Assembly (NCBI GenBank): GCA_020058565.1
Contig: JAGVDT010000036.1
Location: forward strand, 1-34,842
DNA from: Minisyncoccota bacterium
GTDB lineage: Bacteria; Patescibacteriota; Minisyncoccia; Phycocordibacterales; UBA2100
Direction of reading: 5' to 3'
Length of the DNA: 34,842 nucleotides
Shown here: piece by piece, positions 1 through 34,842 of the stretch
How the letters are laid out: the number at the start of each line of letters is the position of its first letter
How positions within the stretch are numbered: position 1 is the first letter of the stretch
Notes under the pieces: model-generated
Told to the model about the DNA's origin: nothing
Database searches by the model: none
What the model saw: the letters and a program-made list of their open reading frames with translations, nothing else
Program-made: the position numbers and the translations under genes

Positions 1-150
1 GAGTGAGCCGGATGGGATGTTTGAAATAGCGAGGCTGGTGGTGGTGGCGTTTGCGATCACTGCATCTGCGAATGAAGAAGTAGATGATGCGTTGATGCCG
101 CTGGTGAAGTTGAGATAGGTGGTGGTGGCGTTGTTTGGGAAGAGGTAGCC
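1..150 (-). repeat. Copy 1 of a ~150-nt near-identical intragenic DNA repeat (window starts inside or at it)
   Basis: gagtgagccggatgggatgtttgaaatagcgaggctggtggtggtggcgtttgcgatcactgc... aligns without gaps to 1195-1344 and 1645-1794. It encodes YLFPNNATTTYLNFTSGINASSTSSFADAVIANATTTSLAISNIPSGSL. Confidence 0.85.
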
Positions 151-3100
151 AAATGTTGAGTAGTCAGTACCCGGGACGGCGGCCTGTATTGCCCCACCCG
201 CCCCTGCTTTAAGAAGAGATCCATTGGCGATGTTTGCGATTGCAAAGGATGTCGTGGTGGCATTCGCGAACAGCGCCGATGAAGTCGAAACAAAATTTCC
301 AACCGCGAGCGCGCTGTAGAACGTCGAGGTGCTGACCGCGAGATTGGCGACTCCACCGACGGAGAGCAGCGTTCCGGCGCTGGTGGTGCCGATCCCGACA
401 TTGTTTGAAAAATATGACTTACCCATCACTTCAAATATGCTCGCGAGCGTGGAAGTGCCGCTGGCGCCTACAACCACGACATCGTTTGTATCCGTGGGGT
501 AAATTCGCAAGTCGTCGGTAGACGTAGACCATGCGCCTGCGCCGCCGCCGCCGCCGGAAGAAATGTCGGTGCCCCACACCGGCAAAAGGCTGCCGTTGAG
601 CTTGAGGACATTTCCGCTTGCTGCACCGCCAGTCGTCAGTACTGTGAGATGGTTGGGCGAATCAGCGTACAAGATGTCTCCCGTAGCGTACGTCGTTATT
701 CCAGTACCCCCCTGCGTTGCCGCGAGCGTGCCGGAGATATTCGCCAGAGTTGTGGTTGCGGTCCATGTGGGCACTCCGCCAAGAAGCGCCAAGACTTGCC
801 CCGGAAGACCTGCCGATGTGGTGGCGAGCGCTCCGGAGCCGTTTCCATAGAGGAGCGCGCCAGTGGCGACACTCGACCAGCCGGTCCCACCGTAGATCGC
901 GCTCAAAGTGCTGGTTGCCGAAACTGTGCCATTGATCGCCTGCAACGGTCCCGTAAGGCTGCCAATCGAGAACGTGCCGTTAAATGCGTTGGTGCCGGTA
1001 AAAGTATTATTCGCATATGTCTTTGCGATCGTAGTAGAGGCATCCGCAAAATAGATAGCGGAAGTGGTCGAAAAGAAATCACGCTGCGTCTTCCAGAAGT
1101 CTGTTGAGGTGGTGCTAAAGAGCGTGGCGTTCGCCGAGAGGAAGTCGGTGCCTGCTACAGCTGCAAGTACCGAGCCGCCGGTGGTTGTTTTGAGGAGTGA
1201 GCCGGATGGGATGTTGGAGATGGCAAGTGATGTCGTGGTGGCGTTTGCGATCACTGCGTCTGCGAATGATGAAGTGGAAGATGCGTTGATGCCGGAGGTG
1301 AAGTTGAGGTAGGTGGTGGTGGCGCTGTTTGGGAAAAGGTACGAGAAGTTGGCGTAGTCGGTGCCGGCTACTGCTGCCACGACACTCCCCTGTGCGTTGG
1401 TTTTGAGGAGGACTGAAGAAAGTCCGGTAAAGATCAGGTTGGTGGTGGTGGCGGTGCCATTTACGGTAAGGCCGCCGGTTTGGGTGCCATCGCCGATGGT
1501 GGTGGAGGCAAAGGCGGTGAGGCCGCCGTTGAAGTTGATGAGCGTGTTGGTGGCGTTGTTTGGGAAGAGGTAGGCGAAGGTGGAGGCGACGTAGTCGGTG
1601 CCCGCGACCGCGGCCAAAACTGAGCCACCAAGACCTACCTTCAGGAGCGAGCCGTTGGTGATGTTGGAAATAGCGAGGCTGGTGGTGGTCGCGTTTGCGA
1701 TCACTGCGTCGGCGAATGAAGAAGTAGATGATGCGTTGATGCCTGAGGTGAAGTTGAGGTAGGTGGTGGTGGCGTTGTTTGGGAAGAGGTATGCAAACGC
1801 GCTACCGGTCTGGTCGCTCCCGCAGCCAAACGTGCCGTTGTTGTAGGTGAGAAATGATCCGGCCTGGCAGACATTGAGACCTGCACCAAAGAGCTGCGAA
1901 GTGGAAGCAATCGAGGCAAAGAGCGTGGTCGTTGTCGCATTCACGAAATCCGCGTCAGCGAAATGCGAAGTCGACGAGGCGAAGATTCCGCTTTGCGCCC
2001 ATATTGGACTCGAGGTAGCGGCGGCCACTACCGAGTAATTAGAGAGCCATGTAAACGGCGCCCCTTGTCCCACCGCAGTCTGGTCCGTTACGCAGGAAAA
2101 TCGGCCGTTTGCGTACGTGAGCACTTCGCCGCCCGCGCAGGTAGCGAGGCCCGCTCCGTAGTAGAGCGTTGAGGATGCGTAGCTGGCAGAAATGCCGGTG
2201 GTGGAAGCATATGCAAATGTCTGTGTACCCGTAAATGTGTTGTTGACATATGTTTTAGGAATTGTGGTAGAAGCATCTATAAAGTAGATAGCGCTCGTTG
2301 TCGAAAAGCCGGACAGACTTTGTGTCGAAAGGAAATACGAGGCTGATGTCGTAGAAAATGCGAGGCCCTGGTATTGCTCTAGGAAATATGCCGATGATGT
2401 TGTCGAGAAAAGATTGCGAGAAGAGAGAAACGCATCGGCCGAAGTGGTAGAAAAGAAATTCGTTGCGCTTGCCCAGTAGTTTACGCTCGTGGTTGAGAAA
2501 AAGTCGTTGGCAACTTTCCAATAATCAGCGCTGGTGGTCGAAAAGAAAAATCCCTTATCGTACGTCGCGAGAAGATGCTCTGCAGATGTGGTCGAGAAGA
2601 AATTGTTTTGCGTTTTCCAGTAGTCAGCCGATGTTGTCGAGAAAGCCGAGATGTTTTGCTGAGCAAGGAAGTACGAAGCCGATGTAGTGGAAAACGCCGC
2701 ACCTTGATTCAGCGCTAGGAAATTCGAGGCCGACGTGGTGGAAAATCCGAGCGCGATCAGCTGCGCCGCCGTATACCCGCTGTGCGTGCCCGTCCAATCT
2801 CCCGTGCTTGTACTTACGTAGTCCTCTCCCGGAGTCGCGAGACTCACGGCGCCGTCGGCGCCGACTTTCAAAATCCCATTCGTCAAAGATGAGATGACAA
2901 GGTTTGAAGTAGATGCATGCGCGGACGTGACAGCGGTCGTGGATGCATACGGGAATACTGATGCGTTAGTCGATGTTGCGACAAAGTTTGGCGAGGTGAT
3001 GGCGTTGTATGCAACAATCGTTCCCCGGAAAAGGCTGTTGCCTCTGACTTCGATAATGTTTCCTATTGTCGTCGTCGCCGTATTTCCGACCAACACCACC

Positions 3101-4620
3101 TGTGCCGGATTCGACGTATACACCGCAAGCTCATCCGTTGTGGTTGCCCACGCGCCGGCGCCACCGCTTCCCTGGAGATCGGGCTGCCAGCTCGGGAAGC
3201 CGCCATTGAGTTTGAGCACGAGACCATTGGCGCCAGCCGGCAGCGCCGCAAGGTTGTCTGCGACGTCCGCATACAGTATGTCCCCTGCCGCGAGCGAACT
3301 TGGCACATCAGTCAGCGCGACAAACGTCGTGACGCCGCTTACGTTGGTGACATTGGTCACGGTAGTTCCTCCGCCGCCGCCGGCCAACGATATCGCCTGA
3401 TACACCTTGGATATATCCGGAGAATGTGCGATGGAGTTGGCATCGATTTTCGCCGATAGACTCGCTTCAAGCTGCGCTAGCCGGCTATTGAGAAGGGATT
3501 CGCTGATGCCTCCCTCGCTTACCACGCGCTCCACTGTGACGCGTTCGATGACTCGCTCGCTTGTCGCCTGAGCGATTGTAGTGGGCTGAACATTTTTCTG
3601 CACTGTTTCTGCGATTTGCTGCGGGGTCGGGCGCGGCAAGGGCGCAGGTGCCGGAGGCGGCGTCTGGGCGAGTGGCTGCGAAACGATCGGTGTCACTTTC
3701 AAAGTGACGGTAGCCTGATTGCTACCGCTAATCATCGCAAAGAAAGATCCAACACTCGAAGAAATTGCGCCGAAGAAGTTAGCAACCGGATTGCTAGCTG
3801 CAGCTGCTAGCGCCGTGCGCGAATCCGATACTGCGCTGAGTGGCATTGAAAAATCTGACTGCGCGATCTGAGCGCTTTCGCTGCCGGATGTCGGCTGCAC
3901 ACCGGTGATGGCGGCAACAGACGACGAGTACATAGCGCGAACATTCTTCGCAAAGCTCGGATCAAACGCGGAATACACGCCGACCAAAATCAAGACGGCA
4001 AATGTCATGGCTGCCGCGCGATGCACCATATCCGCCGCCGGGATCAAAATATGCTTTCCATGCGTCACGTGCGTGACTGCGTCGTGGAAACCAGCTTGAA
4101 CTCCCGTAGGAGCCGGTATGTATGAAGCCGCGTGCGCTATTTTTGCCTTTAGTCCGTGGCGAAAATCCGAGTGAAGCGCCTTACGATATGCGGCGCGACG
4201 CTTGGCGTGCTCCATCGTGTGAACTTTCGGCAAACTAGAAAAATTATTCTCCGGAAAAATAATCCGGTGTGACTCTCGCTCCTGATTCTCGACAAGCTGC
4301 TTAAAGGCAGACTTAGAATGCTCGGCTGCCTTAGGCACGGGTATCGTAGGCGCGTGAAAAACTGCGAATCTCTGATCTTTGTACTCCTGCTTGCGTTGCT
4401 TGCTAAGGCTTTCTTTGCGCTCGATTTTGCTTACTTCGCTCGATCCGAGAAACTTCGACAGTGAACTAGGCTCAACATACCAATTCTTTCCAACGCGTCT
4501 TCCGGCAATTCTTCCTGCGCGACATAACCTGGTTATGTAGTCTCGGGACAGACCAGCAGCAAGAGCAGCATCTGAGGCCGATACGTACCGTTCTTTGCCA
4601 AAGAAAATCTCGTCAGACAT
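1..4620 (-). CDS. Giant repeat-rich, N-terminally membrane-anchored fibre/adhesin-like protein; C-terminus lies beyond the window start; >=1540 aa; missing from supplied ORF track
   Basis: I checked every plus-strand triplet in phase 1-3, 4-6, ... and found no tta/cta/tca between 1 and 4620, so the minus strand is open throughout. The ATG is the rc of 4618-4620 and is preceded by an in-frame stop (cta 4630-4632). The translation starts MSDEIFFGKERYVSASDAALAAGLSRDYITRLCRAGRIAGRRVGKNWYVEPSSL (excisionase/HTH_17-like). It has a single TM, RAAAMTFAVLILVGVYSAF (3964-4020), and a Pro-rich linker QPLAQTPPPAPAPLPRPTPQQ (3613-3678). After that come >1100 aa of T/S/G/A/N-rich repeats. Confidence 0.85.
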   Translation of the reverse strand, partial: MSDEIFFGKERYVSASDAALAAGLSRDYITRLCRAGRIAGRRVGKNWYVEPSSLSKFLGSSEVSKIERKESLSKQRKQEYKDQRFAVFHAPTIPVPKAAEHSKSAFKQLVENQERESHRIIFPENNFSSLPKVHTMEHAKRRAAYRKALHSDFRHGLKAKIAHAASYIPAPTGVQAGFHDAVTHVTHGKHILIPAADMVHRAAAMTFAVLILVGVYSAFDPSFAKNVRAMYSSSVAAITGVQPTSGSESAQIAQSDFSMPLSAVSDSRTALAAAASNPVANFFGAISSSVGSFFAMISGSNQATVTLKVTPIVSQPLAQTPPPAPAPLPRPTPQQIAETVQKNVQPTTIAQATSERVIERVTVERVVSEGGISESLLNSRLAQLEASLSAKIDANSIAHSPDISKVYQAISLAGGGGGTTVTNVTNVSGVTTFVALTDVPSSLAAGDILYADVADNLAALPAGANGLVLKLNGGFPSWQPDLQGSGGAGAWATTTDELAVYTSNPAQVVLVGNTATTTIGNIIEVRGNSLFRGTIVAYNAITSPNFVATSTNASVFPYASTTAVTSAHASTSNLVISSLTNGILKVGADGAVSLATPGEDYVSTSTGDWTGTHSGYTAAQLIALGFSTTSASNFLALNQGAAFSTTSASYFLAQQNISAFSTTSADYWKTQNNFFSTTSAEHLLATYDKGFFFSTTSADYWKVANDFFSTTSVNYWASATNFFSTTSADAFLSSRNLFSTTSSAYFLEQYQGLAFSTTSASYFLSTQSLSGFSTTSAIYFIDASTTIPKTYVNNTFTGTQTFAYASTTGISASYASSTLYYGAGLATCAGGEVLTYANGRFSCVTDQTAVGQGAPFTWLSNYSVVAAATSSPIWAQSGIFASSTSHFADADFVNATTTTLFASIASTSQLFGAGLNVCQAGSFLTYNNGTFGCGSDQTGSAFAYLFPNNATTTYLNFTSGINASSTSSFADAVIANATTTSLAISNITNGSLLKVGLGGSVLAAVAGTDYVASTFAYLFPNNATNTLINFNGGLTAFASTTIGDGTQTGGLTVNGTATTTNLIFTGLSSVLLKTNAQGSVVAAVAGTDYANFSYLFPNSATTTYLNFTSGINASSTSSFADAVIANATTTSLAISNIPSGSLLKTTTGGSVLAAVAGTDFLSANATLFSTTSTDFWKTQRDFFSTTSAIYFADASTTIAKTYANNTFTGTNAFNGTFSIGSLTGPLQAINGTVSATSTLSAIYGGTGWSSVATGALLYGNGSGALATTSAGLPGQVLALLGGVPTWTATTTLANISGTLAATQGGTGITTYATGDILYADSPNHLTVLTTGGAASGNVLKLNGSLLPVWGTDISSGGGGGAGAWSTSTDDLRIYPTDTNDVVVVGASGTSTLASIFEVMGKSYFSNNVGIGTTSAGTLLSVGGVANLAVSTSTFYSALAVGNFVSTSSALFANATTTSFAIANIANGSLLKAGAGGAIQAAVPGTDYSTFGYLFPNNATTTYLNFTSGINASSTSSFADAVIANATTTSLAISNIPSGSL
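1195..1344 (-). repeat. Copy 2 of the ~150-nt intragenic DNA repeat
   Basis: gagtgagccggatgggatgttggagatggcaagtgatgtcgtggtggcgtttgcgatcactgcgtctgcgaatgatgaagtgg... is collinear with copies 1 and 3. Confidence 0.8.
1645..1794 (-). repeat. Copy 3 of the ~150-nt intragenic DNA repeat
   Basis: gagcgagccgttggtgatgttggaaatagcgaggctggtggtggtcgcgtttgcgatcactgcgtcggcgaatgaagaagtagatgatgcgttgat... By hand alignment it has about 13 mismatches in 150 nt against copy 1. Confidence 0.85.
2270..2750 (-). repeat. Intragenic tandem array of about 10 consecutive 15-18-aa units built on FSTTSAxY(F/W); two further units at 1021-1122
   Basis: Hand translation gives FSTTSASNFLALNQGAA, FSTTSASYFLAQQNISA, FSTTSADYWKTQNNF, FSTTSAEHLLATYDKGFF, FSTTSADYWKVANDF, FSTTSVNYWASATNF, FSTTSADAFLSSRNL, FSTTSSAYFLEQYQGLA, FSTTSASYFLSTQSLSG, FSTTSAIYFIDASTT. 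At the DNA level there are recurring ggtcgaaaagaaa / tgtcgagaaa strings. Confidence 0.8.
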
Positions 4621-4622
4621 AT

Positions 4623-4754
4623 TTATCGGCTACTAGACAGAAATCCCCAGAATGAAATGCGAATCATGCCGCCGCGAAGACGTACCGGTCCAGAAATTTG
4701 ATGAGCACTCAAATCCTGGAGCAAAGCTGCAGATTTTGAATTCTGTTTCTTCAT
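4623..4754 (-). CDS. Speculative 43-codon upstream ORF abutting the giant gene
   Basis: The minus strand reads ATG (rc of 4752-4754) ... TAA (rc of 4623-4625), giving MKKQNSKSAALLQDLSAHQISGPVRLRGGMIRISFWGFLSSSR. The stop lies 2 nt before the giant gene ATG (cgaTAAatATG). It is below the length cut-off of the ORF track. No recognisable domain, so it could be chance. Confidence 0.2.
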   Translation of the reverse strand: MKKQNSKSAALLQDLSAHQISGPVRLRGGMIRISFWGFLSSSR

Positions 4755-5111
4755 GCTTGAAATTTTCTGCCAGCTTCGCGTTAAGATTTCGAGTTTTAGC
4801 TCGGTTCAGGAATTGTTCGGGTGACCGATTTAACTAATATTTTACTAGACATTTCGGACATTTTATTTTCGCGATTCTGCAAAATCTGTGGATATGTATG
4901 CATATTTTTTTCCTTACGATATAGAGACGATGGATCGCGATATATTTCGCAAACTAAAGCAATTTTATGCGGGGAACCACACCACCGACAATATTTATCA
5001 AAATATTCTTATCCCAACTTGGTTTCCTGACTAATTCTCGGCTGCCCGAGCATCGATAAATATAGGTATATTGCTGATTGAGGCTGATTCAGACTCTGCT
5101 TTGCGGCCCGA

Positions 5112-5147
5112 CCAAAATGCGACGACCGAGTTTAGCTCGGTCGCCGC
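5112..5147 (-). terminator. Intrinsic-terminator-like hairpin downstream of the 339-aa gene
   Basis: The minus strand reads gcggcgaccgag-ctaaa-ctcggtcgtcgc followed by auuuugg. The stem is about 11 bp with one mismatch. It lies about 25 nt after the stop at 5172. Confidence 0.6.
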
Positions 5148-5171
5148 AAATGGTTTTAACTCAGAGTAGAT

Positions 5172-6191
5172 TTACTCGACCGAACGGATGTACACGAGCT
5201 CCTTCGAAAGCAGGACCTCAAGTGAGAGCTTATTGGCTGCCGCGGTTGCTACTGAAGCCACTTGGCGATCATCGGGCTCAAATATCGCACTATAGATTCT
5301 CTCGCCGCCACTCAATCCTAGCGCGGTTCCCGCAAGCACTAAGAGTACAAGCACTAGGACTGGAACTGTGGCTTGAAACATAGACTTTCCGGGTATTGGG
5401 ATACTTCTCGGTTGATTTTTTTTGGAGCCTTCTGCGGACGATTTATGCTCGAACGCATAGTGAGTTTTTTCGTCGGCTTCCTCAACGAGCCTGGCCTCTA
5501 GTACTCGTATGGGTATTCTGCTGCTTGTCTGTTGCATCGAATCCAAAGCGGCGGTAGCGGGTTGCGCTCGGAGCTCGAACTCCGGCAGTACGGACGAGAG
5601 CGTCGGAAAGAGTGGCTTTTCGTCTTTGCCATACTCCATCAGTTTTTGCTTCTCTACGTTTATCGGCAAAGCATTCTGGATCTCAACTGGCACCGGACGT
5701 TTTAATCCGACTGATTCTGCCTGCACTGCGCGCAGAAGCGCTTCTTTCTCTTTTTTGTGTTCGAGGATCGCTTCCCTGTCAACATACCAGCGATTTCCCA
5801 CCTGCGTCGAGGGAATTTTGCCTGCACGAGCAAGTTGGCCGACGTAATCTTGATTGTAATCTGTTATCTTTGCAGCGAGCGCGGCAGAGACAAATTCTTT
5901 TCCGTCTTCCCGAATTGTCGCTTCTACATTTGGATCAGGCTGGTATTTTGGCGGTTCAGGTTTGAACGCCTCGGCTTTTAATTTGTATGCATGAAGAGAT
6001 TCAGGAAATACATACCATTGGTTTCCTACCCGCCTGGCGTCAACGTGCCCAGCACGACAGAGCTGCCCAACGTAGTCTTGGGTATATCCAAATTCCACAG
6101 CCGCCCTTTTAGAGGCAATGTAAGTTTTGCTATCAAGAGTAACCGCATCCATTCCGGTAAGTATAACAGCACGAGAACGCATATCGTCCAT
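5172..6191 (-). CDS. Hypothetical membrane protein with two excisionase/HTH_17-like repeats and a C-terminal TM helix
   Basis: ORF-track protein of 339 aa. The motifs are YIASKRAAVEFGYTQDYVGQLCRAGHVDARRVGNQWYVFPESL and FVSAALAAKITDYNQDYVGQLARAGKIPSTQVGNRWYVDREAI, paralogous to the N-terminus of the giant protein. The hydrophobic helix ATVPVLVLVLLVLAGTALGL sits near the C-terminus. Confidence 0.75.
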   Translation of the reverse strand: MDDMRSRAVILTGMDAVTLDSKTYIASKRAAVEFGYTQDYVGQLCRAGHVDARRVGNQWYVFPESLHAYKLKAEAFKPEPPKYQPDPNVEATIREDGKEFVSAALAAKITDYNQDYVGQLARAGKIPSTQVGNRWYVDREAILEHKKEKEALLRAVQAESVGLKRPVPVEIQNALPINVEKQKLMEYGKDEKPLFPTLSSVLPEFELRAQPATAALDSMQQTSSRIPIRVLEARLVEEADEKTHYAFEHKSSAEGSKKNQPRSIPIPGKSMFQATVPVLVLVLLVLAGTALGLSGGERIYSAIFEPDDRQVASVATAAANKLSLEVLLSKELVYIRSVE

Positions 6192-6381
6192 CCGAGTTGC
6201 CGAGATAGTGAATAACTTCGCGCCATAATAAGCGCCCGTAAATCCGGAGCACGAATACTGAAGTCCGAGATACTATTAAATTCACCAACTAATATCTGAA
6301 GAATCACCCATAAAGCTGCCTAAGAATTTCAAATCAACCGGGTCAATCTGACACCATTGCTGGGATGCCCTGCTCGAAATA

Positions 6382-8154
6382 TCAAACCTCCGAGCTCGAG
6401 CCTATTTGCTGTTTAATCATTGCTCGTAACGCCGCAGGATCGGCTGCTCCCCTCAGTGACTTCATTGCCTGCCCCACGAGGTACTCTATAGCCGCTGTTT
6501 TGCCCGATTTCACATCATCTACCACAGTGGCGTTATCGGCAATAATTTTGGCCACAATTTGCGCGAGTTGTGCTGAGGAATCGCTTTGAAGCAGCTTTTG
6601 CTCCCTGGCCAGCACTTCGGGGTCGCTTTTGCCGTCCATGCAAATTTGAAGCAACTCCTTTACGGCCCGCGACGATATTCTTTTTTCGCTGGCCATTCGG
6701 ATAACTTTCGCGAAATTATCGGGAGAAATAGGCACAATATCGAGAATTTTCATATCTCGGGTACCGGCATCTCGGATATCCGTGATTAACTTTACTAGAT
6801 CATTGGAGATGTAGTTAGAAGCCAGCTTTAGTTCAGCGGGTTTCTCCTGTAGAGCATGGCCGACGGCTTCAAAAAATTCGCCGTACAGTGGCTCTTTGAC
6901 ATAGAGCTCAATATCTTGTGTATTGATTCCTAAGGTCGCGAAACGCGTTCTTTTCTCCCACGGCAGCTCGGGCAGCGTCTTTTTTACGGTATCTAAAGTC
7001 AGGCCGAGTTCGGAAAGCTTTAGGGATGGTAGATCGGGATCGGGAAAATATCGGTAGTCTGCACTACCCTCTTTTACACGCTGGCTAAAAGTAGCCTGCT
7101 TGTGTTCGTCCCAGCCGCGAGTTTCCTGCACAACTTTTTCACCTTTCTCAAGTAGCGCTATCTGCCGTTTTACTTCGTAGTCTATGGCGCGCTCCAGAGC
7201 TCGAAAGGAATTTATGTTCTTTACCTCAACTTTAGTACCGAGTTTGGAAATATCGACTTTGAAATTAGCCTCAGGTAGATCTCCTGCATTCTCCGCGTTC
7301 ACTCCGGTGCTTTTGCTCGTCCCGCTTGAGTCCTCGGCGGCAGCTCTTTCGCTTGCCCCATTGCCCGTTTTTATTCGCTTTGACCCGTTCTCCCCATTCT
7401 CTCCGTTCGTTCCGACGGAATCGCTGCCATTAGAGACCAAAGACGCGGAAGCGCTTACGGCTTCAAAAATATGTGCTGATGGGCTTCTCGTCGCTGAAGA
7501 AACTAAGGAACTTTCTGGCGAGAAAGAATTATTCTTCATGCGCTGTGCATCTTCCGGAGATATTTTTGCGACACTAATGTTTGCTTCGAGCCGCATCTGC
7601 CCTTTTTCCATATCAGCTTCGGATGCTCCGAGCGTTCTCAAAAGCACCTGCAATTCCCTGCCGAAATTTCCCGCCTCCCTCGCGCTATGCAGCACCGGCT
7701 CTGTCACAAGCTCCATCAAAGGAACGCCCGCACGATTGTAATCCACCAAAGTAGCTCCCGAGCTTTCATCGTGGATTGAACTAGCGGTGTCCTCCTCAAG
7801 ATGAATCCTGGTCAGCGTAACACCGTTTAGCGATCCTCCTGAGACCAAAGGGTACTCAAACTGCGACAACTGATACCCTTTTGGGAGGTCAGGATAGAAA
7901 TAATTCTTTCGGTCGAATTCCGTATAATCTGCCAATTTTGCGCCAAGCGCTGCCCCAACACGCAAAACATGCTCTACCGCAGCCCTATTTATCACCGGAA
8001 GGGTGCCCGGATGGGCCATACACACCGGACAAACGTTGATATTAGGCCGTTTTTTCGCTGCATCATTCTTTGATGCACAAAACATCTTGGTGCGCGTGTT
8101 TAATTCCGCATGAATTTCGAGACCAATCGTCGGCCAATATCTGTCTTGCGCCAT
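6382..8154 (-). CDS. gatB: Asp-tRNA(Asn)/Glu-tRNA(Gln) amidotransferase subunit B, with an internal low-complexity insertion
   Basis: N-terminus WPTIGLEIHAELNTRTKMFC...CPVCMAHPGTLPV, plus DRKNYFYPDLPKGYQLSQ, RIHLEEDT and SADYRYFPDPDLP, and a C-terminal YqeY-like tail (AAIEYLVGQAMKSLRGAADP). All are classic GatB signatures. Confidence 0.95.
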   Translation of the reverse strand: MAQDRYWPTIGLEIHAELNTRTKMFCASKNDAAKKRPNINVCPVCMAHPGTLPVINRAAVEHVLRVGAALGAKLADYTEFDRKNYFYPDLPKGYQLSQFEYPLVSGGSLNGVTLTRIHLEEDTASSIHDESSGATLVDYNRAGVPLMELVTEPVLHSAREAGNFGRELQVLLRTLGASEADMEKGQMRLEANISVAKISPEDAQRMKNNSFSPESSLVSSATRSPSAHIFEAVSASASLVSNGSDSVGTNGENGENGSKRIKTGNGASERAAAEDSSGTSKSTGVNAENAGDLPEANFKVDISKLGTKVEVKNINSFRALERAIDYEVKRQIALLEKGEKVVQETRGWDEHKQATFSQRVKEGSADYRYFPDPDLPSLKLSELGLTLDTVKKTLPELPWEKRTRFATLGINTQDIELYVKEPLYGEFFEAVGHALQEKPAELKLASNYISNDLVKLITDIRDAGTRDMKILDIVPISPDNFAKVIRMASEKRISSRAVKELLQICMDGKSDPEVLAREQKLLQSDSSAQLAQIVAKIIADNATVVDDVKSGKTAAIEYLVGQAMKSLRGAADPAALRAMIKQQIGSSSEV

Positions 8155-8378
8155 AGTCTCTGAATACTATCAGAGGTCTCTTTCAAGTGCCATCGTGTTC
8201 AAAAAACTGCGGGGAAAACGCCTCTGTGCATGACAGAAGGTCAGGCGAACAAGACAACGGTGCAACTTGTGAGCGAATATGGCGCATATTTAGAGCCATT
8301 TTATACAGCACCTGTTCCCGGCGAAATAATGAATTTTTGCGTACTGCGAAGTGGGAAATGCGTCTCATGATGCAAGCA

Positions 8379-8410
8379 AGGTTTAGCCTGTGATCGCATA
8401 GGCTAAACCT
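8379..8410. repeat. Perfect 11-bp inverted repeat (hairpin) about 215 bp upstream of the Y1-transposase-like gene
   Basis: aggtttagcct (8379-8389), a 10-nt loop, then aggctaaacct (8400-8410). Possible REP/IS200-type subterminal hairpin, or a terminator. Confidence 0.5.
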
Positions 8411-8613
8411 TACTAGATAAGCCAAAAAACAAAAAATGTCGAAAAAACGCGATTTTTAGACGCTTTTTAGCATATTTTGCCTCAATTTCGCGCAGATTTT
8501 GTGCTGAAAATCATTTTCGGGAGAAGCGCGCATCGTTTGTCGAATTCGCGTTGTGCGTTTGTGCTGGCTGCGAGTCAATACTAGTAACGTCTAGCTTTGC
8601 GTAAAAAAACATC

Positions 8614-8619
8614 TACAAT
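8614..8619 (+). promoter_or_regulatory. -10-like TACAAT placed 6 nt before the ATG (possible leaderless transcript)
   Basis: tacaat-tacacc-ATG at 8614-8628. There is no Shine-Dalgarno sequence between them, and no convincing -35. Confidence 0.3.
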
Positions 8620-8625
8620 TACACC

Positions 8626-9288
8626 ATGAGAAAAACAAAATTCGAGTTAGGCGGCCACTATCACCTATTCAATCGCGGCGTCGACAATCGAAATGTCTTT
8701 GTTTCGAAAGAAGACTACGATCGCTTCGAGGCGTACTTATATCTCCTGAACGACACGGAGAGCCCGCGAGCGGCCAATTTTTTTGTTGGCAAAAGATACG
8801 GATCAATTTTTGAAAGCGCGCGAACACAACCGCTGATAGCAATAGGCGCATTTTCATTATTGCCAACCAATTTTCATATCATTGCCTCCCCTCTTGTCGA
8901 TCGAGGTCTTCCCAAATTTATGCAGAAGCTTACGACAGCCTATACAATGTACTTTAACGACAAGTATCAGCGCACGGGCTCGTTGTTTGAGGGTACCTAC
9001 AAAGCTCATGGGGCCACAAGCGATAATCATTTGAAATTCCTGCTATCGTTAACGCACCTTGCCCCCGCCCAACTGTTCAACAAAAAATGGGCCGAGGACG
9101 ATATTTTTAAGCTGGAGCGACTATCCGGTGAGCTGATGGATTATCGTTACTCGAGTGTGGGCGAATACATCAGCGGTAAAAATATAATCACTGACCCGCA
9201 ATACTTCCCACGATACTTCGGACGCGCCAAGAGCATGGACACGTATCTAAGATACTGGGAGGATAACAAAAACAAATACACTAACTAG
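8626..9288 (+). CDS. IS200/IS605-type Y1 (HUH) transposase homologue, REP-associated tyrosine transposase (RAYT)-like; HUH motif degenerate
   Basis: YHLFNRGVDNRNVF...DYDRF at the N-terminus, LLPTNFHIIA where the family has (M/L)PNH(F/V)H(L/I)L, and RTGSLFEGTYKAH matching the G.LFQGRYKS catalytic-Tyr motif. Confidence 0.8.
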   Translation: MRKTKFELGGHYHLFNRGVDNRNVFVSKEDYDRFEAYLYLLNDTESPRAANFFVGKRYGSIFESARTQPLIAIGAFSLLPTNFHIIASPLVDRGLPKFMQKLTTAYTMYFNDKYQRTGSLFEGTYKAHGATSDNHLKFLLSLTHLAPAQLFNKKWAEDDIFKLERLSGELMDYRYSSVGEYISGKNIITDPQYFPRYFGRAKSMDTYLRYWEDNKNKYTN

Positions 9289-9829
9289 AACACCGATGCG
9301 TACGCCGTCTGCATGCAAAAGCAGAGCTCCGACTACACTCGGTACAGCGAGTAGTACAAACGAGGAGGTAGCGGGAAGGACTTTCAGTTCCCTGGCGAAG
9401 GTACGTGCCGTCTCCATATCCTGATCTCATCTATATCAATGAATGGTTGTACCAGGCTAAATGGTGTATGCCATGCAATCATTCACTACCAATTGGTTAA
9501 TGAGTGGCGCATCTCGTTTTCGCCCTACCGGCAATGGGCCAACGGGCGCTGGACAATCTAGGTGCTTCGGTGCGCGATCACTAAGCAATTGCCCTCCGCT
9601 TATCAATCTCGGTAAACACAGATTCGCAGAAAACTCGATATCTCGGCATAAATGACTGCATGGATAGGGAGCGGAAGTTGCGGTAGTGGTTTGTTCAAGC
9701 GGGTTCTTCGGCTGTTTTAGAGCACACTCTTGCCTAAGGCAGACCCGCTCAGCCGCTGTGTAGAGGCCTTCAGCGCCTACAGGCATTCTCTTCAGGTGCG
9801 AAGCCAGCGCGACGCCCTGAACGGCGCTT

Positions 9830-11440
9830 TTACTTCTGTACAGAAGGGCCGCCTTTAAGTCGCACCACCGATTTGCGGACAACCGAGGCTGCGGTGAATA
9901 GGAAGAGTAGTAGCGGGATAGCCAAAACACTCTCTCCAAGGCGCGAATACGCAGTACGTGTACCTAGGAGTGGACCTGCCGCTGTCATAAACGATATGCC
10001 GCCTACGGGAGTCCTCGCTATGACTTCTCCTGCATCAGAAACTACTGCGGATGACGCGCCATTATGTACCATTGCCACGTATCTCCCGCTTTCGACCGCG
10101 CGCAGCTTTGCGTGCGCTATCAGCATTTGAGTGGACATGAAACCGTGATGCAGCCAGCTATCTGGACAGACATTTATCAAAATTTGCGCGCCACTGTTTG
10201 AGAGGTCTGCATACAAGCTCGGAGAGAAAATTTCGGCGCACAGTAGCGCGCCTATTTTCATGTCGCCGAGCGGGAGCGGTTGAGGAGTCGTTCCCGGATG
10301 CAGTACCGGCAAAGAGTTTTTACGAGCTGCATGTTCTCCCAGTATGTAGCTTTGTGCGGAAGAAAACAGATAGACTGGATATTCAGCGACTGGGGCGAGC
10401 AGCGTTGTATTGTGCGAGGCGACAATCTCGCCATCGCTTGAATAGGCAGTCAATCGTTTATAGGTGCCTGCAGACGTCTCCATCGTGGCAACATCGATAA
10501 TTTTCGGAGAATTTCCTGTAAGCACTGTCTTGAGTACCGATGTGGGCTCGACTCCCGAGGCGCTCAGGAATTCTCCGGAAGGAATTATCAAAACATCGAG
10601 CATTCGTACGGTGTCGGATACATCGCCCAAAAGCTCCCCTATCTGCCGTCCGCGCTCGGTTACTTCTGCCTTGGAGAGCGAAACTTTCGGGAAGAAGTCC
10701 GTCGTGATTGCGCCCATGTTGAGGACGCCCCGTTCGTCCGGAGAGGATGGCACGATGTGAAATTTGGTGTCTAGGAGCGTTACCGATATGCATGCGACGA
10801 CTGCGAGTACGACGGCGGCTACTTTAACCTTGATCGACGGAGCATACTTCCCCATCAAGGCTTCGGCGGCAAATCCGATCAGGACGACAGTAAACGTAAG
10901 GCCGTATACCCCGCCAAACTGAGCGAGGTATAAAAGCGGTGAGAACGCCGAGAGCGCATAGCCGAGCATTGTTGCGGAAAAATGCGCCGCCATGCCATTT
11001 TCATTCCCGGCCATAAGTGCGGCAAATGCCCACATCTGCGCGTATTGCAGAAGCGTCCATGCTGACGCTGCGAAAAGTATTCGCAGGGCCGGATTCTCAG
11101 TACGAAGCACGCGATACAGGAGCGCAAACACTCCAAAAAAAATGCCAAGCACGGCTGAGGCAGAGCCCCAGTAGAGGTACACTAGAGCGAAGCCTTTGGT
11201 TTCCGGAATGCCAGCCCAGGTAATCGGCAACAGGTCCCACAGCCAAAAGAGAGCGCCGGCCGAGTACACAACGCCAAAAAGCGTGCCTATGCCGAAATGC
11301 CTAAGCAGCCCGCTGCTTGCTTCTGTATGCAGCGCAAACGCGAAGGCTGCAACCGCAAAAAAAGCCAAGAACCACACCTGCGGCGCGAGGAGCGCAGCTC
11401 CCCCGAAAATTCCAGCTAGCGCTGCGAGAGCATATGTCAC
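9830..11440 (-). CDS. lnt: Apolipoprotein N-acyltransferase
   Basis: A polytopic N-terminal half is followed by a CN-hydrolase (nitrilase-like) domain. The Lnt-type active-site context is MKIGALLCAEIFSP. Confidence 0.8.
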   Translation of the reverse strand: MTYALAALAGIFGGAALLAPQVWFLAFFAVAAFAFALHTEASSGLLRHFGIGTLFGVVYSAGALFWLWDLLPITWAGIPETKGFALVYLYWGSASAVLGIFFGVFALLYRVLRTENPALRILFAASAWTLLQYAQMWAFAALMAGNENGMAAHFSATMLGYALSAFSPLLYLAQFGGVYGLTFTVVLIGFAAEALMGKYAPSIKVKVAAVVLAVVACISVTLLDTKFHIVPSSPDERGVLNMGAITTDFFPKVSLSKAEVTERGRQIGELLGDVSDTVRMLDVLIIPSGEFLSASGVEPTSVLKTVLTGNSPKIIDVATMETSAGTYKRLTAYSSDGEIVASHNTTLLAPVAEYPVYLFSSAQSYILGEHAARKNSLPVLHPGTTPQPLPLGDMKIGALLCAEIFSPSLYADLSNSGAQILINVCPDSWLHHGFMSTQMLIAHAKLRAVESGRYVAMVHNGASSAVVSDAGEVIARTPVGGISFMTAAGPLLGTRTAYSRLGESVLAIPLLLFLFTAASVVRKSVVRLKGGPSVQK

Positions 11441-11472
11441 GCGCTAAGGATACCTCGACTCACGCGGCTTCA

Positions 11473-14061
11473 CTAGCTCTCATCGACGATGCGCCACTCT
11501 CCCGAGGCCAGGAGATCATCGGTCTTTTTAAATTTCACTTCGCGCACCTCTTTGCCGTTGGTTATTTTTACTTTGTCGTTGCGACCGTATTCTTTTTTCG
11601 GCCCCACGTGTCCGGTAGCGGTGATAGTCCGGGCGGCAGTCTGGACGGAGCGTTCCTGCCTGGAGCTCGGAGCACCTTCTGAAGTGATGTTGGGGATGCT
11701 TTGCGCCACATGCTGGGTATACGTATCTTCCATCGTATGAAAGAGCCGGAGGCCTTCTTTTTTGTATTCTACGAGCGGATCTCGCTGGCCGTATGCGCGC
11801 AAATTTACCGATGAGCGCAAATATTCCATAGCCTCGAGATGCTCCACCCAAAGGTAATCGATCGTTTGGAGCAAGAACCTCCGCACTATAGGGTAAAATG
11901 CATCACCAAGCTCTTGTTTTTTCATGCGGATTGCGTCGGGGAAATCTGACTTTCCGGAAAAGATGCGCTGTAATTCCGTGTCGATCGCTTCGTTGCCTTC
12001 TGACAATAGCGCTCGACGGCGCTGATAGACACTTTTGCGCTGAATGTTGAGTACGTCGTCGTATGCGAGCACGTGCTTACGAGCATCGAAATTCATTTCT
12101 TCAATGCGCGTCTGCGCCTTTTCAAGCGATCGGGTGATCATGGAGTTATAGATTGGTTCGTCTTCAGGAATACCAAAAGTGCCCATTACGCGCTTAATAG
12201 CGTCGGATGCAAATATGCGCATCAAAGAATCCTCCAGCGAAACAAAAAATTGCGTTTCTCCCGGATCTCCTTGTCGGCCTGCGCGGCCTCGCAGCTGATT
12301 ATCAATGCGACGGGCTTCATGCCGCTCTGTGCCAAGTACAAAGAGACCGCTGAGCTTTTTAATTTCTTCGTATGCACCTTCCGGCGCGGGGTTTCCTCCG
12401 AGTTTGATGTCCACACCGCGGCCTGCCATGTTGGTAGCGATAGTGACTCCCCCTTTCCTGCCCGCCTGCGCAATAATCTCGCCTTCGCGTTCGTGATTTT
12501 TCGCGTTTAATATTTCGTGAGGAATGCCCTCTTGGCGAAAATACGCAGACAAGACCTCGTTCCTTTCGACTGATGCCGTTCCGATGAGTACCGGCTGGCC
12601 CTTTTCGTGCATTTCTTTGACTCGCCTGGCGATGGCTTTCATCTTCCCCGCTTCAGTTTGGAATATCAGGTCTTCATGGTCTTTGCGTTCCGTTTTTTTG
12701 TTGGTCGGTACGACCACCGTATTGAGTCCGTAGACTTTGTAGAATTCTTCGGAACTCGTGACTGCCGTGCCGGTCATGCCTGCGAGCTTGTCGTATAAGC
12801 GAAAATAATTTTGGAACGTAATCGACGCGAAAGTGCGGCTTTCTTGCTGTACCGAGACGCCTTCTTTGGCCTCGATAGCCTGATGCAGTCCGTCGGACCA
12901 ACGGCGGCCCGGCTGAAGACGACCGGTGAATTCGTCTACTATCACAATCTGTCCGTCCCGCACGACGTATTCTTTGTCGCGATTATAGAGCGCTTTCGCG
13001 CGTACCGCTGTTTCCAGATGATGCACAAACTTAATACCGGCATCAGTGTATATGTTGTCTATCCCAAGAGCCCTTTCGGCCTTTTCAATACCAGAATCAG
13101 TTAGTTCTATCTGTTTTTTCTTTTCGTCAACCGCGTAGTCATCGTCCCGCTTGAGGGATCCCGCTATGCCGGCGAACTTTGCATACAAGGACTCGGCTTC
13201 GGCCATCGGCGCGGATATTATCAGAGGTGTGCGCGCTTCATCGATAAGTATGGAGTCTATTTCGTCGACAATCGCAAAATGATACCCTCCGTCTTTCTGA
13301 AGACGCTGACGGAGCTTTTCCGGTTCGTACTCAAGATTGTCACGCAGATAATCAAAGCCGTATTCATTGTTGGTGCCATAGGTGATGTCGGCCGCATATG
13401 CTTCACGCCGCGTACAAGGACGCAGATACTCGTGCACTACGTGAAAGCTCCCCGTCTCATCACGTTTCGTATCTAGTACATCTTTTGCCTCGGCCTGGTT
13501 ATTGTTTCTTGTTTCTTGTGCTTTGTTTTGTGTTTCTTGGTTATTGATATTTGCCACTCCGTGGCGAGGGTCGTATATAAAAGATGCTTCGTGATTTATC
13601 ACGCTTGTCGACATTCCAAGCGCATGATAGACCTGCCCCATCCATACCGCATCGCGCCTTGAAAGATAGTCATTTACAGTGACCACGTGCACGCCTTTCT
13701 CTGTGAGGGCATTGAGGTATGCAGGAAGCGTCGCCACCAAAGTCTTGCCTTCGCCGGTGCGCATTTCAGCGATGTCGCCGTTGTGGAGAATCATGCCTCC
13801 AATCAGCTGCACGTCAAAGTGTCTCTGCCCGAGCGTACGTCGAGATGCCTCGCGTACCGCGGCAAAAGCCTCTGGAGCCAGGTCGTCGAGACTTTCGCCT
13901 TCAGACAGGCGCTTTTTGAATTCGGCTGTTTTTGCCTTGAGAGCCTCGTCGGAAAGCGCTGTAAACTGCGGCTCAAGTGCGTTTACCTTGCCCACAATAG
14001 GGGCAGCGCGGTTGTAGGCCGCAGCGTTCTCATCGCCAAATAATGCCTTCCAAAATGTCAT
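11473..14061 (-). CDS. secA: Preprotein translocase ATPase SecA
   Basis: MRTGEGKTLVATLPAYLNAL (Walker A), VVTVNDYLSRRD, AYAADITYGTNNEYGFDYLRDN, AIVDEIDSILIDEARTPLIIS, LAGMTGTA, TIATNMAGRGVDIKLGG. Confidence 0.97.
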   Translation of the reverse strand: MTFWKALFGDENAAAYNRAAPIVGKVNALEPQFTALSDEALKAKTAEFKKRLSEGESLDDLAPEAFAAVREASRRTLGQRHFDVQLIGGMILHNGDIAEMRTGEGKTLVATLPAYLNALTEKGVHVVTVNDYLSRRDAVWMGQVYHALGMSTSVINHEASFIYDPRHGVANINNQETQNKAQETRNNNQAEAKDVLDTKRDETGSFHVVHEYLRPCTRREAYAADITYGTNNEYGFDYLRDNLEYEPEKLRQRLQKDGGYHFAIVDEIDSILIDEARTPLIISAPMAEAESLYAKFAGIAGSLKRDDDYAVDEKKKQIELTDSGIEKAERALGIDNIYTDAGIKFVHHLETAVRAKALYNRDKEYVVRDGQIVIVDEFTGRLQPGRRWSDGLHQAIEAKEGVSVQQESRTFASITFQNYFRLYDKLAGMTGTAVTSSEEFYKVYGLNTVVVPTNKKTERKDHEDLIFQTEAGKMKAIARRVKEMHEKGQPVLIGTASVERNEVLSAYFRQEGIPHEILNAKNHEREGEIIAQAGRKGGVTIATNMAGRGVDIKLGGNPAPEGAYEEIKKLSGLFVLGTERHEARRIDNQLRGRAGRQGDPGETQFFVSLEDSLMRIFASDAIKRVMGTFGIPEDEPIYNSMITRSLEKAQTRIEEMNFDARKHVLAYDDVLNIQRKSVYQRRRALLSEGNEAIDTELQRIFSGKSDFPDAIRMKKQELGDAFYPIVRRFLLQTIDYLWVEHLEAMEYLRSSVNLRAYGQRDPLVEYKKEGLRLFHTMEDTYTQHVAQSIPNITSEGAPSSRQERSVQTAARTITATGHVGPKKEYGRNDKVKITNGKEVREVKFKKTDDLLASGEWRIVDES

Positions 14062-14172
14062 CGGGTCATCCTATCATCGGAGGCCGAAAGTATCTACCTC
14101 GAGACAAAGGATTCTAGTTTGCGATACGTGACGATAAACAGATTCATACCCCACACTTCCACCGCATACCCG

Positions 14173-14208
14173 TATGCTATTTTTACGCGATAGCGTAGAA
14201 ATAGCATA
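14173..14208. promoter_or_regulatory. 36-nt palindromic element, copy 1 (just after the PaaX-like stop, about 110 nt upstream of the secA start)
   Basis: tatgctatttttacgcgatagcgtagaaatagcata. The arms tatgctattt/aaatagcata are a perfect 10-bp inverted repeat. The first 18 nt and last 8 nt are identical to copy 2. Confidence 0.6.
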
Positions 14209-14210
14209 CA

Positions 14211-14786
14211 CTACTGGCGTGCCGGCAGCTTAAAATGCTTCCTGATCGGCGCATCCATTTCGAGTTCATCTACGATCATATAGCGCATATCTTTTCCTAT
14301 TTTTAGATCGCTTTTCAGCAAGATAATAAGCTCTTCGCATGGGTAAGGATACATCCACACACTTTTCTGTAATTGGTAAAAGCCACACGACCGGAGGGTT
14401 TGCCTGACTTTGTCACGGATAGTCTTTCGGTATTCGGGAATATCAAAAATCATAAGCCGCCATCGCCCATCCCAACGCTTTGGGCGTTTACTCAGCGTTT
14501 CCTTGGCTTGCAAGAGATAGAGTTTGCGCTTGCCTTTTTCAGTAAGCTGCGCGACAGGTCCCTTATAGAAGATCAGGCCTTCTTTTTCGAGCCGTTTGCG
14601 GGTGCGAGCGATGTTGCCGGCATCATATCGGGACAGAGTTAGCCCAAGCTTTCGCAGAACCACCGGCATATTAGGTGCCGCAATCGCAAGCCCCACCAGG
14701 CCGGCTGCTGCCACGCCCATTAGTATGGATTTCCTTAGGTTCCTTTTTTGCGCACGTTTTCGACCCCGCTCTTCGATTGACCCCAT
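14211..14786 (-). CDS. PaaX-family-like regulator (N-terminal TM, winged-helix-like region, Cas2/PaaX_C-like C-terminal domain)
   Basis: WRLMIFDIPEYRKTIRDKVRQTLRSCGFYQLQKSVWMYPYPCEE matches the (V/I)FDIPE....R......L...GF..LQ.SVW.(Y)P pattern of PaaX C-terminal domains. The N-terminal hydrophobic helix is ILMGVAAAGLVGLAIAAP. Confidence 0.65.
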   Translation of the reverse strand: MGSIEERGRKRAQKRNLRKSILMGVAAAGLVGLAIAAPNMPVVLRKLGLTLSRYDAGNIARTRKRLEKEGLIFYKGPVAQLTEKGKRKLYLLQAKETLSKRPKRWDGRWRLMIFDIPEYRKTIRDKVRQTLRSCGFYQLQKSVWMYPYPCEELIILLKSDLKIGKDMRYMIVDELEMDAPIRKHFKLPARQ

Positions 14787-14821
14787 ATGCTATTTTTACG
14801 CGACCGCGCATTTATAGCATA
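14786..14821. promoter_or_regulatory. 36-nt palindromic element, copy 2 (abuts the PaaX-like start codon)
   Basis: tatgctatttttacgcgaccgcgcatttatagcata, with arms tatgctat/atagcata. It overlaps the T of the ATG (rc of 14784-14786). Confidence 0.6.
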
Positions 14822-14936
14822 GGAATATTTTTCCGCCATGCGTTTACTCTGCGAGAGTAGCAAAATATTTTTTCAGCCTATCAAGACGATCCTGCAGTTA
14901 ATGCAACAGATGACTTCGCAACGTAGGCCATAAGAC

Positions 14937-14961
14937 AAACCCGCGGCGAAGCCGCGGGTTT
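14937..14961 (-). terminator. Rho-independent terminator-like hairpin
   Basis: The minus strand reads aaacccgcggc-uuc-gccgcggguuu followed by gucuuau. The 11-bp GC-rich stem runs into a U-rich tract. On the plus strand the tail is gcgcaag, a poor terminator. Confidence 0.7.
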
Positions 14962-14974
14962 GCGCAAGAAACTT

Positions 14975-14994
14975 TTGAGTGCGTACGCACTCAA
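14975..14994 (-). other. Perfect 9-bp hairpin immediately after the polybasic sORF stop
   Basis: ttgagtgcg-ta-cgcactcaa. It lies 3 nt downstream of the sORF stop on the minus strand. Confidence 0.6.
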
Positions 14995-14997
14995 GCC

Positions 14998-15042
14998 TTA
15001 TCGGCGCTTCTTTGCTTTCTTTGCCTTCTTTTTCTTTGCCAT
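14998..15042 (-). CDS. Speculative 14-codon polybasic sORF (MAKKKKAKKAKKRR)
   Basis: rc of 14998-15042 is atggcaaagaaaaagaaggcaaagaaagcaaagaagcgccgataa. No Shine-Dalgarno sequence is visible. It is followed by two hairpins. Confidence 0.2.
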   Translation of the reverse strand: MAKKKKAKKAKKRR

Positions 15043-15163
15043 ATCGATGATGGGTTTTTTGTATCTAATTCGACCCGCCTCGCTCTCCCAGAAGAGTCTG
15101 ACGATGCGTTATTCCTAGATTATTGCATTGCAATATGAAAAATGTGCGAACAAAAAAAATTTG

Positions 15164-15172
15164 TGTGGATAA
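15164..15172 (-). promoter_or_regulatory. Perfect consensus DnaA box (TTATCCACA on the minus strand)
   Basis: The plus strand reads tgtggataa, inside the AT-rich island. It is the only perfect copy I found here. A 2-mismatch box, ttatccatc, lies at 15457-15465. Confidence 0.35.
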
Positions 15173-15174
15173 CT

Positions 15175-15212
15175 GAATCATAAAAATATTTTAAAAAAGA
15201 TTTTTATGATTC
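15175..15212. repeat. Perfect 13-bp AT-rich inverted repeat with a 12-nt spacer
   Basis: gaatcataaaaat (15175-15187), attttaaaaaag, atttttatgattc (15200-15212). Confidence 0.7.
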
Positions 15213-15292
15213 GGAAATCAAAAGTTAAAATTTGAAATTCAAGATGACAACTCAAAATTACATTGCATCGCGAATTCATCATCGAATAAATA

Positions 15293-15327
15293 TATTGAAA
15301 GGCGCAATGCGGAGGACGGGTGCGAGC
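15293..15327. repeat. 35-nt perfect direct repeat, copy 1
   Basis: tattgaaaggcgcaatgcggaggacgggtgcgagc, identical to 15473-15507 (period 180 nt). Confidence 0.9.
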
Positions 15328-15472
15328 ACGCAAAGAGCTCCGCTTTAAGAACCGCACGGTTCTTAATTATCTCCTTCACGGGGAAACTACAGTTTCCCCG
15401 ACCCCCTTCGGACTTTGGAGCTCGCCAGAGCGTTTGGCTTGAGCGGGTAAGCCGATTTTATCCATCGTTTTG
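15293..15472 (-). ncRNA. Candidate structured ncRNA, unit A (diverged tandem paralogue of unit B)
   Basis: Two stretches are homologous to unit B. cacggggaaactacagt (15377-15393) matches cacggtaaaactgcagt (15608-15624). actttggagctcgccagagcgtttggc matches actttcacgagagccagagattgctggc. The hairpins are 15379-15400 (10 bp) and 15347-15364 (8 bp), with gagctcc/ggagctc pairing 15345-15351 to 15416-15422. It ends in the same 35-nt module followed by uuucaauauauuuauu. Confidence 0.35.
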
Positions 15473-15507
15473 TATTGAAAGGCGCAATGCGGAGGACGGG
15501 TGCGAGC
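15473..15507. repeat. 35-nt perfect direct repeat, copy 2
   Basis: tattgaaaggcgcaatgcggaggacgggtgcgagc. The flanks diverge immediately on both sides (a/g at -1, a/t at +1). Confidence 0.9.
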
Positions 15508-15686
15508 TCCAAAGTGAAAGTTATGTGAGTGCCGCCGCCCTCCGCGCTGCGCCCTTCGTAGTCTTGACGAAGAAGAACTGCATCCTTCCAAAGAAATGAT
15601 ACCACCCCACGGTAAAACTGCAGTACCCCGCGAAGCGGGGTACTTACAGTACTTTCACGAGAGCCAGAGATTGCTGGCACTCACAT
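15473..15686 (-). ncRNA. Candidate structured ncRNA, unit B (promoter-proximal); family unknown
   Basis: An 11-bp closing helix, auguGAGUGCC (15686-15676) with GGCACUCacau (15533-15523), encloses about 140 nt. That interior contains hairpins 15617-15650 (core 9 bp, guaccccgc-uuc-gcgggguac) and 15554-15572 (cuucgu/acgaag). A 17-bp stem pairs 15553-15535 with 15499-15481 inside the 35-nt module. One pair in that stem is G-U on the minus strand but A-C on the plus strand. The stem is followed by uuucaaua. Confidence 0.45.
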
Positions 15687-15691
15687 TGAGG

Positions 15692-15719
15692 ATTATACCC
15701 TAGCGACGTCGCGCAGCAA
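15692..15719 (-). promoter_or_regulatory. Sigma70-like promoter TTGCTG-16 nt-TATAAT reading into the structured units
   Basis: The minus strand reads ttgctg (rc of 15714-15719), cgcgacgtcgctaggg, tataat (rc of 15692-15697). It starts directly after the stop of the upstream gene (15721). The predicted start, near 15684-15686, coincides with the 5' end of the 11-bp closing helix. Confidence 0.5.
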
Positions 15720-15720
15720 C

Positions 15721-17961
15721 CTAAGGCTTGGGTGCGGTTCCGTCTTGCACTTGTTGGATATATTTTTCCGCTTCGGCCGTCACCGATGGCACATTTTGTA
15801 TTGCGGTGCGCAGGGTGCTGATGGATTTCACAGTATCTCCGGCGGCATAGTAAGCGGCGGCCAAGGTGAAATAAGCCTCAGAATTCCACGGCTCCGCGGC
15901 AACTTTCGCTTCCCACAGCTTAGCAATCTTGTGGTACTGCCCGCGCGCCCCGTATGCGGCCGCTATGCGCTGATCGGCAGCTCTGCCTGTCGGTATAATG
16001 GGAGCAAGGACTTCGTCTGCAAGCTGGTCGGACCCTGCCCGAATCAAAAGCGCCGCGTAGTACAGACGCGCCTCGGCATTTTCCGGCTCAACCTCATACG
16101 CCGACCTGAAAGCGTCAAGCGCTCCCTGAGCGTCGTTGCGAGCGATGGCATTCTGCCCCACTTGGTAAAAGATCGATTGCTTGGTGGGCGAAAGCTCCAG
16201 CGCGCGATCAAAGGACTTGCGCGCGTTTTCCAGATCGCCGTATGCCTGGTACACAAGCCCGGTGAAAAGCGGGAAGCGCGCATCAAGCGGAGAAATCTTT
16301 TCTTGCTTTGTCATTTCCGCCACAGAAACTTGCAGGAACTTCTGTTTGATGTCATTTGAAATGCTGGAACCGGCTATCTGCGCTGCGGCCTGCGCCAGCT
16401 GCTCGCGGACTTCCTGCGTGCCGATAGAATTCACGCTGGCCGCGGCCTGAAAATCCGAGAGGACCTTTTCATAATTGCCCTGCGAGCCGGACATCAGAGC
16501 ACTGATGAGTGTAAGGTTTTGGGAAATCCCGGGCGCATTTGCCCACCACCCTATACTTGCCACCAGTATCGCGCACCCCACCATCGAAAATCCGAGTGCT
16601 TCTTTTGGCAGGGGCGCGGCCTCTACTACACGCGGCGTTTTATCGGCTTCGCTTTCACGCCAGATCACATAGCCCAGCACAGTCGCAAAAAGAATGTAGC
16701 TCGTCACGTTGTCGAATACGAACAGGTTGTGGAAGAAATACCCCGCAAAGAGGCCGATAAGTATTGCGCTTTCGTCGTGCCTGAAAGCTCTGCTGCGCCA
16801 GAGACTATAGAGCGCTGTCGCAAATATCGAGAGGTACGCCGCGAGCCCCAGCATTCCGCCTGCGACGAGCCAGTCGAAAATGCTGTTATGCACTCGATCG
16901 AACCACGGTTCGGCGCTATGCATGCCCGGATCGTAATATTTGTCGAAAACAATCGCGTAGTTCTCCTGGCCCCAGCCGAGTATTGGACGCTCTTTAAAGC
17001 CCTGCCAAGCCATGCCCCAGTTCATGTAGCGAGACTGCACCGTCGGATCGTTTATGGAAATGTTGGCCAGACGCACCAGAAAACCGATCTTGGCGACTTC
17101 CGGAGAACTGCGAAGCGTATAAAGAATGCCGGCGATGACGATCAAAACGCCAATAGCCGCGAAAACGTAGATTCTAATGCGCTTGGCATTTTCCGCGCGA
17201 AACACGTACACAAGCCCCGCGAGTGTCGCACCGCCGATAAGCCCCAGAGTCGTGCCGCGAGTACCGGTAAACAAGAGAACGATAATATCGAAAACTATTA
17301 CGGACCCGTAGGTTATCGACATCCACATTCGCTTGCCGGGTTTGCGCTCACGCCATTCCTGGACCCAAAGCATTGCGGCAAGGAATATATGGAAAAGATC
17401 GTACGCAGCGAGATAAATAGCGTTGCCAAACGTGGCGTCTATACGGCCGGCGAGCCCATTGGCTCCGCCCTGCCCCACCGCGCTCCATCCGAAAAGCTGG
17501 CGCATCCCCATAAAGCCGACGCCCACCGATACCGCGAGCGAGAGCTGGAAGAGCCTGCGCCACAGTTTCTCGGTATTCAAAACAGAGACCACTACGACCA
17601 GGTACGTGAAAAGGTGGGCGATGGTGACCCATCCATCCATACGCTCAAAGTTGCTCCAGAAGCTCTTGAACGGATTAACCCCCTGCGCATCGGCGATTGC
17701 CATTATGAGCACAAATACGGCAAATGCCGCCAGTATCCAATTTTTGCGCGGCCGGTACTGCGGCAGTATCAGTGCGAGCGCTAGCCACGCGGCAGCCATT
17801 ATTTCGACAACGATGCGAAAGTAGAAATTTTTGCCTGTGATGAAGGGGAAAAACATCCCGTCCGCGATGTAAAAAACCACGAAAGGAAGCGAGAAGGCTC
17901 CGCCGATCGCTGTCCAGCGCAGGATTTGTTCGAGAGCCCGCATGAGGACGCATTGTAGCAC
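15721..17961 (-). CDS. O-antigen ligase/polymerase-like (Wzy_C-type) polytopic membrane protein with a C-terminal TPR domain
   Basis: About 10-12 TM segments with a large loop after FTGTRGTTLGLIGGATLAGL. The C-terminal ~250 aa are TPR-like (YQAYGDLENARKSFDRALELSP, ARNDAQGALDAFRSAYEVEPENAEA, YYAAGDTVKSISTLRTAIQ). Confidence 0.7.
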   Translation of the reverse strand: MLQCVLMRALEQILRWTAIGGAFSLPFVVFYIADGMFFPFITGKNFYFRIVVEIMAAAWLALALILPQYRPRKNWILAAFAVFVLIMAIADAQGVNPFKSFWSNFERMDGWVTIAHLFTYLVVVVSVLNTEKLWRRLFQLSLAVSVGVGFMGMRQLFGWSAVGQGGANGLAGRIDATFGNAIYLAAYDLFHIFLAAMLWVQEWRERKPGKRMWMSITYGSVIVFDIIVLLFTGTRGTTLGLIGGATLAGLVYVFRAENAKRIRIYVFAAIGVLIVIAGILYTLRSSPEVAKIGFLVRLANISINDPTVQSRYMNWGMAWQGFKERPILGWGQENYAIVFDKYYDPGMHSAEPWFDRVHNSIFDWLVAGGMLGLAAYLSIFATALYSLWRSRAFRHDESAILIGLFAGYFFHNLFVFDNVTSYILFATVLGYVIWRESEADKTPRVVEAAPLPKEALGFSMVGCAILVASIGWWANAPGISQNLTLISALMSGSQGNYEKVLSDFQAAASVNSIGTQEVREQLAQAAAQIAGSSISNDIKQKFLQVSVAEMTKQEKISPLDARFPLFTGLVYQAYGDLENARKSFDRALELSPTKQSIFYQVGQNAIARNDAQGALDAFRSAYEVEPENAEARLYYAALLIRAGSDQLADEVLAPIIPTGRAADQRIAAAYGARGQYHKIAKLWEAKVAAEPWNSEAYFTLAAAYYAAGDTVKSISTLRTAIQNVPSVTAEAEKYIQQVQDGTAPKP

Positions 17962-17982
17962 GGCCCCGAAATGCCGCCATCG

Positions 17983-19218
17983 CTACATGACCTTGACCTT
18001 CGGTACCGGTATGATGAATTTCGTACCCTGCGCCCGCAGCGCCTGTTCGCGATGCAAGATCGCAGGCGCATAGTTCCAAGCCAGCAAAAGCAAATAATCC
18101 GGCCTCTTCGTGAAAAGTATATCTGGGGGGACCACCGGGATATGCGCTCCCGGAGTAAACGTCCATTGCTTGAGGGGTATGGTATCGGTAATGAAATCCA
18201 GATGTTTGGCTGTAACACCGACGTAATTCAAAAGGGTGTTGCCCTTGGCCGAAGCTCCGTACCCCGCAATAGAGGCGCCTTTTTTCTTTAGTTTGTCTAA
18301 GAGCGACTTAAGGTCGCGTTTGTTTTTCTCTACTTTAGGGGCAAACCGGCGGAATGCGCGCATGGAGTCGATGCCTACGCTCCTTTCTAGGGCGAGAAGT
18401 TTTTTGACCCTTGCGGAAGGCTTTCCTTTTTTCTGCACGAAAAATCTCAAAGATTCTCCGTGTATCGGGACCCTCTGTACGTCGGTTACCATAAAACCAA
18501 ATCGCTCTGCGAGATATTTGACGGCGTGGAGCGAATAGTAGGAAAGATGTTCGTGATAAATCTGGTCGAATCCTCCATCGCCGATCAAGTTGTAAACCCA
18601 ATGCGCCTCGAAGACAAAAACCCCGTCGTCGCGCAAAAGTATCTCAATCCCCCTGAAAACATCGTCCAGATCGTCGATATGCGCTATCACATTGTTTGCG
18701 AATATGACTTTCGCTTGGCCATGCTTTTTGACGATGTCCTTGGCAACGCGGACGCCGAAAAAGTCAACGATTGTTTCGACACCTCGTTTTTTAGCCTCGA
18801 GCGCGGCAGTCTCTGCCGGGTCGACCCCAAGCACGTTCACTTCATCTTTTATGGCAGAAAGCAAAATACCGTCATTACTTCCTATTTCGACCGCCAGATC
18901 TCCCCGCCCGAGTCCGAAGCGCTTTACGATGTCTCGCGCCTCTCTCTGGAAATGGTCAACCAGGACCGGGGATCCGGACGTCAAATAATGGTACCCAGAA
19001 AATAAAACCTCCGGGTCCACCACATGCGCCAACTGCACCAGAGAACATTTCCGACAAAAAACGAGCTGCAGCGGATACGTTGCGTCCTTTTTACGGGCAG
19101 CCTCCTTGGAGAGAAAGGCATTGGCGAGCGCGGTCTTGCCAAGGTTTAGGATGAGCTTCAAATCTTTTGCGCCGCAGATCCGGCAGGTCTTTCTTTTACG
19201 GAAATGAGCGCTTGACAT
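17983..19218 (-). CDS. SAM-dependent NDP-hexose C-methyltransferase (TylCIII-like architecture)
   Basis: N-terminal Zn-ribbon-type CRICGAKDLKLILNLGKTALANAF, a class I methyltransferase core (DLAVEIGSNDGILL), and a C-methyltransferase C-terminal domain. I prefer the start at MSSAHF (ATG is rc of 19216-19218, preceded by aagggggc), because the track's longer ORF overlaps the upstream gene by 67 nt. Confidence 0.7.
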   Translation of the reverse strand: MSSAHFRKRKTCRICGAKDLKLILNLGKTALANAFLSKEAARKKDATYPLQLVFCRKCSLVQLAHVVDPEVLFSGYHYLTSGSPVLVDHFQREARDIVKRFGLGRGDLAVEIGSNDGILLSAIKDEVNVLGVDPAETAALEAKKRGVETIVDFFGVRVAKDIVKKHGQAKVIFANNVIAHIDDLDDVFRGIEILLRDDGVFVFEAHWVYNLIGDGGFDQIYHEHLSYYSLHAVKYLAERFGFMVTDVQRVPIHGESLRFFVQKKGKPSARVKKLLALERSVGIDSMRAFRRFAPKVEKNKRDLKSLLDKLKKKGASIAGYGASAKGNTLLNYVGVTAKHLDFITDTIPLKQWTFTPGAHIPVVPPDILFTKRPDYLLLLAWNYAPAILHREQALRAQGTKFIIPVPKVKVM

Positions 19219-19229
19219 GCCCCCTTGTA

Positions 19230-20678
19230 TCACTTTTTTGGAGTTTGGGAAACAGTCTTCTCCTCGAAGAATTCCTGCTCCTCGCCGAGCTCCCATACGT
19301 CATGATGTTCGCCAAAGAGATTGCGAACCGTCAACATTCCCGTGTACATGGCATGATCCTGGTCCTTGTATTTGTACATGCCCGCCCTGCCAATGAGCCT
19401 GAGATTCTGAAACTGCTCCAAGAAAGCTCTCAGCGCTGCAAACTTTTCGCGGTACCCCATATAATATGTCGGGTATGCGTCGTCGCTTCGTATTACGTAC
19501 GCGCCGCCAAATTCTTCGTGACGGACTAAGCCAAGCTCTGTCATTTCTCGGAGCGCCAACTCGATGAGCTCGTCATCCTTTTTATTCCAAAACTCATCAC
19601 CCTCATAACAGAAAAACTCGATGCCTATGGCGGATGTGTTTGGGTCGGCCAACATGTCGGAGCTAAACTGCCCGTAGTTGCCTATCCGCGCAATCCGCAC
19701 GTCGGTGGATTGAATATAGAACCACGAATCTTCAAACAAGTCTTTGCGCTTGATTATCATGTTGACGACGATATGCGCTCGAAAACGCATTGCTTTTGTG
19801 AGCTCCAGCACATTCTTTGAAGCCGGCGGCGTCATCGACGCGACGAGAAGATTGCTGGGAATACTGGAGATAAACACGTCTCCTTCCACATCCTCTCGCC
19901 CCGCTGCAGTCTCGACAGTCACCGCGCGTATGCACGACTCTTCGCATCTGACTGCAATGATTTTGCTGTTGAGCAAAAATTTCACTCCCAAGACCTCAAG
20001 TTCTTGCTGCATTTTCTCGTAAAACATGCCCGCCCCGTATCGGGGATAGAAAAATTGCGCGCCAATGTTTTTCACTTGCTCCATAGTAAACATGCTCTTG
20101 ACCAGTTCGCCGAATACATCGAGTATTTTTATCGGTTTTATGCGCTGTCCGGCCCAGTCCACCCCCACCTCGTCAGCCTCAATACCCCACACTTTTTTCG
20201 TGTAATCCCGGAAAAAAGCTTTTGATATCCTGTTGCCGAAGGTTTTGGTCGTCCACTCCGCGAAATTTTTGGGCTCTTTGTTGCGCCATACGAGCTGCGC
20301 TTTTAGAAAACTTGCTCCGGCGAGCATGCTCTGTATCAAACCAAGGTTATACAGCGCGTTCACCATCTTTAGAGGATATTGGAAAAATCTCCCCCGATAA
20401 TATATGCGTGTTATTCTGGGCCGAACGAGCAAATCTTTGCCGAGCATTTTCTTCCAGAGGTCCTCAACCTCGGCATACTTTGTCATCATCCGATGCGGCC
20501 CGACGTCAAAAAAATATCCCTGGAATTTTTCTGTGCGCGCCAGCCCTCCGACGCGATCATTTTTATCAAGCACCACCACATGTTTGGCGCCTCTTTTTGA
20601 AAGTTCCCACGCAGCGCCCATACCCGCAGGACCAGCGCCCAGTATCACAAATCTCTTGTCTTTCGTTTCACCAACCAT
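19230..20678 (-). CDS. FAD-dependent oxidoreductase, UDP-galactopyranose-mutase-like (tentative)
   Basis: Rossmann motif FVILGAGPAGMGAAWELSKRG...VLDKNDRVGGLART, then DVGPHRMMT and YTKKVWG, comparable to the Glf motifs GPHIFHT and YT.KQWG. It is a paralogue of 28578-30005. Confidence 0.55.
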   Translation of the reverse strand: MVGETKDKRFVILGAGPAGMGAAWELSKRGAKHVVVLDKNDRVGGLARTEKFQGYFFDVGPHRMMTKYAEVEDLWKKMLGKDLLVRPRITRIYYRGRFFQYPLKMVNALYNLGLIQSMLAGASFLKAQLVWRNKEPKNFAEWTTKTFGNRISKAFFRDYTKKVWGIEADEVGVDWAGQRIKPIKILDVFGELVKSMFTMEQVKNIGAQFFYPRYGAGMFYEKMQQELEVLGVKFLLNSKIIAVRCEESCIRAVTVETAAGREDVEGDVFISSIPSNLLVASMTPPASKNVLELTKAMRFRAHIVVNMIIKRKDLFEDSWFYIQSTDVRIARIGNYGQFSSDMLADPNTSAIGIEFFCYEGDEFWNKKDDELIELALREMTELGLVRHEEFGGAYVIRSDDAYPTYYMGYREKFAALRAFLEQFQNLRLIGRAGMYKYKDQDHAMYTGMLTVRNLFGEHHDVWELGEEQEFFEEKTVSQTPKK

Positions 20679-20696
20679 TCGAGGATTGTATCAGCA

Positions 20697-21623
20697 CTAG
20701 AGATTGGCGTCTTGTATCCATTTGATTGTGCGCTTAACCCCTTCGGAGAGGCTTACTTTGGGCACCCATCCGAGCGCTTTTTTTGTCTCGCGTATCGAGA
20801 AATATAGATTTGGCACGTCAATAAAACGCTGCTCTTTGTGTATCATTGTTGCCTTGAGTCCGCTTTGCTTTTCTATAGCCTGAATAAGATTTCCGAGCGT
20901 AACGCCGCGGCCGCTCGCTACATTGAGCGTGAGGTTTTTCACCCGAGGCTTCAAGGCTGAAACAATCGCTCCCGATAAATCATCGATATACAAAAAATCC
21001 CGCGTAATGTCGGGTGATCCCCATATTTCGATGGGTCTTTTACCCAGAATATTGTACGCAAAGCGGCTCACCACGCCGTGCGTAGTGGCAAACTGCCCGG
21101 GCCCATAGGCATTGGTGCTTCGCAAAATGACATATGCGAATCCGTGTTTTTCAGCATAGTGGCGCACATAATGCTCCGTGGCGAGTTTCATCGTTCCGTA
21201 TGCAGACCTGGGATGCGGCAGTGCGCTGGTTTCCACCGGAAGCTTCGGCGCTGATCCGTACACGGCCGGTCCCGAAGACAAATACACAATTTTCGCGATG
21301 CGTTCTCGGGCCGCCTGTTCAAGCAGCGTAAGCGTGCCTATAATGCTGACTTTGGCGTCCTGAATGGGATTTTGTTCGGACGTGGCTTGATTGGAGGTGC
21401 CTGCCAAATGAATAATAATGCTTCCTGGCGCTATAGCTTTCCTAAGAATATTCAAATCATCGAAGTCACCCCTAAAAAAACGTATCTTCCCCGCAAACTC
21501 TTTTGGGGGGTTGTTGTGATCAATAACCGTAATTGCGTTATATCCTGCGGCGAGAAGATGCTCAACGAGATTTTTTCCAACGAAGCCGGAGCCCCCGGTT
21601 ATGCAAATGGGTGTTTTTTTCAT
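20697..21623 (-). CDS. NAD-dependent nucleotide-sugar epimerase/dehydratase (extended SDR)
   Basis: ITGGSGFVGKNLVEHLL (GxxGxxG) and a YGTMK (YxxxK) catalytic motif. 308 aa. Confidence 0.8.
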   Translation of the reverse strand: MKKTPICITGGSGFVGKNLVEHLLAAGYNAITVIDHNNPPKEFAGKIRFFRGDFDDLNILRKAIAPGSIIIHLAGTSNQATSEQNPIQDAKVSIIGTLTLLEQAARERIAKIVYLSSGPAVYGSAPKLPVETSALPHPRSAYGTMKLATEHYVRHYAEKHGFAYVILRSTNAYGPGQFATTHGVVSRFAYNILGKRPIEIWGSPDITRDFLYIDDLSGAIVSALKPRVKNLTLNVASGRGVTLGNLIQAIEKQSGLKATMIHKEQRFIDVPNLYFSIRETKKALGWVPKVSLSEGVKRTIKWIQDANL

Positions 21624-21661
21624 GATCGAATCCGGACAATACGCACCGTACTACACTAGTC

Positions 21662-22942
21662 TCAAATAGACAATCGCCATATTTTCCGCAGCCCATACGC
21701 CGCGAACACAAAAAAGAACCCAAGAAACGGAATGCTGTAGCGGCTCATTTCCGTGCCGCCGGGGTTTATGCCGCCCGAGATGCCGGCATTGATCCCCACC
21801 ATGGCGAGGAAAAACAACCCCCAGGGCAGGAGTTTGCGATCGGTCAGCGCCACGAGCCCGAGTGCATACACAAGCAGCCAGAAGACGCGGCCGGCCGCAA
21901 GGACAGCCTCCCACAGCGCCGAAGGGACGGCTTCATACAAAGAACGCGCCTGCGCATAAAGCATCGTGTGGATCAGGTATTCGTACCGGTCTGTAAAAAG
22001 CGAACTGAGCGAACGATGAATCTGAAAAAATAAGTATCCGGGCGTATCTTGCGCTATCACCTCGAGCGCGGCTTGTTTGTACTGAGCCGTATACTCAAAG
22101 CCAAAACGGGTGAATTTTCCGTCCCCAGGGCTGTCTGGCGCAACGTTTGCAATAGGAATCCCGCTCTGCGATGCGAATATGCTGACCGGATAAGCATACA
22201 AGTCATACCAGCCGCCGCTGCTTAATTCCCACGTATTGAACGTGATTTTGTTTCTGACATACCAGGGAGATATCACGGCAGCAGCGATTACTATGACTAG
22301 CGCCGCGCTGAGCAACGCCGCGCCAGATTTTTTGTCTCTTCGGTATGTCTGAAACGCAACAAACAGGACAAACACCGGTATGAAAAGGAGCGCAATGGGC
22401 CGCGCAAGCGTCGCAAGCCCCAGGAAAAGAGCGGCGAATTCGTAGCGATCGCGAAGCAACATCCAAAAGCTAAGCATCATCAGAAAGCCAAATAACACGT
22501 CCGACATCAAAAGCCCTCCCCAGTACACAAACATCGGCTCGAGCGCCACCAAAATCGCCGCCCAGATGGCGATCTGCCTATCCGCGAGCGCCGCGCCTAT
22601 TTTGTATGCAAAAACCACGATTGCCGCCGATAGTCCAGCCTGCACCAAAGCTATGGCAAAAAGCGGAAGCTTTGCATACAAGAGCGCCGCCAGAAACATC
22701 TGATACAGCGGGGTGTGAAAACCATTCGGGTAGTACGGCGGCTCGGTAGCAGCGCTAAACACGCCATGGTTGAGGAGATTGAGCGCGCCGTTGTAGAAAA
22801 AAGATTCTGCGTCCGAAAACGCGATAAACCCGTGCGCCCCGGCATGCACCTGCACGAAAAGCGCATAGAACGCGCGCAGGAGAAACGCGCCGAGAAAAAG
22901 CAAGACTTCCGTACGATGATCCCGATAAAAAATATGCAGCAT
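21662..22942 (-). CDS. GT-C fold membrane glycosyltransferase (ArnT/PMT-like)
   Basis: Polytopic protein with DAESFFYNGALNLLNHGVFS...YYPNGFHTPLYQMFLAAL, typical of ArnT/PMT_2-type enzymes. I chose the start at MLHIFY (ATG is rc of 22940-22942). The track's 512-aa version overlaps the upstream GT2 gene, and its extra N-terminus is Arg-rich junk. MVFDES (22987) is an alternative start. Confidence 0.65.
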   Translation of the reverse strand: MLHIFYRDHRTEVLLFLGAFLLRAFYALFVQVHAGAHGFIAFSDAESFFYNGALNLLNHGVFSAATEPPYYPNGFHTPLYQMFLAALLYAKLPLFAIALVQAGLSAAIVVFAYKIGAALADRQIAIWAAILVALEPMFVYWGGLLMSDVLFGFLMMLSFWMLLRDRYEFAALFLGLATLARPIALLFIPVFVLFVAFQTYRRDKKSGAALLSAALVIVIAAAVISPWYVRNKITFNTWELSSGGWYDLYAYPVSIFASQSGIPIANVAPDSPGDGKFTRFGFEYTAQYKQAALEVIAQDTPGYLFFQIHRSLSSLFTDRYEYLIHTMLYAQARSLYEAVPSALWEAVLAAGRVFWLLVYALGLVALTDRKLLPWGLFFLAMVGINAGISGGINPGGTEMSRYSIPFLGFFFVFAAYGLRKIWRLSI

Positions 22943-22956
22943 CGTGGTGGGGCGCT

Positions 22957-23673
22957 TCACATCCTGCCTGCTTTCATCAAAAACCATAACTTTAGGGCAT
23001 TGCCCAGCGTCTTTAAAACCACGCTCATTTTGGCGTTTTTGACTTCGCCTCCCGCACGCGGATGATAAAAAGAAGGCGCCTCGGCGATGCGGTACCCTTT
23101 TTTCGAAAACCTCACCACGATCTCGGCCAGTATGAAGACGCCGCTCGAGCCTTTCAGGTCTAGGCCTTTCAGCTTGTCTGCGCGCCATAGAGTGGCCCAT
23201 CCGAGGTCACCGACTCTCAGATCAAAAAGGATCGTGAGCAAAAGCAAATACCCATGCGTCATCAGCATTCTCCAGAGCGTGTAGTCGGGCCGGCCCCCGC
23301 GATACCCAAGCACCAGATCATTTGCTGCCATCATTTCGAAACAATGGCGCAAGTCCTCTACCAGAAATTGCCCGTCGGCAGGGATATAGGCGATAAACTC
23401 TTTTGTCGAAGCATTGATCCCGGTAAGCGTCGCTCGGCTAAATCCGCCATTTTTCTGGTGAATTATGCGCAATTTCTGATGTTTCTTTGCCAGCTCGTCG
23501 CAGATCTTGGCGGTATCGTCGCTACTGCCGTCGTCAACCACTATCACCTCAAAATCATCGAAATACTCAGGCAAGCGCTCCAGCGAATTCTCGACTACGC
23601 GCTCAATGTTCTCCTCTTCGTTGTAAGCAGGGATGACTATGCTTAAGCTCAAGTTTGGGTATCGTGCGGACAT
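22957..23673 (-). CDS. GT2 glycosyltransferase, polyprenyl-phosphate sugar synthase-like (DPM1/GtrB-like)
   Basis: LSIVIPAYNEEENIERVV...VIVVDDGSSDDT...NGGFSRA...IPADGQF. The start is taken at MSARYPN (ATG is rc of 23671-23673), 28 nt after the upstream stop. Confidence 0.75.
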   Translation of the reverse strand: MSARYPNLSLSIVIPAYNEEENIERVVENSLERLPEYFDDFEVIVVDDGSSDDTAKICDELAKKHQKLRIIHQKNGGFSRATLTGINASTKEFIAYIPADGQFLVEDLRHCFEMMAANDLVLGYRGGRPDYTLWRMLMTHGYLLLLTILFDLRVGDLGWATLWRADKLKGLDLKGSSGVFILAEIVVRFSKKGYRIAEAPSFYHPRAGGEVKNAKMSVVLKTLGNALKLWFLMKAGRM

Positions 23674-23701
23674 TGAGGTGGAGTATAGCAGCAGATATCG
23701 G

Positions 23702-24436
23702 CTATATTTTGAGCCGCCGGAAAATAAAGCCAGGCAGCAGTTTGTATGCCAGCATAAGAGCTCCCCACCATCGAGGCACATATACGCCGATACCGTCTTT
23801 TTTGAGCCCCTGCACGATGCGCCGGGCAACTTTTGCCGGAGCGGCATAGGGCACCATGCTTCTGCGCCCAAAAGTCATGCCTGTTTTCATATAGCCGACT
23901 CGGTAATATTGGATCCGACATTTTGTTCCATGCAGTCTTTGGCTCAGTCCGCTGAAAAAGAATTCGAGCGCGCTCTTGGAGGCCGCATAAACAGTGTTTT
24001 TCGAACGGGGACGAGATTGTGCGACGCTCCCTATGCCTACCAATGCCCCATTCCTGCTCTCGAGCAGATCCGGCAAAAACGCTGTGGCAATGCGAACGGG
24101 CGCCGAAAAATTCACTTCGACGAGCCGGGTGATTTCGTCCTCTGAAAGTTTCTCGAAATCACGATCCAAATCTGATTGGCCGGAAACCAAAAAGAGACAG
24201 TCCGCCTTGCCGATCTTAGAATTGCACATGCTGCGCAGTTCTGCCCCGCTCAAAGCGCGTATGTCTCCTGCATGGTATTCGACCCGGCTGCTGTAGCGAA
24301 TCCGAAGATCGGATCGGATCGCAGAAAGATCCCGCGGATCTGATGCCACCAAGAATAGATCATGGCCGTGCCGCGCCAGTTCCTCTGCCAGAGCCCTTCC
24401 CAAACCCGCGGAAGCGCCGATGATAACTGATTTCAT
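23702..24436 (-). CDS. Short-chain dehydrogenase/reductase, DprE2-like
   Basis: VIIGASAGLGRALAEEL (TGxxxGxG-type) and YAASKSAL (YxxxK). The C-terminal tail LLPGFIFRRLKI resembles the ...SIFRKLPI tail I recall for mycobacterial DprE2. A 4-nt ATGA overlap links it to the upstream FAD oxidase gene. Confidence 0.65.
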   Translation of the reverse strand: MKSVIIGASAGLGRALAEELARHGHDLFLVASDPRDLSAIRSDLRIRYSSRVEYHAGDIRALSGAELRSMCNSKIGKADCLFLVSGQSDLDRDFEKLSEDEITRLVEVNFSAPVRIATAFLPDLLESRNGALVGIGSVAQSRPRSKNTVYAASKSALEFFFSGLSQRLHGTKCRIQYYRVGYMKTGMTFGRRSMVPYAAPAKVARRIVQGLKKDGIGVYVPRWWGALMLAYKLLPGFIFRRLKI

Positions 24437-25764
24437 ACAGATAGTTTCTGCGACAATGCCGAGGCGAACTGCCGGTTGGGATCATATGCTGCCATGCGCT
24501 CGCGCACTTTTTCATAATCCGGATACTCGCGTCTGATCAGTTCTCGGCTTATCCGCGAATCTTTGGCGATGTTGTCGATCGCGCCCATATCCACGTTTAA
24601 CGCATCGAGTGCTTCGTGAAAACCGGCTTTGCCAGTGTGAGGAACGACATCTATAGATATCACGAGGCCGCGGCCCGCAAAGTGCAGTAGCCGCTGTTTG
24701 CCGGAGAAGAACTTGCACGAGCCCAGCACGACCTGAGGACGGTAACTCCTCAGCAGTCTTTCGAACTTTTCGATGTATTTTTCGACCGATGCCTCAGGCA
24801 CGAGTATTTGACGCTCGATAAAGCCTTTTTTTCCGTACCAGTCGAAATAAAAGGAAATGCCCGCAACCGGATAATTAAACTGATAAAAAGGCATTTTTTC
24901 TTCGGATTTGAATTTCGTGTGCCATGTGCGGTACGCGAAGCCAAAAACCGGGATTGAAAGCGCGTTGAAATATGAAAACCTCTGCGTGGGCCGACGATCT
25001 AAGCTATGAAAAGATTCCAGAAGCTTTGCCGGTGTATGTTCGTCGCTGAAATTAGAGACCGTCACAAAACCCTGCCCCATATTTTTTCCGAAGACGCTGA
25101 AATCGTTAAAAGTATTTAGCGCATCGGCCGAATCGTTGACCTGCTGCAAAACCTCCACCATGTGCTGCAAATTTCGAAACGAAATGTTGCGGACCCGAAG
25201 CCACGGGCTCGGGATACGGGCCAGGCGAAGTTTGGCTTTGAGAATCACGCCGGTAAGCCCCATGCCGCCGATGGTGAGGTCAAAGAGCTCTTTGTTTTCG
25301 GCGCGCGAACATTTGAGCACTCCTTTTTGGGGATGAAAAACCTCTAGCTCCTCGACGCAGGACTCAAACAAACCTTCTTTGAACTGGTTTTTGCCGAAAA
25401 CATTGAACGCGATGCATCCTCCTATCGAAATCTGCGGATGGCCCGGCTCGACCGGCACCCGGAGGCCCCTGGGACACAAAAATATATGAAGTGCGTGCAG
25501 CGTTATGCCTGCCTCTACGGTAATCATCGGCGCTTTTGCATCGGCGTTAAATTCCAGAATTCTGCTGAATTTCCCAAAGCCGACCGAGACGGAATCTTTC
25601 CCGAAAGATGCGGCGACGTAAGAGAGTCCGGAGCCGCGCGGGATGAACCTGCCCGTTTTGGGAAACTTTTCCAAAAAACTATACCGATCCGGCTCAGCGT
25701 ATTTGCTGAGGAATTCTGACTGTCTATCTAGGCTGAAAAAACACCGTGTATCAATTGGCATCAT
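24433..25764 (-). CDS. FAD-linked (PCMH-type) oxidase, DprE1-like
   Basis: PRGSGLSYVAASFG (compare RGLGRSYGD), TVEAGITLHAL, and PVEPGHPQISIGGCIAFNVFGKNQF (compare GGAIACDIHGKNHH). The C-terminal ALO-like region ends in DPNRQFASALSQKLSV. Confidence 0.65.
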   Translation of the reverse strand: MMPIDTRCFFSLDRQSEFLSKYAEPDRYSFLEKFPKTGRFIPRGSGLSYVAASFGKDSVSVGFGKFSRILEFNADAKAPMITVEAGITLHALHIFLCPRGLRVPVEPGHPQISIGGCIAFNVFGKNQFKEGLFESCVEELEVFHPQKGVLKCSRAENKELFDLTIGGMGLTGVILKAKLRLARIPSPWLRVRNISFRNLQHMVEVLQQVNDSADALNTFNDFSVFGKNMGQGFVTVSNFSDEHTPAKLLESFHSLDRRPTQRFSYFNALSIPVFGFAYRTWHTKFKSEEKMPFYQFNYPVAGISFYFDWYGKKGFIERQILVPEASVEKYIEKFERLLRSYRPQVVLGSCKFFSGKQRLLHFAGRGLVISIDVVPHTGKAGFHEALDALNVDMGAIDNIAKDSRISRELIRREYPDYEKVRERMAAYDPNRQFASALSQKLSV

Positions 25765-25827
25765 GTGGATTTTACACCGGGCGAACCTGTCACATCTGTG
25801 ATACCGGTTACACGAAACGACCTTCCT

Positions 25828-27012
25828 TTATAGCCATTCGGGATGATCCATGGTCCAGCGGACAACTTTACGTAGACTCTCGTCAAATGCTACGGGGACA
25901 TTAAAACCTTCGGAGGCAAGGTACGATCCGTCAAGCGCATAGCGCATGTCGTGGCCGGGCCGGGATGCATGGAAAGCAACCATCTCGTGCTTGAGCGGTC
26001 TTGTTTTCTTGCCCTTGGCAGCGAGGTATTCGTTTACGTACTGTGCGACAAGCTTCGCGAGCGTAAGGTTGTCCACCTCTCTCTCGCCGACGATGTTGTA
26101 TTTGCCCTGCATCGCGGAGCCGTCGAGGAGCCTGCCGTTTTGCAGGAGCCAAATGGACGCGGCCGAGATATTGCGCGCATGGATGTACGAGCGTTTGCCC
26201 GCCTGCGTTTTGTTTCTATTGGCATGTATGTGGACCGTATCCCCCGCGAGCACTTTTTTGATGAGAAGCGGGATGAATTTTTCCGGGTGCTGCCGCTCGC
26301 CGAAGATATTCATGCAGTTCGTGATGAATATCGGCATGCGGTAGGTAGCGGCAAAAGATATCGCCGCCATTTCCCCGGCAGCTTTCGCGGCAGCATAGGG
26401 GTTGTTGGGGTTGTTGCGGTCCCACTCCTTAAACGCGACACCCTCGGGGGCGGGGCCGAAAACTTCGTCGGTCGAGAAATATTGGAATTTCCCTTCGAAG
26501 ACGGGCGTACGCGCCTGAGGATCTGCATTTTTCTTCAGCCTGAGTCCACCCCTGCGCGCGTAGTTAAGCAAATGCACTGTGCCGATCCCGTTGTCCATGA
26601 AAAACAGAAGCGGGTCTTCGATGGAGCGGTCCACATGCGAGCCTGCAGCAAGATGAATGATGTAATCGAACGGGCCGCCTAAATGCCTTGCGACGGAGTC
26701 GTTTATTTCTGCCCGCAGGTCGTGGTATACGAAACGAACGCGATGTTTCTCAATGTCCCAGACGTTTATTCCGACGAGCCGATTGAGGTTGCCGGATGTA
26801 TCAAGCCTATCGAGCGTGGTGACATGCCAGTCGGTGGTCTTGAGGATCTGCTCTACCAGATGATGCCCCACGAACCCCGCCGCACCGGTCACCAAGACTT
26901 TTTTGGGAGCCATTTCGTGCCGTGAACGCACCGCTCTGAACAACTTCCCGGCACTTTTCGCTGGCTTGCGGTCTCTGGTATTTGCTGCGGCACGCTTTTT
27001 CATCAGCATCAT
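25828..27012 (-). CDS. NDP-glucose 4,6-dehydratase (RmlB-like extended SDR)
   Basis: VLVTGAAGFVGHHLV, AAGSHVDRSI, STDEVFG, YAAAKAAGEM, RPGHDMRYALD. The start may instead be MAPKKVL (ATG is rc of 26911-26913). Confidence 0.8.
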   Translation of the reverse strand: MMLMKKRAAANTRDRKPAKSAGKLFRAVRSRHEMAPKKVLVTGAAGFVGHHLVEQILKTTDWHVTTLDRLDTSGNLNRLVGINVWDIEKHRVRFVYHDLRAEINDSVARHLGGPFDYIIHLAAGSHVDRSIEDPLLFFMDNGIGTVHLLNYARRGGLRLKKNADPQARTPVFEGKFQYFSTDEVFGPAPEGVAFKEWDRNNPNNPYAAAKAAGEMAAISFAATYRMPIFITNCMNIFGERQHPEKFIPLLIKKVLAGDTVHIHANRNKTQAGKRSYIHARNISAASIWLLQNGRLLDGSAMQGKYNIVGEREVDNLTLAKLVAQYVNEYLAAKGKKTRPLKHEMVAFHASRPGHDMRYALDGSYLASEGFNVPVAFDESLRKVVRWTMDHPEWL

Positions 27013-27078
27013 AGAACACTAATTTGCCCAAAAATGCAACGGTCAGCGCTTGCCGGCAAGCCCAAATACGCAAGAAAT

Positions 27079-27196
27079 AAGATACAAGAAACAACAACCA
27101 AACAAATCTCAAGCACCAATATCCAATTCCCAAACCAGCCGTTTGCGTTTAATCATTGAGTATTGGATATTGTCTGTATCTTGTTTCTTGTATCTT
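27079..27196. repeat. 118-nt imperfect palindrome spanning the stop codon of the GT-C gene
   Basis: aagatacaagaaacaa (27079-27094) pairs perfectly with ttgtttcttgtatctt (27181-27196), 16 bp. caatatccaat (27117-27127) pairs with attggatattg (27162-27172), 11 bp. Confidence 0.7.
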
Positions 27197-28571
27197 GGAG
27201 TTTGATTATCGCGCTCCACACTCCATACAACGCCACCACAAAGACTAGCGGCAACGCCGGTAGCCGGTACTTAGCTTCTACATACGGCCCGCTTGCAAGC
27301 AGAAGGTATGCAAACAGCACAAGAAACAGCGCAAACGCCAAAAACGCCGCCCTATCGCGCGTCCACGCAAAGAAGCACCCTGCGAGAGCAAACCCGTATG
27401 TCACAAACAAAACCAGTGCCCAAATAATTTTCGGAAACTCTTTGAGCGCCGCAGAGGACGCTTCCGGGAAGCCTCCCCTGCTAAGCGCCGCATGAATGCT
27501 GGTTGCCGACTCAGGATTGTATTCGAAGGGCAGGATTTTTGTGTGTCCGTAATAGTAGATCGCTGCAATATCAGAAACAAATAAATTGCGCAGTACGCCC
27601 ACGGCGTATTGTTTGGCAAACTCCTGAGGATGTTGCTTGATACGCTCGATGGAGACGCGGACGAAATCTTTTTGGAATGGCAAATATCTGGTCGGTTCCC
27701 TGCTAAAGTAATGCATCATCGGTGGCACTTGATCACCCTCGATCGAAAGGTCTTTCGTGTAGAACTCATACAGATTGAAGCCTTGTATCGAGGAAAGTTC
27801 CGCGATGCCAAAGACTATTTTGTTCCTGGCAAGCCACGGAAATACCAAAAGAAGGATGATACCAACCATGGCTACGGTGCGGATAATCCTTCCGCGACGG
27901 TCGGTGCCGGAAAAGAACGCCAGGTGGATAATTTCAAAGAAGACGAATACTGCGGCGAGGTAGAGGGCCGTCGGCTTCGCGAGAACACTAAGCCCCAGCA
28001 CGAGTGCGCACAGGGCAAGATACCGCAGACTATTCTCCTGCCATGACCGAATCAAAAAATACGCAGCAGTCACCAAAAAAAGCACAAGAAGTGCGTCCGG
28101 CTCTGCTATCTGCGACCGATATAGATACAAAGGCTCGACAGAAAAAACGATCCCCGCGATCAGCGCGAAGCTGTGCGGCAAGAATAATCGGGCGAGTTTG
28201 TAGAGGACTGGCCCCAAAAGCGAAAGCAAGATATTGAGAAATATCATTGCAAGCCAGATGATTTCGAGCCCGCCAAAATACGCAAAAGGCGCGAAATACA
28301 GCGGCAAAAGCGGCGTACGCAGCGCATCCGGCTCATAGGGCGGGTCGACGAAGCGCGAGTAGCCATTTCCATGCGAGAGATTGTCCGCAATGATCACGTA
28401 GTGCTGCGTGTCGTTTCCATTTACAGAGCAATCATTCGAGAGAAAGAAGGCGCACGGGCCGTAGAAAATCATCAGCGCATAGAAAGCGAGAAGGTGCGCT
28501 ATGAGTCCCAGGCCGAATAGCGCCACAGGCGCTTTGCGCTCGCTGAAATACTTCGTGAACCAGTTCGGCAT
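27153..28571 (-). CDS. GT-C fold membrane glycosyltransferase (ArnT/PMT-like)
   Basis: DTQHYVIIADNLSHGNGYS...PDALRTPLLPLYFAPF, followed by >10 TM segments. Confidence 0.7.
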   Translation of the reverse strand: MPNWFTKYFSERKAPVALFGLGLIAHLLAFYALMIFYGPCAFFLSNDCSVNGNDTQHYVIIADNLSHGNGYSRFVDPPYEPDALRTPLLPLYFAPFAYFGGLEIIWLAMIFLNILLSLLGPVLYKLARLFLPHSFALIAGIVFSVEPLYLYRSQIAEPDALLVLFLVTAAYFLIRSWQENSLRYLALCALVLGLSVLAKPTALYLAAVFVFFEIIHLAFFSGTDRRGRIIRTVAMVGIILLLVFPWLARNKIVFGIAELSSIQGFNLYEFYTKDLSIEGDQVPPMMHYFSREPTRYLPFQKDFVRVSIERIKQHPQEFAKQYAVGVLRNLFVSDIAAIYYYGHTKILPFEYNPESATSIHAALSRGGFPEASSAALKEFPKIIWALVLFVTYGFALAGCFFAWTRDRAAFLAFALFLVLFAYLLLASGPYVEAKYRLPALPLVFVVALYGVWSAIIKLQDTRNKIQTISNTQ

Positions 28572-28577
28572 AACCGG

Positions 28578-30005
28578 TCAGTAACTAACGGCTTTCACCG
28601 TGTAGGTGTGCATGCTGGCATTTTCTCCGGCAAGCATTTTATCCGCCAGTTCAAAACCCATTTCGATAGAGTTGTCGGAGTTGTTGTAGCGGAAGATCCC
28701 GGTGCGTCCAAGGAGGCATTCGTGCGGAGTTTCGAGGAACGATACTATTTTGTCGAGCTTTTGTTTGTAATCGAGATCGTAAAAAGGATACGCGTATTTG
28801 ATACGTGTTACGAGCGCATCTTCAATATGCTTCGCTTCGATGTACCCAGCTTTGATCGCATCGGATTTGGTGCGTTCGATTAAATCTTTGTCTGACATTT
28901 CCCACTCGGGAGAGCCTTCAAAGGAAGTAATGTCGAAGCAAATCGAGGTTTTTCCGGGCGGGCACATCACCGGAGACCAGTTCGAGAACTCGACCGCCCG
29001 GTTGAAGATAATGTCTTTGTCGTGGAAATAGAGCCAGTGGTCGTTGGAGACGCGCGGAATATCCAGGAACAAAAACACAAAAATGATGTCCATATATTTA
29101 AGCCCGGAAAGGGCCTTTTCGACAGCAGGGTCTCGCCGGTCTTGGAGGTTGTAGTATGTATGAAGCGGTATGGTCGAGATCAGCTTATCGTATTTCGCCA
29201 TATGAGACTCGCCTGCGTGCTCGTAGTAGACCGTGCGGCTTTTCGTGTCAACGCGCGTTATACGCGCACTCGTGAGTATTTCCGTTCCACTCTCTGACGC
29301 GGCGCGTGCCATCGCGTCCGGCAATTCCTGGATGCCTCTAAGCGGATACCAAAAAGGCCCGCCGTCCGGCGCCAGGCTGTCGTCTTTGAGGTCGTACGAG
29401 CGGAAATCCAAAGTGACAATTTTTCGGACAATGCGCTTCAGAAGCTTTACCAAATCCTCGCCCTGCAAACGCTGGTCGGCCCAGTCGGCGGATATTTCGC
29501 GCGGATCATGGCGCCAGACTTTCGCGGTGTAGTGCTTCGCCATCACTTCGTAGAGCTTGTAGCCATATATATAGGCAAACCAATCCTCGAACGAGCGGAG
29601 GTTAGGCCGCTCGGTAAATCGCTTTTTAAACATGTTCCACAAAAACGAAAACGCGGCCGGAATGCTTTTGGTGATTGGCATCGCGCGCAAAAGATCCTGC
29701 ACCTCGAAAGGATACTTGCAGTATTTGCCGAAAACGTAGGCGCGGCTCTTTTTAATGTGCTTTTCCATCTTGAGCCCGGGCAGCGTGAGGATTTCATTGA
29801 GGAGCTTCTCGTTTTTTGTGTGGAAACGGTGCGCGCAGAAGTCCAGGTAGAAGCCTTTGTATTCGATGGAGCGCGAAAGCCCGCCCACTATCGCCTCTTT
29901 CTCAAGCACGAGGACTGACTTGCCGTTTTCAGCTACACGCTTGGCAAAACCAAGGCCCGAAACCCCTCCGCCGAGAATCACGAAATCGAAGCTCTTTTCA
30001 ATCAC
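28578..30005 (-). CDS. FAD-dependent oxidoreductase, UDP-galactopyranose-mutase-like (tentative); paralogue of 19230-20678
   Basis: FDFVILGGGVSGLGFAKRVAENGKSVLVLEKEAIVGGLSRS, FCAHRFHTKN, YTAKVWRHDPREISADWADQRL. Confidence 0.55.
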   Translation of the reverse strand: MIEKSFDFVILGGGVSGLGFAKRVAENGKSVLVLEKEAIVGGLSRSIEYKGFYLDFCAHRFHTKNEKLLNEILTLPGLKMEKHIKKSRAYVFGKYCKYPFEVQDLLRAMPITKSIPAAFSFLWNMFKKRFTERPNLRSFEDWFAYIYGYKLYEVMAKHYTAKVWRHDPREISADWADQRLQGEDLVKLLKRIVRKIVTLDFRSYDLKDDSLAPDGGPFWYPLRGIQELPDAMARAASESGTEILTSARITRVDTKSRTVYYEHAGESHMAKYDKLISTIPLHTYYNLQDRRDPAVEKALSGLKYMDIIFVFLFLDIPRVSNDHWLYFHDKDIIFNRAVEFSNWSPVMCPPGKTSICFDITSFEGSPEWEMSDKDLIERTKSDAIKAGYIEAKHIEDALVTRIKYAYPFYDLDYKQKLDKIVSFLETPHECLLGRTGIFRYNNSDNSIEMGFELADKMLAGENASMHTYTVKAVSY

Positions 30006-30019
30006 GCAAGAATACTACG

Positions 30020-30931
30020 CTATGGAGCGCAGATGCGAAAGTCAGGCTTTTCACAAAACAGGTTGGCACATTCCGTTTCCGGGATGGCCCGAACAAGCGC
30101 ATCGAAATCCGTAATTCTACGTTTCGATTTGGCGCGCTCGTCGATAGCGTATATATCGAAGCTCTTCTCGCGCAAAAGCCGTAAGACTTCGTCGGGATCA
30201 TGCCCGGCTTTTTGGATCGCTGAGGGCGTAAATTCCAGAAAAAGCATTTTTGCATTTGACAGGCTTTCGTTCATGCCCTGGAGAGCGATAGACTCCGCTC
30301 CCTCAATGTCCATTTTGACGACATCTACCCGATCAATGTGTTCTTTCCGGAGAAAATTGTCGAGTGCCACCGTCTTTACGGTCACCGAGCTATTGAATCC
30401 TTTTGCCGTAGAAGCGTCTTTTACGAGGGAATGCTTGCCTTTGTTTGAATCGTAAAGATTCAGCTGGAGTTCGCCTTCTTTGTCTGCAACGGCAAGCGGA
30501 TATGCTGCAACCTGTGAAAACGAGTTCGCCGCGATGGTTTCTTTGAGAAACGCGTAATTTTCAGGGGCTGGCTCAAAAGCGATGACTTTTCCTGAAGCAC
30601 CAACCCTGCTCGCGGCAATGACCGTGTAATACCCTATGTTGGCGCCGATATCTATGACGGTCATTCCTGGCTTAAGCGCCTCCCGGAAGAGTTCAGTTTC
30701 GTACGGCTCGAATGCGTTAAAAGCCACAGCGCCAGAAACCGCCGGATCGCCGGGGTTGAGTGCTACGACGCCTTCCGGGAGTCGAACCTCCTTCGGCAAA
30801 AGAGCTTGTATTACGGGGTTCACCAGCTTTCCGAGAGACCCGCGGAAAAGCGCGGCGTAAATGCGCTCGGGTGTGCCCGCTGGCAGCAAACTCAGCATTC
30901 TCGATACTAGTGAGCGCGCGATTGTCCGCAT
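30020..30931 (-). CDS. FkbM-family SAM-dependent methyltransferase
   Basis: VIDIGANIGYYTVIAAS, VIAFEPAPENYAFLKETI, VDVVKMDIEGAESIALQG. Confidence 0.8.
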   Translation of the reverse strand: MRTIARSLVSRMLSLLPAGTPERIYAALFRGSLGKLVNPVIQALLPKEVRLPEGVVALNPGDPAVSGAVAFNAFEPYETELFREALKPGMTVIDIGANIGYYTVIAASRVGASGKVIAFEPAPENYAFLKETIAANSFSQVAAYPLAVADKEGELQLNLYDSNKGKHSLVKDASTAKGFNSSVTVKTVALDNFLRKEHIDRVDVVKMDIEGAESIALQGMNESLSNAKMLFLEFTPSAIQKAGHDPDEVLRLLREKSFDIYAIDERAKSKRRITDFDALVRAIPETECANLFCEKPDFRICAP

Positions 30932-30976
30932 AGTGGCATCGTAAGTCTTGTCAGGCTATCATGAAATCCAAAGAAT

Positions 30977-32431
30977 ATGCCAACTCTTTTCGGCTCTACG
31001 CGGGCGTACGCCGCCGTACTTTTGGGCCTTTTCGCGGTGATCTTTTTCTACGCGACGTACAAACTCACCGAGTCCCCTCCCACCTGGTACGACGAAGGCA
31101 TCTACATACAAGTTGCGCACTCGTTTGCCGAAAACGGTACGCAGTCGGTGCAGGTCGCGCCAGGTGAGTTTAAACGCATCGAGTTTTTGACCGTCGGCTT
31201 TCCGGTCATCGCCCCGGTAGCCGCATCGATCAAAATGTTTGGCTACTCAGTGTTTGCGGCTCGAATCCCGATGGTCATATTTATATTGCTATTCGCCGCA
31301 AGCGTCTGGTGGCTTATGTACCGTCTTGCCGGCCCCCGCGAGGCATTGCTTTCACTCCTCCTGGTGGCCACATTTCCTCTTCTCTACGGCAACGGCAAAA
31401 ACGTCCTCGGCGAGATTCCGGGGCTTTTATTTTCATGTCTTTCGCTCATCGCCCTCTACCGTCTCGAGCTCGATAATTTCAAAGGGGCAAAGAATTATTT
31501 CCTCCTCGGCCTAGCTGCCGGACTCACCGCCGCGTCCAAGCCGGTTTTCCTGCTCCTCCCCGGGGCAATTGCGATCGTGCTTATTTTCCGCTTGAAAAAA
31601 ATACTGCCACAATGGAAAGACATGCTGGTGGGTCCGGTAACGTTCATCGCCCTTATGGCGCTATGGACATATCTGCAGTTTGGCCCCGATGCGTCGCTCT
31701 CAGCGATTCTTGCCTACTATCTCAACCCCTATGGCGTCGCATCGGTTTCTGCAACTATGCTCGAAAACCTCGTGCGGCTTTTTACAGAAGACACACCGCT
31801 CTACTGCACGCTCTTGATGTCTGTTTGGATCGTATCAATCGCAGTACGCATCTATCGCAAACGTTCCGTATCGCTGGCGGAGTATTCCGCTTTCGTCTTT
31901 TCTGCTTTGGTTCTTATCGCATATCTGCGCACCGCAGGCTGGTACCGGTACTTTTTTGAAACCCTCGCAATGGCGCTTATACTTGCCCCGCTCTCGTTGA
32001 AGGTCATAGCTCAAGAATTCAGAAAATTCTTCCCGGAGCGGCTTGTGCTGGCAACGCCGATTGCCGGAGTATTTTTGCTTACCGCCCTGCAACTGTATGA
32101 ACTCAACGTCACCTCGTGGGTAGCCACGCACTACCATCGCACTACCGTAGCTGACATGGCGAAATTTTTCGATACATGGCCGGACGACAAAAGCATATTC
32201 GTATACAACAGCCCCGAAGCGCCCAACATGCTCGGGACCGGCAATTACTATCAGTACATGCAACCGACAGAAACCATCGCCTACGGCGCCGATCAATTGC
32301 AGGCGCTCAAAGACGGCGTTCCGGATTATGTGCTTGTGGCCGCTGCATATCATGAAAAATACCCCGAATTTTTCTCCCGATACGAAGTAACCGATGCGCC
32401 CATCCCTTATTTGCTGCTTAGTAGGAAATAA
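30977..32431 (+). CDS. GT-C fold membrane glycosyltransferase (ArnT/PMT-like)
   Basis: N-terminal TM, then PPTWYDEGIYIQVAHSFAENG, multiple TM segments, and a soluble C-terminal ~100 aa. Confidence 0.65.
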   Translation: MPTLFGSTRAYAAVLLGLFAVIFFYATYKLTESPPTWYDEGIYIQVAHSFAENGTQSVQVAPGEFKRIEFLTVGFPVIAPVAASIKMFGYSVFAARIPMVIFILLFAASVWWLMYRLAGPREALLSLLLVATFPLLYGNGKNVLGEIPGLLFSCLSLIALYRLELDNFKGAKNYFLLGLAAGLTAASKPVFLLLPGAIAIVLIFRLKKILPQWKDMLVGPVTFIALMALWTYLQFGPDASLSAILAYYLNPYGVASVSATMLENLVRLFTEDTPLYCTLLMSVWIVSIAVRIYRKRSVSLAEYSAFVFSALVLIAYLRTAGWYRYFFETLAMALILAPLSLKVIAQEFRKFFPERLVLATPIAGVFLLTALQLYELNVTSWVATHYHRTTVADMAKFFDTWPDDKSIFVYNSPEAPNMLGTGNYYQYMQPTETIAYGADQLQALKDGVPDYVLVAAAYHEKYPEFFSRYEVTDAPIPYLLLSRK

Positions 32432-32457
32432 TTTGACTATCGGGTATCTTTGTACCA

Positions 32458-33777
32458 ATGCTCACGCTGGTAATTCCCGTCTACAACTACGCCCATAAGC
32501 TCGAGGACACACTTTCGATTCTGAGAGCGTGGCTCAAAGACCGCTCGGATGTCAAAGAGATTCTATTCGTCAACGACGGCTCGACCGACTCTACCGCCGA
32601 GATGCTCTCTAAGCTGGAAAAGCCGATGCGCGCGCTCCACCTGCCGAAAAATTCCGGCAAAGGCGCGGCGGTAAAGGCCGGAGCCCTCGCCGCCACCGGC
32701 GATTACATTTTTTTTACCGATATAGACATGCCGTATGAACTCAACGCCATCGACCGCGCGCTTCAGGAATTCGCGCAAGGCGCAGACGTCGTAAGCGGCT
32801 CAAGGAATCTCGAAGGCTCCAAATCCAACGTAGAGCGCAGCGCCGAGCGCAAAGCTTCGAGCGTGCTTTTTTCTTGGCTCGCCAACTTCATACTGCTCGA
32901 ACATGTGCCGGATACGCAGTGCGGCCTAAAAGGCTTTACGCGCCCTGCAGCTCAGACTATTTTCGAAAATATTCGAGCAACGGGATACGTATTTGATGTT
33001 GAAATCCTCTACATCGCTCAGCATGAAAATTTGCGTATCGGATTCGTACCGGTAACTCTTATCAACGACTCTAATTCTTCAGTAAACGTTGTTAAAGACG
33101 GAGCAAGAATGGCGTTTGACCTTGCCCGGCTCTATATGCGCACCCGCACGCGCATCAACATGAAAGACGTGTTGTTCATATCCGGACTGGGTCTTGCTAT
33201 CGCCTTTCTCTTGATGCCGACTCTGCACAACATCGGGATATTGACCGCTCTCTCAGAGCGCGGCGTGCCGGTACTTTGGACGTTACTGGCGCTTCCGGTG
33301 TTTATGCCGCTGTTTCTCGTTGCAGGCTCTCTGGGCCTTTCGCTTTTGCCTTTCCACAAACATGCGGCCGCGCAGTTCAGCCGTTACGGGGTAATCGGAG
33401 CCTTCAACACCGCACTCAATGCCGCTATATTCAACACCCTGATCTACCTCAGCGGCGTATCGCAGGGGCCGCTGGTAACGGTCTTTGCGCTCATTACGTT
33501 CGCGATCGTCATCACGCAATCATTTTTCTGGAATATGTTCTGGACGTTTCGCAATACGCCTCCCCAAAACAGGCACAAACAATATGCGCGCTTCTTCGCT
33601 ATCACGAGCGTAGTAGCAATGATTAACCTCAGTATCATCCATGTCCTGGTCAACGTAGTAGGGGCACCCCCGGGGATACCGGTCAAGATCTGGGCCAACA
33701 TCGCACTCCTCTTGACCATCTTTACCGCAGTCCTCGGCAACTTTTTCGGCTACAAATTCTTCGTGTTCAAGAAATAA
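32458..33777 (+). CDS. GT2 polyprenyl-phosphate glycosyltransferase fused to a GtrA-like membrane domain
   Basis: LVIPVYNYAHKL...FVNDGSTDST...NSGKGAAVKAG...FFTDIDMPY (GT2). The C-terminus, FSRYGVIGAFNTALNAAIFNTL...FFWNMFWTFRN, is GtrA-type. Confidence 0.75.
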   Translation: MLTLVIPVYNYAHKLEDTLSILRAWLKDRSDVKEILFVNDGSTDSTAEMLSKLEKPMRALHLPKNSGKGAAVKAGALAATGDYIFFTDIDMPYELNAIDRALQEFAQGADVVSGSRNLEGSKSNVERSAERKASSVLFSWLANFILLEHVPDTQCGLKGFTRPAAQTIFENIRATGYVFDVEILYIAQHENLRIGFVPVTLINDSNSSVNVVKDGARMAFDLARLYMRTRTRINMKDVLFISGLGLAIAFLLMPTLHNIGILTALSERGVPVLWTLLALPVFMPLFLVAGSLGLSLLPFHKHAAAQFSRYGVIGAFNTALNAAIFNTLIYLSGVSQGPLVTVFALITFAIVITQSFFWNMFWTFRNTPPQNRHKQYARFFAITSVVAMINLSIIHVLVNVVGAPPGIPVKIWANIALLLTIFTAVLGNFFGYKFFVFKK

Positions 33778-33798
33778 ATTTCAGATATTTCTGCAGAA

Positions 33799-34536
33799 TT
33801 ATACTTTTCTGCAAACGGCTACAAGCCTTCTACCTTTCTCCGCGTCACATTGATTAAAATACCGTGGCCAGATTTTGAGGTTGTAATACGTTCTCAGGCG
33901 CGGTATTTCCCATAGTCCGTTTTTAATAGCCTTATAGAAAAACTTGAGAGGATGAAATCCGACTTTATCTTGCCCCATCATCTTCTTTACCTCAAAATGC
34001 GGCGTGAGATATTTTGACAGTGATTCGACCGTAAAATGCTGGTAGTGCTTGCTTTCCGCTGAAGGCGGTCCGTTGCCATTGAGCGCCGGTACGGTTATCA
34101 CGAGCCGACCTCCAGGTTTCAGCACCCTCTTGAACTCGCACATGACCCCGTCGATAGTTTCAGGAATGAGATGCTCAACGGTTTCAATGCAAAACACCGC
34201 GTCGAATGAAGCATCCGCGTATGGAAGTTTGGCTAGGTCAGCGACTTCGAAATGCGCACTCGGGACCAAGAGCCGCGCGAATGCTATGGCACGCCGCGAA
34301 TAGTCTGTACCGGACAGATTCGTAAATCCGCTTTTCTCAAGCATTCCTAGAAAAAACGCATCGCCGCACCCGGCATCCAGGATGGCAGCGTCTTTGTCTC
34401 CTTCTGATGCAATCTCCTCGCATATCGAGAGGTAACCATAATAAATCCTACCCTTCTCGCTATCAGGCTCTTTAAACCAATGATTTGGAGAATGATAGTC
34501 GTCTTCCTGCTCCATCTGTTTTGCGTTGAATTCCAT
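33799..34536 (-). CDS. Class I SAM-dependent methyltransferase
   Basis: ILDAGCGDAFFLGML (motif I), FDAVFCIETVEHL, LKPGGRLVITVP. Confidence 0.8.
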   Translation of the reverse strand: MEFNAKQMEQEDDYHSPNHWFKEPDSEKGRIYYGYLSICEEIASEGDKDAAILDAGCGDAFFLGMLEKSGFTNLSGTDYSRRAIAFARLLVPSAHFEVADLAKLPYADASFDAVFCIETVEHLIPETIDGVMCEFKRVLKPGGRLVITVPALNGNGPPSAESKHYQHFTVESLSKYLTPHFEVKKMMGQDKVGFHPLKFFYKAIKNGLWEIPRLRTYYNLKIWPRYFNQCDAEKGRRLVAVCRKV

Positions 34537-34634
34537 ACTCAGCGGATGGCGAAATTGCCTCGAATCATCCGAATCCTAGCACATTCTGCTAGTCGTTGTA
34601 TTGCAGCACGCTCTAGGTATACTTGCGCGGACAT

Positions 34635-34842
34635 ATGAACCACGCGAAGGACATCTGGATACTCTGCCTCATGATGGCGCTCGCCATCGCTAATTTCAAC
34701 ATTTTCGGGATGGCGCACGAAACGGGCTGGAAGGATGCCGCCGATTACAGCGCTTATGCCAAAAATCTCCTCCTGGGCAACGGCTACAGTATCGACGGTG
34801 TACACGTTAACCCGTATCGCGAACCAGGCGTACCTTTCTACC
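34635..34842 (+). CDS. N-terminal fragment of a further GT-C (ArnT/PMT-like) glycosyltransferase; runs off the window end; not in the ORF track
   Basis: ATG at 34635-34637, open to 34842. The translation is MNHAKDIWILCLMMALAIANFNIFGMAHETGWKDAADYSAYAKNLLLGNGYSIDGVHVNPYREPGVPFY. The DAxxYxxxAxNLxxGxGYS...REPGxP signature matches 27153-28571. Confidence 0.7.
   Translation, partial: MNHAKDIWILCLMMALAIANFNIFGMAHETGWKDAADYSAYAKNLLLGNGYSIDGVHVNPYREPGVPFY

Follow-up and report, generated by a model that had tools for sequence, protein, structure and literature searches.

What occupies the first 4620 positions of this DNA, where a mechanical ORF track lists nothing longer than 168 aa, and what would its product do? 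The first-pass annotation had proposed a single uncalled giant gene on the minus strand, the largest coding unit of the window (by which we mean the whole 34,842-bp contig). A six-frame translation admitting edge-truncated ORFs left the minus frame set by ATG 4620 open for 1540 codons with 0 stops, compared to 45 and 36 stops in the remaining minus frames and 39, 37, and 89 in the plus frames. With stops at ~2.6% of codons, as in those two minus frames, we calculated a probability of ~1e-18 for such a run arising by chance. ATG 4620 is the conserved start because orthologs begin with the same MSDEIFF; an in-frame TAG lies 4 codons 5′ of it. Synonymous-codon preference, trained on the window's other genes, is highest in the giant frame (+0.094, against -0.066 and 0.001); when the ORF is divided into fifths, all but the first show this frame-specific preference. 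In addition, window positions 1714–15322 recur with 100% identity in a second assembly (Logan SRR6489207, L001), where the gene has been called as a partial product of 969 aa. We conclude that the giant open frame represents a genuine gene interrupted by the contig end, and that no other coding unit in the window is as large. "Uncalled" applies to the track, which leaves out ORFs that run off an end and therefore lacks this one, but not to public data, where the partial call exists and the family is deposited as "hypothetical protein."

Since the window is the whole contig, the gene runs off the end of the assembled sequence, and the window carries its 5′ three-quarters or less. The contig ends in a DNA repeat with two further copies, 90% (1645–1797) and 83% (1195–1378) identical, and the independent Logan contig stops at window 1714, within the former copy; the C terminus is missing because both assemblies break in the same repeat. 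A contig end within a repeat, a kind of sequence prone to mis-assembly, and a few short orthologs (299–504 aa, perhaps disrupted) could suggest a chance open frame, a repeat assembly chimera, or a pseudogene rather than a functional gene. We regard the likelihood of this as negligible, given the chance probability calculated above, the identity of the first 969 codons in the second assembly, the architecture shared by homologs, and the codon preference in all fifths but the first.

The family is conserved yet uncharacterized, and we found no literature on it. Ten homologs (E 1e-141 to 4e-30) come from Candidatus Kaiserbacteria and other Parcubacteria, in agreement with the CPR origin suggested earlier; judged from these relatives, the source is a Candidatus Kaiserbacteria-type (Parcubacteria, CPR), ultra-small bacterium. 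Searching exhaustively with a profile of the N-terminal module returned 193 representatives at E≤1e-30, the longest of 3958 aa; most match the entire module, and >190 family representatives are labeled hypothetical. The gene order Wzy_C-TPR, SecA, GatB, partner, giant gene is kept in 37 species-level Kaiserbacteria/Parcubacteria genomes, with one syntenic giant-gene copy in nearly every genome examined. On the 3′ side of the orthologs, whatever their tip, lie four-helix-bundle genes (presumably IVP-type, judged from sequence) or Y1-transposase-like genes, together with a ~1000-aa SPRY/DUF7483 protein. The remainder of our contig holds a glycan-synthesis cluster (GT2, two PMT_2, GtrA, Wzy_C-TPR, and sugar-modifying enzymes).

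Complete orthologs span 1600 to >3400 aa, which is probably also the range of the full-length giant protein, and they end in exchangeable C-terminal tips. Among positional orthologs there are at least three unrelated tip types: type i combines Peptidase_S74 with an Ig-like domain, and types ii and iii carry no known domain. Peptidase_S74 is a self-cleaving intramolecular chaperone with which phage tail fibers fold from the C terminus; the ortholog ends match it at E 3e-18 to 3e-27, with the SD.R[LI]K Ser-Lys motif intact. In P0003, a relative with the same FSTTS repeats and Cys loops as the giant protein, the distal 400 aa match PHROG 1980 "tail fiber protein" (3e-17, ~350 profile positions). 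Between genomes whose SecA is 70–76% identical, the fiber aligns in patches only (0–613 of 1110 aa). Because alignment is patchy despite this SecA identity, and because orthologs carry at least three unrelated tips, the pattern points to specificity-type evolution.

Table 1. Features of the giant-gene locus, with window positions and, for protein segments, residues of the giant protein.
Feature	Positions	Strand	Basis or remark
Giant gene, 5′ part	1..4620	-	1540 codons, ATG 4620 to contig end; C terminus absent
DNA repeat ending the contig	1..153	.	Further copies 1645–1797, 1195–1378
Winged HTH, predicted cytoplasmic, excisionase/MerR/BldC type (HTH_17-like), aa 1–60	4441..4620	-	Pfam, AF2, Foldseek
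Basic linker, predicted cytoplasmic, aa 61–197	4030..4440	-	Long helix to ~aa 88, then low predicted order
Single predicted TM helix (signal anchor, N-in), aa 198–221	3958..4029	-	Hydropathy, conservation
Juxtamembrane region, predicted extracytoplasmic, aa 222–315	3676..3957	-	Conserved "LAAAA-NP" motif in homolog alignment
Pro-rich linker PLAQTPPPAPAPLPRPTPQ, aa 316–334	3619..3675	-	Translation; homologs Pro-rich at same place
Neck, aa 354–398: ERVIERVTVERV then helix GGISESLLNSRLAQLEASLSAKI, heptad-like spacing	3427..3561	-	Conservation, AF2
Fiber module A copy 1, aa 436–625	2746..3315	-	GDILYAD..G.VLKL.GG.P.W..GSGG..AWATTTD..VVLVG..ATTT.GNI.EV.GNSLFRG...
Ten 15–17-aa "FSTTSA-YF/W" repeats, aa 626–790	2251..2745	-	Register alignment, self-BLAST
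Two modules, one C-x14-C pair each, aa 800–940	1801..2223	-	Cys 828/843, 918/933; self-similarity
Three ~75-aa repeats, aa 941–1160	1141..1800	-	YLFPNNATTT..NFTSGINASSTS..ANATTTSLAISNI.SGSLLK...GGSVLAAVAGTDY
Fiber module A copy 2, aa 1305–1498	127..708	-	Second super-repeat round
Partner, 339 aa, two HTH_17-type domains, one TM, 45-aa external tail (predicted)	5172..6191	-	Pfam, hydropathy
Terminator-like hairpin, 13-bp stem + T-run	5118..5148	-	Just 3′ of partner gene
Promoter-proximal motif CTAGTAAAATATTAGTTAAATCG, 23 nt	4826..4848	-	205 nt upstream of giant ATG

The five-part layout described before (an HTH, one TM helix, a Pro-rich linker, a stalk-like segment, and a T/A/S/G/N-rich region) was recovered in full. 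Pfam HTH_17 matches aa 12–58 at E 1.1e-5 and 26.1 bits, just below the curated cut-off of 27. The AF2 model of this domain (pLDDT ~92, topology b-b-a-a-b-b-a) shows a fold like that of its Foldseek neighbors Pukovnik Xis, BldC, RdfS, and RacA (target-normalized TM 0.55–0.76, rmsd 1.6–2.9 Å), and the domain may therefore bind DNA, as all of these neighbors do. Compared to the partner's two HTHs, its identity is 38% and 47%. Some orthologs, such as P0003, lack the domain, so the HTH is not essential to the fiber. The helix that follows (aa 51–88) is modeled at pLDDT 83–90 as far as aa 80, and the length of the linker differs between homologs. The TM helix contains the sole Kyte–Doolittle 19-residue window above 1.6 (peak 1.82; family median 1.85), and its position and sequence are kept in homologs (HK.VALTLA..LTFGTYA.VDP). 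On its N-terminal side, 33 K+R against 20 D+E fit the positive-inside rule, while beyond it K+R make up only 2.4%. N-x-S/T sequons are enriched (31 vs 21 ± 3.7 in shuffles), and the far end of orthologs carries Bact_surface_Ig-like domains. Because of the single strong helix, the basic N-side, the scarcity of K+R beyond it, the C-x14-C pairs, the sequons, and the Ig-like domains of orthologs, we infer a bitopic, N-in/C-out membrane protein, which supports the type-II anchoring proposed at the outset. A second, weaker hydrophobic stretch at ~aa 279–297 peaks at 1.49 (family median 1.06; 4 of 92 members reach 1.6) and could in principle cross the membrane again, which would place the fiber inside the cell.

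Outside the membrane, PPPAPAPLPRP (aa 321–331) precedes a segment, ERVIERV...LAQLEASLSAKI (aa 354–392), that is predicted to be helical. This neck is the most conserved extracellular part of the N-terminal module after the HTH, with V357, E359, G371, and L377 invariant; its helix (aa 374–398) is modeled at pLDDT 66–78 and would be a site of oligomerization. From ~aa 430 to the end, >1100 aa are rich in Thr, Ala, Ser, Gly, and Asn and almost uncharged. The composition and length of the "T/S/G/A/N-rich repeats" reported previously thus stand, but the region is not a simple low-complexity repeat: Tandem Repeats Finder found no repeats in it, and self-comparison resolved diverged protein modules arranged in a super-repeat, the second round of which (aa 1249–1540) is similar to aa 408–830. 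Across the family, 22 proteins carry a total of 31 near-full copies of module A (mean pLDDT of the AF2 monomer model only 57), P0003 has 13 copies of the FSTTS-type repeat, and the ~75-aa repeats are 45–92% identical to one another. The C-x14-C loop also recurs in P0003 and other homologs, and Cys 828/843 and 918/933 would form disulfides. The visible fiber part had no match in Pfam, PHROGs, PDB, or phage genomes, and no significant structure match in BFVD. The protein would probably assemble as a trimer.

The features that add most to the first view of the locus are the exchangeable ortholog tips, including Peptidase_S74, and two elements upstream of the gene, namely the partner gene and the motif. 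The partner (Pfam HTH_17 E 1.4e-10; TM helix aa ~266–297) has counterparts in 33 other genomes, each encoded immediately 5′ of the giant gene, with 292–408 aa, two HTHs, one TM helix, and a tail that ends in L..EL.Y.R. The hairpin between the two indicates that partner and giant gene are distinct transcription units. The 23-nt motif belongs to a family with consensus CTAGTAAAATACTAGATAAATCG, whose palindromic core CTAGTA-AAA-TACTAG overlaps a -10-like TAAAAT/ATAAAT; it can also be read as a tandem repeat. It is unique in the window (0 expected by chance), and 556 kb of loci contain 26 sites, all in one orientation and each 2–498 nt upstream of an MSDEIFF-type gene, while ~10 orthologous loci have no recognizable motif. 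This distribution shows what reads as a gene-specific, partly palindromic control element that most genomes have ahead of the gene; it may be no more than the promoter itself.

Taken together, we consider it probable that the gene encodes a giant bitopic fiber, serving in contact or adhesion, with an N-terminal anchor and an internal HTH. The first ~200 residues, comprising the winged HTH and the basic linker, would stay in the cytoplasm; one helix would cross the membrane, and the Pro-rich spacer and short helical neck would raise the remainder off the cell. Beyond the neck, 1100+ residues would form a long fiber of shuffled, beta-rich modules, capped distally by one of several exchangeable tips, and this variable tip would make the fiber specific to a given partner cell or surface. 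At the base, the HTH and the partner with its two HTHs and TM helix would anchor the fiber to DNA or a cytoplasmic structure, or couple it to gene control. Giant membrane proteins of the CPR bacterium Vampirococcus have likewise been proposed to form a fibrous, host-contacting surface (PMC8080830). The family is thus a good candidate for how Kaiserbacteria-type bacteria contact other cells.

A fiber of this composition might instead belong to a general fibrous or S-layer-like coat for protection, spacing, or hydration, its variability reflecting escape from phages or grazers. The single syntenic copy found nearly everywhere, as for a housekeeping envelope component, the extreme Thr/Ser/Ala/Gly content with hardly any charge, the glycan-synthesis cluster that fills the remaining contig, and the link of the Vampirococcus proteins to a fibrous coat are all consistent with this. 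We consider it unlikely, however, because the giant protein has no SLH or other S-layer Pfam match, because exchangeable tips, S74 ends, and tail-fiber homology are hallmarks of receptor-binding fibers and not of lattice proteins, and because a passive coat hardly explains a cytoplasmic HTH and a dedicated partner. Those last two elements would be central if the protein were a contact sensor or membrane-tethered DNA-binding device, in which the HTHs of giant protein and partner bind DNA in a ToxR- or RacA-like manner. The DNA-binding-type fold is confident, three paralogous HTHs come from two adjacent genes whose products are both membrane-anchored, the partner architecture is kept in 33 loci, and the motif lies solely upstream of MSDEIFF-type genes. 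Binding of the HTHs to DNA or to the motif is nevertheless putative, the motif is perhaps just a promoter and is not recognizable at ~10 loci, members such as P0003 have no HTH, the HTH type is unlike that of ToxR/CadC (no Trans_reg_C match), and 1300+ aa of fiber would make an extravagant sensor; this explanation therefore seems doubtful to us. It is compatible with a contact fiber and overlaps with it in part, and the upstream motif is a candidate HTH target.

Two further possibilities concern the tips. A conserved N-terminal part with unrelated, swappable C-terminal ends, two of the types without a known domain, recalls polymorphic toxins delivered on a stalk in CdiA- or Rhs-like contact-dependent antagonism. 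We judge this very improbable: Pfam revealed no toxin or pre-toxin domain in the giant protein or its orthologs, the genes 3′ are the same regardless of tip, with no tip-specific "immunity-like" genes, and type i tips combine S74 and Ig-like domains as in phage receptor-binding fibers. By the same resemblance, relatives with S74 ends and a PHROG tail-fiber match could indicate a prophage or tailocin tail-fiber gene instead of a cellular surface protein. This is scarcely credible given the housekeeping and envelope neighbors in an order conserved across 37 genomes, the cytoplasmic N-terminal domain and membrane anchor, and a locus with no phage structural, packaging, or integration genes; tblastn of the giant protein against 50,697 phage records gave 0 matches. 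A phage or tailocin remnant is effectively refuted by the conserved synteny.

How does a contact fiber of this kind compare to known systems? Like ToxR, TcpP, CadC, and RacA, the giant protein has an N-terminal cytoplasmic DNA-binding-type domain; as in the ToxR type, a single TM helix leads to a C-terminal part outside the cytoplasm. RacA, a chromosome anchor, is among the structural neighbors of its HTH, and ToxR and ToxS are a pairing that parallels giant protein and partner, a second small bitopic protein encoded alongside. In contrast to ToxR/TcpP/CadC, the HTH is of the excisionase/MerR/BldC rather than the OmpR/PhoB type, the external part is a >1300-aa fiber rather than a compact sensor domain, and DNA binding and regulation are putative. 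With MYRF-type factors the family shares a DNA-binding-type domain, Peptidase_S74, and a TM helix, but in a different order and sidedness: in MYRF, S74 adjoins the DNA-binding domain, both facing the cytoplasm, and releases that domain, whereas in the giant family S74 lies at the distal external end, >1100 aa past the TM helix, so its cleavage would not free the HTH.

Trimeric autotransporter adhesins work in a similar manner, as long, repetitive, and (like the giant protein, probably) trimeric surface fibers with a variable head, and NCBI names one homolog (P0008) "hemagglutinin family." Neither the giant protein nor its orthologs have YadA-type head, stalk, or anchor domains, and the anchor is an N-terminal helix in the cytoplasmic membrane rather than a C-terminal outer-membrane barrel; CPR cells are generally described as having no outer membrane. 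Phage tail fibers and tailspikes, such as the K1F endosialidase and the T5 L-shaped fiber, are similarly long, modular, and Thr/Ser/Gly-rich, the S74 ends with their Ser-Lys motif and the P0003 PHROG match extend the likeness, and, as with phage receptor-binding proteins, genes that are otherwise orthologous have swapped tips. The differences are that the giant gene is chromosomal and in conserved housekeeping synteny, that its product begins with an HTH and membrane anchor, where phage fibers have a domain for attachment to tail or baseplate, and would fold outside the cell after Sec export, that many orthologs use non-S74 tips, and that the visible part has no detectable phage homolog. The nearest CPR counterparts are the giant proteins of Vampirococcus lugosii (1400–4200 aa, predicted membrane location), for which the building of a fibrous surface and a role in host contact have been proposed (PMC8080830). 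Domains of the WD40, PKD, integrin, fibronectin, or DUF11 type occur in those proteins (PMC8080830); Pfam found none of them in the giant protein. Vampirococcus belongs to the Absconditabacteria and the present family to the Parcubacteria, where a conserved N-terminal module of its own (HTH, TM helix, and neck) sets it apart, together with its partner gene and cis motif.

The first-pass annotation had proposed an uninterrupted minus-strand frame over positions 1–4620, and we found no stop among its 1540 codons, compared to 36–89 stops in each of the other five frames. At a stop rate of about 2.6% per codon, taken from two neighbouring frames, the probability of such an opening arising by chance is about 1e-18. 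For synonymous-codon preference we used 15 other genes of the contig as the training set; the reference genes score −0.03 to +0.13, and the frame of the giant gene has the highest value of those compared, +0.094 against −0.066 and 0.001. A chance ORF is excluded. The gene is missing from the supplied ORF track, as had been suspected, because ORFs that run off an end are omitted from it by definition; the longest ORF listed in the region has 168 aa. An in-frame TAG lies four codons 5' of the ATG, and the N-terminus MSDEIFF is common to the protein and its orthologs, indicating that the start codon is well placed.

The window is the entire 34,842-bp contig in NCBI, JGI/IMG, and Logan. We sought a left extension in an independent Logan assembly of the same locus (L001), which is 100% identical to window 1714–15322 and in which the same gene is called as a 969-aa partial product, but this contig ends even earlier. 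Both contigs stop within copies of one repeat of about 150 nt (window 1–153 matches 1645–1797 at 90% and 1195–1378 at 83%), indicating that the truncation is an assembly effect. A 29-nt pattern common to the three repeat copies was unmatched in metagenome contigs, the window's own contig included.

To place the gene, we defined a giant-fibre family of Kaiserbacteria, named 'MSDEIFF' after its shared N-terminus. The N-terminal family module (HTH, TM helix, LAAAA-NP, Pro-rich linker, and ERV-neck) is complete in the window protein (alignment A1). A word-indexed search returned ten homologs with E values of 1e-141 to 4e-30, the named ones assigned to Candidatus Kaiserbacteria or Parcubacteria and annotated as 'hypothetical protein' except for a single 'Hemagluttinin family protein'. 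An exhaustive HMMER search, with the N-terminal module as its profile, matched 6748 representatives at E ≤ 1e-3, a number that falls to 2294 at ≤ 1e-10 and to 193 at ≤ 1e-30; the best of them align over the whole module and belong to proteins of up to 3958 aa. The best HTH identity among GTDB representatives, a set from which the window genome itself is absent, was 62%. A scan of one genome per species yielded 37 loci, labelled as Kaiserbacteria, Parcubacteria, Paceibacterota, and 'Nomurabacteria' MAGs and including one complete 859-kb Kaiserbacteria chromosome. Ten loci are labelled 'Saccharibacteria' and one (L036) 'Hyphomicrobiales', labels that look wrong; L036 is also the locus without the synteny. 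In nearly all 37 loci the genes for Wzy_C-TPR, SecA, GatB, the partner (a gene for a protein with two HTHs and a TM helix), and the giant protein follow one another in the order seen in the window, with the partner upstream of the giant gene in 35 and GatB also present in 33.

Complete orthologs have 1600, 2121, 2145, 2225, 2256, 2371, and 2466 aa, and two more exceed 3414 aa (bounded by the 10-kb flank). The giant gene reaches the end of the contig or locus in 25 of the 37, at the contig end in 23 and at the 10-kb flank limit in two (L020 and L030), and in L013 it is interrupted by a run of N. Because assemblies break inside the gene, short database 'family members' are mostly fragments, and the family is systematically truncated and under-annotated in MAGs. 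The window gene is one ordinary member of it. L002 (GCA_021733385.1) has a tandem pair of MSDEIFF-type giant genes (6837–8213, + strand), the second of which is preceded by its own copy of an upstream motif.

Features of the giant-gene locus, with parts of the fibre and tip types of complete orthologs
Feature	Window position	Strand	Description
Giant gene, 5' part	1–4620	−	Stop-free translation from ATG 4620
CTAGTAAAATACTAGATAAATCG-type motif	4826–4848	−	2 mismatches to consensus; 205 nt upstream of ATG
Terminator-like hairpin	5148–5118	−	Directly 3' of partner
Partner	5172–6191	−	339 aa; two HTH_17-type domains, TM helix near C-terminus, 45-aa external tail
GatB	6382–8154	−	Upstream of partner
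220-aa ORF	8626–9288	+	Without Pfam match; relatives at varied places in orthologous loci, 27–52% identity
Wzy_C (O-antigen-ligase / O-oligosaccharyltransferase-type) with C-terminal TPR	15721–17961	−	Syntenic with fibre locus in most genomes
Glycan cluster	17983–33777		C-methyltransferase, amine oxidases, epimerases/dehydratases, GT2, two PMT_2, FkbM methyltransferase, GT2-GtrA
Super-repeat part			~190-aa module A (self-comparison)
Super-repeat part			Ten-copy array of 15–17-aa FSTTSA-YF repeats (self-comparison)
Super-repeat part			Cys-loop modules (self-comparison)
Super-repeat part			Three ~75-aa repeats (self-comparison)
Tip type i			Peptidase_S74 (E 3e-18 to 3e-27), then Bact_surface_Ig-like domain, Ser/Thr tail
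Tip type ii			~180-aa end '...VYTIDG.KYATYG...RYDF.KW.N.RPDQD...'
Tip type iii			'...TLTTTAN.CD..SF.AT...'

The order of parts read from the sequence at first (an excisionase-like HTH, one TM helix about 200 aa in, a Pro-rich linker, and a stalk-like segment) was borne out in each of its elements. Pfam HTH_17 aligns to aa 12–58 with 26.1 bits (E 1.1e-5), just under its cut-off of 27; the ortholog P0004 scores 29.9 bits and the partner 41.7 bits. Excisionase models as such match weakly (TIGR01764 'excise', E 0.045 only). In an AF2 model of the N-terminal 440 aa, built on six homologs, only aa 1–80 are confident (pLDDT ~92; b-b-a-a-b-b-a), and the modelled winged-helix fold (b-b-a-a-b-b) superposes in Foldseek on the Xis of mycobacteriophage Pukovnik (4j2n; TM 0.69–0.71, rmsd 1.7 Å) and on BldC (TM 0.70–0.76, rmsd 1.6–2.3 Å). 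Together with the RdfS excisionase and RacA, these neighbours span target-normalised TM scores of 0.55–0.76 and rmsd values of 1.6–2.9 Å at E values of 0.09–0.6, which are this high because only about 50 of the 440 query residues belong to the matched domain. A weaker neighbour is TraN (TM ~0.36, rmsd 6 Å). All five are DNA-binding proteins. In the six aligned sequences R31, in the second HTH helix, is invariant, and the wing G-R-R-x-G-x-x-W is largely kept, with R42, G44, and W47 each present in at least five of them. The HTH is missing from some members of the family, P0003 among them, and is therefore an accessory to the fibre.

Between the HTH and the membrane lies a basic linker (33 K+R versus 20 D+E over aa 1–197). 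The TM helix occupies aa 198–221, the sole stretch above the Kyte–Doolittle threshold (peak 1.82), and the juxtamembrane region beyond it carries the conserved LAAAA-NP motif. A second, weaker hydrophobic stretch at aa ~279–297 reaches 1.49 in the window protein. Its median over 92 members of the family is 1.06, versus 1.85 for the main helix, and it attains 1.6 or more in only four of the 92; we treat it as a putative interfacial helix. The Pro-rich spacer follows at aa 316–334, and the neck at aa 354–398 consists of ERVIERVTVERV and a helix with heptad-like spacing (aa 374–398, modelled with moderate confidence). The protein fits an N-in/C-out signal-anchor type: its N-terminus is long, basic, and free of a signal peptide, a single helix follows, and the remainder is nearly uncharged, Cys-paired, and rich in sequons, with Bact_surface_Ig-like domains at its end in orthologs. 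We derive this topology from hydropathy and charge.

From aa ~430 onward Thr makes up 16% of the protein, Ala 14%, Ser 13%, and Gly 10%; K+R stand at 1.8% over aa 431–1540, and there are two C-x14-C pairs and 31 N-x-S/T sequons (21 ± 3.7 in shuffles). The Thr/Ser/Gly/Ala richness described initially is thus confirmed, while the repeats described with it hold in a restricted sense: they are diverged at the DNA level, as Tandem Repeats Finder returned none on window 1–5000. Self-comparison of the protein revealed a super-repeat in which aa 408–830 recurs from aa 1249. Its second round has only just begun at the contig end, from which we infer that the protein is considerably longer than its visible part. 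Neither phmmer and profile searches of the fibre against PDB sequences (nothing usable) nor tblastn against 50,697 phage records (no match) identified a relative, and the window fibre and module A had no match in PHROGs. An AF2 monomer model of module A from a 19-sequence alignment had a mean pLDDT of 57, with only two predicted beta-hairpins in the first 45 residues at ~70–76; its matches in a BFVD fold search were non-significant (best E 0.035, TM ~0.2) and were left unused for that reason. In genomes whose SecA is 70–76% identical, the N-terminal module is about 30% identical and the fibre is alignable over only 0–613 of 1110 residues. A mosaic pattern of fast evolution like this is typical of receptor-binding proteins.

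Positional orthologs that are complete end in at least three unrelated tip types. Peptidase_S74 is present in the homologs P0003, P0004, and P0005 and in L036, and was not found in the positional orthologs L004, L009, L010, L011, and L025; types ii and iii had no match in Pfam or PDB. S74 domains, known from endosialidase and phage tail fibres, trimerise, nucleate fibre folding from the C-terminus, and then self-cleave. The Ser-Lys motif S-D-x-R-[LI]-K (criterion S-D/E-x-R-x-K) is intact in 11 family members. P0003 and the window protein have the FSTTS array and the Cys loops in common, and the distal 400 aa of P0003 align with PHROG 1980 'tail fiber protein' (3e-17); P0005 matches a phage structural-protein PHROG. 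For the visible window protein we found no homologous shaft in PHROGs, PDB, or phage genomes. The description 'phage-fibre-like' accordingly holds for the distal parts of these relatives, and we infer it for the window gene. Judged by N-terminal sequences, no reverse-transcriptase gene (of a diversity-generating retroelement acting on the tips) was recognised among the ORFs listed downstream of complete orthologs.

The HTH of the giant protein is 38% and 47% identical to the two HTHs of the partner, whose architecture (292–408 aa, one TM helix, a 31–61-aa tail) recurs in 33 further genomes, again upstream of the giant gene. These partners carry two HTHs each, except for one with a single HTH (L031), and the tail ends in L..EL.Y.R in most loci. 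We considered whether the partner is a fibre-less paralog that shares the TM/juxtamembrane module and rejected this, as BLASTP and hhalign showed no similarity past the HTHs, the sole alignment being TM-to-TM with a probability of 2.6%. The terminator-like hairpin after the partner suggests that partner and giant gene are probably separate transcripts.

Around this pair lie genes for GatB, Lnt, SecA, a PaaX_M-domain protein, and glycan synthesis. The Wzy_C-TPR gene and glycan cluster, together with the Ser/Thr richness and the sequon excess, suggest that the fibre may be glycosylated. The window GatB has 590 aa versus ~478 aa in an ortholog; a Ser/Gly/Asn/Glu-rich low-complexity insertion of ~97 aa (aa ~198–294) splits its GatB_N domain and was not found in any orthologous locus checked. 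The 220-aa ORF may represent a mobile element, or a domesticated one, dispersed around the locus, and a gene placed like it on the P0006 contig has a weak match to Y1_Tnp (IS200/REP-type transposase). In L009, L010, L011, and L025 the complete giant gene is followed by a small gene, either of a four-helix-bundle '23S rRNA IVP' type (judged by eye) or Y1_Tnp-like, and then by a membrane or secreted protein of ~880–1045 aa; the large protein on the P0006 contig carries SPRY/DUF7483. The same downstream genes probably lie beyond the left end of the window.

A 23-nt motif, CTAGTAAAATACTAGATAAATCG, marks the giant gene. Its core, CTAGTA-AAA-TACTAG, is palindromic, may alternatively be read as a tandem 11-nt CTAG(T/A)(A/T)AAAT repeat, includes −10-like hexamers, and is set in conserved flanks (TATCCRGAAW upstream and GYRTCCGAAC downstream). 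The motif occurs upstream of the giant gene in most orthologs, usually 13–40 nt before the ATG, and is not recognisable in about ten loci. There is one copy in the 34.8 kb of the window, where 0 are expected by chance. With up to four mismatches we counted 26 sites in 556 kb of loci, the window copy being included twice because L001 duplicates the window, and all belong to upstream regions of giant-fibre genes: 25 are in the same orientation, 2–498 nt upstream of an MSDEIFF-type gene (the second tandem gene of L002 included), and the 26th arises from reading the palindromic L023 site on the reverse strand. The motif may serve as promoter, operator, or both. In the window, a degenerate second copy, TCTAGTAGCCGATAAAT, within the leader (4621–4825) abuts the ATG. 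The leader also contains a 43-aa ORF that ends 2 nt before the ATG; as a conserved small gene it was rejected, being conserved in none of the orthologs. Nor does the leader behave as a structured RNA (z-score −0.68, without Rfam match). The leaders of L008, L012, and L013 are also long but show no similarity to that of the window.

We favor a reading in which the giant protein is a contact fibre. Sec would insert the polypeptide N-in, the neck and the Pro-rich spacer would raise the fibre through the wall, the C-terminal tip would fold last and zip the trimer, and the variable tip would touch a ligand on another cell or surface. By a rough estimate, such a fibre would measure of the order of 100 nm when fully extended. 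That the protein is instead a prophage fibre is excluded by the synteny. A general coat protein is plausible, given that the giant gene is a single syntenic copy and adjoins the glycan cluster, although we consider it improbable overall. A stalk for toxin delivery is unlikely: we found no toxin domains, and the downstream genes are independent of the tip type.

The contact-fibre reading leaves several roles for the cytoplasmic HTHs, which may tie the fibre base to DNA as RacA does, regulate genes as ToxR does, or be a mere protein-interaction module. A contact sensor or DNA tether would be compatible with the contact fibre, and we regard it as a rather doubtful alternative. Still more tentatively, and against what we would expect, giant protein and partner could form a trans-envelope device that couples tip contact outside to DNA inside. 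Each presumed fibre trimer would contribute three Xis/BldC-type HTHs, and each partner two. These would either occupy the CTAGTA-AAA-TACTAG or tandem CTAG(T/A)(A/T)AAAT element cooperatively or, where contact is made, tether DNA that is chromosomal or incoming; contact with a partner cell would then be read out directly as changed DNA binding. If true, bacteria dependent on other cells would possess a one-component contact sensor of a new type, or else a DNA anchor that uses a phage fibre as its scaffold.

Few bacteria are as abundant as the Parcubacteria, and few are as poorly understood. To our knowledge, little has been learned of how they find and hold their partners, and type IV pili aside, candidate determinants are few. 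The locus offers a single syntenic, easily recognised gene pair across Kaiserbacteria, whose product looks like a specificity determinant in that its anchor is conserved, its shaft is a mosaic, and its tips can be swapped, one tip type being a phage tail-fibre chaperone module. With this pair, partner range could be predicted from the tip type, antibodies or probes could be designed, and it could be asked whether fibre modules of phage origin were taken up for cell–cell contact; the cytoplasmic DNA-binding-type domains and the gene-specific motif are testable leads.

In the literature, within incomplete journal coverage, we found nothing on an HTH-TM-fibre-S74 family, only precedent for giant surface proteins in CPR bacteria. 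Giant membrane proteins of Vampirococcus (CPR) are proposed to form a fibrous, host-contacting surface, with domains that differ from those of the present family (PMC8080830), and work on giant genes concerns Omnitrophota (10.1101/2023.11.21.568195). What we describe is a predicted cellular, membrane-anchored surface fibre of phage-fibre-type parts, which has a DNA-binding-type domain in the cytoplasm, a partner dedicated to it, and a cis element of its own. Phage fibres are encoded among phage structural genes and found in the virion, whereas the window gene lies amid housekeeping and glycan genes in an order kept in 37 genomes. Trimeric autotransporter adhesins have YadA-type head and stalk repeats and a C-terminal outer-membrane anchor, with no such Pfam match in the window protein, whose C-terminus is missing, or in complete homologs. 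The likeness to ToxR and CadC lies in the N-terminal cytoplasmic DNA-binding-type domain, single TM helix, and extracytoplasmic C-terminal part, a topology predicted from hydropathy and charge only; the difference lies in the OmpR/PhoB-type winged helix (Trans_reg_C), which was not found in the window protein, its only matches being of HTH_17/AbiEi type and its fold neighbours Xis, BldC, and MerR. Finally, in MYRF the S74 domain and the DNA-binding domain are neighbours on one side of the membrane, and self-cleavage releases the latter; P0004 is unlike it, with a TM helix (aa ~132–151) between its HTH (aa 12–58) and its S74 domain (aa 1568–1623).

Follow-up and report, generated by a model that had tools for sequence, protein, structure and literature searches.

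Conserved chromosomal gene pair for membrane proteins with Xis/BldC/MerR-type winged-helix (HTH_17) heads in sampled Kaiserbacteria/Paceibacteria

In membrane-bound regulators of the ToxR/TcpP/CadC type, an N-terminal cytoplasmic winged helix is followed by one transmembrane (TM) helix and an extracytoplasmic part (for reviews see PMC7496328 on ToxR and PMC5430869 on CadC as a transmembrane DNA-binding protein). Small winged-helix proteins of the BldC, Xis and RdfS type oligomerise on direct repeats in DNA (PMC5859096, PMC11963761); in BldC, Arg30 contacts a base and Lys33 a phosphate (PMC5859096). In TraN, from plasmid pIP501, two recognition helices enter adjacent major grooves (PMC6158623), and RacA, the chromosome anchor of Bacillus subtilis, tethers DNA to the envelope.

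The window analyzed here (the whole 34.8-kb stretch of DNA, from an ultra-small bacterium) holds two genes for membrane proteins with winged-helix (HTH_17) heads of the Xis/BldC/MerR type, and this chromosomal pair is conserved among the relatives sampled from the Kaiserbacteria/Paceibacteria (CPR). Of 77 informative species-representative genomes from these groups, 74 have a gene with two HTH_17 copies and, next after it on that strand, a usually very large gene that starts with the same motif, so the predicted co-occurrence of the two genes in relatives holds. The pair adjoins gatB and secA, a position fixed in the related loci examined, where secA is a conserved near neighbor; the surroundings include envelope and glycan synthesis genes as well as SecA.

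5172..6152, minus strand: small partner gene, encoding two HTH_17 heads, a linker, a TM helix and a short tail (open reading frame; 502 homologues conserved over their full length)
1..4620, minus strand: gene for a giant membrane/surface protein of at least 1540 aa (5′-complete; the 3′ end is past the edge of the window)

The longest reading frame of the small gene runs over 5172-6191 on the minus strand (339 aa, the numbering we use for its residues), although translation probably starts at the ATG at 6152 (326 aa) rather than at 6191, because the N-termini of homologues fall at the equivalent MD(E/A)V.L(D/E)GKTY and a TATACT -10 element lies 7 nt upstream. These homologues, conserved end to end, are ~300-340 aa long. 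The giant frame starts at an ATG at 4620 and is free of stops from 4629 to 1; its orthologues are 1272-2673 aa if complete and >3400 aa if cut.

Three paralogous ~43-aa motifs, one in the giant and two in the small protein, are the sole copies in the window.

5994..6122, minus strand: first HTH copy of the small protein, residues 24-66 (HTH_17 and profile matches, pLDDT ~95)
5766..5894, minus strand: second HTH copy of the small protein, residues 100-142 (HTH_17 at 30.1 bits alone, pLDDT ~95)
4357..4620, minus strand: cytoplasmic winged-helix (HTH_17) domain plus long basic helix of the giant, residues 1-88 (Pfam, AlphaFold2, Foldseek)

BLASTP aligns the giant copy with small-protein copy 1 at E = 1e-13 (38% identity over 65 aa) and with copy 2 at E = 4e-9 (47% over 43 aa), and a three-copy profile run against the six-frame translation of the window recovers those three only (86-95 bits each; next best E > 1). 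Given these E-values and the profile's recovery of three copies only, the repeat is real rather than due to chance, as the original prediction of a motif used three times in two adjacent membrane proteins had it. The small-protein copies lie within a few bases of where they had been placed; the giant copy is near its predicted place, but spans 4459-4587 (residues 12-54) rather than about 4486-4600. The suspected HTH_17-like signature is also present: against Pfam HTH_17 (PF12728; cut-off 27 bits) the 339-aa protein scores 41.7 bits and the giant N-terminus 31.5 bits, both above the cut-off. As isolated segments, the giant copy and small copy 2 reach 31.9 and 30.1 bits and small copy 1 only 19.9. 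The homologous family comprises 3025 clusters at 50% identity, with representatives up to 5533 aa, and in nearly all of the best 150 family matches listed the head begins within the first few residues.

AlphaFold2 predicts the HTH domains with pLDDT of ~95; in the giant head, values of at least 90 cover residues ~10-80, and the model contains a beta-hairpin, helices α1 and α2, a wing and helix α3 (51-88). For single domains, Foldseek matches Pukovnik Xis, BldC, RdfS and RacA best (target TM-score 0.5-0.75, rmsd 1.6-2.9 Å), with 0.68-0.71 and 1.7-1.9 Å for Xis and 0.75 and 1.6-1.7 Å for BldC; the RacA match, 5i44, is DNA-bound. The giant head matches Xis, BldC, TraN and RacA, among others, and the best whole-chain match is TraN, itself a tandem HTH protein (probability 0.99, E = 1.6e-3). 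The relative arrangement of the small protein's two heads is not fixed in the model (pTM 0.36; over both domains, rmsd ~21 Å to TraN). No solved structure had detectable similarity in sequence. DNA binders make up nearly all of the closest solved folds, and the protein-binding MerR-like CbpM (3ucs) and DafA (9dvi) also match. The HTH scores, the confident models and the DNA-binding neighbors together bear out the fold.

On its exposed face, Q-D-Y-x-G-Q-L-x-R, the recognition helix of both small-protein heads is invariant across 36 diverged homologues, and the equivalent giant face, R-D-Y-x-x-R-L-x-R, is nearly so. Invariant in that set are Y24, S27, A30, Y36, D39, Y40, G42, Q43, R46, A52 and W59 in copy 1, and A106, Y112, D115, Y116, Q119, L120, A121, R122, Q130, R134 and W135 in copy 2; 56 giant orthologues keep the N-terminus MSDEIFFDG.RYISA..AA....TRDY.ARL.R.G...GRR.GKNWYV. 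By secondary-structure register, the base-contacting Arg30 of BldC would correspond to R31 of the giant (at least 90% conserved) and to Q43 and Q119 of the small protein, and the phosphate-contacting Lys33 to R34, R46 and R122; an invariant Asp occupies the helix position of the base-contacting Lys26 of BldC. Net charge is +1 to +3 per head, and in the giant both the wing (GRRxGK) and the following helix are basic.

Beyond the heads, the two proteins carry these features:

5313..5369, minus strand: TM helix of the small protein, residues 275-293 (AlphaFold2 helix, hydrophobicity)
5184..5201, minus strand: ELVYxR, conserved extracytoplasmic C-terminal motif (36-homologue alignment)
3970..4023, minus strand: hydrophobic segment of the giant, residues 200-217 (alignment of 56 orthologues)
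3445..3558, minus strand: exterior juxtamembrane motif of the giant, residues 355-392, ERVIE..R.V..GGI(S/T)E..L..RL..L...LS (conserved columns)
1..3444, minus strand: extracytoplasmic repeat-rich region of the giant, rich in Thr/Ser/Ala/Asn/Gly (translation, direct DNA repeats)

As read from sequence, both proteins are single-pass with cytoplasmic heads. An N-terminal signal peptide is absent, the 15 residues before the small-protein TM helix have a mean charge of +3.4 versus +0.7 after it (85 homologues), and for the giant linker the median net charge is +5; the charge bias around the TM helix and the lack of a signal peptide agree with the proposal that the motifs face the cell interior. In the small protein, a conserved ~35-aa linker joins the two heads and a long conserved helix, HK.EKDALLAAVQAESVGL, follows copy 2. 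The TM helix (median hydrophobicity 2.33 over 85 homologues) is present as predicted, but does not end the chain: a ~46-aa tail with ELVYxR comes after it, in which R336 is invariant and Y334 nearly so (36 homologues).

The giant consists of the HTH, a long helix, a basic linker, a signal-peptide-like hydrophobic segment and a repeat-rich exterior. Segment 200-217 is the only hydrophobic stretch within the 350 N-terminal residues examined and is only moderately hydrophobic (median 1.8 over 19 residues). In 56 orthologues its pattern is HK, 12-13 hydrophobic residues, G-T-Y-A/S and then x-V-D-P; A/S/V/T fills the candidate -1 position in all 56, T/A/S/V position -3 in 54 and G position -4 in 52. 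This segment is a signal anchor or else an internal, cleavable h/c region resembling that of a signal peptide, and most complete giants have no other anchor. In the juxtamembrane motif, the conserved columns are E355, R356, G370, G371, E374, L377, L384 and L388, with helices modeled at 374-398 (AlphaFold2, moderate confidence). The exterior contains direct DNA repeats (184 nt x3, 79-82% identity; 72 nt x4), and a Pfam search of this region (1..3444) found no domain. Some related giants have two heads (loci L018, L045, L052, L079 and L082), and the head-linker-TM module recurs in fusion with a wide variety of exteriors, ~300 aa to >5000 aa in length. Should the giant be an abundant structural protein of the surface, the many HTH copies thereby placed at the membrane would be unlike a specific regulator, which speaks against DNA-binding heads.

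4839..4895, minus strand: giant-gene promoter block, with box ATATCCACA (4887-4895), 42 nt, then CTAGTAAAAT (4839-4848) (conserved block)
6160..6215, minus strand: small-gene promoter, degenerate box TTATTCACT (6207-6215), 41 nt, TATACT (6160-6165), 7 nt, ATG 6152 (sequence)
5118..5148, minus strand: intrinsic-terminator-like hairpin just 3′ of the small gene (13-bp stem, 9 GC pairs, T run)

Since this hairpin comes directly after the small gene, each gene has a promoter of its own. Both promoters are of one type, with a DnaA-box-like TTATCCACA element 41-42 nt upstream of the -10. For the giant gene, the -10-like TAAAAT lies at 4839-4844 inside CTAGTAAAAT; the block TTATCCACA...GATATCCGAAATA.CTAGTAAAAT..TAG.TAA.TCG stands upstream of it in 40 of 76 loci, and 40 of the 43 occurrences of CTAGTAAAAT in 1.14 Mb fall in the intergenic region ahead of the giant gene. 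In some species this region has four box-like direct repeats, with 11-12 bp spacing. The small-gene promoter has a leaderless-type arrangement, and the layout (T/A)ATCCACA-N41/42-TATACT-N6/7-ATG recurs in 28 related loci. In a metagenome scan, the TTATCCACA-phased layout also precedes lexA-like, Xre-type and other genes, and none of 80 sampled matches lay ahead of an HTH_17-led gene; we therefore rejected it as evidence of autoregulation. Because the layout precedes such other genes and TTATCCACA equals the DnaA-box consensus, another factor most likely reads the box.

Taken together, the paralogy, the HTH_17 scores, the DNA-binder folds, the conserved recognition face, the net basic charge of the heads, their cytoplasmic location and the adjacency of the genes lead us to favor, tentatively and at somewhat short of an even chance, the reading that the heads are DNA-binding modules held at the membrane, as in a regulator like ToxR or a nucleoid tether like RacA. 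With its two heads, the small protein would serve as dedicated partner to the giant, which has one. Up to three heads at the inner membrane face (more if the proteins oligomerise) could line up next to one another on DNA, in the way that BldC, Xis and TraN occupy adjacent sites. The outcome might be a ToxR/TcpP-type membrane-bound transcription factor whose activity is set by the amount or state of the giant, or a RacA-like tether keeping the nucleoid at the envelope; the ELVYxR tail and the giant's juxtamembrane region are candidate contact points outside. More speculatively, since the giant's hydrophobic segment resembles a signal-peptide h/c region, a ~217-aa HTH leader could be cut from the exported body and stay behind as a small membrane-anchored HTH protein. 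The protein-binding CbpM and DafA folds, the Asp at the BldC Lys26 position and the heads' lack of a fixed arrangement all count against DNA binding.

The original prediction had offered two readings, a membrane-tethered regulator and a co-opted interaction module. Along the lines of the second, a possible but less probable alternative is that the heads no longer bind DNA and act as adaptors, docking the two proteins to one another or to a partner in the cytoplasm, perhaps a cytoskeletal, divisome, export or glycosylation factor. There are precedents: van den Ent et al. reportedly found in 2010 that the HTH of RodZ binds the protein MreB, not DNA, and CbpM, with DafA among our fold matches, binds the CbpA J-domain. 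An exposed surface invariant in very diverged species would fit a protein partner as well as DNA, a module attached to so many exteriors looks like a general anchoring or targeting device, and envelope/glycan synthesis genes and SecA are nearby. There is also a weak NCBIfam match to MamR, a small HTH_17/Xis-like protein that acts in magnetosome crystal control (PMC3905215). The closest single-domain structural neighbors, however, are all DNA binders, and basic residues are kept at the canonical DNA-contact positions and in the wing.

It is improbable, at the next level down, that the HTH, linker and hydrophobic segment are chiefly an export leader of ~217 aa, cleaved by a type-I peptidase after G-T-Y-A/S. 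The head would then serve export, by holding for instance the nascent chain or the mRNA-DNA locus at the Sec site, and the remnant would be a by-product or a released signal; this reading would be compatible with either DNA-binding or adaptor heads. The ever-small -1, small or aliphatic -3 and helix-breaking Gly at -4, the modest hydrophobicity, the lack of another anchor in most complete giants and the closeness of secA fit such a leader, but the motif could be structural, and the small partner, whose TM helix is a strong and true one, lacks such a motif. We know of no precedent for a signal peptide preceded by a folded 90-aa domain and a 110-aa linker, which counts against it. Finally, a literal reading of the excisionase label (as an excisionase, a recombination directionality factor or a prophage/integrative-element regulator) is effectively refuted, despite weak TIGR01764 ‘excise’ matches and the likeness to Xis and RdfS, by TIGR01764 scores (27.9 and 17.4 bits) under the 28.8 cut-off, by a chromosomal context with no integrase or phage gene in the window, no match in 50,697 phage records, and a gatB/secA-side position that is fixed in the related loci examined for a pair recurring across 74 species, and by the size of the products, membrane proteins of 326 and >1540 aa.

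Read as DNA-binding heads at the membrane, the pair shares the layout of ToxR, TcpP and CadC, and ToxR and TcpP are likewise two membrane proteins cooperating at one promoter. Those regulators use an OmpR/PhoB-type winged helix (Trans_reg_C), whereas the pair uses HTH_17 (Xis/MerR type), with DNA binding predicted; here, too, one protein is two-headed, and its partner, in place of a small sensor domain, is a giant surface protein rich in repeats. BldC, phage Xis and RdfS have the same fold (TM-score 0.54-0.75, rmsd 1.6-2.9 Å), belong to the same Pfam family and carry basic or polar residues at the equivalent DNA-contact positions, and here too several heads could act side by side; they are, however, soluble proteins of 50-70 aa, whereas these heads are covalently tandem or membrane-anchored and lack a recombinase partner. 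TraN also has two winged-helix domains in one polypeptide, but is soluble and compact, an internal dimer whose interface resembles a beta-barrel, while the small protein has the ~35-aa linker between its heads and then a TM helix. In RacA, too, a long helix comes after a MerR-like winged helix, but the protein is soluble, reaches the membrane via DivIVA and binds GC-rich sites as a symmetric dimer, in contrast to the integral TM anchor found here. Of the protein-binding systems, CbpM (3ucs) has a MerR-like fold, and RodZ, near the small protein in size, also has a cytoplasmic N-terminal HTH, a basic linker, a single TM helix and an extracytoplasmic domain, although its HTH is a single copy of the Xre type (HTH_25) rather than HTH_17.

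The same ~40-aa motif was originally predicted to occur three times in two adjacent proteins, and both a BLASTP comparison and a profile search of the window bear this out, with the copies at the expected positions. BLASTP aligns the giant surface protein with its smaller neighbor at E=1e-13 and 4e-9, and a profile built from the three copies matched only those three when run against the six-frame translation of the window. The common motif, ~43 aa long, reads (Y/F)(V/I)S(A/S)..AA.....(S/T/N)(R/Q)DY(I/V)..L.RAG.I....VG..WYV.

Coding features of the pair (all on the minus strand).
4620 to the left window edge, minus: giant ORF from ATG 4620, an open frame of at least 1540 aa
4459-4587, minus: giant motif copy, residues 12-54
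3970-4023, minus: giant hydrophobic segment, from a 56-orthologue alignment
5172-6191, minus: small-protein ORF, the longest ORF, 339 aa
5994-6122, minus: small-protein copy 1, residues 24-66
5766-5894, minus: small-protein copy 2, residues 100-142

The N-termini of homologues and a TATACT 7 nt upstream indicate that the small gene actually starts at ATG 6152 (326 aa) on a leaderless-type transcript; we keep the 339-aa numbering. The giant gene also contains three copies of a 184-nt repeat (79-82% identity; 1-184, 1195-1378 and 1645-1828) and four of a 72-nt repeat, both of which encode repeated YLFPNNATTTYLNFTSGINASSTSSFADAVIANATTTSLAISNI units.

Both proteins belong to the HTH_17 fold family. 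The small protein matches the Pfam HTH_17 profile (PF12728, gathering score 27) at 41.7 bits and the N-terminus of the giant matches it at 31.5; scanned copy by copy, the giant's motif scores 31.9 bits, copy 2 30.1, and copy 1 19.9, which is below the cut-off of 27. AlphaFold2, run for the small protein with a 36-sequence alignment, models residues 16-161 with a pLDDT of ~95 as a beta-hairpin, a1, a2, a two-stranded wing and a3, present twice, and models residues 1-88 of the giant with the same fold plus a long a3 helix (51-88) at pLDDT >90. These models contain the elements of the HTH_17 fold (a1, turn, a2 recognition helix and two-stranded wing), and in both proteins a long helix follows the head, as we call each winged-helix copy. 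In Foldseek searches of the PDB, the best whole-chain match was TraN of pIP501, a tandem winged-helix DNA binder, and single domains matched Pukovnik Xis, RdfS, DNA-bound BldC and DNA-bound RacA with rmsds of 1.6-2.9 A; weaker matches included CbpM and DafA, which are protein-binding MerR-like proteins. Sequence searches of the PDB, by profile and by single sequence, returned only spurious matches (designed Kelch repeats and esterases), so the similarity to solved structures is at the level of fold only. The original label of "excisionase/MerR-like" divides: its HTH_17 part holds, with Pfam scores above the cut-off in both proteins and a fold matched by AlphaFold2 and Foldseek, whereas profiles and genomic context speak against its literal meanings. 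Against the TIGR01764 excisionase model (cut-off 28.8), the small protein reaches 27.9 bits and the giant 17.4, both too low. Classical MerR regulators continue from the winged helix into a coiled-coil dimerization helix and a C-terminal effector-binding domain; a Pfam scan of either protein found neither a MerR/MerR_1 match nor an effector domain, and the pair are not classical MerR regulators.

The small protein has 502 detectable homologues of ~300-340 aa, conserved end to end; the named ones carry only the label "helix-turn-helix domain-containing protein" and belong to Candidatus Kaiserbacteria or Paceibacterota. The 36 aligned homologues all keep the same exposed face on both recognition helices (Q-D-Y-x-G-Q-L-x-R), and the linker FKPEPP, the post-head helix HK.EKDALLAAVQAESVGL and the C-terminal ELVYxR are also conserved. 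The pairing of the two genes, which the original observation stressed, is conserved as well. A pattern and tblastn scan with one genome per GTDB species yielded 80 loci, 74 of which have the two-headed gene followed, 130-940 bp downstream on the same strand, by an ORF bearing the motif from residue ~12. As three loci end too early to judge, adjacency is kept in 74 of 77 informative species-level relatives; in one of the others the HTH-led ORF lies 7 kb downstream, and in two (L007 and L042) a GAPDH gene directly follows the small gene. Most of these downstream ORFs are very large, with complete ones spanning 1272-2673 aa and those truncated by a contig end exceeding 3400 aa. In CP066682.1, a complete 859-kb Kaiserbacteria genome, the order is Wzy_C/TPR, secA, gatB, the two-headed gene and a 2256-aa gene whose product starts MTDEIFFDGTRYISAAEAA..TRDYVARL.

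Some giants have two heads, and the neighborhood can hold additional HTH-led ORFs, some short (~300 aa) and some giant. Queried with residues 1-420 of the giant, an exhaustive HMMER search found 3025 clusters at 50% identity, 414 of them at E<=1e-10; among the best 150 of the 3025 matches, the head begins within the first few residues in nearly all, and lengths reach 5533 aa. This search supersedes a word-indexed one with the same query, which gave 3 matches, probably because low-complexity words swamped the candidates. A 23S_rRNA_IVP/bAvd-family gene directly follows the giant gene in CP066682.1 (18077-18568 in locus L001), and another is found near the 5533-aa relative (locus of P0212). bAvd is the accessory protein of diversity-generating retroelements, and the giants, three of which have the conserved C-terminus AGQILRLVVCQDGTGSRT.TW in common, may be targets of such elements.

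Neither protein has an N-terminal signal peptide. The small protein has a strongly hydrophobic TM helix (residues 275-293), and the mean charge in 85 homologues is +3.4 over the 15 residues preceding this helix vs +0.7 after it, a bias that would place both heads in the cytoplasm and a ~46-aa tail outside. The giant's single hydrophobic segment (residues ~200-217) is preceded by a linker whose net charge has a median of +5, which argues for a head inside and the repeat-rich, Thr/Ser-rich remainder outside. Judged by charge bias and the absent signal peptides, then, the heads of both proteins are probably cytoplasmic. In 56 orthologues the giant's segment has the form HK, 12-13 hydrophobic residues, G-T-Y-(A/S), x-V-D-P, in which G-T-Y-(A/S) fits the -3/-1 rule of signal peptidase I; such a signal-peptide-like end would imply a leader of ~217 aa containing a folded HTH domain. 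A C-terminal anchor is absent from most complete giants.

A strong terminator-like hairpin at 5118-5148, 3′ of the small gene, implies that the giant gene has its own promoter. Both genes carry a (T)TATCCACA box 41-42 nt upstream of a -10-like hexamer; the TTATCCACA box is identical to the DnaA-box consensus.

Boxes at this spacing in the window.
4887-4895, minus: giant-gene box ATATCCACA, with -10-like TAAAAT at 4839-4844
6207-6215, minus: small-gene box TTATTCACT, with TATACT at 6160-6165
15164-15172, minus: further phased TTATCCACA box

Phased TTATCCACA box promoters also occur across the related loci L005-L084. Upstream of the giant gene, a giant-specific conserved block continues GATATCCGAAATA.CTAGTAAAAT..TAG.TAA.TCG, and in several species it contains four box-like direct repeats, set 2-3 bp apart. 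Such arrays and the TAG/TAA-rich sequence suggested an oriC, which we rejected because in most species the conserved block ends ~38 nt before the giant's start codon and holds a -10-like element at a fixed distance, the flanking genes share one strand with a uniformly negative GC skew from 6 to 34 kb, and the CP066682.1 locus sits at 0.78-0.80 Mb of the 859-kb genome.

We also rejected the box as the mark of an autoregulon. Of 71 phased box promoters in the related loci, 69 lie in front of HTH-led genes, but this comes from having sampled only around this locus: when metagenome contigs were scanned for box-N41/42-TATACT-N6/7-ATG, none of 80 sampled hits preceded an HTH_17-led gene. Roughly half of these hits look like chance; about 11 precede lexA-like genes, and others precede Xre-type, Y1-transposase-like and other genes, the three named types being leaderless. 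The layout is therefore a promoter type of wider use in these bacteria or their relatives. DnaA or some other general factor is a likelier reader of it than the membrane heads are, and, the layout being unspecific to the pair, we do not count it as evidence that the heads bind DNA.

With fold, paralogy, architecture, chromosomal context and conserved adjacency established, the question becomes what the heads bind. Our leading reading, to which we give slightly less than an even chance, is that they bind DNA while held at the membrane, as a ToxR/TcpP-like regulator or a RacA-like tether. Nearly all close structural neighbors bind DNA, and the heads and the helix that follows them are basic. In BldC, Arg30 contacts a base and Lys33 a phosphate (PMC5859096); by secondary-structure register, Arg30 appears to correspond to R31 of the giant (>=90% conserved) and to the invariant Q43 and Q119 of the small protein, and Lys33 to R34, R46 and R122, so that basic or polar residues are kept at the equivalent contact positions. 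TraN (PMC6158623) and the BldC/Xis filaments are precedents for tandem or adjacent heads. Against this reading, or at best neutral to it, the head would sit on many copies of a structural protein.

That the heads instead bind protein, as RodZ/CbpM-like adaptors, we consider possible if rather unlikely: protein-binding MerR-like folds exist, and a conserved protein partner would account for the invariant surface just as well, while the mostly DNA-binding neighbors favor the first reading. A broader proposal joins several of these elements and is improbable as a whole: a new membrane-bound Xis/BldC-type system in which the small protein and the giant's leader would assemble head to tail on phased TTATCCACA-like repeats, or on the nucleoid generally, and so, in ultra-small CPR cells, link export, cleavage or load on the giant fiber with transcription or with the attachment of the chromosome to the envelope. 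In its sharpest version, signal peptidase would cut the giant after G-T-Y-A and the membrane-retained leader would serve as an export-counting regulator. Also improbable is a mainly export-related leader in the giant, which could overlap with either the DNA-binding or the adaptor reading. A prophage or excisionase role is negligible, given the sub-threshold TIGR01764 scores, the TM segment in both proteins, the lack of any recombinase or integrase in the window and of any match to the small protein in phage records.

The last two absences, together with the conserved adjacency, make the pair a core chromosomal feature of its lineage rather than a mobile element, and in the related loci examined its synteny with gatB and secA is fixed on the chromosome. 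The window encodes GatB, SecA, Lnt and many glycan and envelope enzymes; a large cluster at 15721-34536 includes Wzy_C/TPR, three PMT_2-type glycosyltransferases, GT2 enzymes (among them a GT2 with a GtrA domain), epimerases/dehydratases, C- and FkbM-type methyltransferases and amine oxidases. Glycosylation of the giant, rich in Thr and Ser, is plausible. GatB (6382-8154, minus) is 590 aa long here vs 477-481 aa in the related loci L001 and L003, the extra ~110 residues forming a Ser/Gly/Asn/Ala-rich low-complexity insertion that splits the GatB_N match into two stretches. A 220-aa gene (8626-9288, plus) has a sub-threshold match to Y1_Tnp (IS200-like); it recurs near the small HTH gene in L003 (8728-9531, between that gene and gatB), L005, L067 and L107, with a phased TTATCCACA promoter in some relatives. 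The 930-bp gap at 14787-15720 holds a tiny polybasic ORF, MAKKKKAKKAKKRR (14998-15042, minus), which has a phased TTATCCACA promoter to itself as well as a terminator-like hairpin (~14935-14963). This ORF matches nothing in Rfam or Pfam and could encode a small ribosomal or nucleic-acid-binding peptide; similar Lys/Arg-rich ORFs show up as frame-shifted traces in L044 and L059. The same gap contains a ~38-nt direct repeat, gctcgcacccgtcctccgcattgcgcctttcaata, twice, 180 bp apart (~15290-15330 and ~15470-15510, minus), in a region with no tRNA by ARAGORN and no Rfam family; Rfam scans of the whole window and permissive scans of its intergenic regions gave no match either.

Paceibacteria and Kaiserbacteria are CPR bacteria, part of a vast and nearly uncultured share of bacterial diversity whose envelope, surface-fiber and tiny-nucleoid organization is little characterized. 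The pair sits among housekeeping genes (gatB, secA), and its module heads thousands of protein clusters, some with members of more than 5000 residues. DNA-binding heads would amount to a membrane-bound regulator or nucleoid tether that uses a fold new to this role and is physically linked with a giant surface protein; protein-binding heads would be a lineage-specific module that anchors or targets giant surface proteins. Either answer offers a testable handle on CPR cell biology, as the domains are small, soluble and easily expressed.

Among known systems, excisionases/RDFs are small soluble proteins beside a tyrosine or serine recombinase, whereas here we have TM proteins and a window without an integrase. 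TraN packs its two winged-helix domains as a compact pseudo-dimer; the small protein has two such domains as well, but its model shows no fixed packing between them (pTM 0.36, rmsd ~21 A). RodZ, in which an Xre-type HTH (HTH_25) that binds MreB is followed by a TM and a periplasmic domain, is analogous in architecture, but neither protein matches an HTH_25/RodZ profile in Pfam or NCBIfam. We found no description in the searchable literature, CPR included, of an HTH_17-TM-giant-ectodomain protein or of its two-headed partner; the pair is thus a known kind, the membrane-anchored HTH protein, in a form for which we found no account. As in the ToxR type, a cytoplasmic N-terminal head would be followed by a single TM and an extracytoplasmic part, but Pfam finds only HTH_17 here and not the OmpR/PhoB-type Trans_reg_C. 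ToxR-type factors also bind repeats upstream of the promoters they activate; the two genes here do have a box at a constant 41-42 nt from the -10, with four direct repeats in some species, in a layout that other genes share. Because its DNA-binding-type domain differs, the pair stands outside the ToxR/TcpP and RacA families, and at most works like them.

Follow-up and report, generated by a model that had tools for sequence, protein, structure and literature searches.

Three small-RNA units between a Wzy/TPR gene and secA

The window analysed here, one entire contig of 34,842 nt, contains at positions 15293-15719 an unannotated, highly structured non-coding RNA locus on the minus strand. The locus is made up of three separate small-RNA units rather than one transcript: sRNA-1 (~15686-15613), equipped with a promoter and a terminator of its own, RNA-B (~15589-15473), a hairpin whose 22-bp stem covaries and whose 35-nt loop is invariant, and unit A (~15430-15293), an accessory paralogue with a copy of the 3' arm of RNA-B. 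Transcript ends and co-transcription we infer from the sequence. In minus-strand order the element is preceded by the gene of a Wzy_C and TPR protein (15721-17961) and followed by the genes of a small protein with a PaaX_M/Cas2-like domain (14211-14786) and of SecA (11473-14061). A homologue search with the PaaX_M protein returned sequences from Patescibacteria, Paceibacterota and Parcubacteria, and an exact look-up of the neighbouring protein gave no record.

A sequence-only reading of this DNA had noted the 35-mer TATTGAAAGGCGCAATGCGGAGGACGGGTGCGAGC, and its two exact plus-strand copies (15293-15327 and 15473-15507, offset by 180 nt) were confirmed. No third copy is present in the 34.8-kb window, even if three mismatches are allowed, and none is expected by chance (100 shuffles). 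The region is far more stably folded than shuffled sequences (z ~ -7.7), yet both strands alike, and folding energy alone can thus not choose between them.

The first unit, sRNA-1, is headed by a minus-strand promoter (15692-15719) with a -35 hexamer TTGCTG (15719-15714), a 16-nt spacer and a -10 hexamer TATAAT (15697-15692). This site was read directly from the sequence, as had already been done in the sequence-only reading, and was overlooked by a consensus scan because its -35 hexamer fits at just 3 of 6 positions. Around 35 homologues show an equivalent site (TTGCnn-N17-TAnnnT) 6-7 nt ahead of GTGAG, and the promoter moves with its gene, on whichever strand the latter lies. In the window sRNA-1 comprises ~74 nt (15613-15686; alignment A2, covariance model R1) and in relatives ~75-90 nt, with a layout of promoter, GUGAGUGCC, a variable hairpin, xGAAAGUC and a covarying terminator. 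These parts correspond to the 5' seed a, GUGAGUGCC (15684-15676), hairpin 1 (15678-15663), seed b, GUGAAAGU (15658-15651), the terminator hairpin (15649-15618) and a U run (15617-15614), all on the minus strand. Conservation is confined to two stretches, the 5' end and the GAAAGUC directly before the terminator; for hairpin 1, whose length varies, RNAalifold found no consensus structure. The terminator, by contrast with shuffled alignments, none of which (0/500) reached its observed covariation score, shows changes on both sides at 10 of 13 pairs.

Model R1 finds a single copy of sRNA-1 in 79 of 86 metagenome loci bearing RNA-B (among the matches listed) and in nearly all genome loci. Relative to B, sRNA-1 lies upstream on the same strand in 85 of 116 loci, on the opposite strand in 30 and downstream on the same strand in one, at distances of 11-2774 nt; in locus L021 an ORF of 423 aa separates the two. 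This variability in strand and position, together with the intervening protein gene, identifies sRNA-1 as an independent gene, and the "unit B" of the sequence-only reading, conceived as a single unit, thus fuses two genes, sRNA-1 and RNA-B. Like trans-encoded sRNAs, sRNA-1 is intergenic and has conserved promoter-like and intrinsic-terminator-like elements.

RNA-B is preceded by an extended -10-like element, TGGTATCAT (15604-15596, minus strand), with a weak -35 hexamer in the genome of the window. At the homologous position the pattern TTGnnn-N13-16-TGn-TAnnnT occurs in 68 of 102 distinct upstream regions versus 0.9% of shuffles, ending 18-30 nt ahead of the inner stem. The window itself fails this strict pattern and retains the extended -10 element alone, so that read-through from sRNA-1 is also possible there. 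Folding predicts a leader of two small hairpins (15557-15589), including CUUCGU..ACGAAG (15572-15554), and an equivalent insertion is found in some lineages only. The core hairpin (15478-15556; alignment A1, 41 sequences) consists of a 5' arm (15556-15535), a 35-nt loop (15534-15500) and a 3' arm (15499-15478), all on the minus strand, and the loop contains three sites, a' (GGCACUCAC, 15533-15525), b' (ACUUUCAC, 15521-15514) and c (ACUUUGGAGCUCGC, 15515-15502). The 35-mer copy at 15507-15473 thus covers the last part of the loop together with the 3' arm and extends for another 5 nt.

The stem of RNA-B, which the sequence-only reading had recognized as a shorter helix with a G-U pair, is upheld in relatives and comprises 22 bp. 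In alignment A1 94.5% of its cells are paired and nine pairs are changed on both sides, values that were reached by none of 500 shuffles. Covariation is found in the 11 outer pairs, whereas the 41 aligned sequences do not vary in the 11 inner pairs or in the loop, and the loop stays nearly invariant in ~125 loci (among the matches listed). One pair is an invariant G-U and G-U is frequent at others; since the opposite strand would have A-C or C-A there, it is the minus strand of the window that encodes the RNA, as the sequence-only reading had proposed. Most aligned relatives have a U run after the stem. A protein-coding reading of the core is out, with all three codon positions invariant and indels that are not multiples of three. 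RNA-B is most likely the conserved hub of the locus, a hairpin of ~100 nt. Between B and A, folding indicates a spacer hairpin, GGCUU-N8-AAGCC (15436-15453, minus strand), which shows no conservation among relatives.

Unit A (15293-15426, minus strand; alignment A4, 15 sequences) contains a 5' arm, GCGAGCUCCAAAGU (15425-15412), which is a 14-nt perfect complement of site c in the B loop. It is followed by hairpins H2 (15399-15380) and H3 (15366-15345), a small hairpin with the 3' strand of the closing stem P1 (15345-15321), and the second 35-mer copy (15327-15293). Alignment A4 supports P1, H2 and H3, with a few compensatory changes. Pairing of the 5' arm with site c is calculated at -27.1 kcal/mol versus -21.2 kcal/mol for P1 of unit A itself. 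A second unit is located 3' of B on the same strand, 128-166 nt downstream, in ~21-32 of ~116 loci; such units end in a copy of B's 3' arm and have several architectures, of which the type in the window is characterized by the closing stem and two conserved hairpins. Unit A is probably co-transcribed with B by read-through.

The exact repeat reflects the concerted evolution of the A and B units of each genome. The variable outer 11 nt of the module, which pair with the covarying 5' arm of B, are identical between A and B at 9.7 of 11 positions within a genome and at 6.9 of 11 between genomes (permutation p < 0.0002). Since the identity of the 35-mer extends 5 nt beyond the stem, its simplest cause would be a gene conversion or duplication of recent date rather than selection alone, and selection for staying complementary to B's 5' arm may have contributed further. 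The two units, described in the sequence-only reading as a tandem pair, thus do share a real module, but they are not two ~200-nt halves of one RNA. The loose homology reported for their flanks is mostly not real: the examples set unit A against the hairpin and terminator of sRNA-1, parts that are not mutually conserved in other genomes, and the genuine similarity of A and B is restricted to the 3' module. Nor is an old duplication a universal feature of these loci, as unit A is a lineage-restricted accessory found in just about one quarter of lineages.

Distribution among relatives and evidence of pairing between the RNAs

A scan of 185,579 species genomes with a 20-nt core yielded 55 loci, of which 41 belong to Kaiserbacteria, Paceibacterota or Minisyncoccia-type assemblies, with one locus each, and 14 are chance matches in GC-rich genomes. 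At least 86 further true loci were recovered from metagenomes with the two inner stem arms as sole anchor; viral contigs gave no matches. RNA-B and sRNA-1 co-occur, one of each per locus, in at least ~120 loci of Paceibacteria. Global alignment of the 560-nt flanks was unusable owing to differing gene arrangements, and alignments were therefore made per unit. The conservation that the sequence-only reading had named as a check was thereby found in more than 100 ultra-small (CPR/Paceibacteria) relatives, and the promoter, the long stem, the hairpins and the U-rich tails it had listed are present and hold up in them.

The genomic position of the element is constant: it lies between the Wzy/TPR gene and secA in all 72 loci with both flanks on the contig. 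Its orientation is not. B and secA are co-oriented in 62 of 90 loci and opposite in 28, and, as a comparison of two syntenic loci showed, a block of ~400 nt is inverted in locus L001 relative to the same flanking genes, along with its TTGCAT-17-TATACT promoter. The PaaX_M/Cas2-like gene is found in four loci only. More frequent is a neighbouring gene for a lysine-rich micro-protein (12-32 aa) upstream of secA, present in 86 of 120 loci; it holds the orientation of secA while the RNA cluster flips, and B is opposite to it in 25 of 82 loci.

The two conserved stretches of sRNA-1 complement the adjacent sites a' and b' in the loop of RNA-B. The 7-bp core of helix b:b' (GAAAGUC:GACUUUC) is paired in more than 90% of 59 distinct cognate pairs, and it has changed in a compensatory manner several times: a G-C pair is replaced by U-A in L037 (UAAAGUC:GACUUUA), three positions differ in L019 and L141 (ACGAAAAUC:GAUUUUCGU), U-A is replaced by C-G in L074 and L153 (CG:CG), and L036 has an extra G-C pair (GG:CC); all variants of B reading CU have an A opposite. 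Not one of 500 shuffles reached the observed covariation score of b:b', and in slid registers pairing falls to 37-49%. We take this as having shown, at the level of sequence, that two RNAs encoded by independent genes coevolve in their complementary sites.

Helix a:a' comprises 9 nt whose complementarity is conserved, with a calculated -20.6 kcal/mol in the window; it shows wobble-compatible changes only, and a C-A mismatch in nine loci. It lacks compensatory double changes because a' never varies, and the 5' nucleotides of sRNA-1 can alternatively pair inside its own hairpin 1; it is likely a real contact between the two RNAs. The sequence-only reading had noticed the underlying 11-nt complementarity (15523-15533 with 15676-15686), which is indeed present, but had drawn it as a closing helix within one molecule, whereas its strands belong to two RNAs. 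Site c is invariant even in loci in which no A-like partner was found, which suggests some partner that is absent from our model. Within the window, no complements of the sRNA-1 seeds, the B loop or the module were detected outside the locus.

Candidate functions and alternative explanations

The functional reading that we favour, with a probability of about one half, is a regulator/decoy circuit in which RNA-B serves as a hub for docking partner RNAs. sRNA-1 would dock on the B loop via two short helices and, once docked, form a three-way junction with its own terminator stem. Unit A, where present, would compete for or add to this complex through site c and the 5' arm of B, and B, with or without A, would sequester sRNA-1. 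As in a decoy, sites complementary to the seeds of sRNA-1 (a' and b') lie in the invariant loop of RNA-B. The decoy reading is also proposed because, as a further lead, the motif CACUCA in micro-protein leaders complements the 5' end of sRNA-1, so that the same seed could also act there. Stretches of 6 nt or more that match the 5' end of sRNA-1 occur in 35% of 69 distinct leaders versus 3% of shuffles, figures that are uncorrected for kinship. The motif is absent from the window's own micro-protein leader; across the loci the leader can be regarded as a candidate target of sRNA-1.

A less probable, though still serious, explanation is that B, sRNA-1 and sometimes A form one constitutive housekeeping ribonucleoprotein particle assembled in trans from several RNA subunits. 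RNA-B has ~60 nt that do not vary in ~125 loci, although the proteins encoded on either side share only 40-78% identity, and invariance throughout a class is seen more often in protein-bound housekeeping RNAs than in decoys. In addition, sRNA-1 is conserved just where it touches B, the RNAs co-occur strictly at a single locus per genome, site c is invariant with no known partner, and the micro-protein gene accompanies most loci. On the other hand, the RNAs resemble no known ribonucleoprotein RNA, an identified protein partner is lacking, and the linkage of the micro-protein may be mere conserved gene order, given that its gene keeps the orientation of secA when the cluster flips. We consider it possible, though doubtful, that B, sRNA-1 and A-type units are subunits of a previously undescribed RNP machine found throughout Paceibacteria; that this machine might include the poly-lysine micro-protein, and have a function apart from classical sRNA regulation, is an equally tentative suggestion.

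The sequence-only reading had offered a different model, in which a single minus-strand RNA of ~400 nt folds into mutually exclusive helices and acts in cis as a riboswitch or attenuator. In the window such a transcript is conceivable, as the three units are co-oriented and close together, crossing complementarities exist, and the short U runs of the terminators and the weak -35 hexamer of B make read-through plausible. However, the strands that were thought to cross as a switch or pseudoknot belong to separate genes, which lie on opposite strands in 30 of the 116 loci, and a terminator/antiterminator pair within one transcript is thus not what is observed, the competing strands being separately transcribed. 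Riboswitch or attenuator logic is further contradicted by the flipping of the cluster relative to secA, the micro-protein gene and other flanking genes, including the inversion in L001, which leaves no fixed position and orientation to a regulated gene; nor was a match to a riboswitch model or a conserved junction resembling a ligand pocket found. Given these orientation data, the one-RNA cis model is largely refuted, and we regard it as very improbable.

It is similarly improbable that the locus encodes a highly diverged or split version of a universal RNA (RNase P RNA, SRP RNA, tmRNA or 6S RNA) that escaped Rfam, although conservation is at a housekeeping level and the pieces pair in trans like those of a two-piece tmRNA. 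The short words shared with RNase P (P4/CR-I), SRP domain IV and 5S rRNA, with a tmRNA using the micro-ORF as its tag, with domain V of group II introns (GAAAGUCGC) and with the hammerhead core and the T-box UGGN are not accompanied by the other defining elements, and all these identities were rejected. Those that we take to be the signatures of the universal RNAs (P4/CR-I/CR-V, the GGAA/AGCA domain IV of SRP RNA, a T-arm with CCA) are absent here. Rfam 15 gave no match at gathering score in the whole window, in agreement with the lack of a known family noted in the sequence-only reading; at E <= 10 positions 14850-15800 yielded noise only (E >= 0.64, 10-21 bits), with no RNase P, SRP, tmRNA or 6S model matching either strand, and 16 homologous loci contained a single tRNA at gathering score and no universal RNA. 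ARAGORN detected neither a tRNA nor a tmRNA in the window, and a literature search returned no description of these RNAs. RNase P RNAs of CPR bacteria are diverged and can fall below Rfam thresholds, but RF00010 at reduced score recovered RNase P RNA in all CPR genomes of the study cited here (PMC8172020).

An element acting at the DNA level (a repeat or MITE, an inversion or recombination site, a CRISPR-like mini-array or part of a replication origin) has the lowest probability of all, despite direct and inverted repeats of 14-35 nt and the presence of the cluster in both orientations between the same flanking genes: compensatory changes, with G-U pairs confined to one strand, point to RNA as the level of selection, the promoters and terminators have been conserved, and there are just two adjacent copies in the window, one locus per genome in the 41 species-representative assemblies and no viral-contig matches, so that the dispersed copies predicted for a generic repeat are not seen. 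For a CRISPR array, two repeats with a conserved, structured "spacer" of 145 nt and no cas genes do not suffice. The idea of an origin was prompted by a perfect DnaA box (15164-15172) and a stretch of 26% GC, 120-190 nt from the locus. This DnaA box is the only one, GC skew falls steadily without reversal at 15.2 kb, and there is no switch in gene orientation, the large ORFs on either side (~5.2-30.9 kb) being almost all on the minus strand.

Comparison with known RNA systems

The locus has one familiar counterpart in sibling or tandem small RNAs with a common invariant module, such as OmrA/OmrB, PrrF1/PrrF2 and Qrr1-5. As in these systems, adjacent paralogous units have one identical block and are otherwise diverged, the exact 35-mer occurring twice here and a second unit recurring in relatives, and the copies evolve in concert within a genome. 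In contrast to them, what is shared here is not a free seed but a long stem's 3' arm, and the paralogue A, confined to a minority of lineages, has an arm complementary to the loop of its sibling; there is also no relationship in sequence or in Rfam.

A second counterpart is found in sponge and decoy pairs, for example GcvB-SroC, ChiX and the chbBC spacer, RybB/RyhB and the 3'ETS-leuZ, or the homologous decoys GlmY/GlmZ. RNA-B resembles these in that its sites complement conserved seeds of an independently transcribed sRNA; for seed b this complementarity is maintained by compensatory changes, for seed a by wobble-compatible changes only. Known sponges, which mostly arise as by-products of mRNAs or tRNA precursors, show poor conservation. 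RNA-B, in contrast, is a dedicated gene and the most conserved partner, with three adjacent docking sites and class-wide invariance. RNA-B may titrate sRNA-1.

RNAs assembled in trans from separately transcribed pieces (crRNA:tracrRNA, U4/U6, two-piece tmRNA) likewise use short conserved helices beside a stem-loop and can have their partner genes side by side. The locus differs from them in having no effector protein gene, the PaaX_M/Cas2-like gene being confined to the four loci mentioned, in the same order of helices on both RNAs, which are thus not nested, and in the lack of homology. With riboswitches and attenuators it shares long GC-rich stems followed by U runs and alternative pairings on paper; it differs from them in having no fixed downstream gene and no match to an aptamer family, and in consisting of separate transcripts. 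The locus is thus of a familiar kind insofar as it involves base-pairing small RNAs, sibling sRNAs and decoys; new are a dedicated hub RNA with three docking sites, its invariance throughout a class and its modular partner units. There is a real chance that it represents something categorically new.

Patescibacteria/CPR account for much of bacterial diversity, and their tiny genomes can accommodate little non-essential DNA; to our knowledge almost nothing is known about their non-coding RNA biology. At this locus ~400-900 nt are given over to RNA genes, with a core conserved like segments of rRNA. The findings support, by comparison of genomes, a specific complex of two bacterial RNAs that are transcribed independently, and they supply ready covariance models, testable helices (b:b' and a:a') and, in the micro-protein gene, a candidate target. 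If the locus encodes a housekeeping particle and not a regulatory pair, it would represent a new class of bacterial RNP.

A lysine-rich micro-protein gene beside the RNA cluster

Between the RNA cluster and the gene of a protein with a PaaX_M/Cas2-like domain, a micro-ORF of 14 aa (MAKKKKAKKAKKRR; minus strand, 14998-15042) could be read from the sequence, preceded by a leader (about 15043-15118, minus strand) and a -10 element (TGCAATAAT; 15119-15127, minus strand). No obvious Shine-Dalgarno sequence was found for this ORF. At 86 of 120 related loci there is an ORF of 12-32 aa that is rich in lysine and alanine and has KKRR, KKRL or KKHR at its end; it shares the orientation of secA at 67 of 69 loci. 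Differences between loci are synonymous changes at third positions (AAA/AAG) and in-frame indels. The leader, for which Rfam returned no match, contains a covarying hairpin (ACGCAUC...GAUGCG) followed by an invariant GGGUCGA.

Candidate control sites around the micro-ORF

About 40 nt upstream of the -10 element lies a perfect DnaA box (TTATCCACA; 15164-15172, minus strand), whose position is kept in most relatives. It is embedded in a stretch of 26% GC with an inverted repeat of 25 nt (84%; 15168-15219). Such a combination might be taken for an origin of replication; a DnaA-controlled promoter is more likely, since the DnaA box is the only one and the skew does not switch here.

Downstream of the stop codon of the micro-ORF are two hairpins, both perfect palindromes (14936-14962 and 14975-14994; CAAACCCGCGGC-gaa-GCCGCGGGTTTG and TTGAGTGCGT/ACGCACTCAA), which are probably terminators separating it from the PaaX_M gene. 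Directly adjoining the start codon of the latter, the palindrome ATGCTAT-N3-TGCGCGGTCGCG-N5-ATAGCAT (14787-14820, minus strand) looks like a putative operator of this regulator itself; among related loci, it occurs twice in L001 (about 4757-4790 and 4895-4930) and at about 838-871 in L002.

Variation within the RNA cluster

The sequence-only reading had proposed loose homology between the flanks of the two copies of the 35-nt module. Its example, cacggtaaaactgcagt against cacggggaaactacagt (15609-15625 and 15377-15393, plus strand), pairs the terminator tail of the small RNA sRNA-1 with hairpin H2 of unit A, and on the minus strand 19 of 23 nt are indeed alike, but only where the terminator stem reads GGGGUACUGCAG (the window, L001 and L027). 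The resemblance may be due to chance or may be a trace of recombination.

In some genomes, protein genes are inserted within the cluster, such as a 423-aa ORF between sRNA-1 and RNA-B, the conserved hub hairpin (L021, 359-1630), and a 110-aa ORF that separates unit A from the promoter of the micro-ORF (L002, 139-471).

The second units downstream of RNA-B differ greatly between lineages (L011, L026, L054, L100, L159; L030; L069; L116; L119; L122/L169). One type is GC-rich ('A2'); the L030 unit carries its own CACUCACAU site, that of L116 lacks the 3' module and ends with a terminator, L119 has two extra units, and the L122 unit is sRNA-1-like with GCGAGCUCCAAAG and GGAAAGUC joined. Every one of these varied units contains arms complementary to parts of RNA-B.

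What the first reader, a model, noticed from the sequence alone, without database searches (positions are those of the whole stretch)
23702..25764. DprE1/DprE2-like pair: possible polyprenyl-phospho-arabinofuranose donor synthesis outside Actinobacteria
A PCMH-type FAD oxidase (RGSGLSY..., GGCIAFNVFGKNQF) overlaps a 244-aa SDR by 4 nt (ATGA). The SDR's tail, LLPGFIFRRLKI, resembles the DprE2 C-terminus as I recall it. In Corynebacteriales, DprE1/DprE2 epimerise decaprenyl-phospho-ribose to decaprenyl-phospho-arabinose. That product is the sole Araf donor for the GT-C arabinosyltransferases (AftA-D, EmbA-C). The mycobacterial locus is GtrA-like Rv3789, dprE1, dprE2, aftA, embCAB.

The same parts list surrounds the pair here: a polyprenyl-P GT2 immediately downstream (22957-23673), a GT2-GtrA fusion (32458-33777), and four ArnT-like GT-C enzymes. 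This predicts a lipid-linked furanose (arabinan-like) envelope polymer in this lineage. No UbiA-type phosphoribosyltransferase is visible in the window.
Basis: partly seen in the sequence, partly recalled or inferred. Interest (0 to 1): 0.7.

Follow-up and report, generated by a model that had tools for sequence, protein, structure and literature searches.

The report
GT2-coupled DprE1/DprE2-like sugar epimerase cassette
The two genes are real relatives of the mycobacterial arabinose-making enzymes DprE1 and DprE2, but they belong to a separate, widespread and unstudied branch that sits next to a different sugar-loading enzyme, so they probably remodel some other lipid-carried sugar rather than make arabinose.

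Summary
A 443-aa FAD oxidase (24433-25764, minus strand) overlaps a 244-aa SDR (23702-24436) by ATGA. DprE1 and DprE2 are their closest characterised relatives in sequence, in fold (TM 0.81-0.86) and in the SDR's C-terminal tail.

The arabinofuranose interpretation is only partly supported. Both proteins score far below NCBI's DprE1/DprE2 cut-offs. They form a clade separate from Actinobacterial and Gram-negative DprE1/E2 (73/100 and 100/100 NJ bootstraps).

Eight active-site positions differ systematically from canonical DprE1, while the conserved lysines Lys134, Lys367 and Lys418 are kept.

All seven non-actinobacterial canonical loci have a UbiA-type phosphoribosyltransferase next to the pair. 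None is found in the window or in 81 related loci. Instead, 60 of those 81 loci have a GT2 directly flanking the pair.

In the window the order is dehydratase, oxidase, SDR, GT2, GT-C. Close CPR relatives have the same locus without the pair, with a GT2 fused to the GT-C.

Best reading: an accessory cassette that oxidises and re-reduces, probably epimerising at C2, a GT2-made polyprenyl-phosphate sugar before a GT-C uses it. The sugar is unknown.

This is a new variant of a known kind, of moderate to good interest.

The parts
24433..25764 (-). DprE1-like FAD oxidase of the VAO/PCMH type, 443 aa. It belongs to the GT2-coupled clade.
   Evidence: - PF01565 at 59.5 bits.
- NCBIfam DprE1 model at 183 bits over the full length, against a 500-bit cut-off.
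- Mtb DprE1 at E 1.4e-26 over residues 41-442.
- AF2 model with pLDDT 94.5; the top 49 PDB fold hits are all DprE1, TM 0.81-0.86.
- Y49, K125, K351, Q319 and K401 (Mtb Y60, K134, K367, Q336, K418) are kept. F123, E317, S349, V368, S370 and N398 replace H132, Q334, V365, N385, C387 and Y415.
23702..24436 (-). DprE2-like short-chain dehydrogenase/reductase, 244 aa, overlapping the oxidase by ATGA.
   Evidence: - adh_short at 105.9 bits.
- PRK07102 at 146 bits (cut-off 267) and the DprE2 model at 87.5 bits (cut-off 250), both full length.
- PDB DprE2 chain 21gq_C at 2e-10 over residues 6-244.
- The alignment shows the SVA...YxxxK catalytic segment, with Ser, Tyr and Lys aligned to canonical DprE2, and the shared C-terminal P..IF+kL tail.
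- The split between the canonical clade and the window clade appears in 100 of 100 NJ bootstraps.
22957..23673 (-). GT2 of 238 aa with no transmembrane extension, of the DPMS/PpgS type. Proposed to be the polyprenyl-phosphate glycosyltransferase that makes the oxidase's substrate.
   Evidence: - PF00535 at 102.9 bits.
- The only full-length PDB match is Pyrococcus dolichol-P-mannose synthase 5mlz (residues 5-215, E 6e-14). Other GT2s match only about the first 100 residues.
- NCBIfam gives near full-length alignments to PpgS, dolichyl-P hexose transferase and AglJ.
- A GT2 flanks the pair directly in 60 of 81 related loci.
21662..22987 (-). GT-C-fold membrane glycosyltransferase, 441 aa from ATG 22987 (or GTG 22960), overlapping the GT2 stop. 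Proposed user of the remodelled lipid-linked sugar.
   Evidence: - Borderline Pfam hits: PMT_2 25.9, GT87 24.1 and Glyco_transf_22 20.9 bits.
- Homologues carry PMT_2/PMT hits and are named ArnT-like by JGI. Three homologues are GT2::GT-C fusions of 650-670 aa.
- AF2 model with pLDDT 87. Its 29 best PDB hits, through E 0.16, are all GT-C-fold proteins (AglB, ArnT, STT3, PglB, PMT, ALG9), at E about 1e-3 and TM 0.4-0.5. AftA ranks 26th.
25828..27012 (-). NDP-glucose 4,6-dehydratase-like enzyme (RmlB type), 63 nt upstream of the oxidase. Probably supplies or modifies the nucleotide sugar.
   Evidence: - PDB dTDP-glucose 4,6-dehydratase 8du1 at E 1.4e-47.
- TIGR01181 at 220 bits, against a 365-bit cut-off.
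- 86% identical to the dehydratase of CPR locus L095, where it is followed directly by a GT2::GT-C fusion with no oxidase or SDR.
32458..33777 (+). GT2-GtrA fusion. It is a second polyprenyl-P glycosyltransferase with a GtrA-type flippase domain, and that domain is the only candidate flippase in the window.
   Evidence: PF00535 at 93 bits plus PF04138 GtrA_DPMS_TM at 58 bits over residues 309-437.
27153..28571 (-). GT-C glycosyltransferase of the PMT_2/ArnT type.
   Evidence: PF13231 at 50.7 bits, above the 26.1-bit cut-off.
30977..32431 (+). GT-C glycosyltransferase of the PMT_2/ArnT type, next to the GT2-GtrA fusion.
   Evidence: PF13231 at 48.4 bits.
15721..17961 (-). Wzy_C (O-antigen ligase/polymerase-like) membrane protein with C-terminal TPR repeats. 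A possible assembler of the acceptor polymer.
   Evidence: PF04932 at 69 bits plus TPR families. It is 69% identical to its counterpart in the syntenic locus L094.
17983..19296 (-). NDP-hexose C-methyltransferase-like protein. It points to a branched or 6-deoxy sugar pathway in the locus.
   Evidence: PF08484 at 175.7 bits and PF08421 at 77.5 bits. The same family recurs beside the pair in loci from other phyla (cluster 8: 9 members in 7 loci overall, within three genes of the oxidase in 3).

Best explanation
The oxidase and SDR are the two halves of a DprE1/DprE2-type epimerase that works by oxidation followed by reduction. It belongs to a distinct clade coupled to a GT2 enzyme.

Proposed sequence of steps (all inferred from homology and gene order; none assayed):
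1. Cluster enzymes, including the RmlB-like dehydratase just upstream, supply a nucleotide sugar.
2. The DPMS/PpgS-like GT2 (22957-23673) transfers that sugar onto polyprenyl phosphate at the cytoplasmic face of the membrane.
3. The FAD oxidase (24433-25764) oxidises a ring hydroxyl of the lipid-linked sugar to a ketone. By analogy with DprE1 this is C2.
4. The SDR (23702-24436) reduces the ketone with NAD(P)H from the opposite face, giving the epimer.
5. The product is flipped across the membrane. The only candidate in the window is the GtrA domain at 32458-33777.
6. The GT-C encoded immediately downstream (21662-22987) uses it to decorate an extracytoplasmic acceptor.

The pair is therefore an accessory 'sugar-diversifying' insert in a Gtr-like three-component glycosylation system. 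It is not the PRPP/UbiA-based arabinofuranose pathway. The sugar is unknown. The dehydratase and C-methyltransferase in the locus hint at a 6-deoxy or branched hexose.
For: **Homology to DprE1/E2.** Shown in sequence, in fold and in the SDR tail. The pocket lysines Lys134, Lys367 and Lys418, plus Tyr60, Gln336 and Trp230, are conserved across 72 clade members.

**A distinct clade for both partners.**
- Bit scores are less than half those of UbiA-linked Gram-negative homologues. The oxidase scores 183 against their 404-434. The SDR scores 146 against their 230-359 on PRK07102.
- The clade is monophyletic in 73 of 100 NJ bootstraps for the oxidase. The split appears in 100 of 100 for the SDR.
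- Eight pocket positions are fixed differently, for example Q334 to E in 71 of 72 and Y415 to N in 63 of 72.

**Gene context.**
- In 81 related loci from more than ten phyla, the SDR lies directly downstream of the oxidase in 71.
- A GT2 directly flanks the pair on the same strand in 60: downstream in 36 and upstream in 24. A further 12 have one within 5 kb.
- Two different GT2 lineages, about 243 aa DPMS-like and about 340 aa GtrB-like, are recruited.
- UbiA/PPPRS is absent from all 81 loci and from the window. It lies next to the pair in 7 of 7 non-actinobacterial canonical loci.

**The four genes in the window are tightly packed.** There is an ATGA overlap, then a 28-nt gap, then a GT2 stop that overlaps the GT-C start.

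**A natural experiment.** Syntenic CPR loci L094 and L095/96 share the dehydratase (64-86% identity), the Wzy_C (69%) and, in L094, SecA and GatB.
- They lack the oxidase and SDR.
- They carry a GT2 fused to the orthologous GT-C (45-47% identity).
- This ties GT2 and GT-C functionally and marks the pair as an add-on.

**The GT2 is of the polyprenyl-P class**.

**Recurrent neighbours fit donor synthesis and export.** These include an LPG_synthase_TM flippase-like protein, methyltransferases, B12-radical SAM enzymes and YfhO-like or GT-C proteins.
Against: - No biochemical data exist for any member of this clade. The substrate, the regiochemistry (C2 or another carbon) and the outcome (epimer or not) all rest on analogy.
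- The window protein has Phe at the position of DprE1 His132, a residue that hydrogen-bonds ligands in DprE1 structures (PMC5659129). This could impair catalysis. However, 8 of 113 close homologues carry F, Y or N there, so it is probably tolerated.
- GT2 genes are common in glycan clusters, so some adjacency would arise by chance. The fixed gene order across phyla argues against that explanation.
- Only one contig of this genome is available, so a UbiA gene elsewhere cannot be excluded.
- CPR bacteria usually lack quinones (my own knowledge, not tested here), so the electron acceptor that reoxidises the FAD is unclear.
- The NJ bootstrap for the oxidase clade is moderate (73/100). No maximum-likelihood tree was built.
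Confidence: 0.6

Rival explanations
1. This is the canonical pathway. The pair converts polyprenyl-P-ribofuranose to polyprenyl-P-arabinofuranose, with the UbiA-type phosphoribosyltransferase and phosphatase encoded elsewhere in the genome. The GT-C enzymes are arabinofuranosyltransferases.
For: - DprE1/DprE2 are the nearest characterised homologues in sequence and fold.
- JGI already names the protein decaprenylphospho-beta-D-ribofuranose 2-oxidase.
- GT-C enzymes and a GtrA domain are present, as in the mycobacterial locus.
- In Mycobacterium the ubiA gene is not adjacent to dprE1 (my own knowledge), and no UbiA is seen in the 8.6-kb Rhodococcus plasmid stretch L091.
Against: - Both proteins are far below the equivalog cut-offs.
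- They fall outside the clade that holds Mtb, Rhodococcus and all UbiA-linked Gram-negative homologues.
- No UbiA was found in 81 related loci or in the window, against 7 of 7 for non-actinobacterial canonical loci.
- A GT2 takes UbiA's position beside the pair in 60 of 81 loci.
- Pocket residues differ systematically.
- The operon's GT-C shows no special similarity to AftA or Emb, which rank 26th and 29th in the fold search.
Confidence: 0.12
2. The pair acts on the GT2-made lipid-linked sugar, but the end product is not a simple 2-epimer. The keto intermediate could be the branch point for C- or O-methylation or amination. Alternatively, oxidation and reduction could occur at another carbon, or give net deoxygenation or inversion elsewhere.
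For: - Methyltransferases lie directly after the GT2, and B12-radical SAM enzymes directly after the SDR or before the oxidase, in many loci. A class I methyltransferase is within three genes in 17 loci and a B12-rSAM enzyme in 10.
- A C-methyltransferase is present in the window locus.
- The altered pocket residues imply a different substrate geometry.
Against: - The SDR is almost always present and directly coupled to the oxidase (71 of 81 loci). That is what a simple oxidise-then-reduce epimerase predicts.
- The methyltransferases are not universal, and none lies inside the window's four-gene unit.
Confidence: 0.15
3. The pair acts on a soluble substrate, such as a nucleotide sugar or a free sugar or alditol, as many VAO-family oxidases do. 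On this reading it only happens to sit in a glycan gene cluster.
For: - More distant relatives of the oxidase are soluble-substrate oxidases: sugar lactone, alditol and cytokinin oxidases.
- An NDP-sugar dehydratase lies immediately upstream.
Against: - The C-terminal substrate domain matches only DprE1.
- The SDR keeps the DprE2-specific C-terminal tail.
- The gene order with a polyprenyl-P-type GT2 is fixed across phyla.
- Flippase-like and GT-C neighbours recur.
Confidence: 0.08

Closest known systems
Mycobacterium tuberculosis DprE1/DprE2 (Rv3790/Rv3791), the decaprenyl-P-ribose 2'-epimerase
   Same: - A two-protein system: an FAD oxidase plus an NAD(P)H-dependent SDR.
- The same fold (TM 0.81-0.86).
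- Full-length alignment of both partners.
- Conserved Lys134, Lys367, Lys418, Tyr60, Gln336 and Trp230.
- The same SDR C-terminal tail.
- Adjacent, overlapping genes.
- GtrA and GT-C genes in the vicinity.
   Different: - 24% identity to Mtb DprE1 in my alignment, and 21% between the window SDR and Rhodococcus DprE2 (the actinobacterial stand-in).
- 183 bits against a 500-bit cut-off (DprE1) and 87.5 against 250 (DprE2) on the NCBIfam models.
- A separate clade.
- R58, T118, H136/H137, S228, Q334, V365 and Y415 are replaced across the clade.
- H132 is Phe, C387 is Ser and N385 is Val in this protein.
- There is no UbiA/PRPP route; a GT2 sits beside the pair instead.
UbiA-linked DprE1/DprE2 modules of Gram-negative bacteria. 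Examples are P. aeruginosa pilin D-Araf glycosylation and the O-antigen Araf side-chain systems of Kelly et al. 2024 (PMC11127046). Here they are represented by Rhizobium, Burkholderia, Salipiger, Flammeovirgaceae and Chondrinema plasmid loci.
   Same: - Found outside Actinobacteria.
- The oxidase and SDR are adjacent and often overlap.
- They feed GT-C enzymes through a lipid-linked monosaccharide.
- The SDRs are related to PRK07102.
   Different: - Those modules have a UbiA-type PPPRS next to the pair: directly upstream of the oxidase, or one GtrA gene away.
- They score 404-434 bits on the DprE1 model and 230-359 bits on PRK07102.
- The window's clade has none of these features and has a GT2 instead.
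Gtr-type three-component glycosylation systems (GtrA flippase, GtrB polyprenyl-P GT2, GtrC GT-C)
   Same: - A polyprenyl-P GT2, a GtrA-type domain and GT-C enzymes are all present.
- The GT2 and GT-C are even fused into one protein in close relatives.
   Different: Classical Gtr systems transfer the sugar unchanged. Here an oxidase/reductase pair is inserted between donor synthesis and use.
Citrobacter youngae O2 ORF13, a single SDR epimerase proposed to convert Und-P-ribofuranose to Und-P-xylofuranose (PMC11127046)
   Same: Both are auxiliary epimerases that diversify the lipid-linked donor of a three-component system.
   Different: - ORF13 is a single-protein, UDP-Glc-4-epimerase-like enzyme acting at C3.
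- Its substrate derives from PRPP and a PPPRS, not from a GT2.
- It is not an FAD oxidase plus SDR pair.

Membership tests
DprE1 (decaprenylphosphoryl-beta-D-ribose oxidase, NCBIfam NF053785) | A two-domain VAO/PCMH fold with the DprE1-type substrate-binding domain | tested here: met
   Full-length phmmer hit to Mtb DprE1 at 1.4e-26. The AF2 model's top 49 PDB hits are all DprE1, TM 0.81-0.86.
DprE1 (decaprenylphosphoryl-beta-D-ribose oxidase, NCBIfam NF053785) | A score at or above the curated equivalog cut-off | tested here: not met
   183.2 bits against a 500-bit cut-off. UbiA-linked Gram-negative homologues score 404-434.
DprE1 (decaprenylphosphoryl-beta-D-ribose oxidase, NCBIfam NF053785) | Core active-site residues Lys418, Lys134, Lys367, Tyr60 and Gln336 | tested here: met
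   K401, K125, K351, Y49 and Q319 in the window protein. They are nearly invariant in 72 clade members.
DprE1 (decaprenylphosphoryl-beta-D-ribose oxidase, NCBIfam NF053785) | Ligand-pocket residues His132, Gln334, Tyr415, Arg58, Thr118, Val365, Asn385 and Cys387 (pocket as described in PMC5659129 and PMC9525719) | tested here: not met
   The window has F123, E317, N398, L47, H109, S349, V368 and S370. Across the clade: Q334 to E in 71 of 72, Y415 to N in 63 of 72, R58 to a non-basic residue, and T118 to Y or H in 72 of 72.
DprE1 (decaprenylphosphoryl-beta-D-ribose oxidase, NCBIfam NF053785) | Placement inside the clade of characterised or UbiA-linked DprE1 | tested here: not met
   The window clade is separate in the NJ tree, with 73 of 100 bootstraps. 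It is 24-28% identical to canonical members, against 33-81% among the canonical members themselves.
DprE1 (decaprenylphosphoryl-beta-D-ribose oxidase, NCBIfam NF053785) | A pathway link to a polyprenyl-P phosphoribosyltransferase (UbiA family, Rv3806c type) that supplies polyprenyl-P-ribose | tested here: not met
   A UbiA HMM gave no hit in the window, in L001 or in 80 genome loci within 10 kb either side. It hit 7 of 7 non-actinobacterial canonical loci. The rest of this genome is not available.
DprE1 (decaprenylphosphoryl-beta-D-ribose oxidase, NCBIfam NF053785) | Oxidation of polyprenyl-P-ribose at C2' | not testable with these tools
   This needs an enzyme assay.
DprE2 (NCBIfam NF053786) and PRK07102 (Gram-negative DprE2-like SDR) | A classical SDR with the Ser-Tyr-Lys catalytic residues and the DprE2-type C-terminal tail, encoded directly after the oxidase | tested here: met
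   Full-length alignments. The SVA...YxxxK segment, with Ser, Tyr and Lys aligned, and the P..IF+kL tail are shared. ATGA overlap with the oxidase.
DprE2 (NCBIfam NF053786) and PRK07102 (Gram-negative DprE2-like SDR) | A score at or above the curated cut-off, and placement in the canonical clade | tested here: not met
   87.5 bits against 250 (DprE2) and 146 against 267 (PRK07102). The split from canonical SDRs appears in 100 of 100 bootstraps.
Gtr-like three-component extracytoplasmic glycosylation system | A polyprenyl-phosphate GT2 that makes a lipid-linked monosaccharide | tested here: inconclusive
   The GT2 aligns over its full length only with DPMS (5mlz), PpgS, dolichyl-P hexose transferase and AglJ. 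All scores are below equivalog cut-offs, and activity has not been assayed.
Gtr-like three-component extracytoplasmic glycosylation system | A GT-C glycosyltransferase functionally tied to the GT2 | tested here: met
   The GT-C overlaps the GT2 stop. Orthologues are fused to a GT2 in P0129, P0130 and P0134. GT-C fold.
Gtr-like three-component extracytoplasmic glycosylation system | A small flippase (GtrA type) | tested here: inconclusive
   The only GtrA domain in the window is fused to a different GT2 at 32458-33777. There is no dedicated flippase within the four-gene unit. Other phyla have an LPG_synthase_TM protein upstream of the pair.
Pentofuranose three-component systems (Kelly et al. 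2024, PMC11127046) | PPPRS (UbiA type, with or without a phosphatase), a MATE flippase and a GT136 GT-C | tested here: not met
   There is no UbiA. No MATE family hit appears among the window ORFs scanned. GT136 membership was not tested.

The most novel reading that the evidence does not exclude
The window carries one member of a large, uncharacterised cassette: a DprE1-like oxidase, a DprE2-like reductase and a polyprenyl-P GT2.
- **Size and spread:** the oxidase has 528 hits at E <= 1e-30 among clusters at 50% identity. Members occur in Proteobacteria, Acidobacteriota, Bacteroidota, Planctomycetota, Obscuribacterales, Acidimicrobiia, CPR and Thaumarchaeota.
- **Proposed function:** the cassette epimerises a nucleotide-sugar-derived, lipid-linked sugar that is not PRPP-derived ribose. 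This would create rare sugar donors for extracytoplasmic GT-C glycosylation.
- **Consequence if true:** lipid-level sugar epimerisation would be a general strategy well beyond arabinan and pentofuranose systems, and the many database entries for this clade named 'DprE1' would be mis-annotated.
Probability: 0.5. Interest if true: 0.72.

Novelty: new variant of a known kind. Interest (0 to 1): 0.58.

Why it matters
**What is known.** DprE1/DprE2 is a leading tuberculosis drug target. Until now it has been the only known oxidase-plus-reductase epimerase acting on a lipid-linked sugar, and it has always been tied to PRPP-derived ribose. Kelly et al. 2024 (PMC11127046) state that they know of no other epimerases in side-chain glycosylation systems beyond their pentofuranose cases.

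**What this would add.** A GT2-primed version would bring sugars that enter from nucleotide sugars, such as hexoses and 6-deoxyhexoses, into lipid-level sugar editing. That could explain rare sugars in the envelopes of many uncultured lineages, including CPR bacteria.

**Practical consequences.**
- Annotation pipelines currently propagate the name 'decaprenylphospho-beta-D-ribofuranose 2-oxidase' to this clade without the pathway context that would justify it.
- The cassette also occurs in cultured bacteria (Azospirillum brasilense, Paramagnetospirillum caucaseum, Magnetospirillum sp. SS-4), so the idea can be tested directly.

Tried and rejected
- **Non-coding RNA.** Rfam and tRNA scans of the window found nothing.
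- **Operon boundaries.** The promoter and terminator pattern scan gave no usable boundaries. All terminator-like hits between 21662 and 25764 lie inside coding sequence.
- **Gene calling.** My first crude gene callers lost the SDR or the GT2 to overlapping long ORFs, and in high-GC loci they called antisense ORFs. I therefore recounted adjacency with phmmer and HMMs on six-frame translations, which does not depend on gene calls.
- **Literature.** Five full-text searches found no description of a GT2-linked DprE1/E2-like module and no link between CPR bacteria and DprE1.
- **Plasmids.** The plasmid collection holds no close member of the window clade; the best hit is 31.6% identical and is UbiA-linked. 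It did supply the canonical comparison loci.
- **Sugar identity.** I considered polyprenyl-P-glucose to mannose, a quinovose-type to rhamnose-type conversion, and furanose substrates made by the two GLF-like FAD proteins. None can be decided from sequence. The GLF-like genes are not part of the conserved core: they appear only in the window, L001 and L031.
- **His132 to Phe as a sign of a dead enzyme.** I considered this and set it aside, because the same change recurs in intact homologues.

Full report
**1. The observation**

The window is a complete 34,842-bp contig. The oxidase's cluster record gives a longest contig of exactly that length.

On the minus strand, ORF 24433-25764 encodes a 443-aa protein containing RGSGLSY and GGCIAFNVFGKNQF. 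ORF 23702-24436 encodes a 244-aa protein ending LLPGFIFRRLKI. The two overlap as ATGA.

Pfam assigns FAD_binding_4 (59.5 bits) to the first and adh_short (105.9 bits) to the second.

**2. Are they DprE1/DprE2-like?**

Yes, at the level of homology.

- *NCBIfam, oxidase.* The best model is the DprE1 equivalog: 183 bits, aligned over residues 40-442 of 443. Every other family scores 37 bits or less and matches only the N-terminus.
- *PDB sequences.* Mtb DprE1 is hit at 1.4e-26 over residues 41-442. The next family, cytokinin dehydrogenase, is at 5e-8 and matches only the FAD domain.
- *Fold.* An AlphaFold2 model (pLDDT 94.5) finds DprE1 chains as its 49 best PDB matches (TM 0.81-0.86). Cytokinin oxidase follows at TM 0.73.
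- *SDR.* It aligns end to end with the DprE2 model (87.5 bits) and with the DprE2 chain of the DprE1-DprE2 complex, 21gq_C (2e-10, residues 6-244).
- *SDR tail.* The extreme C-terminus shares the P..IF+kL tail with Rhodococcus DprE2 (...IPRAIFRKLPI) and with Gram-negative homologues.

**3. Are they members of the DprE1/DprE2 families?**

No, on the tests I could run. Both scores are far below the curated cut-offs (500 and 250 bits).

For comparison I collected canonical modules from annotated plasmids: Rhizobium leguminosarum, Burkholderia stagnalis, Salipiger profundus, a Rhodobacteraceae strain, a Flammeovirgaceae strain, Chondrinema litorale, Kovacikia minuta and Rhodococcus ruber.

| Protein | UbiA-linked Gram-negative homologues tested | Window |
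|---|---|---|
| Oxidase on the DprE1 model | 404-434 bits | 183 bits |
| SDR on PRK07102 | 230-359 bits | 146 bits |

PRK07102 turns out to be the Gram-negative DprE2-like family.

The trees agree.
- In an NJ tree of 83 oxidases, the window protein groups with all 80 genome-derived homologues. It is separate from Mtb, Rhodococcus and every UbiA-linked sequence. This clade is recovered in 73 of 100 bootstraps.
- For the SDR, the split between canonical and window-clade sequences is recovered in 100 of 100.
- Identity to canonical oxidases is 24-28%. The canonical sequences share 33-81% identity among themselves.

**4. The active site**

I mapped the alignment onto Mtb numbering.

- *Conserved in both clades:* Tyr60, Gly133, Lys134, Trp230, Gln336, Lys367, Phe369 and Lys418 (within AKDSR).
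- *Fixed differently in the window clade (n = 72):*

| Mtb position | Canonical | Window clade |
|---|---|---|
| Arg58 | R 9/9 | L/Y/V/M |
| Thr118 | T 8/9 | Y/H 72/72 |
| Arg/Lys119 | K/R 9/9 | P 72/72 |
| His136-His137 | HH 9/9 | Q/P then F/Y |
| Ser/Val228 | V/S/M | Y 60/72 |
| Gln334 | Q 9/9 | E 71/72 |
| Val365 | V 9/9 | S 60/72 |
| Tyr415 | Y 9/9 | N 63/72 |

Most of these positions line the ligand pocket in DprE1 crystal structures (PMC5659129, PMC9525719).

The window protein also has Phe at His132, Ser at Cys387 and Val at Asn385. The His-to-Phe change is shared by five other close homologues, and one more has Tyr and one Asn, out of 113. I therefore read it as tolerated rather than inactivating, though it remains a caveat.

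My inference is that the chemistry is retained and the substrate differs.

**5. Genomic context: the decisive contrast**

*Canonical loci.* In all seven non-actinobacterial canonical loci, a UbiA-family phosphoribosyltransferase (PPPRS) lies next to the pair. It is directly upstream of the oxidase in five annotated loci and one GtrA gene away in Rhizobium and Salipiger. In the unannotated Kovacikia locus my UbiA HMM finds it within about 1 kb upstream.

*Window clade.* That HMM, built from six of these UbiA proteins, finds nothing in any frame of the window, of the syntenic Kaiserbacteria locus L001, or of 80 genome loci within 10 kb either side.

What flanks the pair there is different (81 related loci):
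- The SDR lies directly downstream of the oxidase in 71.
- A GT2 directly flanks the pair on the same strand in 60: after the SDR in 36 and before the oxidase in 24.
- Another 12 have a GT2 within 5 kb. Only 5 have none, and 4 are truncated by a contig edge.
- The downstream GT2s (about 243 aa, DPMS-like) and the upstream ones (about 340 aa, GtrB-like) are different lineages. So the association with a polyprenyl-P-type GT2 arose more than once.

Recurrent operon types:
- LPG_synthase_TM, oxidase, SDR, GT2, methyltransferase (beta- and gammaproteobacteria; Bacteroidota have the core without LPG_synthase_TM).
- GT2, oxidase, SDR, B12-radical SAM, with a YfhO-like GT-C in some (alphaproteobacteria).
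- NTP-transferase, GT2, oxidase, SDR, NAD-epimerase (Obscuribacterales).
- Dehydratase, oxidase, SDR, GT2, GT-C (CPR).

**6. The window's own operon, and a natural experiment**

The genes are tightly packed.
- The RmlB-like dehydratase (25828-27012; PDB 8du1 at 1.4e-47) ends 63 nt before the oxidase.
- The oxidase and SDR overlap by ATGA.
- The GT2 ATG follows the SDR stop after 28 nt.
- The GT2 stop overlaps the GT-C start, which is GTG at 22960 or ATG at 22987.

The GT2's only full-length structural relative by sequence is Pyrococcus dolichol-P-mannose synthase. NCBIfam aligns it nearly end to end with PpgS, dolichyl-P hexose transferase and AglJ.

The downstream protein is a GT-C.
- Its homologues carry PMT_2/PMT hits.
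- Its model (pLDDT 87) has GT-C-fold proteins as its 29 best PDB matches, though weakly. There is no preference for AftA or Emb.
- Three of its homologues are single polypeptides of 650-670 aa in which a GT2 is fused to this GT-C.

The loci that encode those fusions, L094 and L095/96, are syntenic with the window but contain no oxidase or SDR in any frame.
- The dehydratase is 64% (L094) and 86% (L095) identical to the window's.
- The Wzy_C-TPR protein of L094 is 69% identical, and L094 also carries SecA and GatB.
- The GT-C portion of the fusions is 45-47% identical.

So GT2 and GT-C form the functional core. The oxidase-SDR pair is an accessory insert between nucleotide-sugar supply and donor use.

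**7. Mechanism proposed**

The GT2 loads a nucleotide-sugar-derived sugar onto polyprenyl phosphate. The FAD oxidase makes the keto sugar, at C2 by analogy with DprE1. The SDR reduces it to the epimer. The product is flipped and then used by the GT-C.

- *Shown here:* homology, fold, conserved core active-site residues, gene order, fusion, presence or absence in syntenic loci, and the absence of UbiA.
- *Inferred:* the lipid-linked nature of the substrate, the regiochemistry, the epimeric outcome, the flippase and the acceptor.

The sugar is unknown. The RmlB-like dehydratase, a UDP-Glc-4-epimerase-like protein and a TylC3-type C-methyltransferase (the same family recurs near the pair in other phyla) hint at a 6-deoxy or branched hexose.

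**8. Comparison with what is known**

DprE1/E2 homologues outside Actinobacteria are already established. Examples are P. aeruginosa pilin arabinosylation and the O-antigen Araf side chains. Kelly et al. 2024 (PMC11127046) argue that all such pentofuranose systems start from a PPPRS and PRPP, and they say they know of no other epimerases in side-chain glycosylation systems.

The window's module differs in its entry enzyme (a GT2 rather than UbiA), in clade and in pocket. Five literature searches found no description of it. Public pipelines nevertheless label it DprE1.

The clade is large: 528 representatives at 50% identity score E <= 1e-30.

**9. Verdict**

The pair is DprE1/E2-like, but not the canonical arabinofuranose route.
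- Novelty: a new variant of a known kind.
- Confidence in the GT2-primed lipid-sugar epimerase model is about 0.6. Confidence in the canonical DPA pathway is about 0.12.

Noticed in passing
window 1-4620 (minus strand) and 5172-6191 (minus strand): An ORF of at least 1540 aa starts at 4620 and runs off the contig end. The ORF listing does not show it for that reason. Its only Pfam signal is a weak, sub-threshold N-terminal HTH_17 match (26.1 bits against a 27-bit cut-off). The region has unusually high GC content (0.54-0.57) and GC skew (+0.20 to +0.24). The neighbouring 339-aa ORF also carries HTH_17 (41.7 bits, above threshold).
   Followed up: partly
L094 8001-9956; L095 3448-5457; proteins P0129, P0130, P0134: Related CPR bacteria encode single polypeptides of 650-670 aa in which a polyprenyl-P-type GT2 is fused to a GT-C glycosyltransferase. 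Donor synthase and donor user are thus in one protein. Their loci are syntenic with the window but lack the oxidase-SDR pair.
   Followed up: yes
window 19230-20678 and 28578-30005 (both minus strand): There are two paralogous FAD proteins of the PRK07208 family (amine-oxidase fold with weak UDP-galactopyranose-mutase similarity). One scores 522 bits, above the 389-bit cut-off of a model NCBI still names 'hypothetical protein'. They may make furanose nucleotide sugars. They are not part of the conserved core seen in other phyla.
   Followed up: partly
window 24433-25764, residue F123: Phe replaces the His that corresponds to DprE1 His132. The same change occurs in five other close homologues (P0002-P0004, P0007, P0013), and one further homologue has Tyr and one Asn. 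The rest of the clade keeps His.
   Followed up: yes
L041, L052, L070, L072, L074, L083 (about 9000-13000 in each): A conserved five-gene operon occurs in beta- and gammaproteobacteria: LPG_synthase_TM (flippase-like membrane protein), oxidase, SDR, GT2 and a class I methyltransferase of about 220 aa. L074 lacks the methyltransferase. Alphaproteobacteria instead have GT2, oxidase, SDR and a B12-radical SAM enzyme, followed in L004 by an 806-aa YfhO-like protein.
   Followed up: partly
L064 (Thaumarchaeota MAG, 10001-11284) and L010 (Candidatus Uhrbacteria): The same oxidase-SDR pair occurs in an archaeal MAG, on a 1.24-Mb contig, and in a second CPR lineage. In the latter the order is GT2, oxidase, SDR, C-methyltransferase. 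This suggests the cassette has moved horizontally.
   Followed up: no
window 9830-11440 (minus strand): A 536-aa protein gives weak apolipoprotein N-acyltransferase (Lnt) signals: CN_hydrolase at 44.9 bits and LNT_N at 38.4 bits. This is unexpected in what appears to be a CPR/Patescibacteria genome.
   Followed up: no
L086 7940-10699 and L092 8066-10669: In Burkholderia stagnalis and a Rhodobacteraceae plasmid, the canonical UbiA-oxidase-SDR module is followed by an extra NAD-epimerase-type SDR, an NAD(P)/FAD oxidoreductase and GtrA. These oxidases branch apart from the other canonical ones in the NJ tree. This may be a further variant, for example one that performs a second epimerisation.
   Followed up: no
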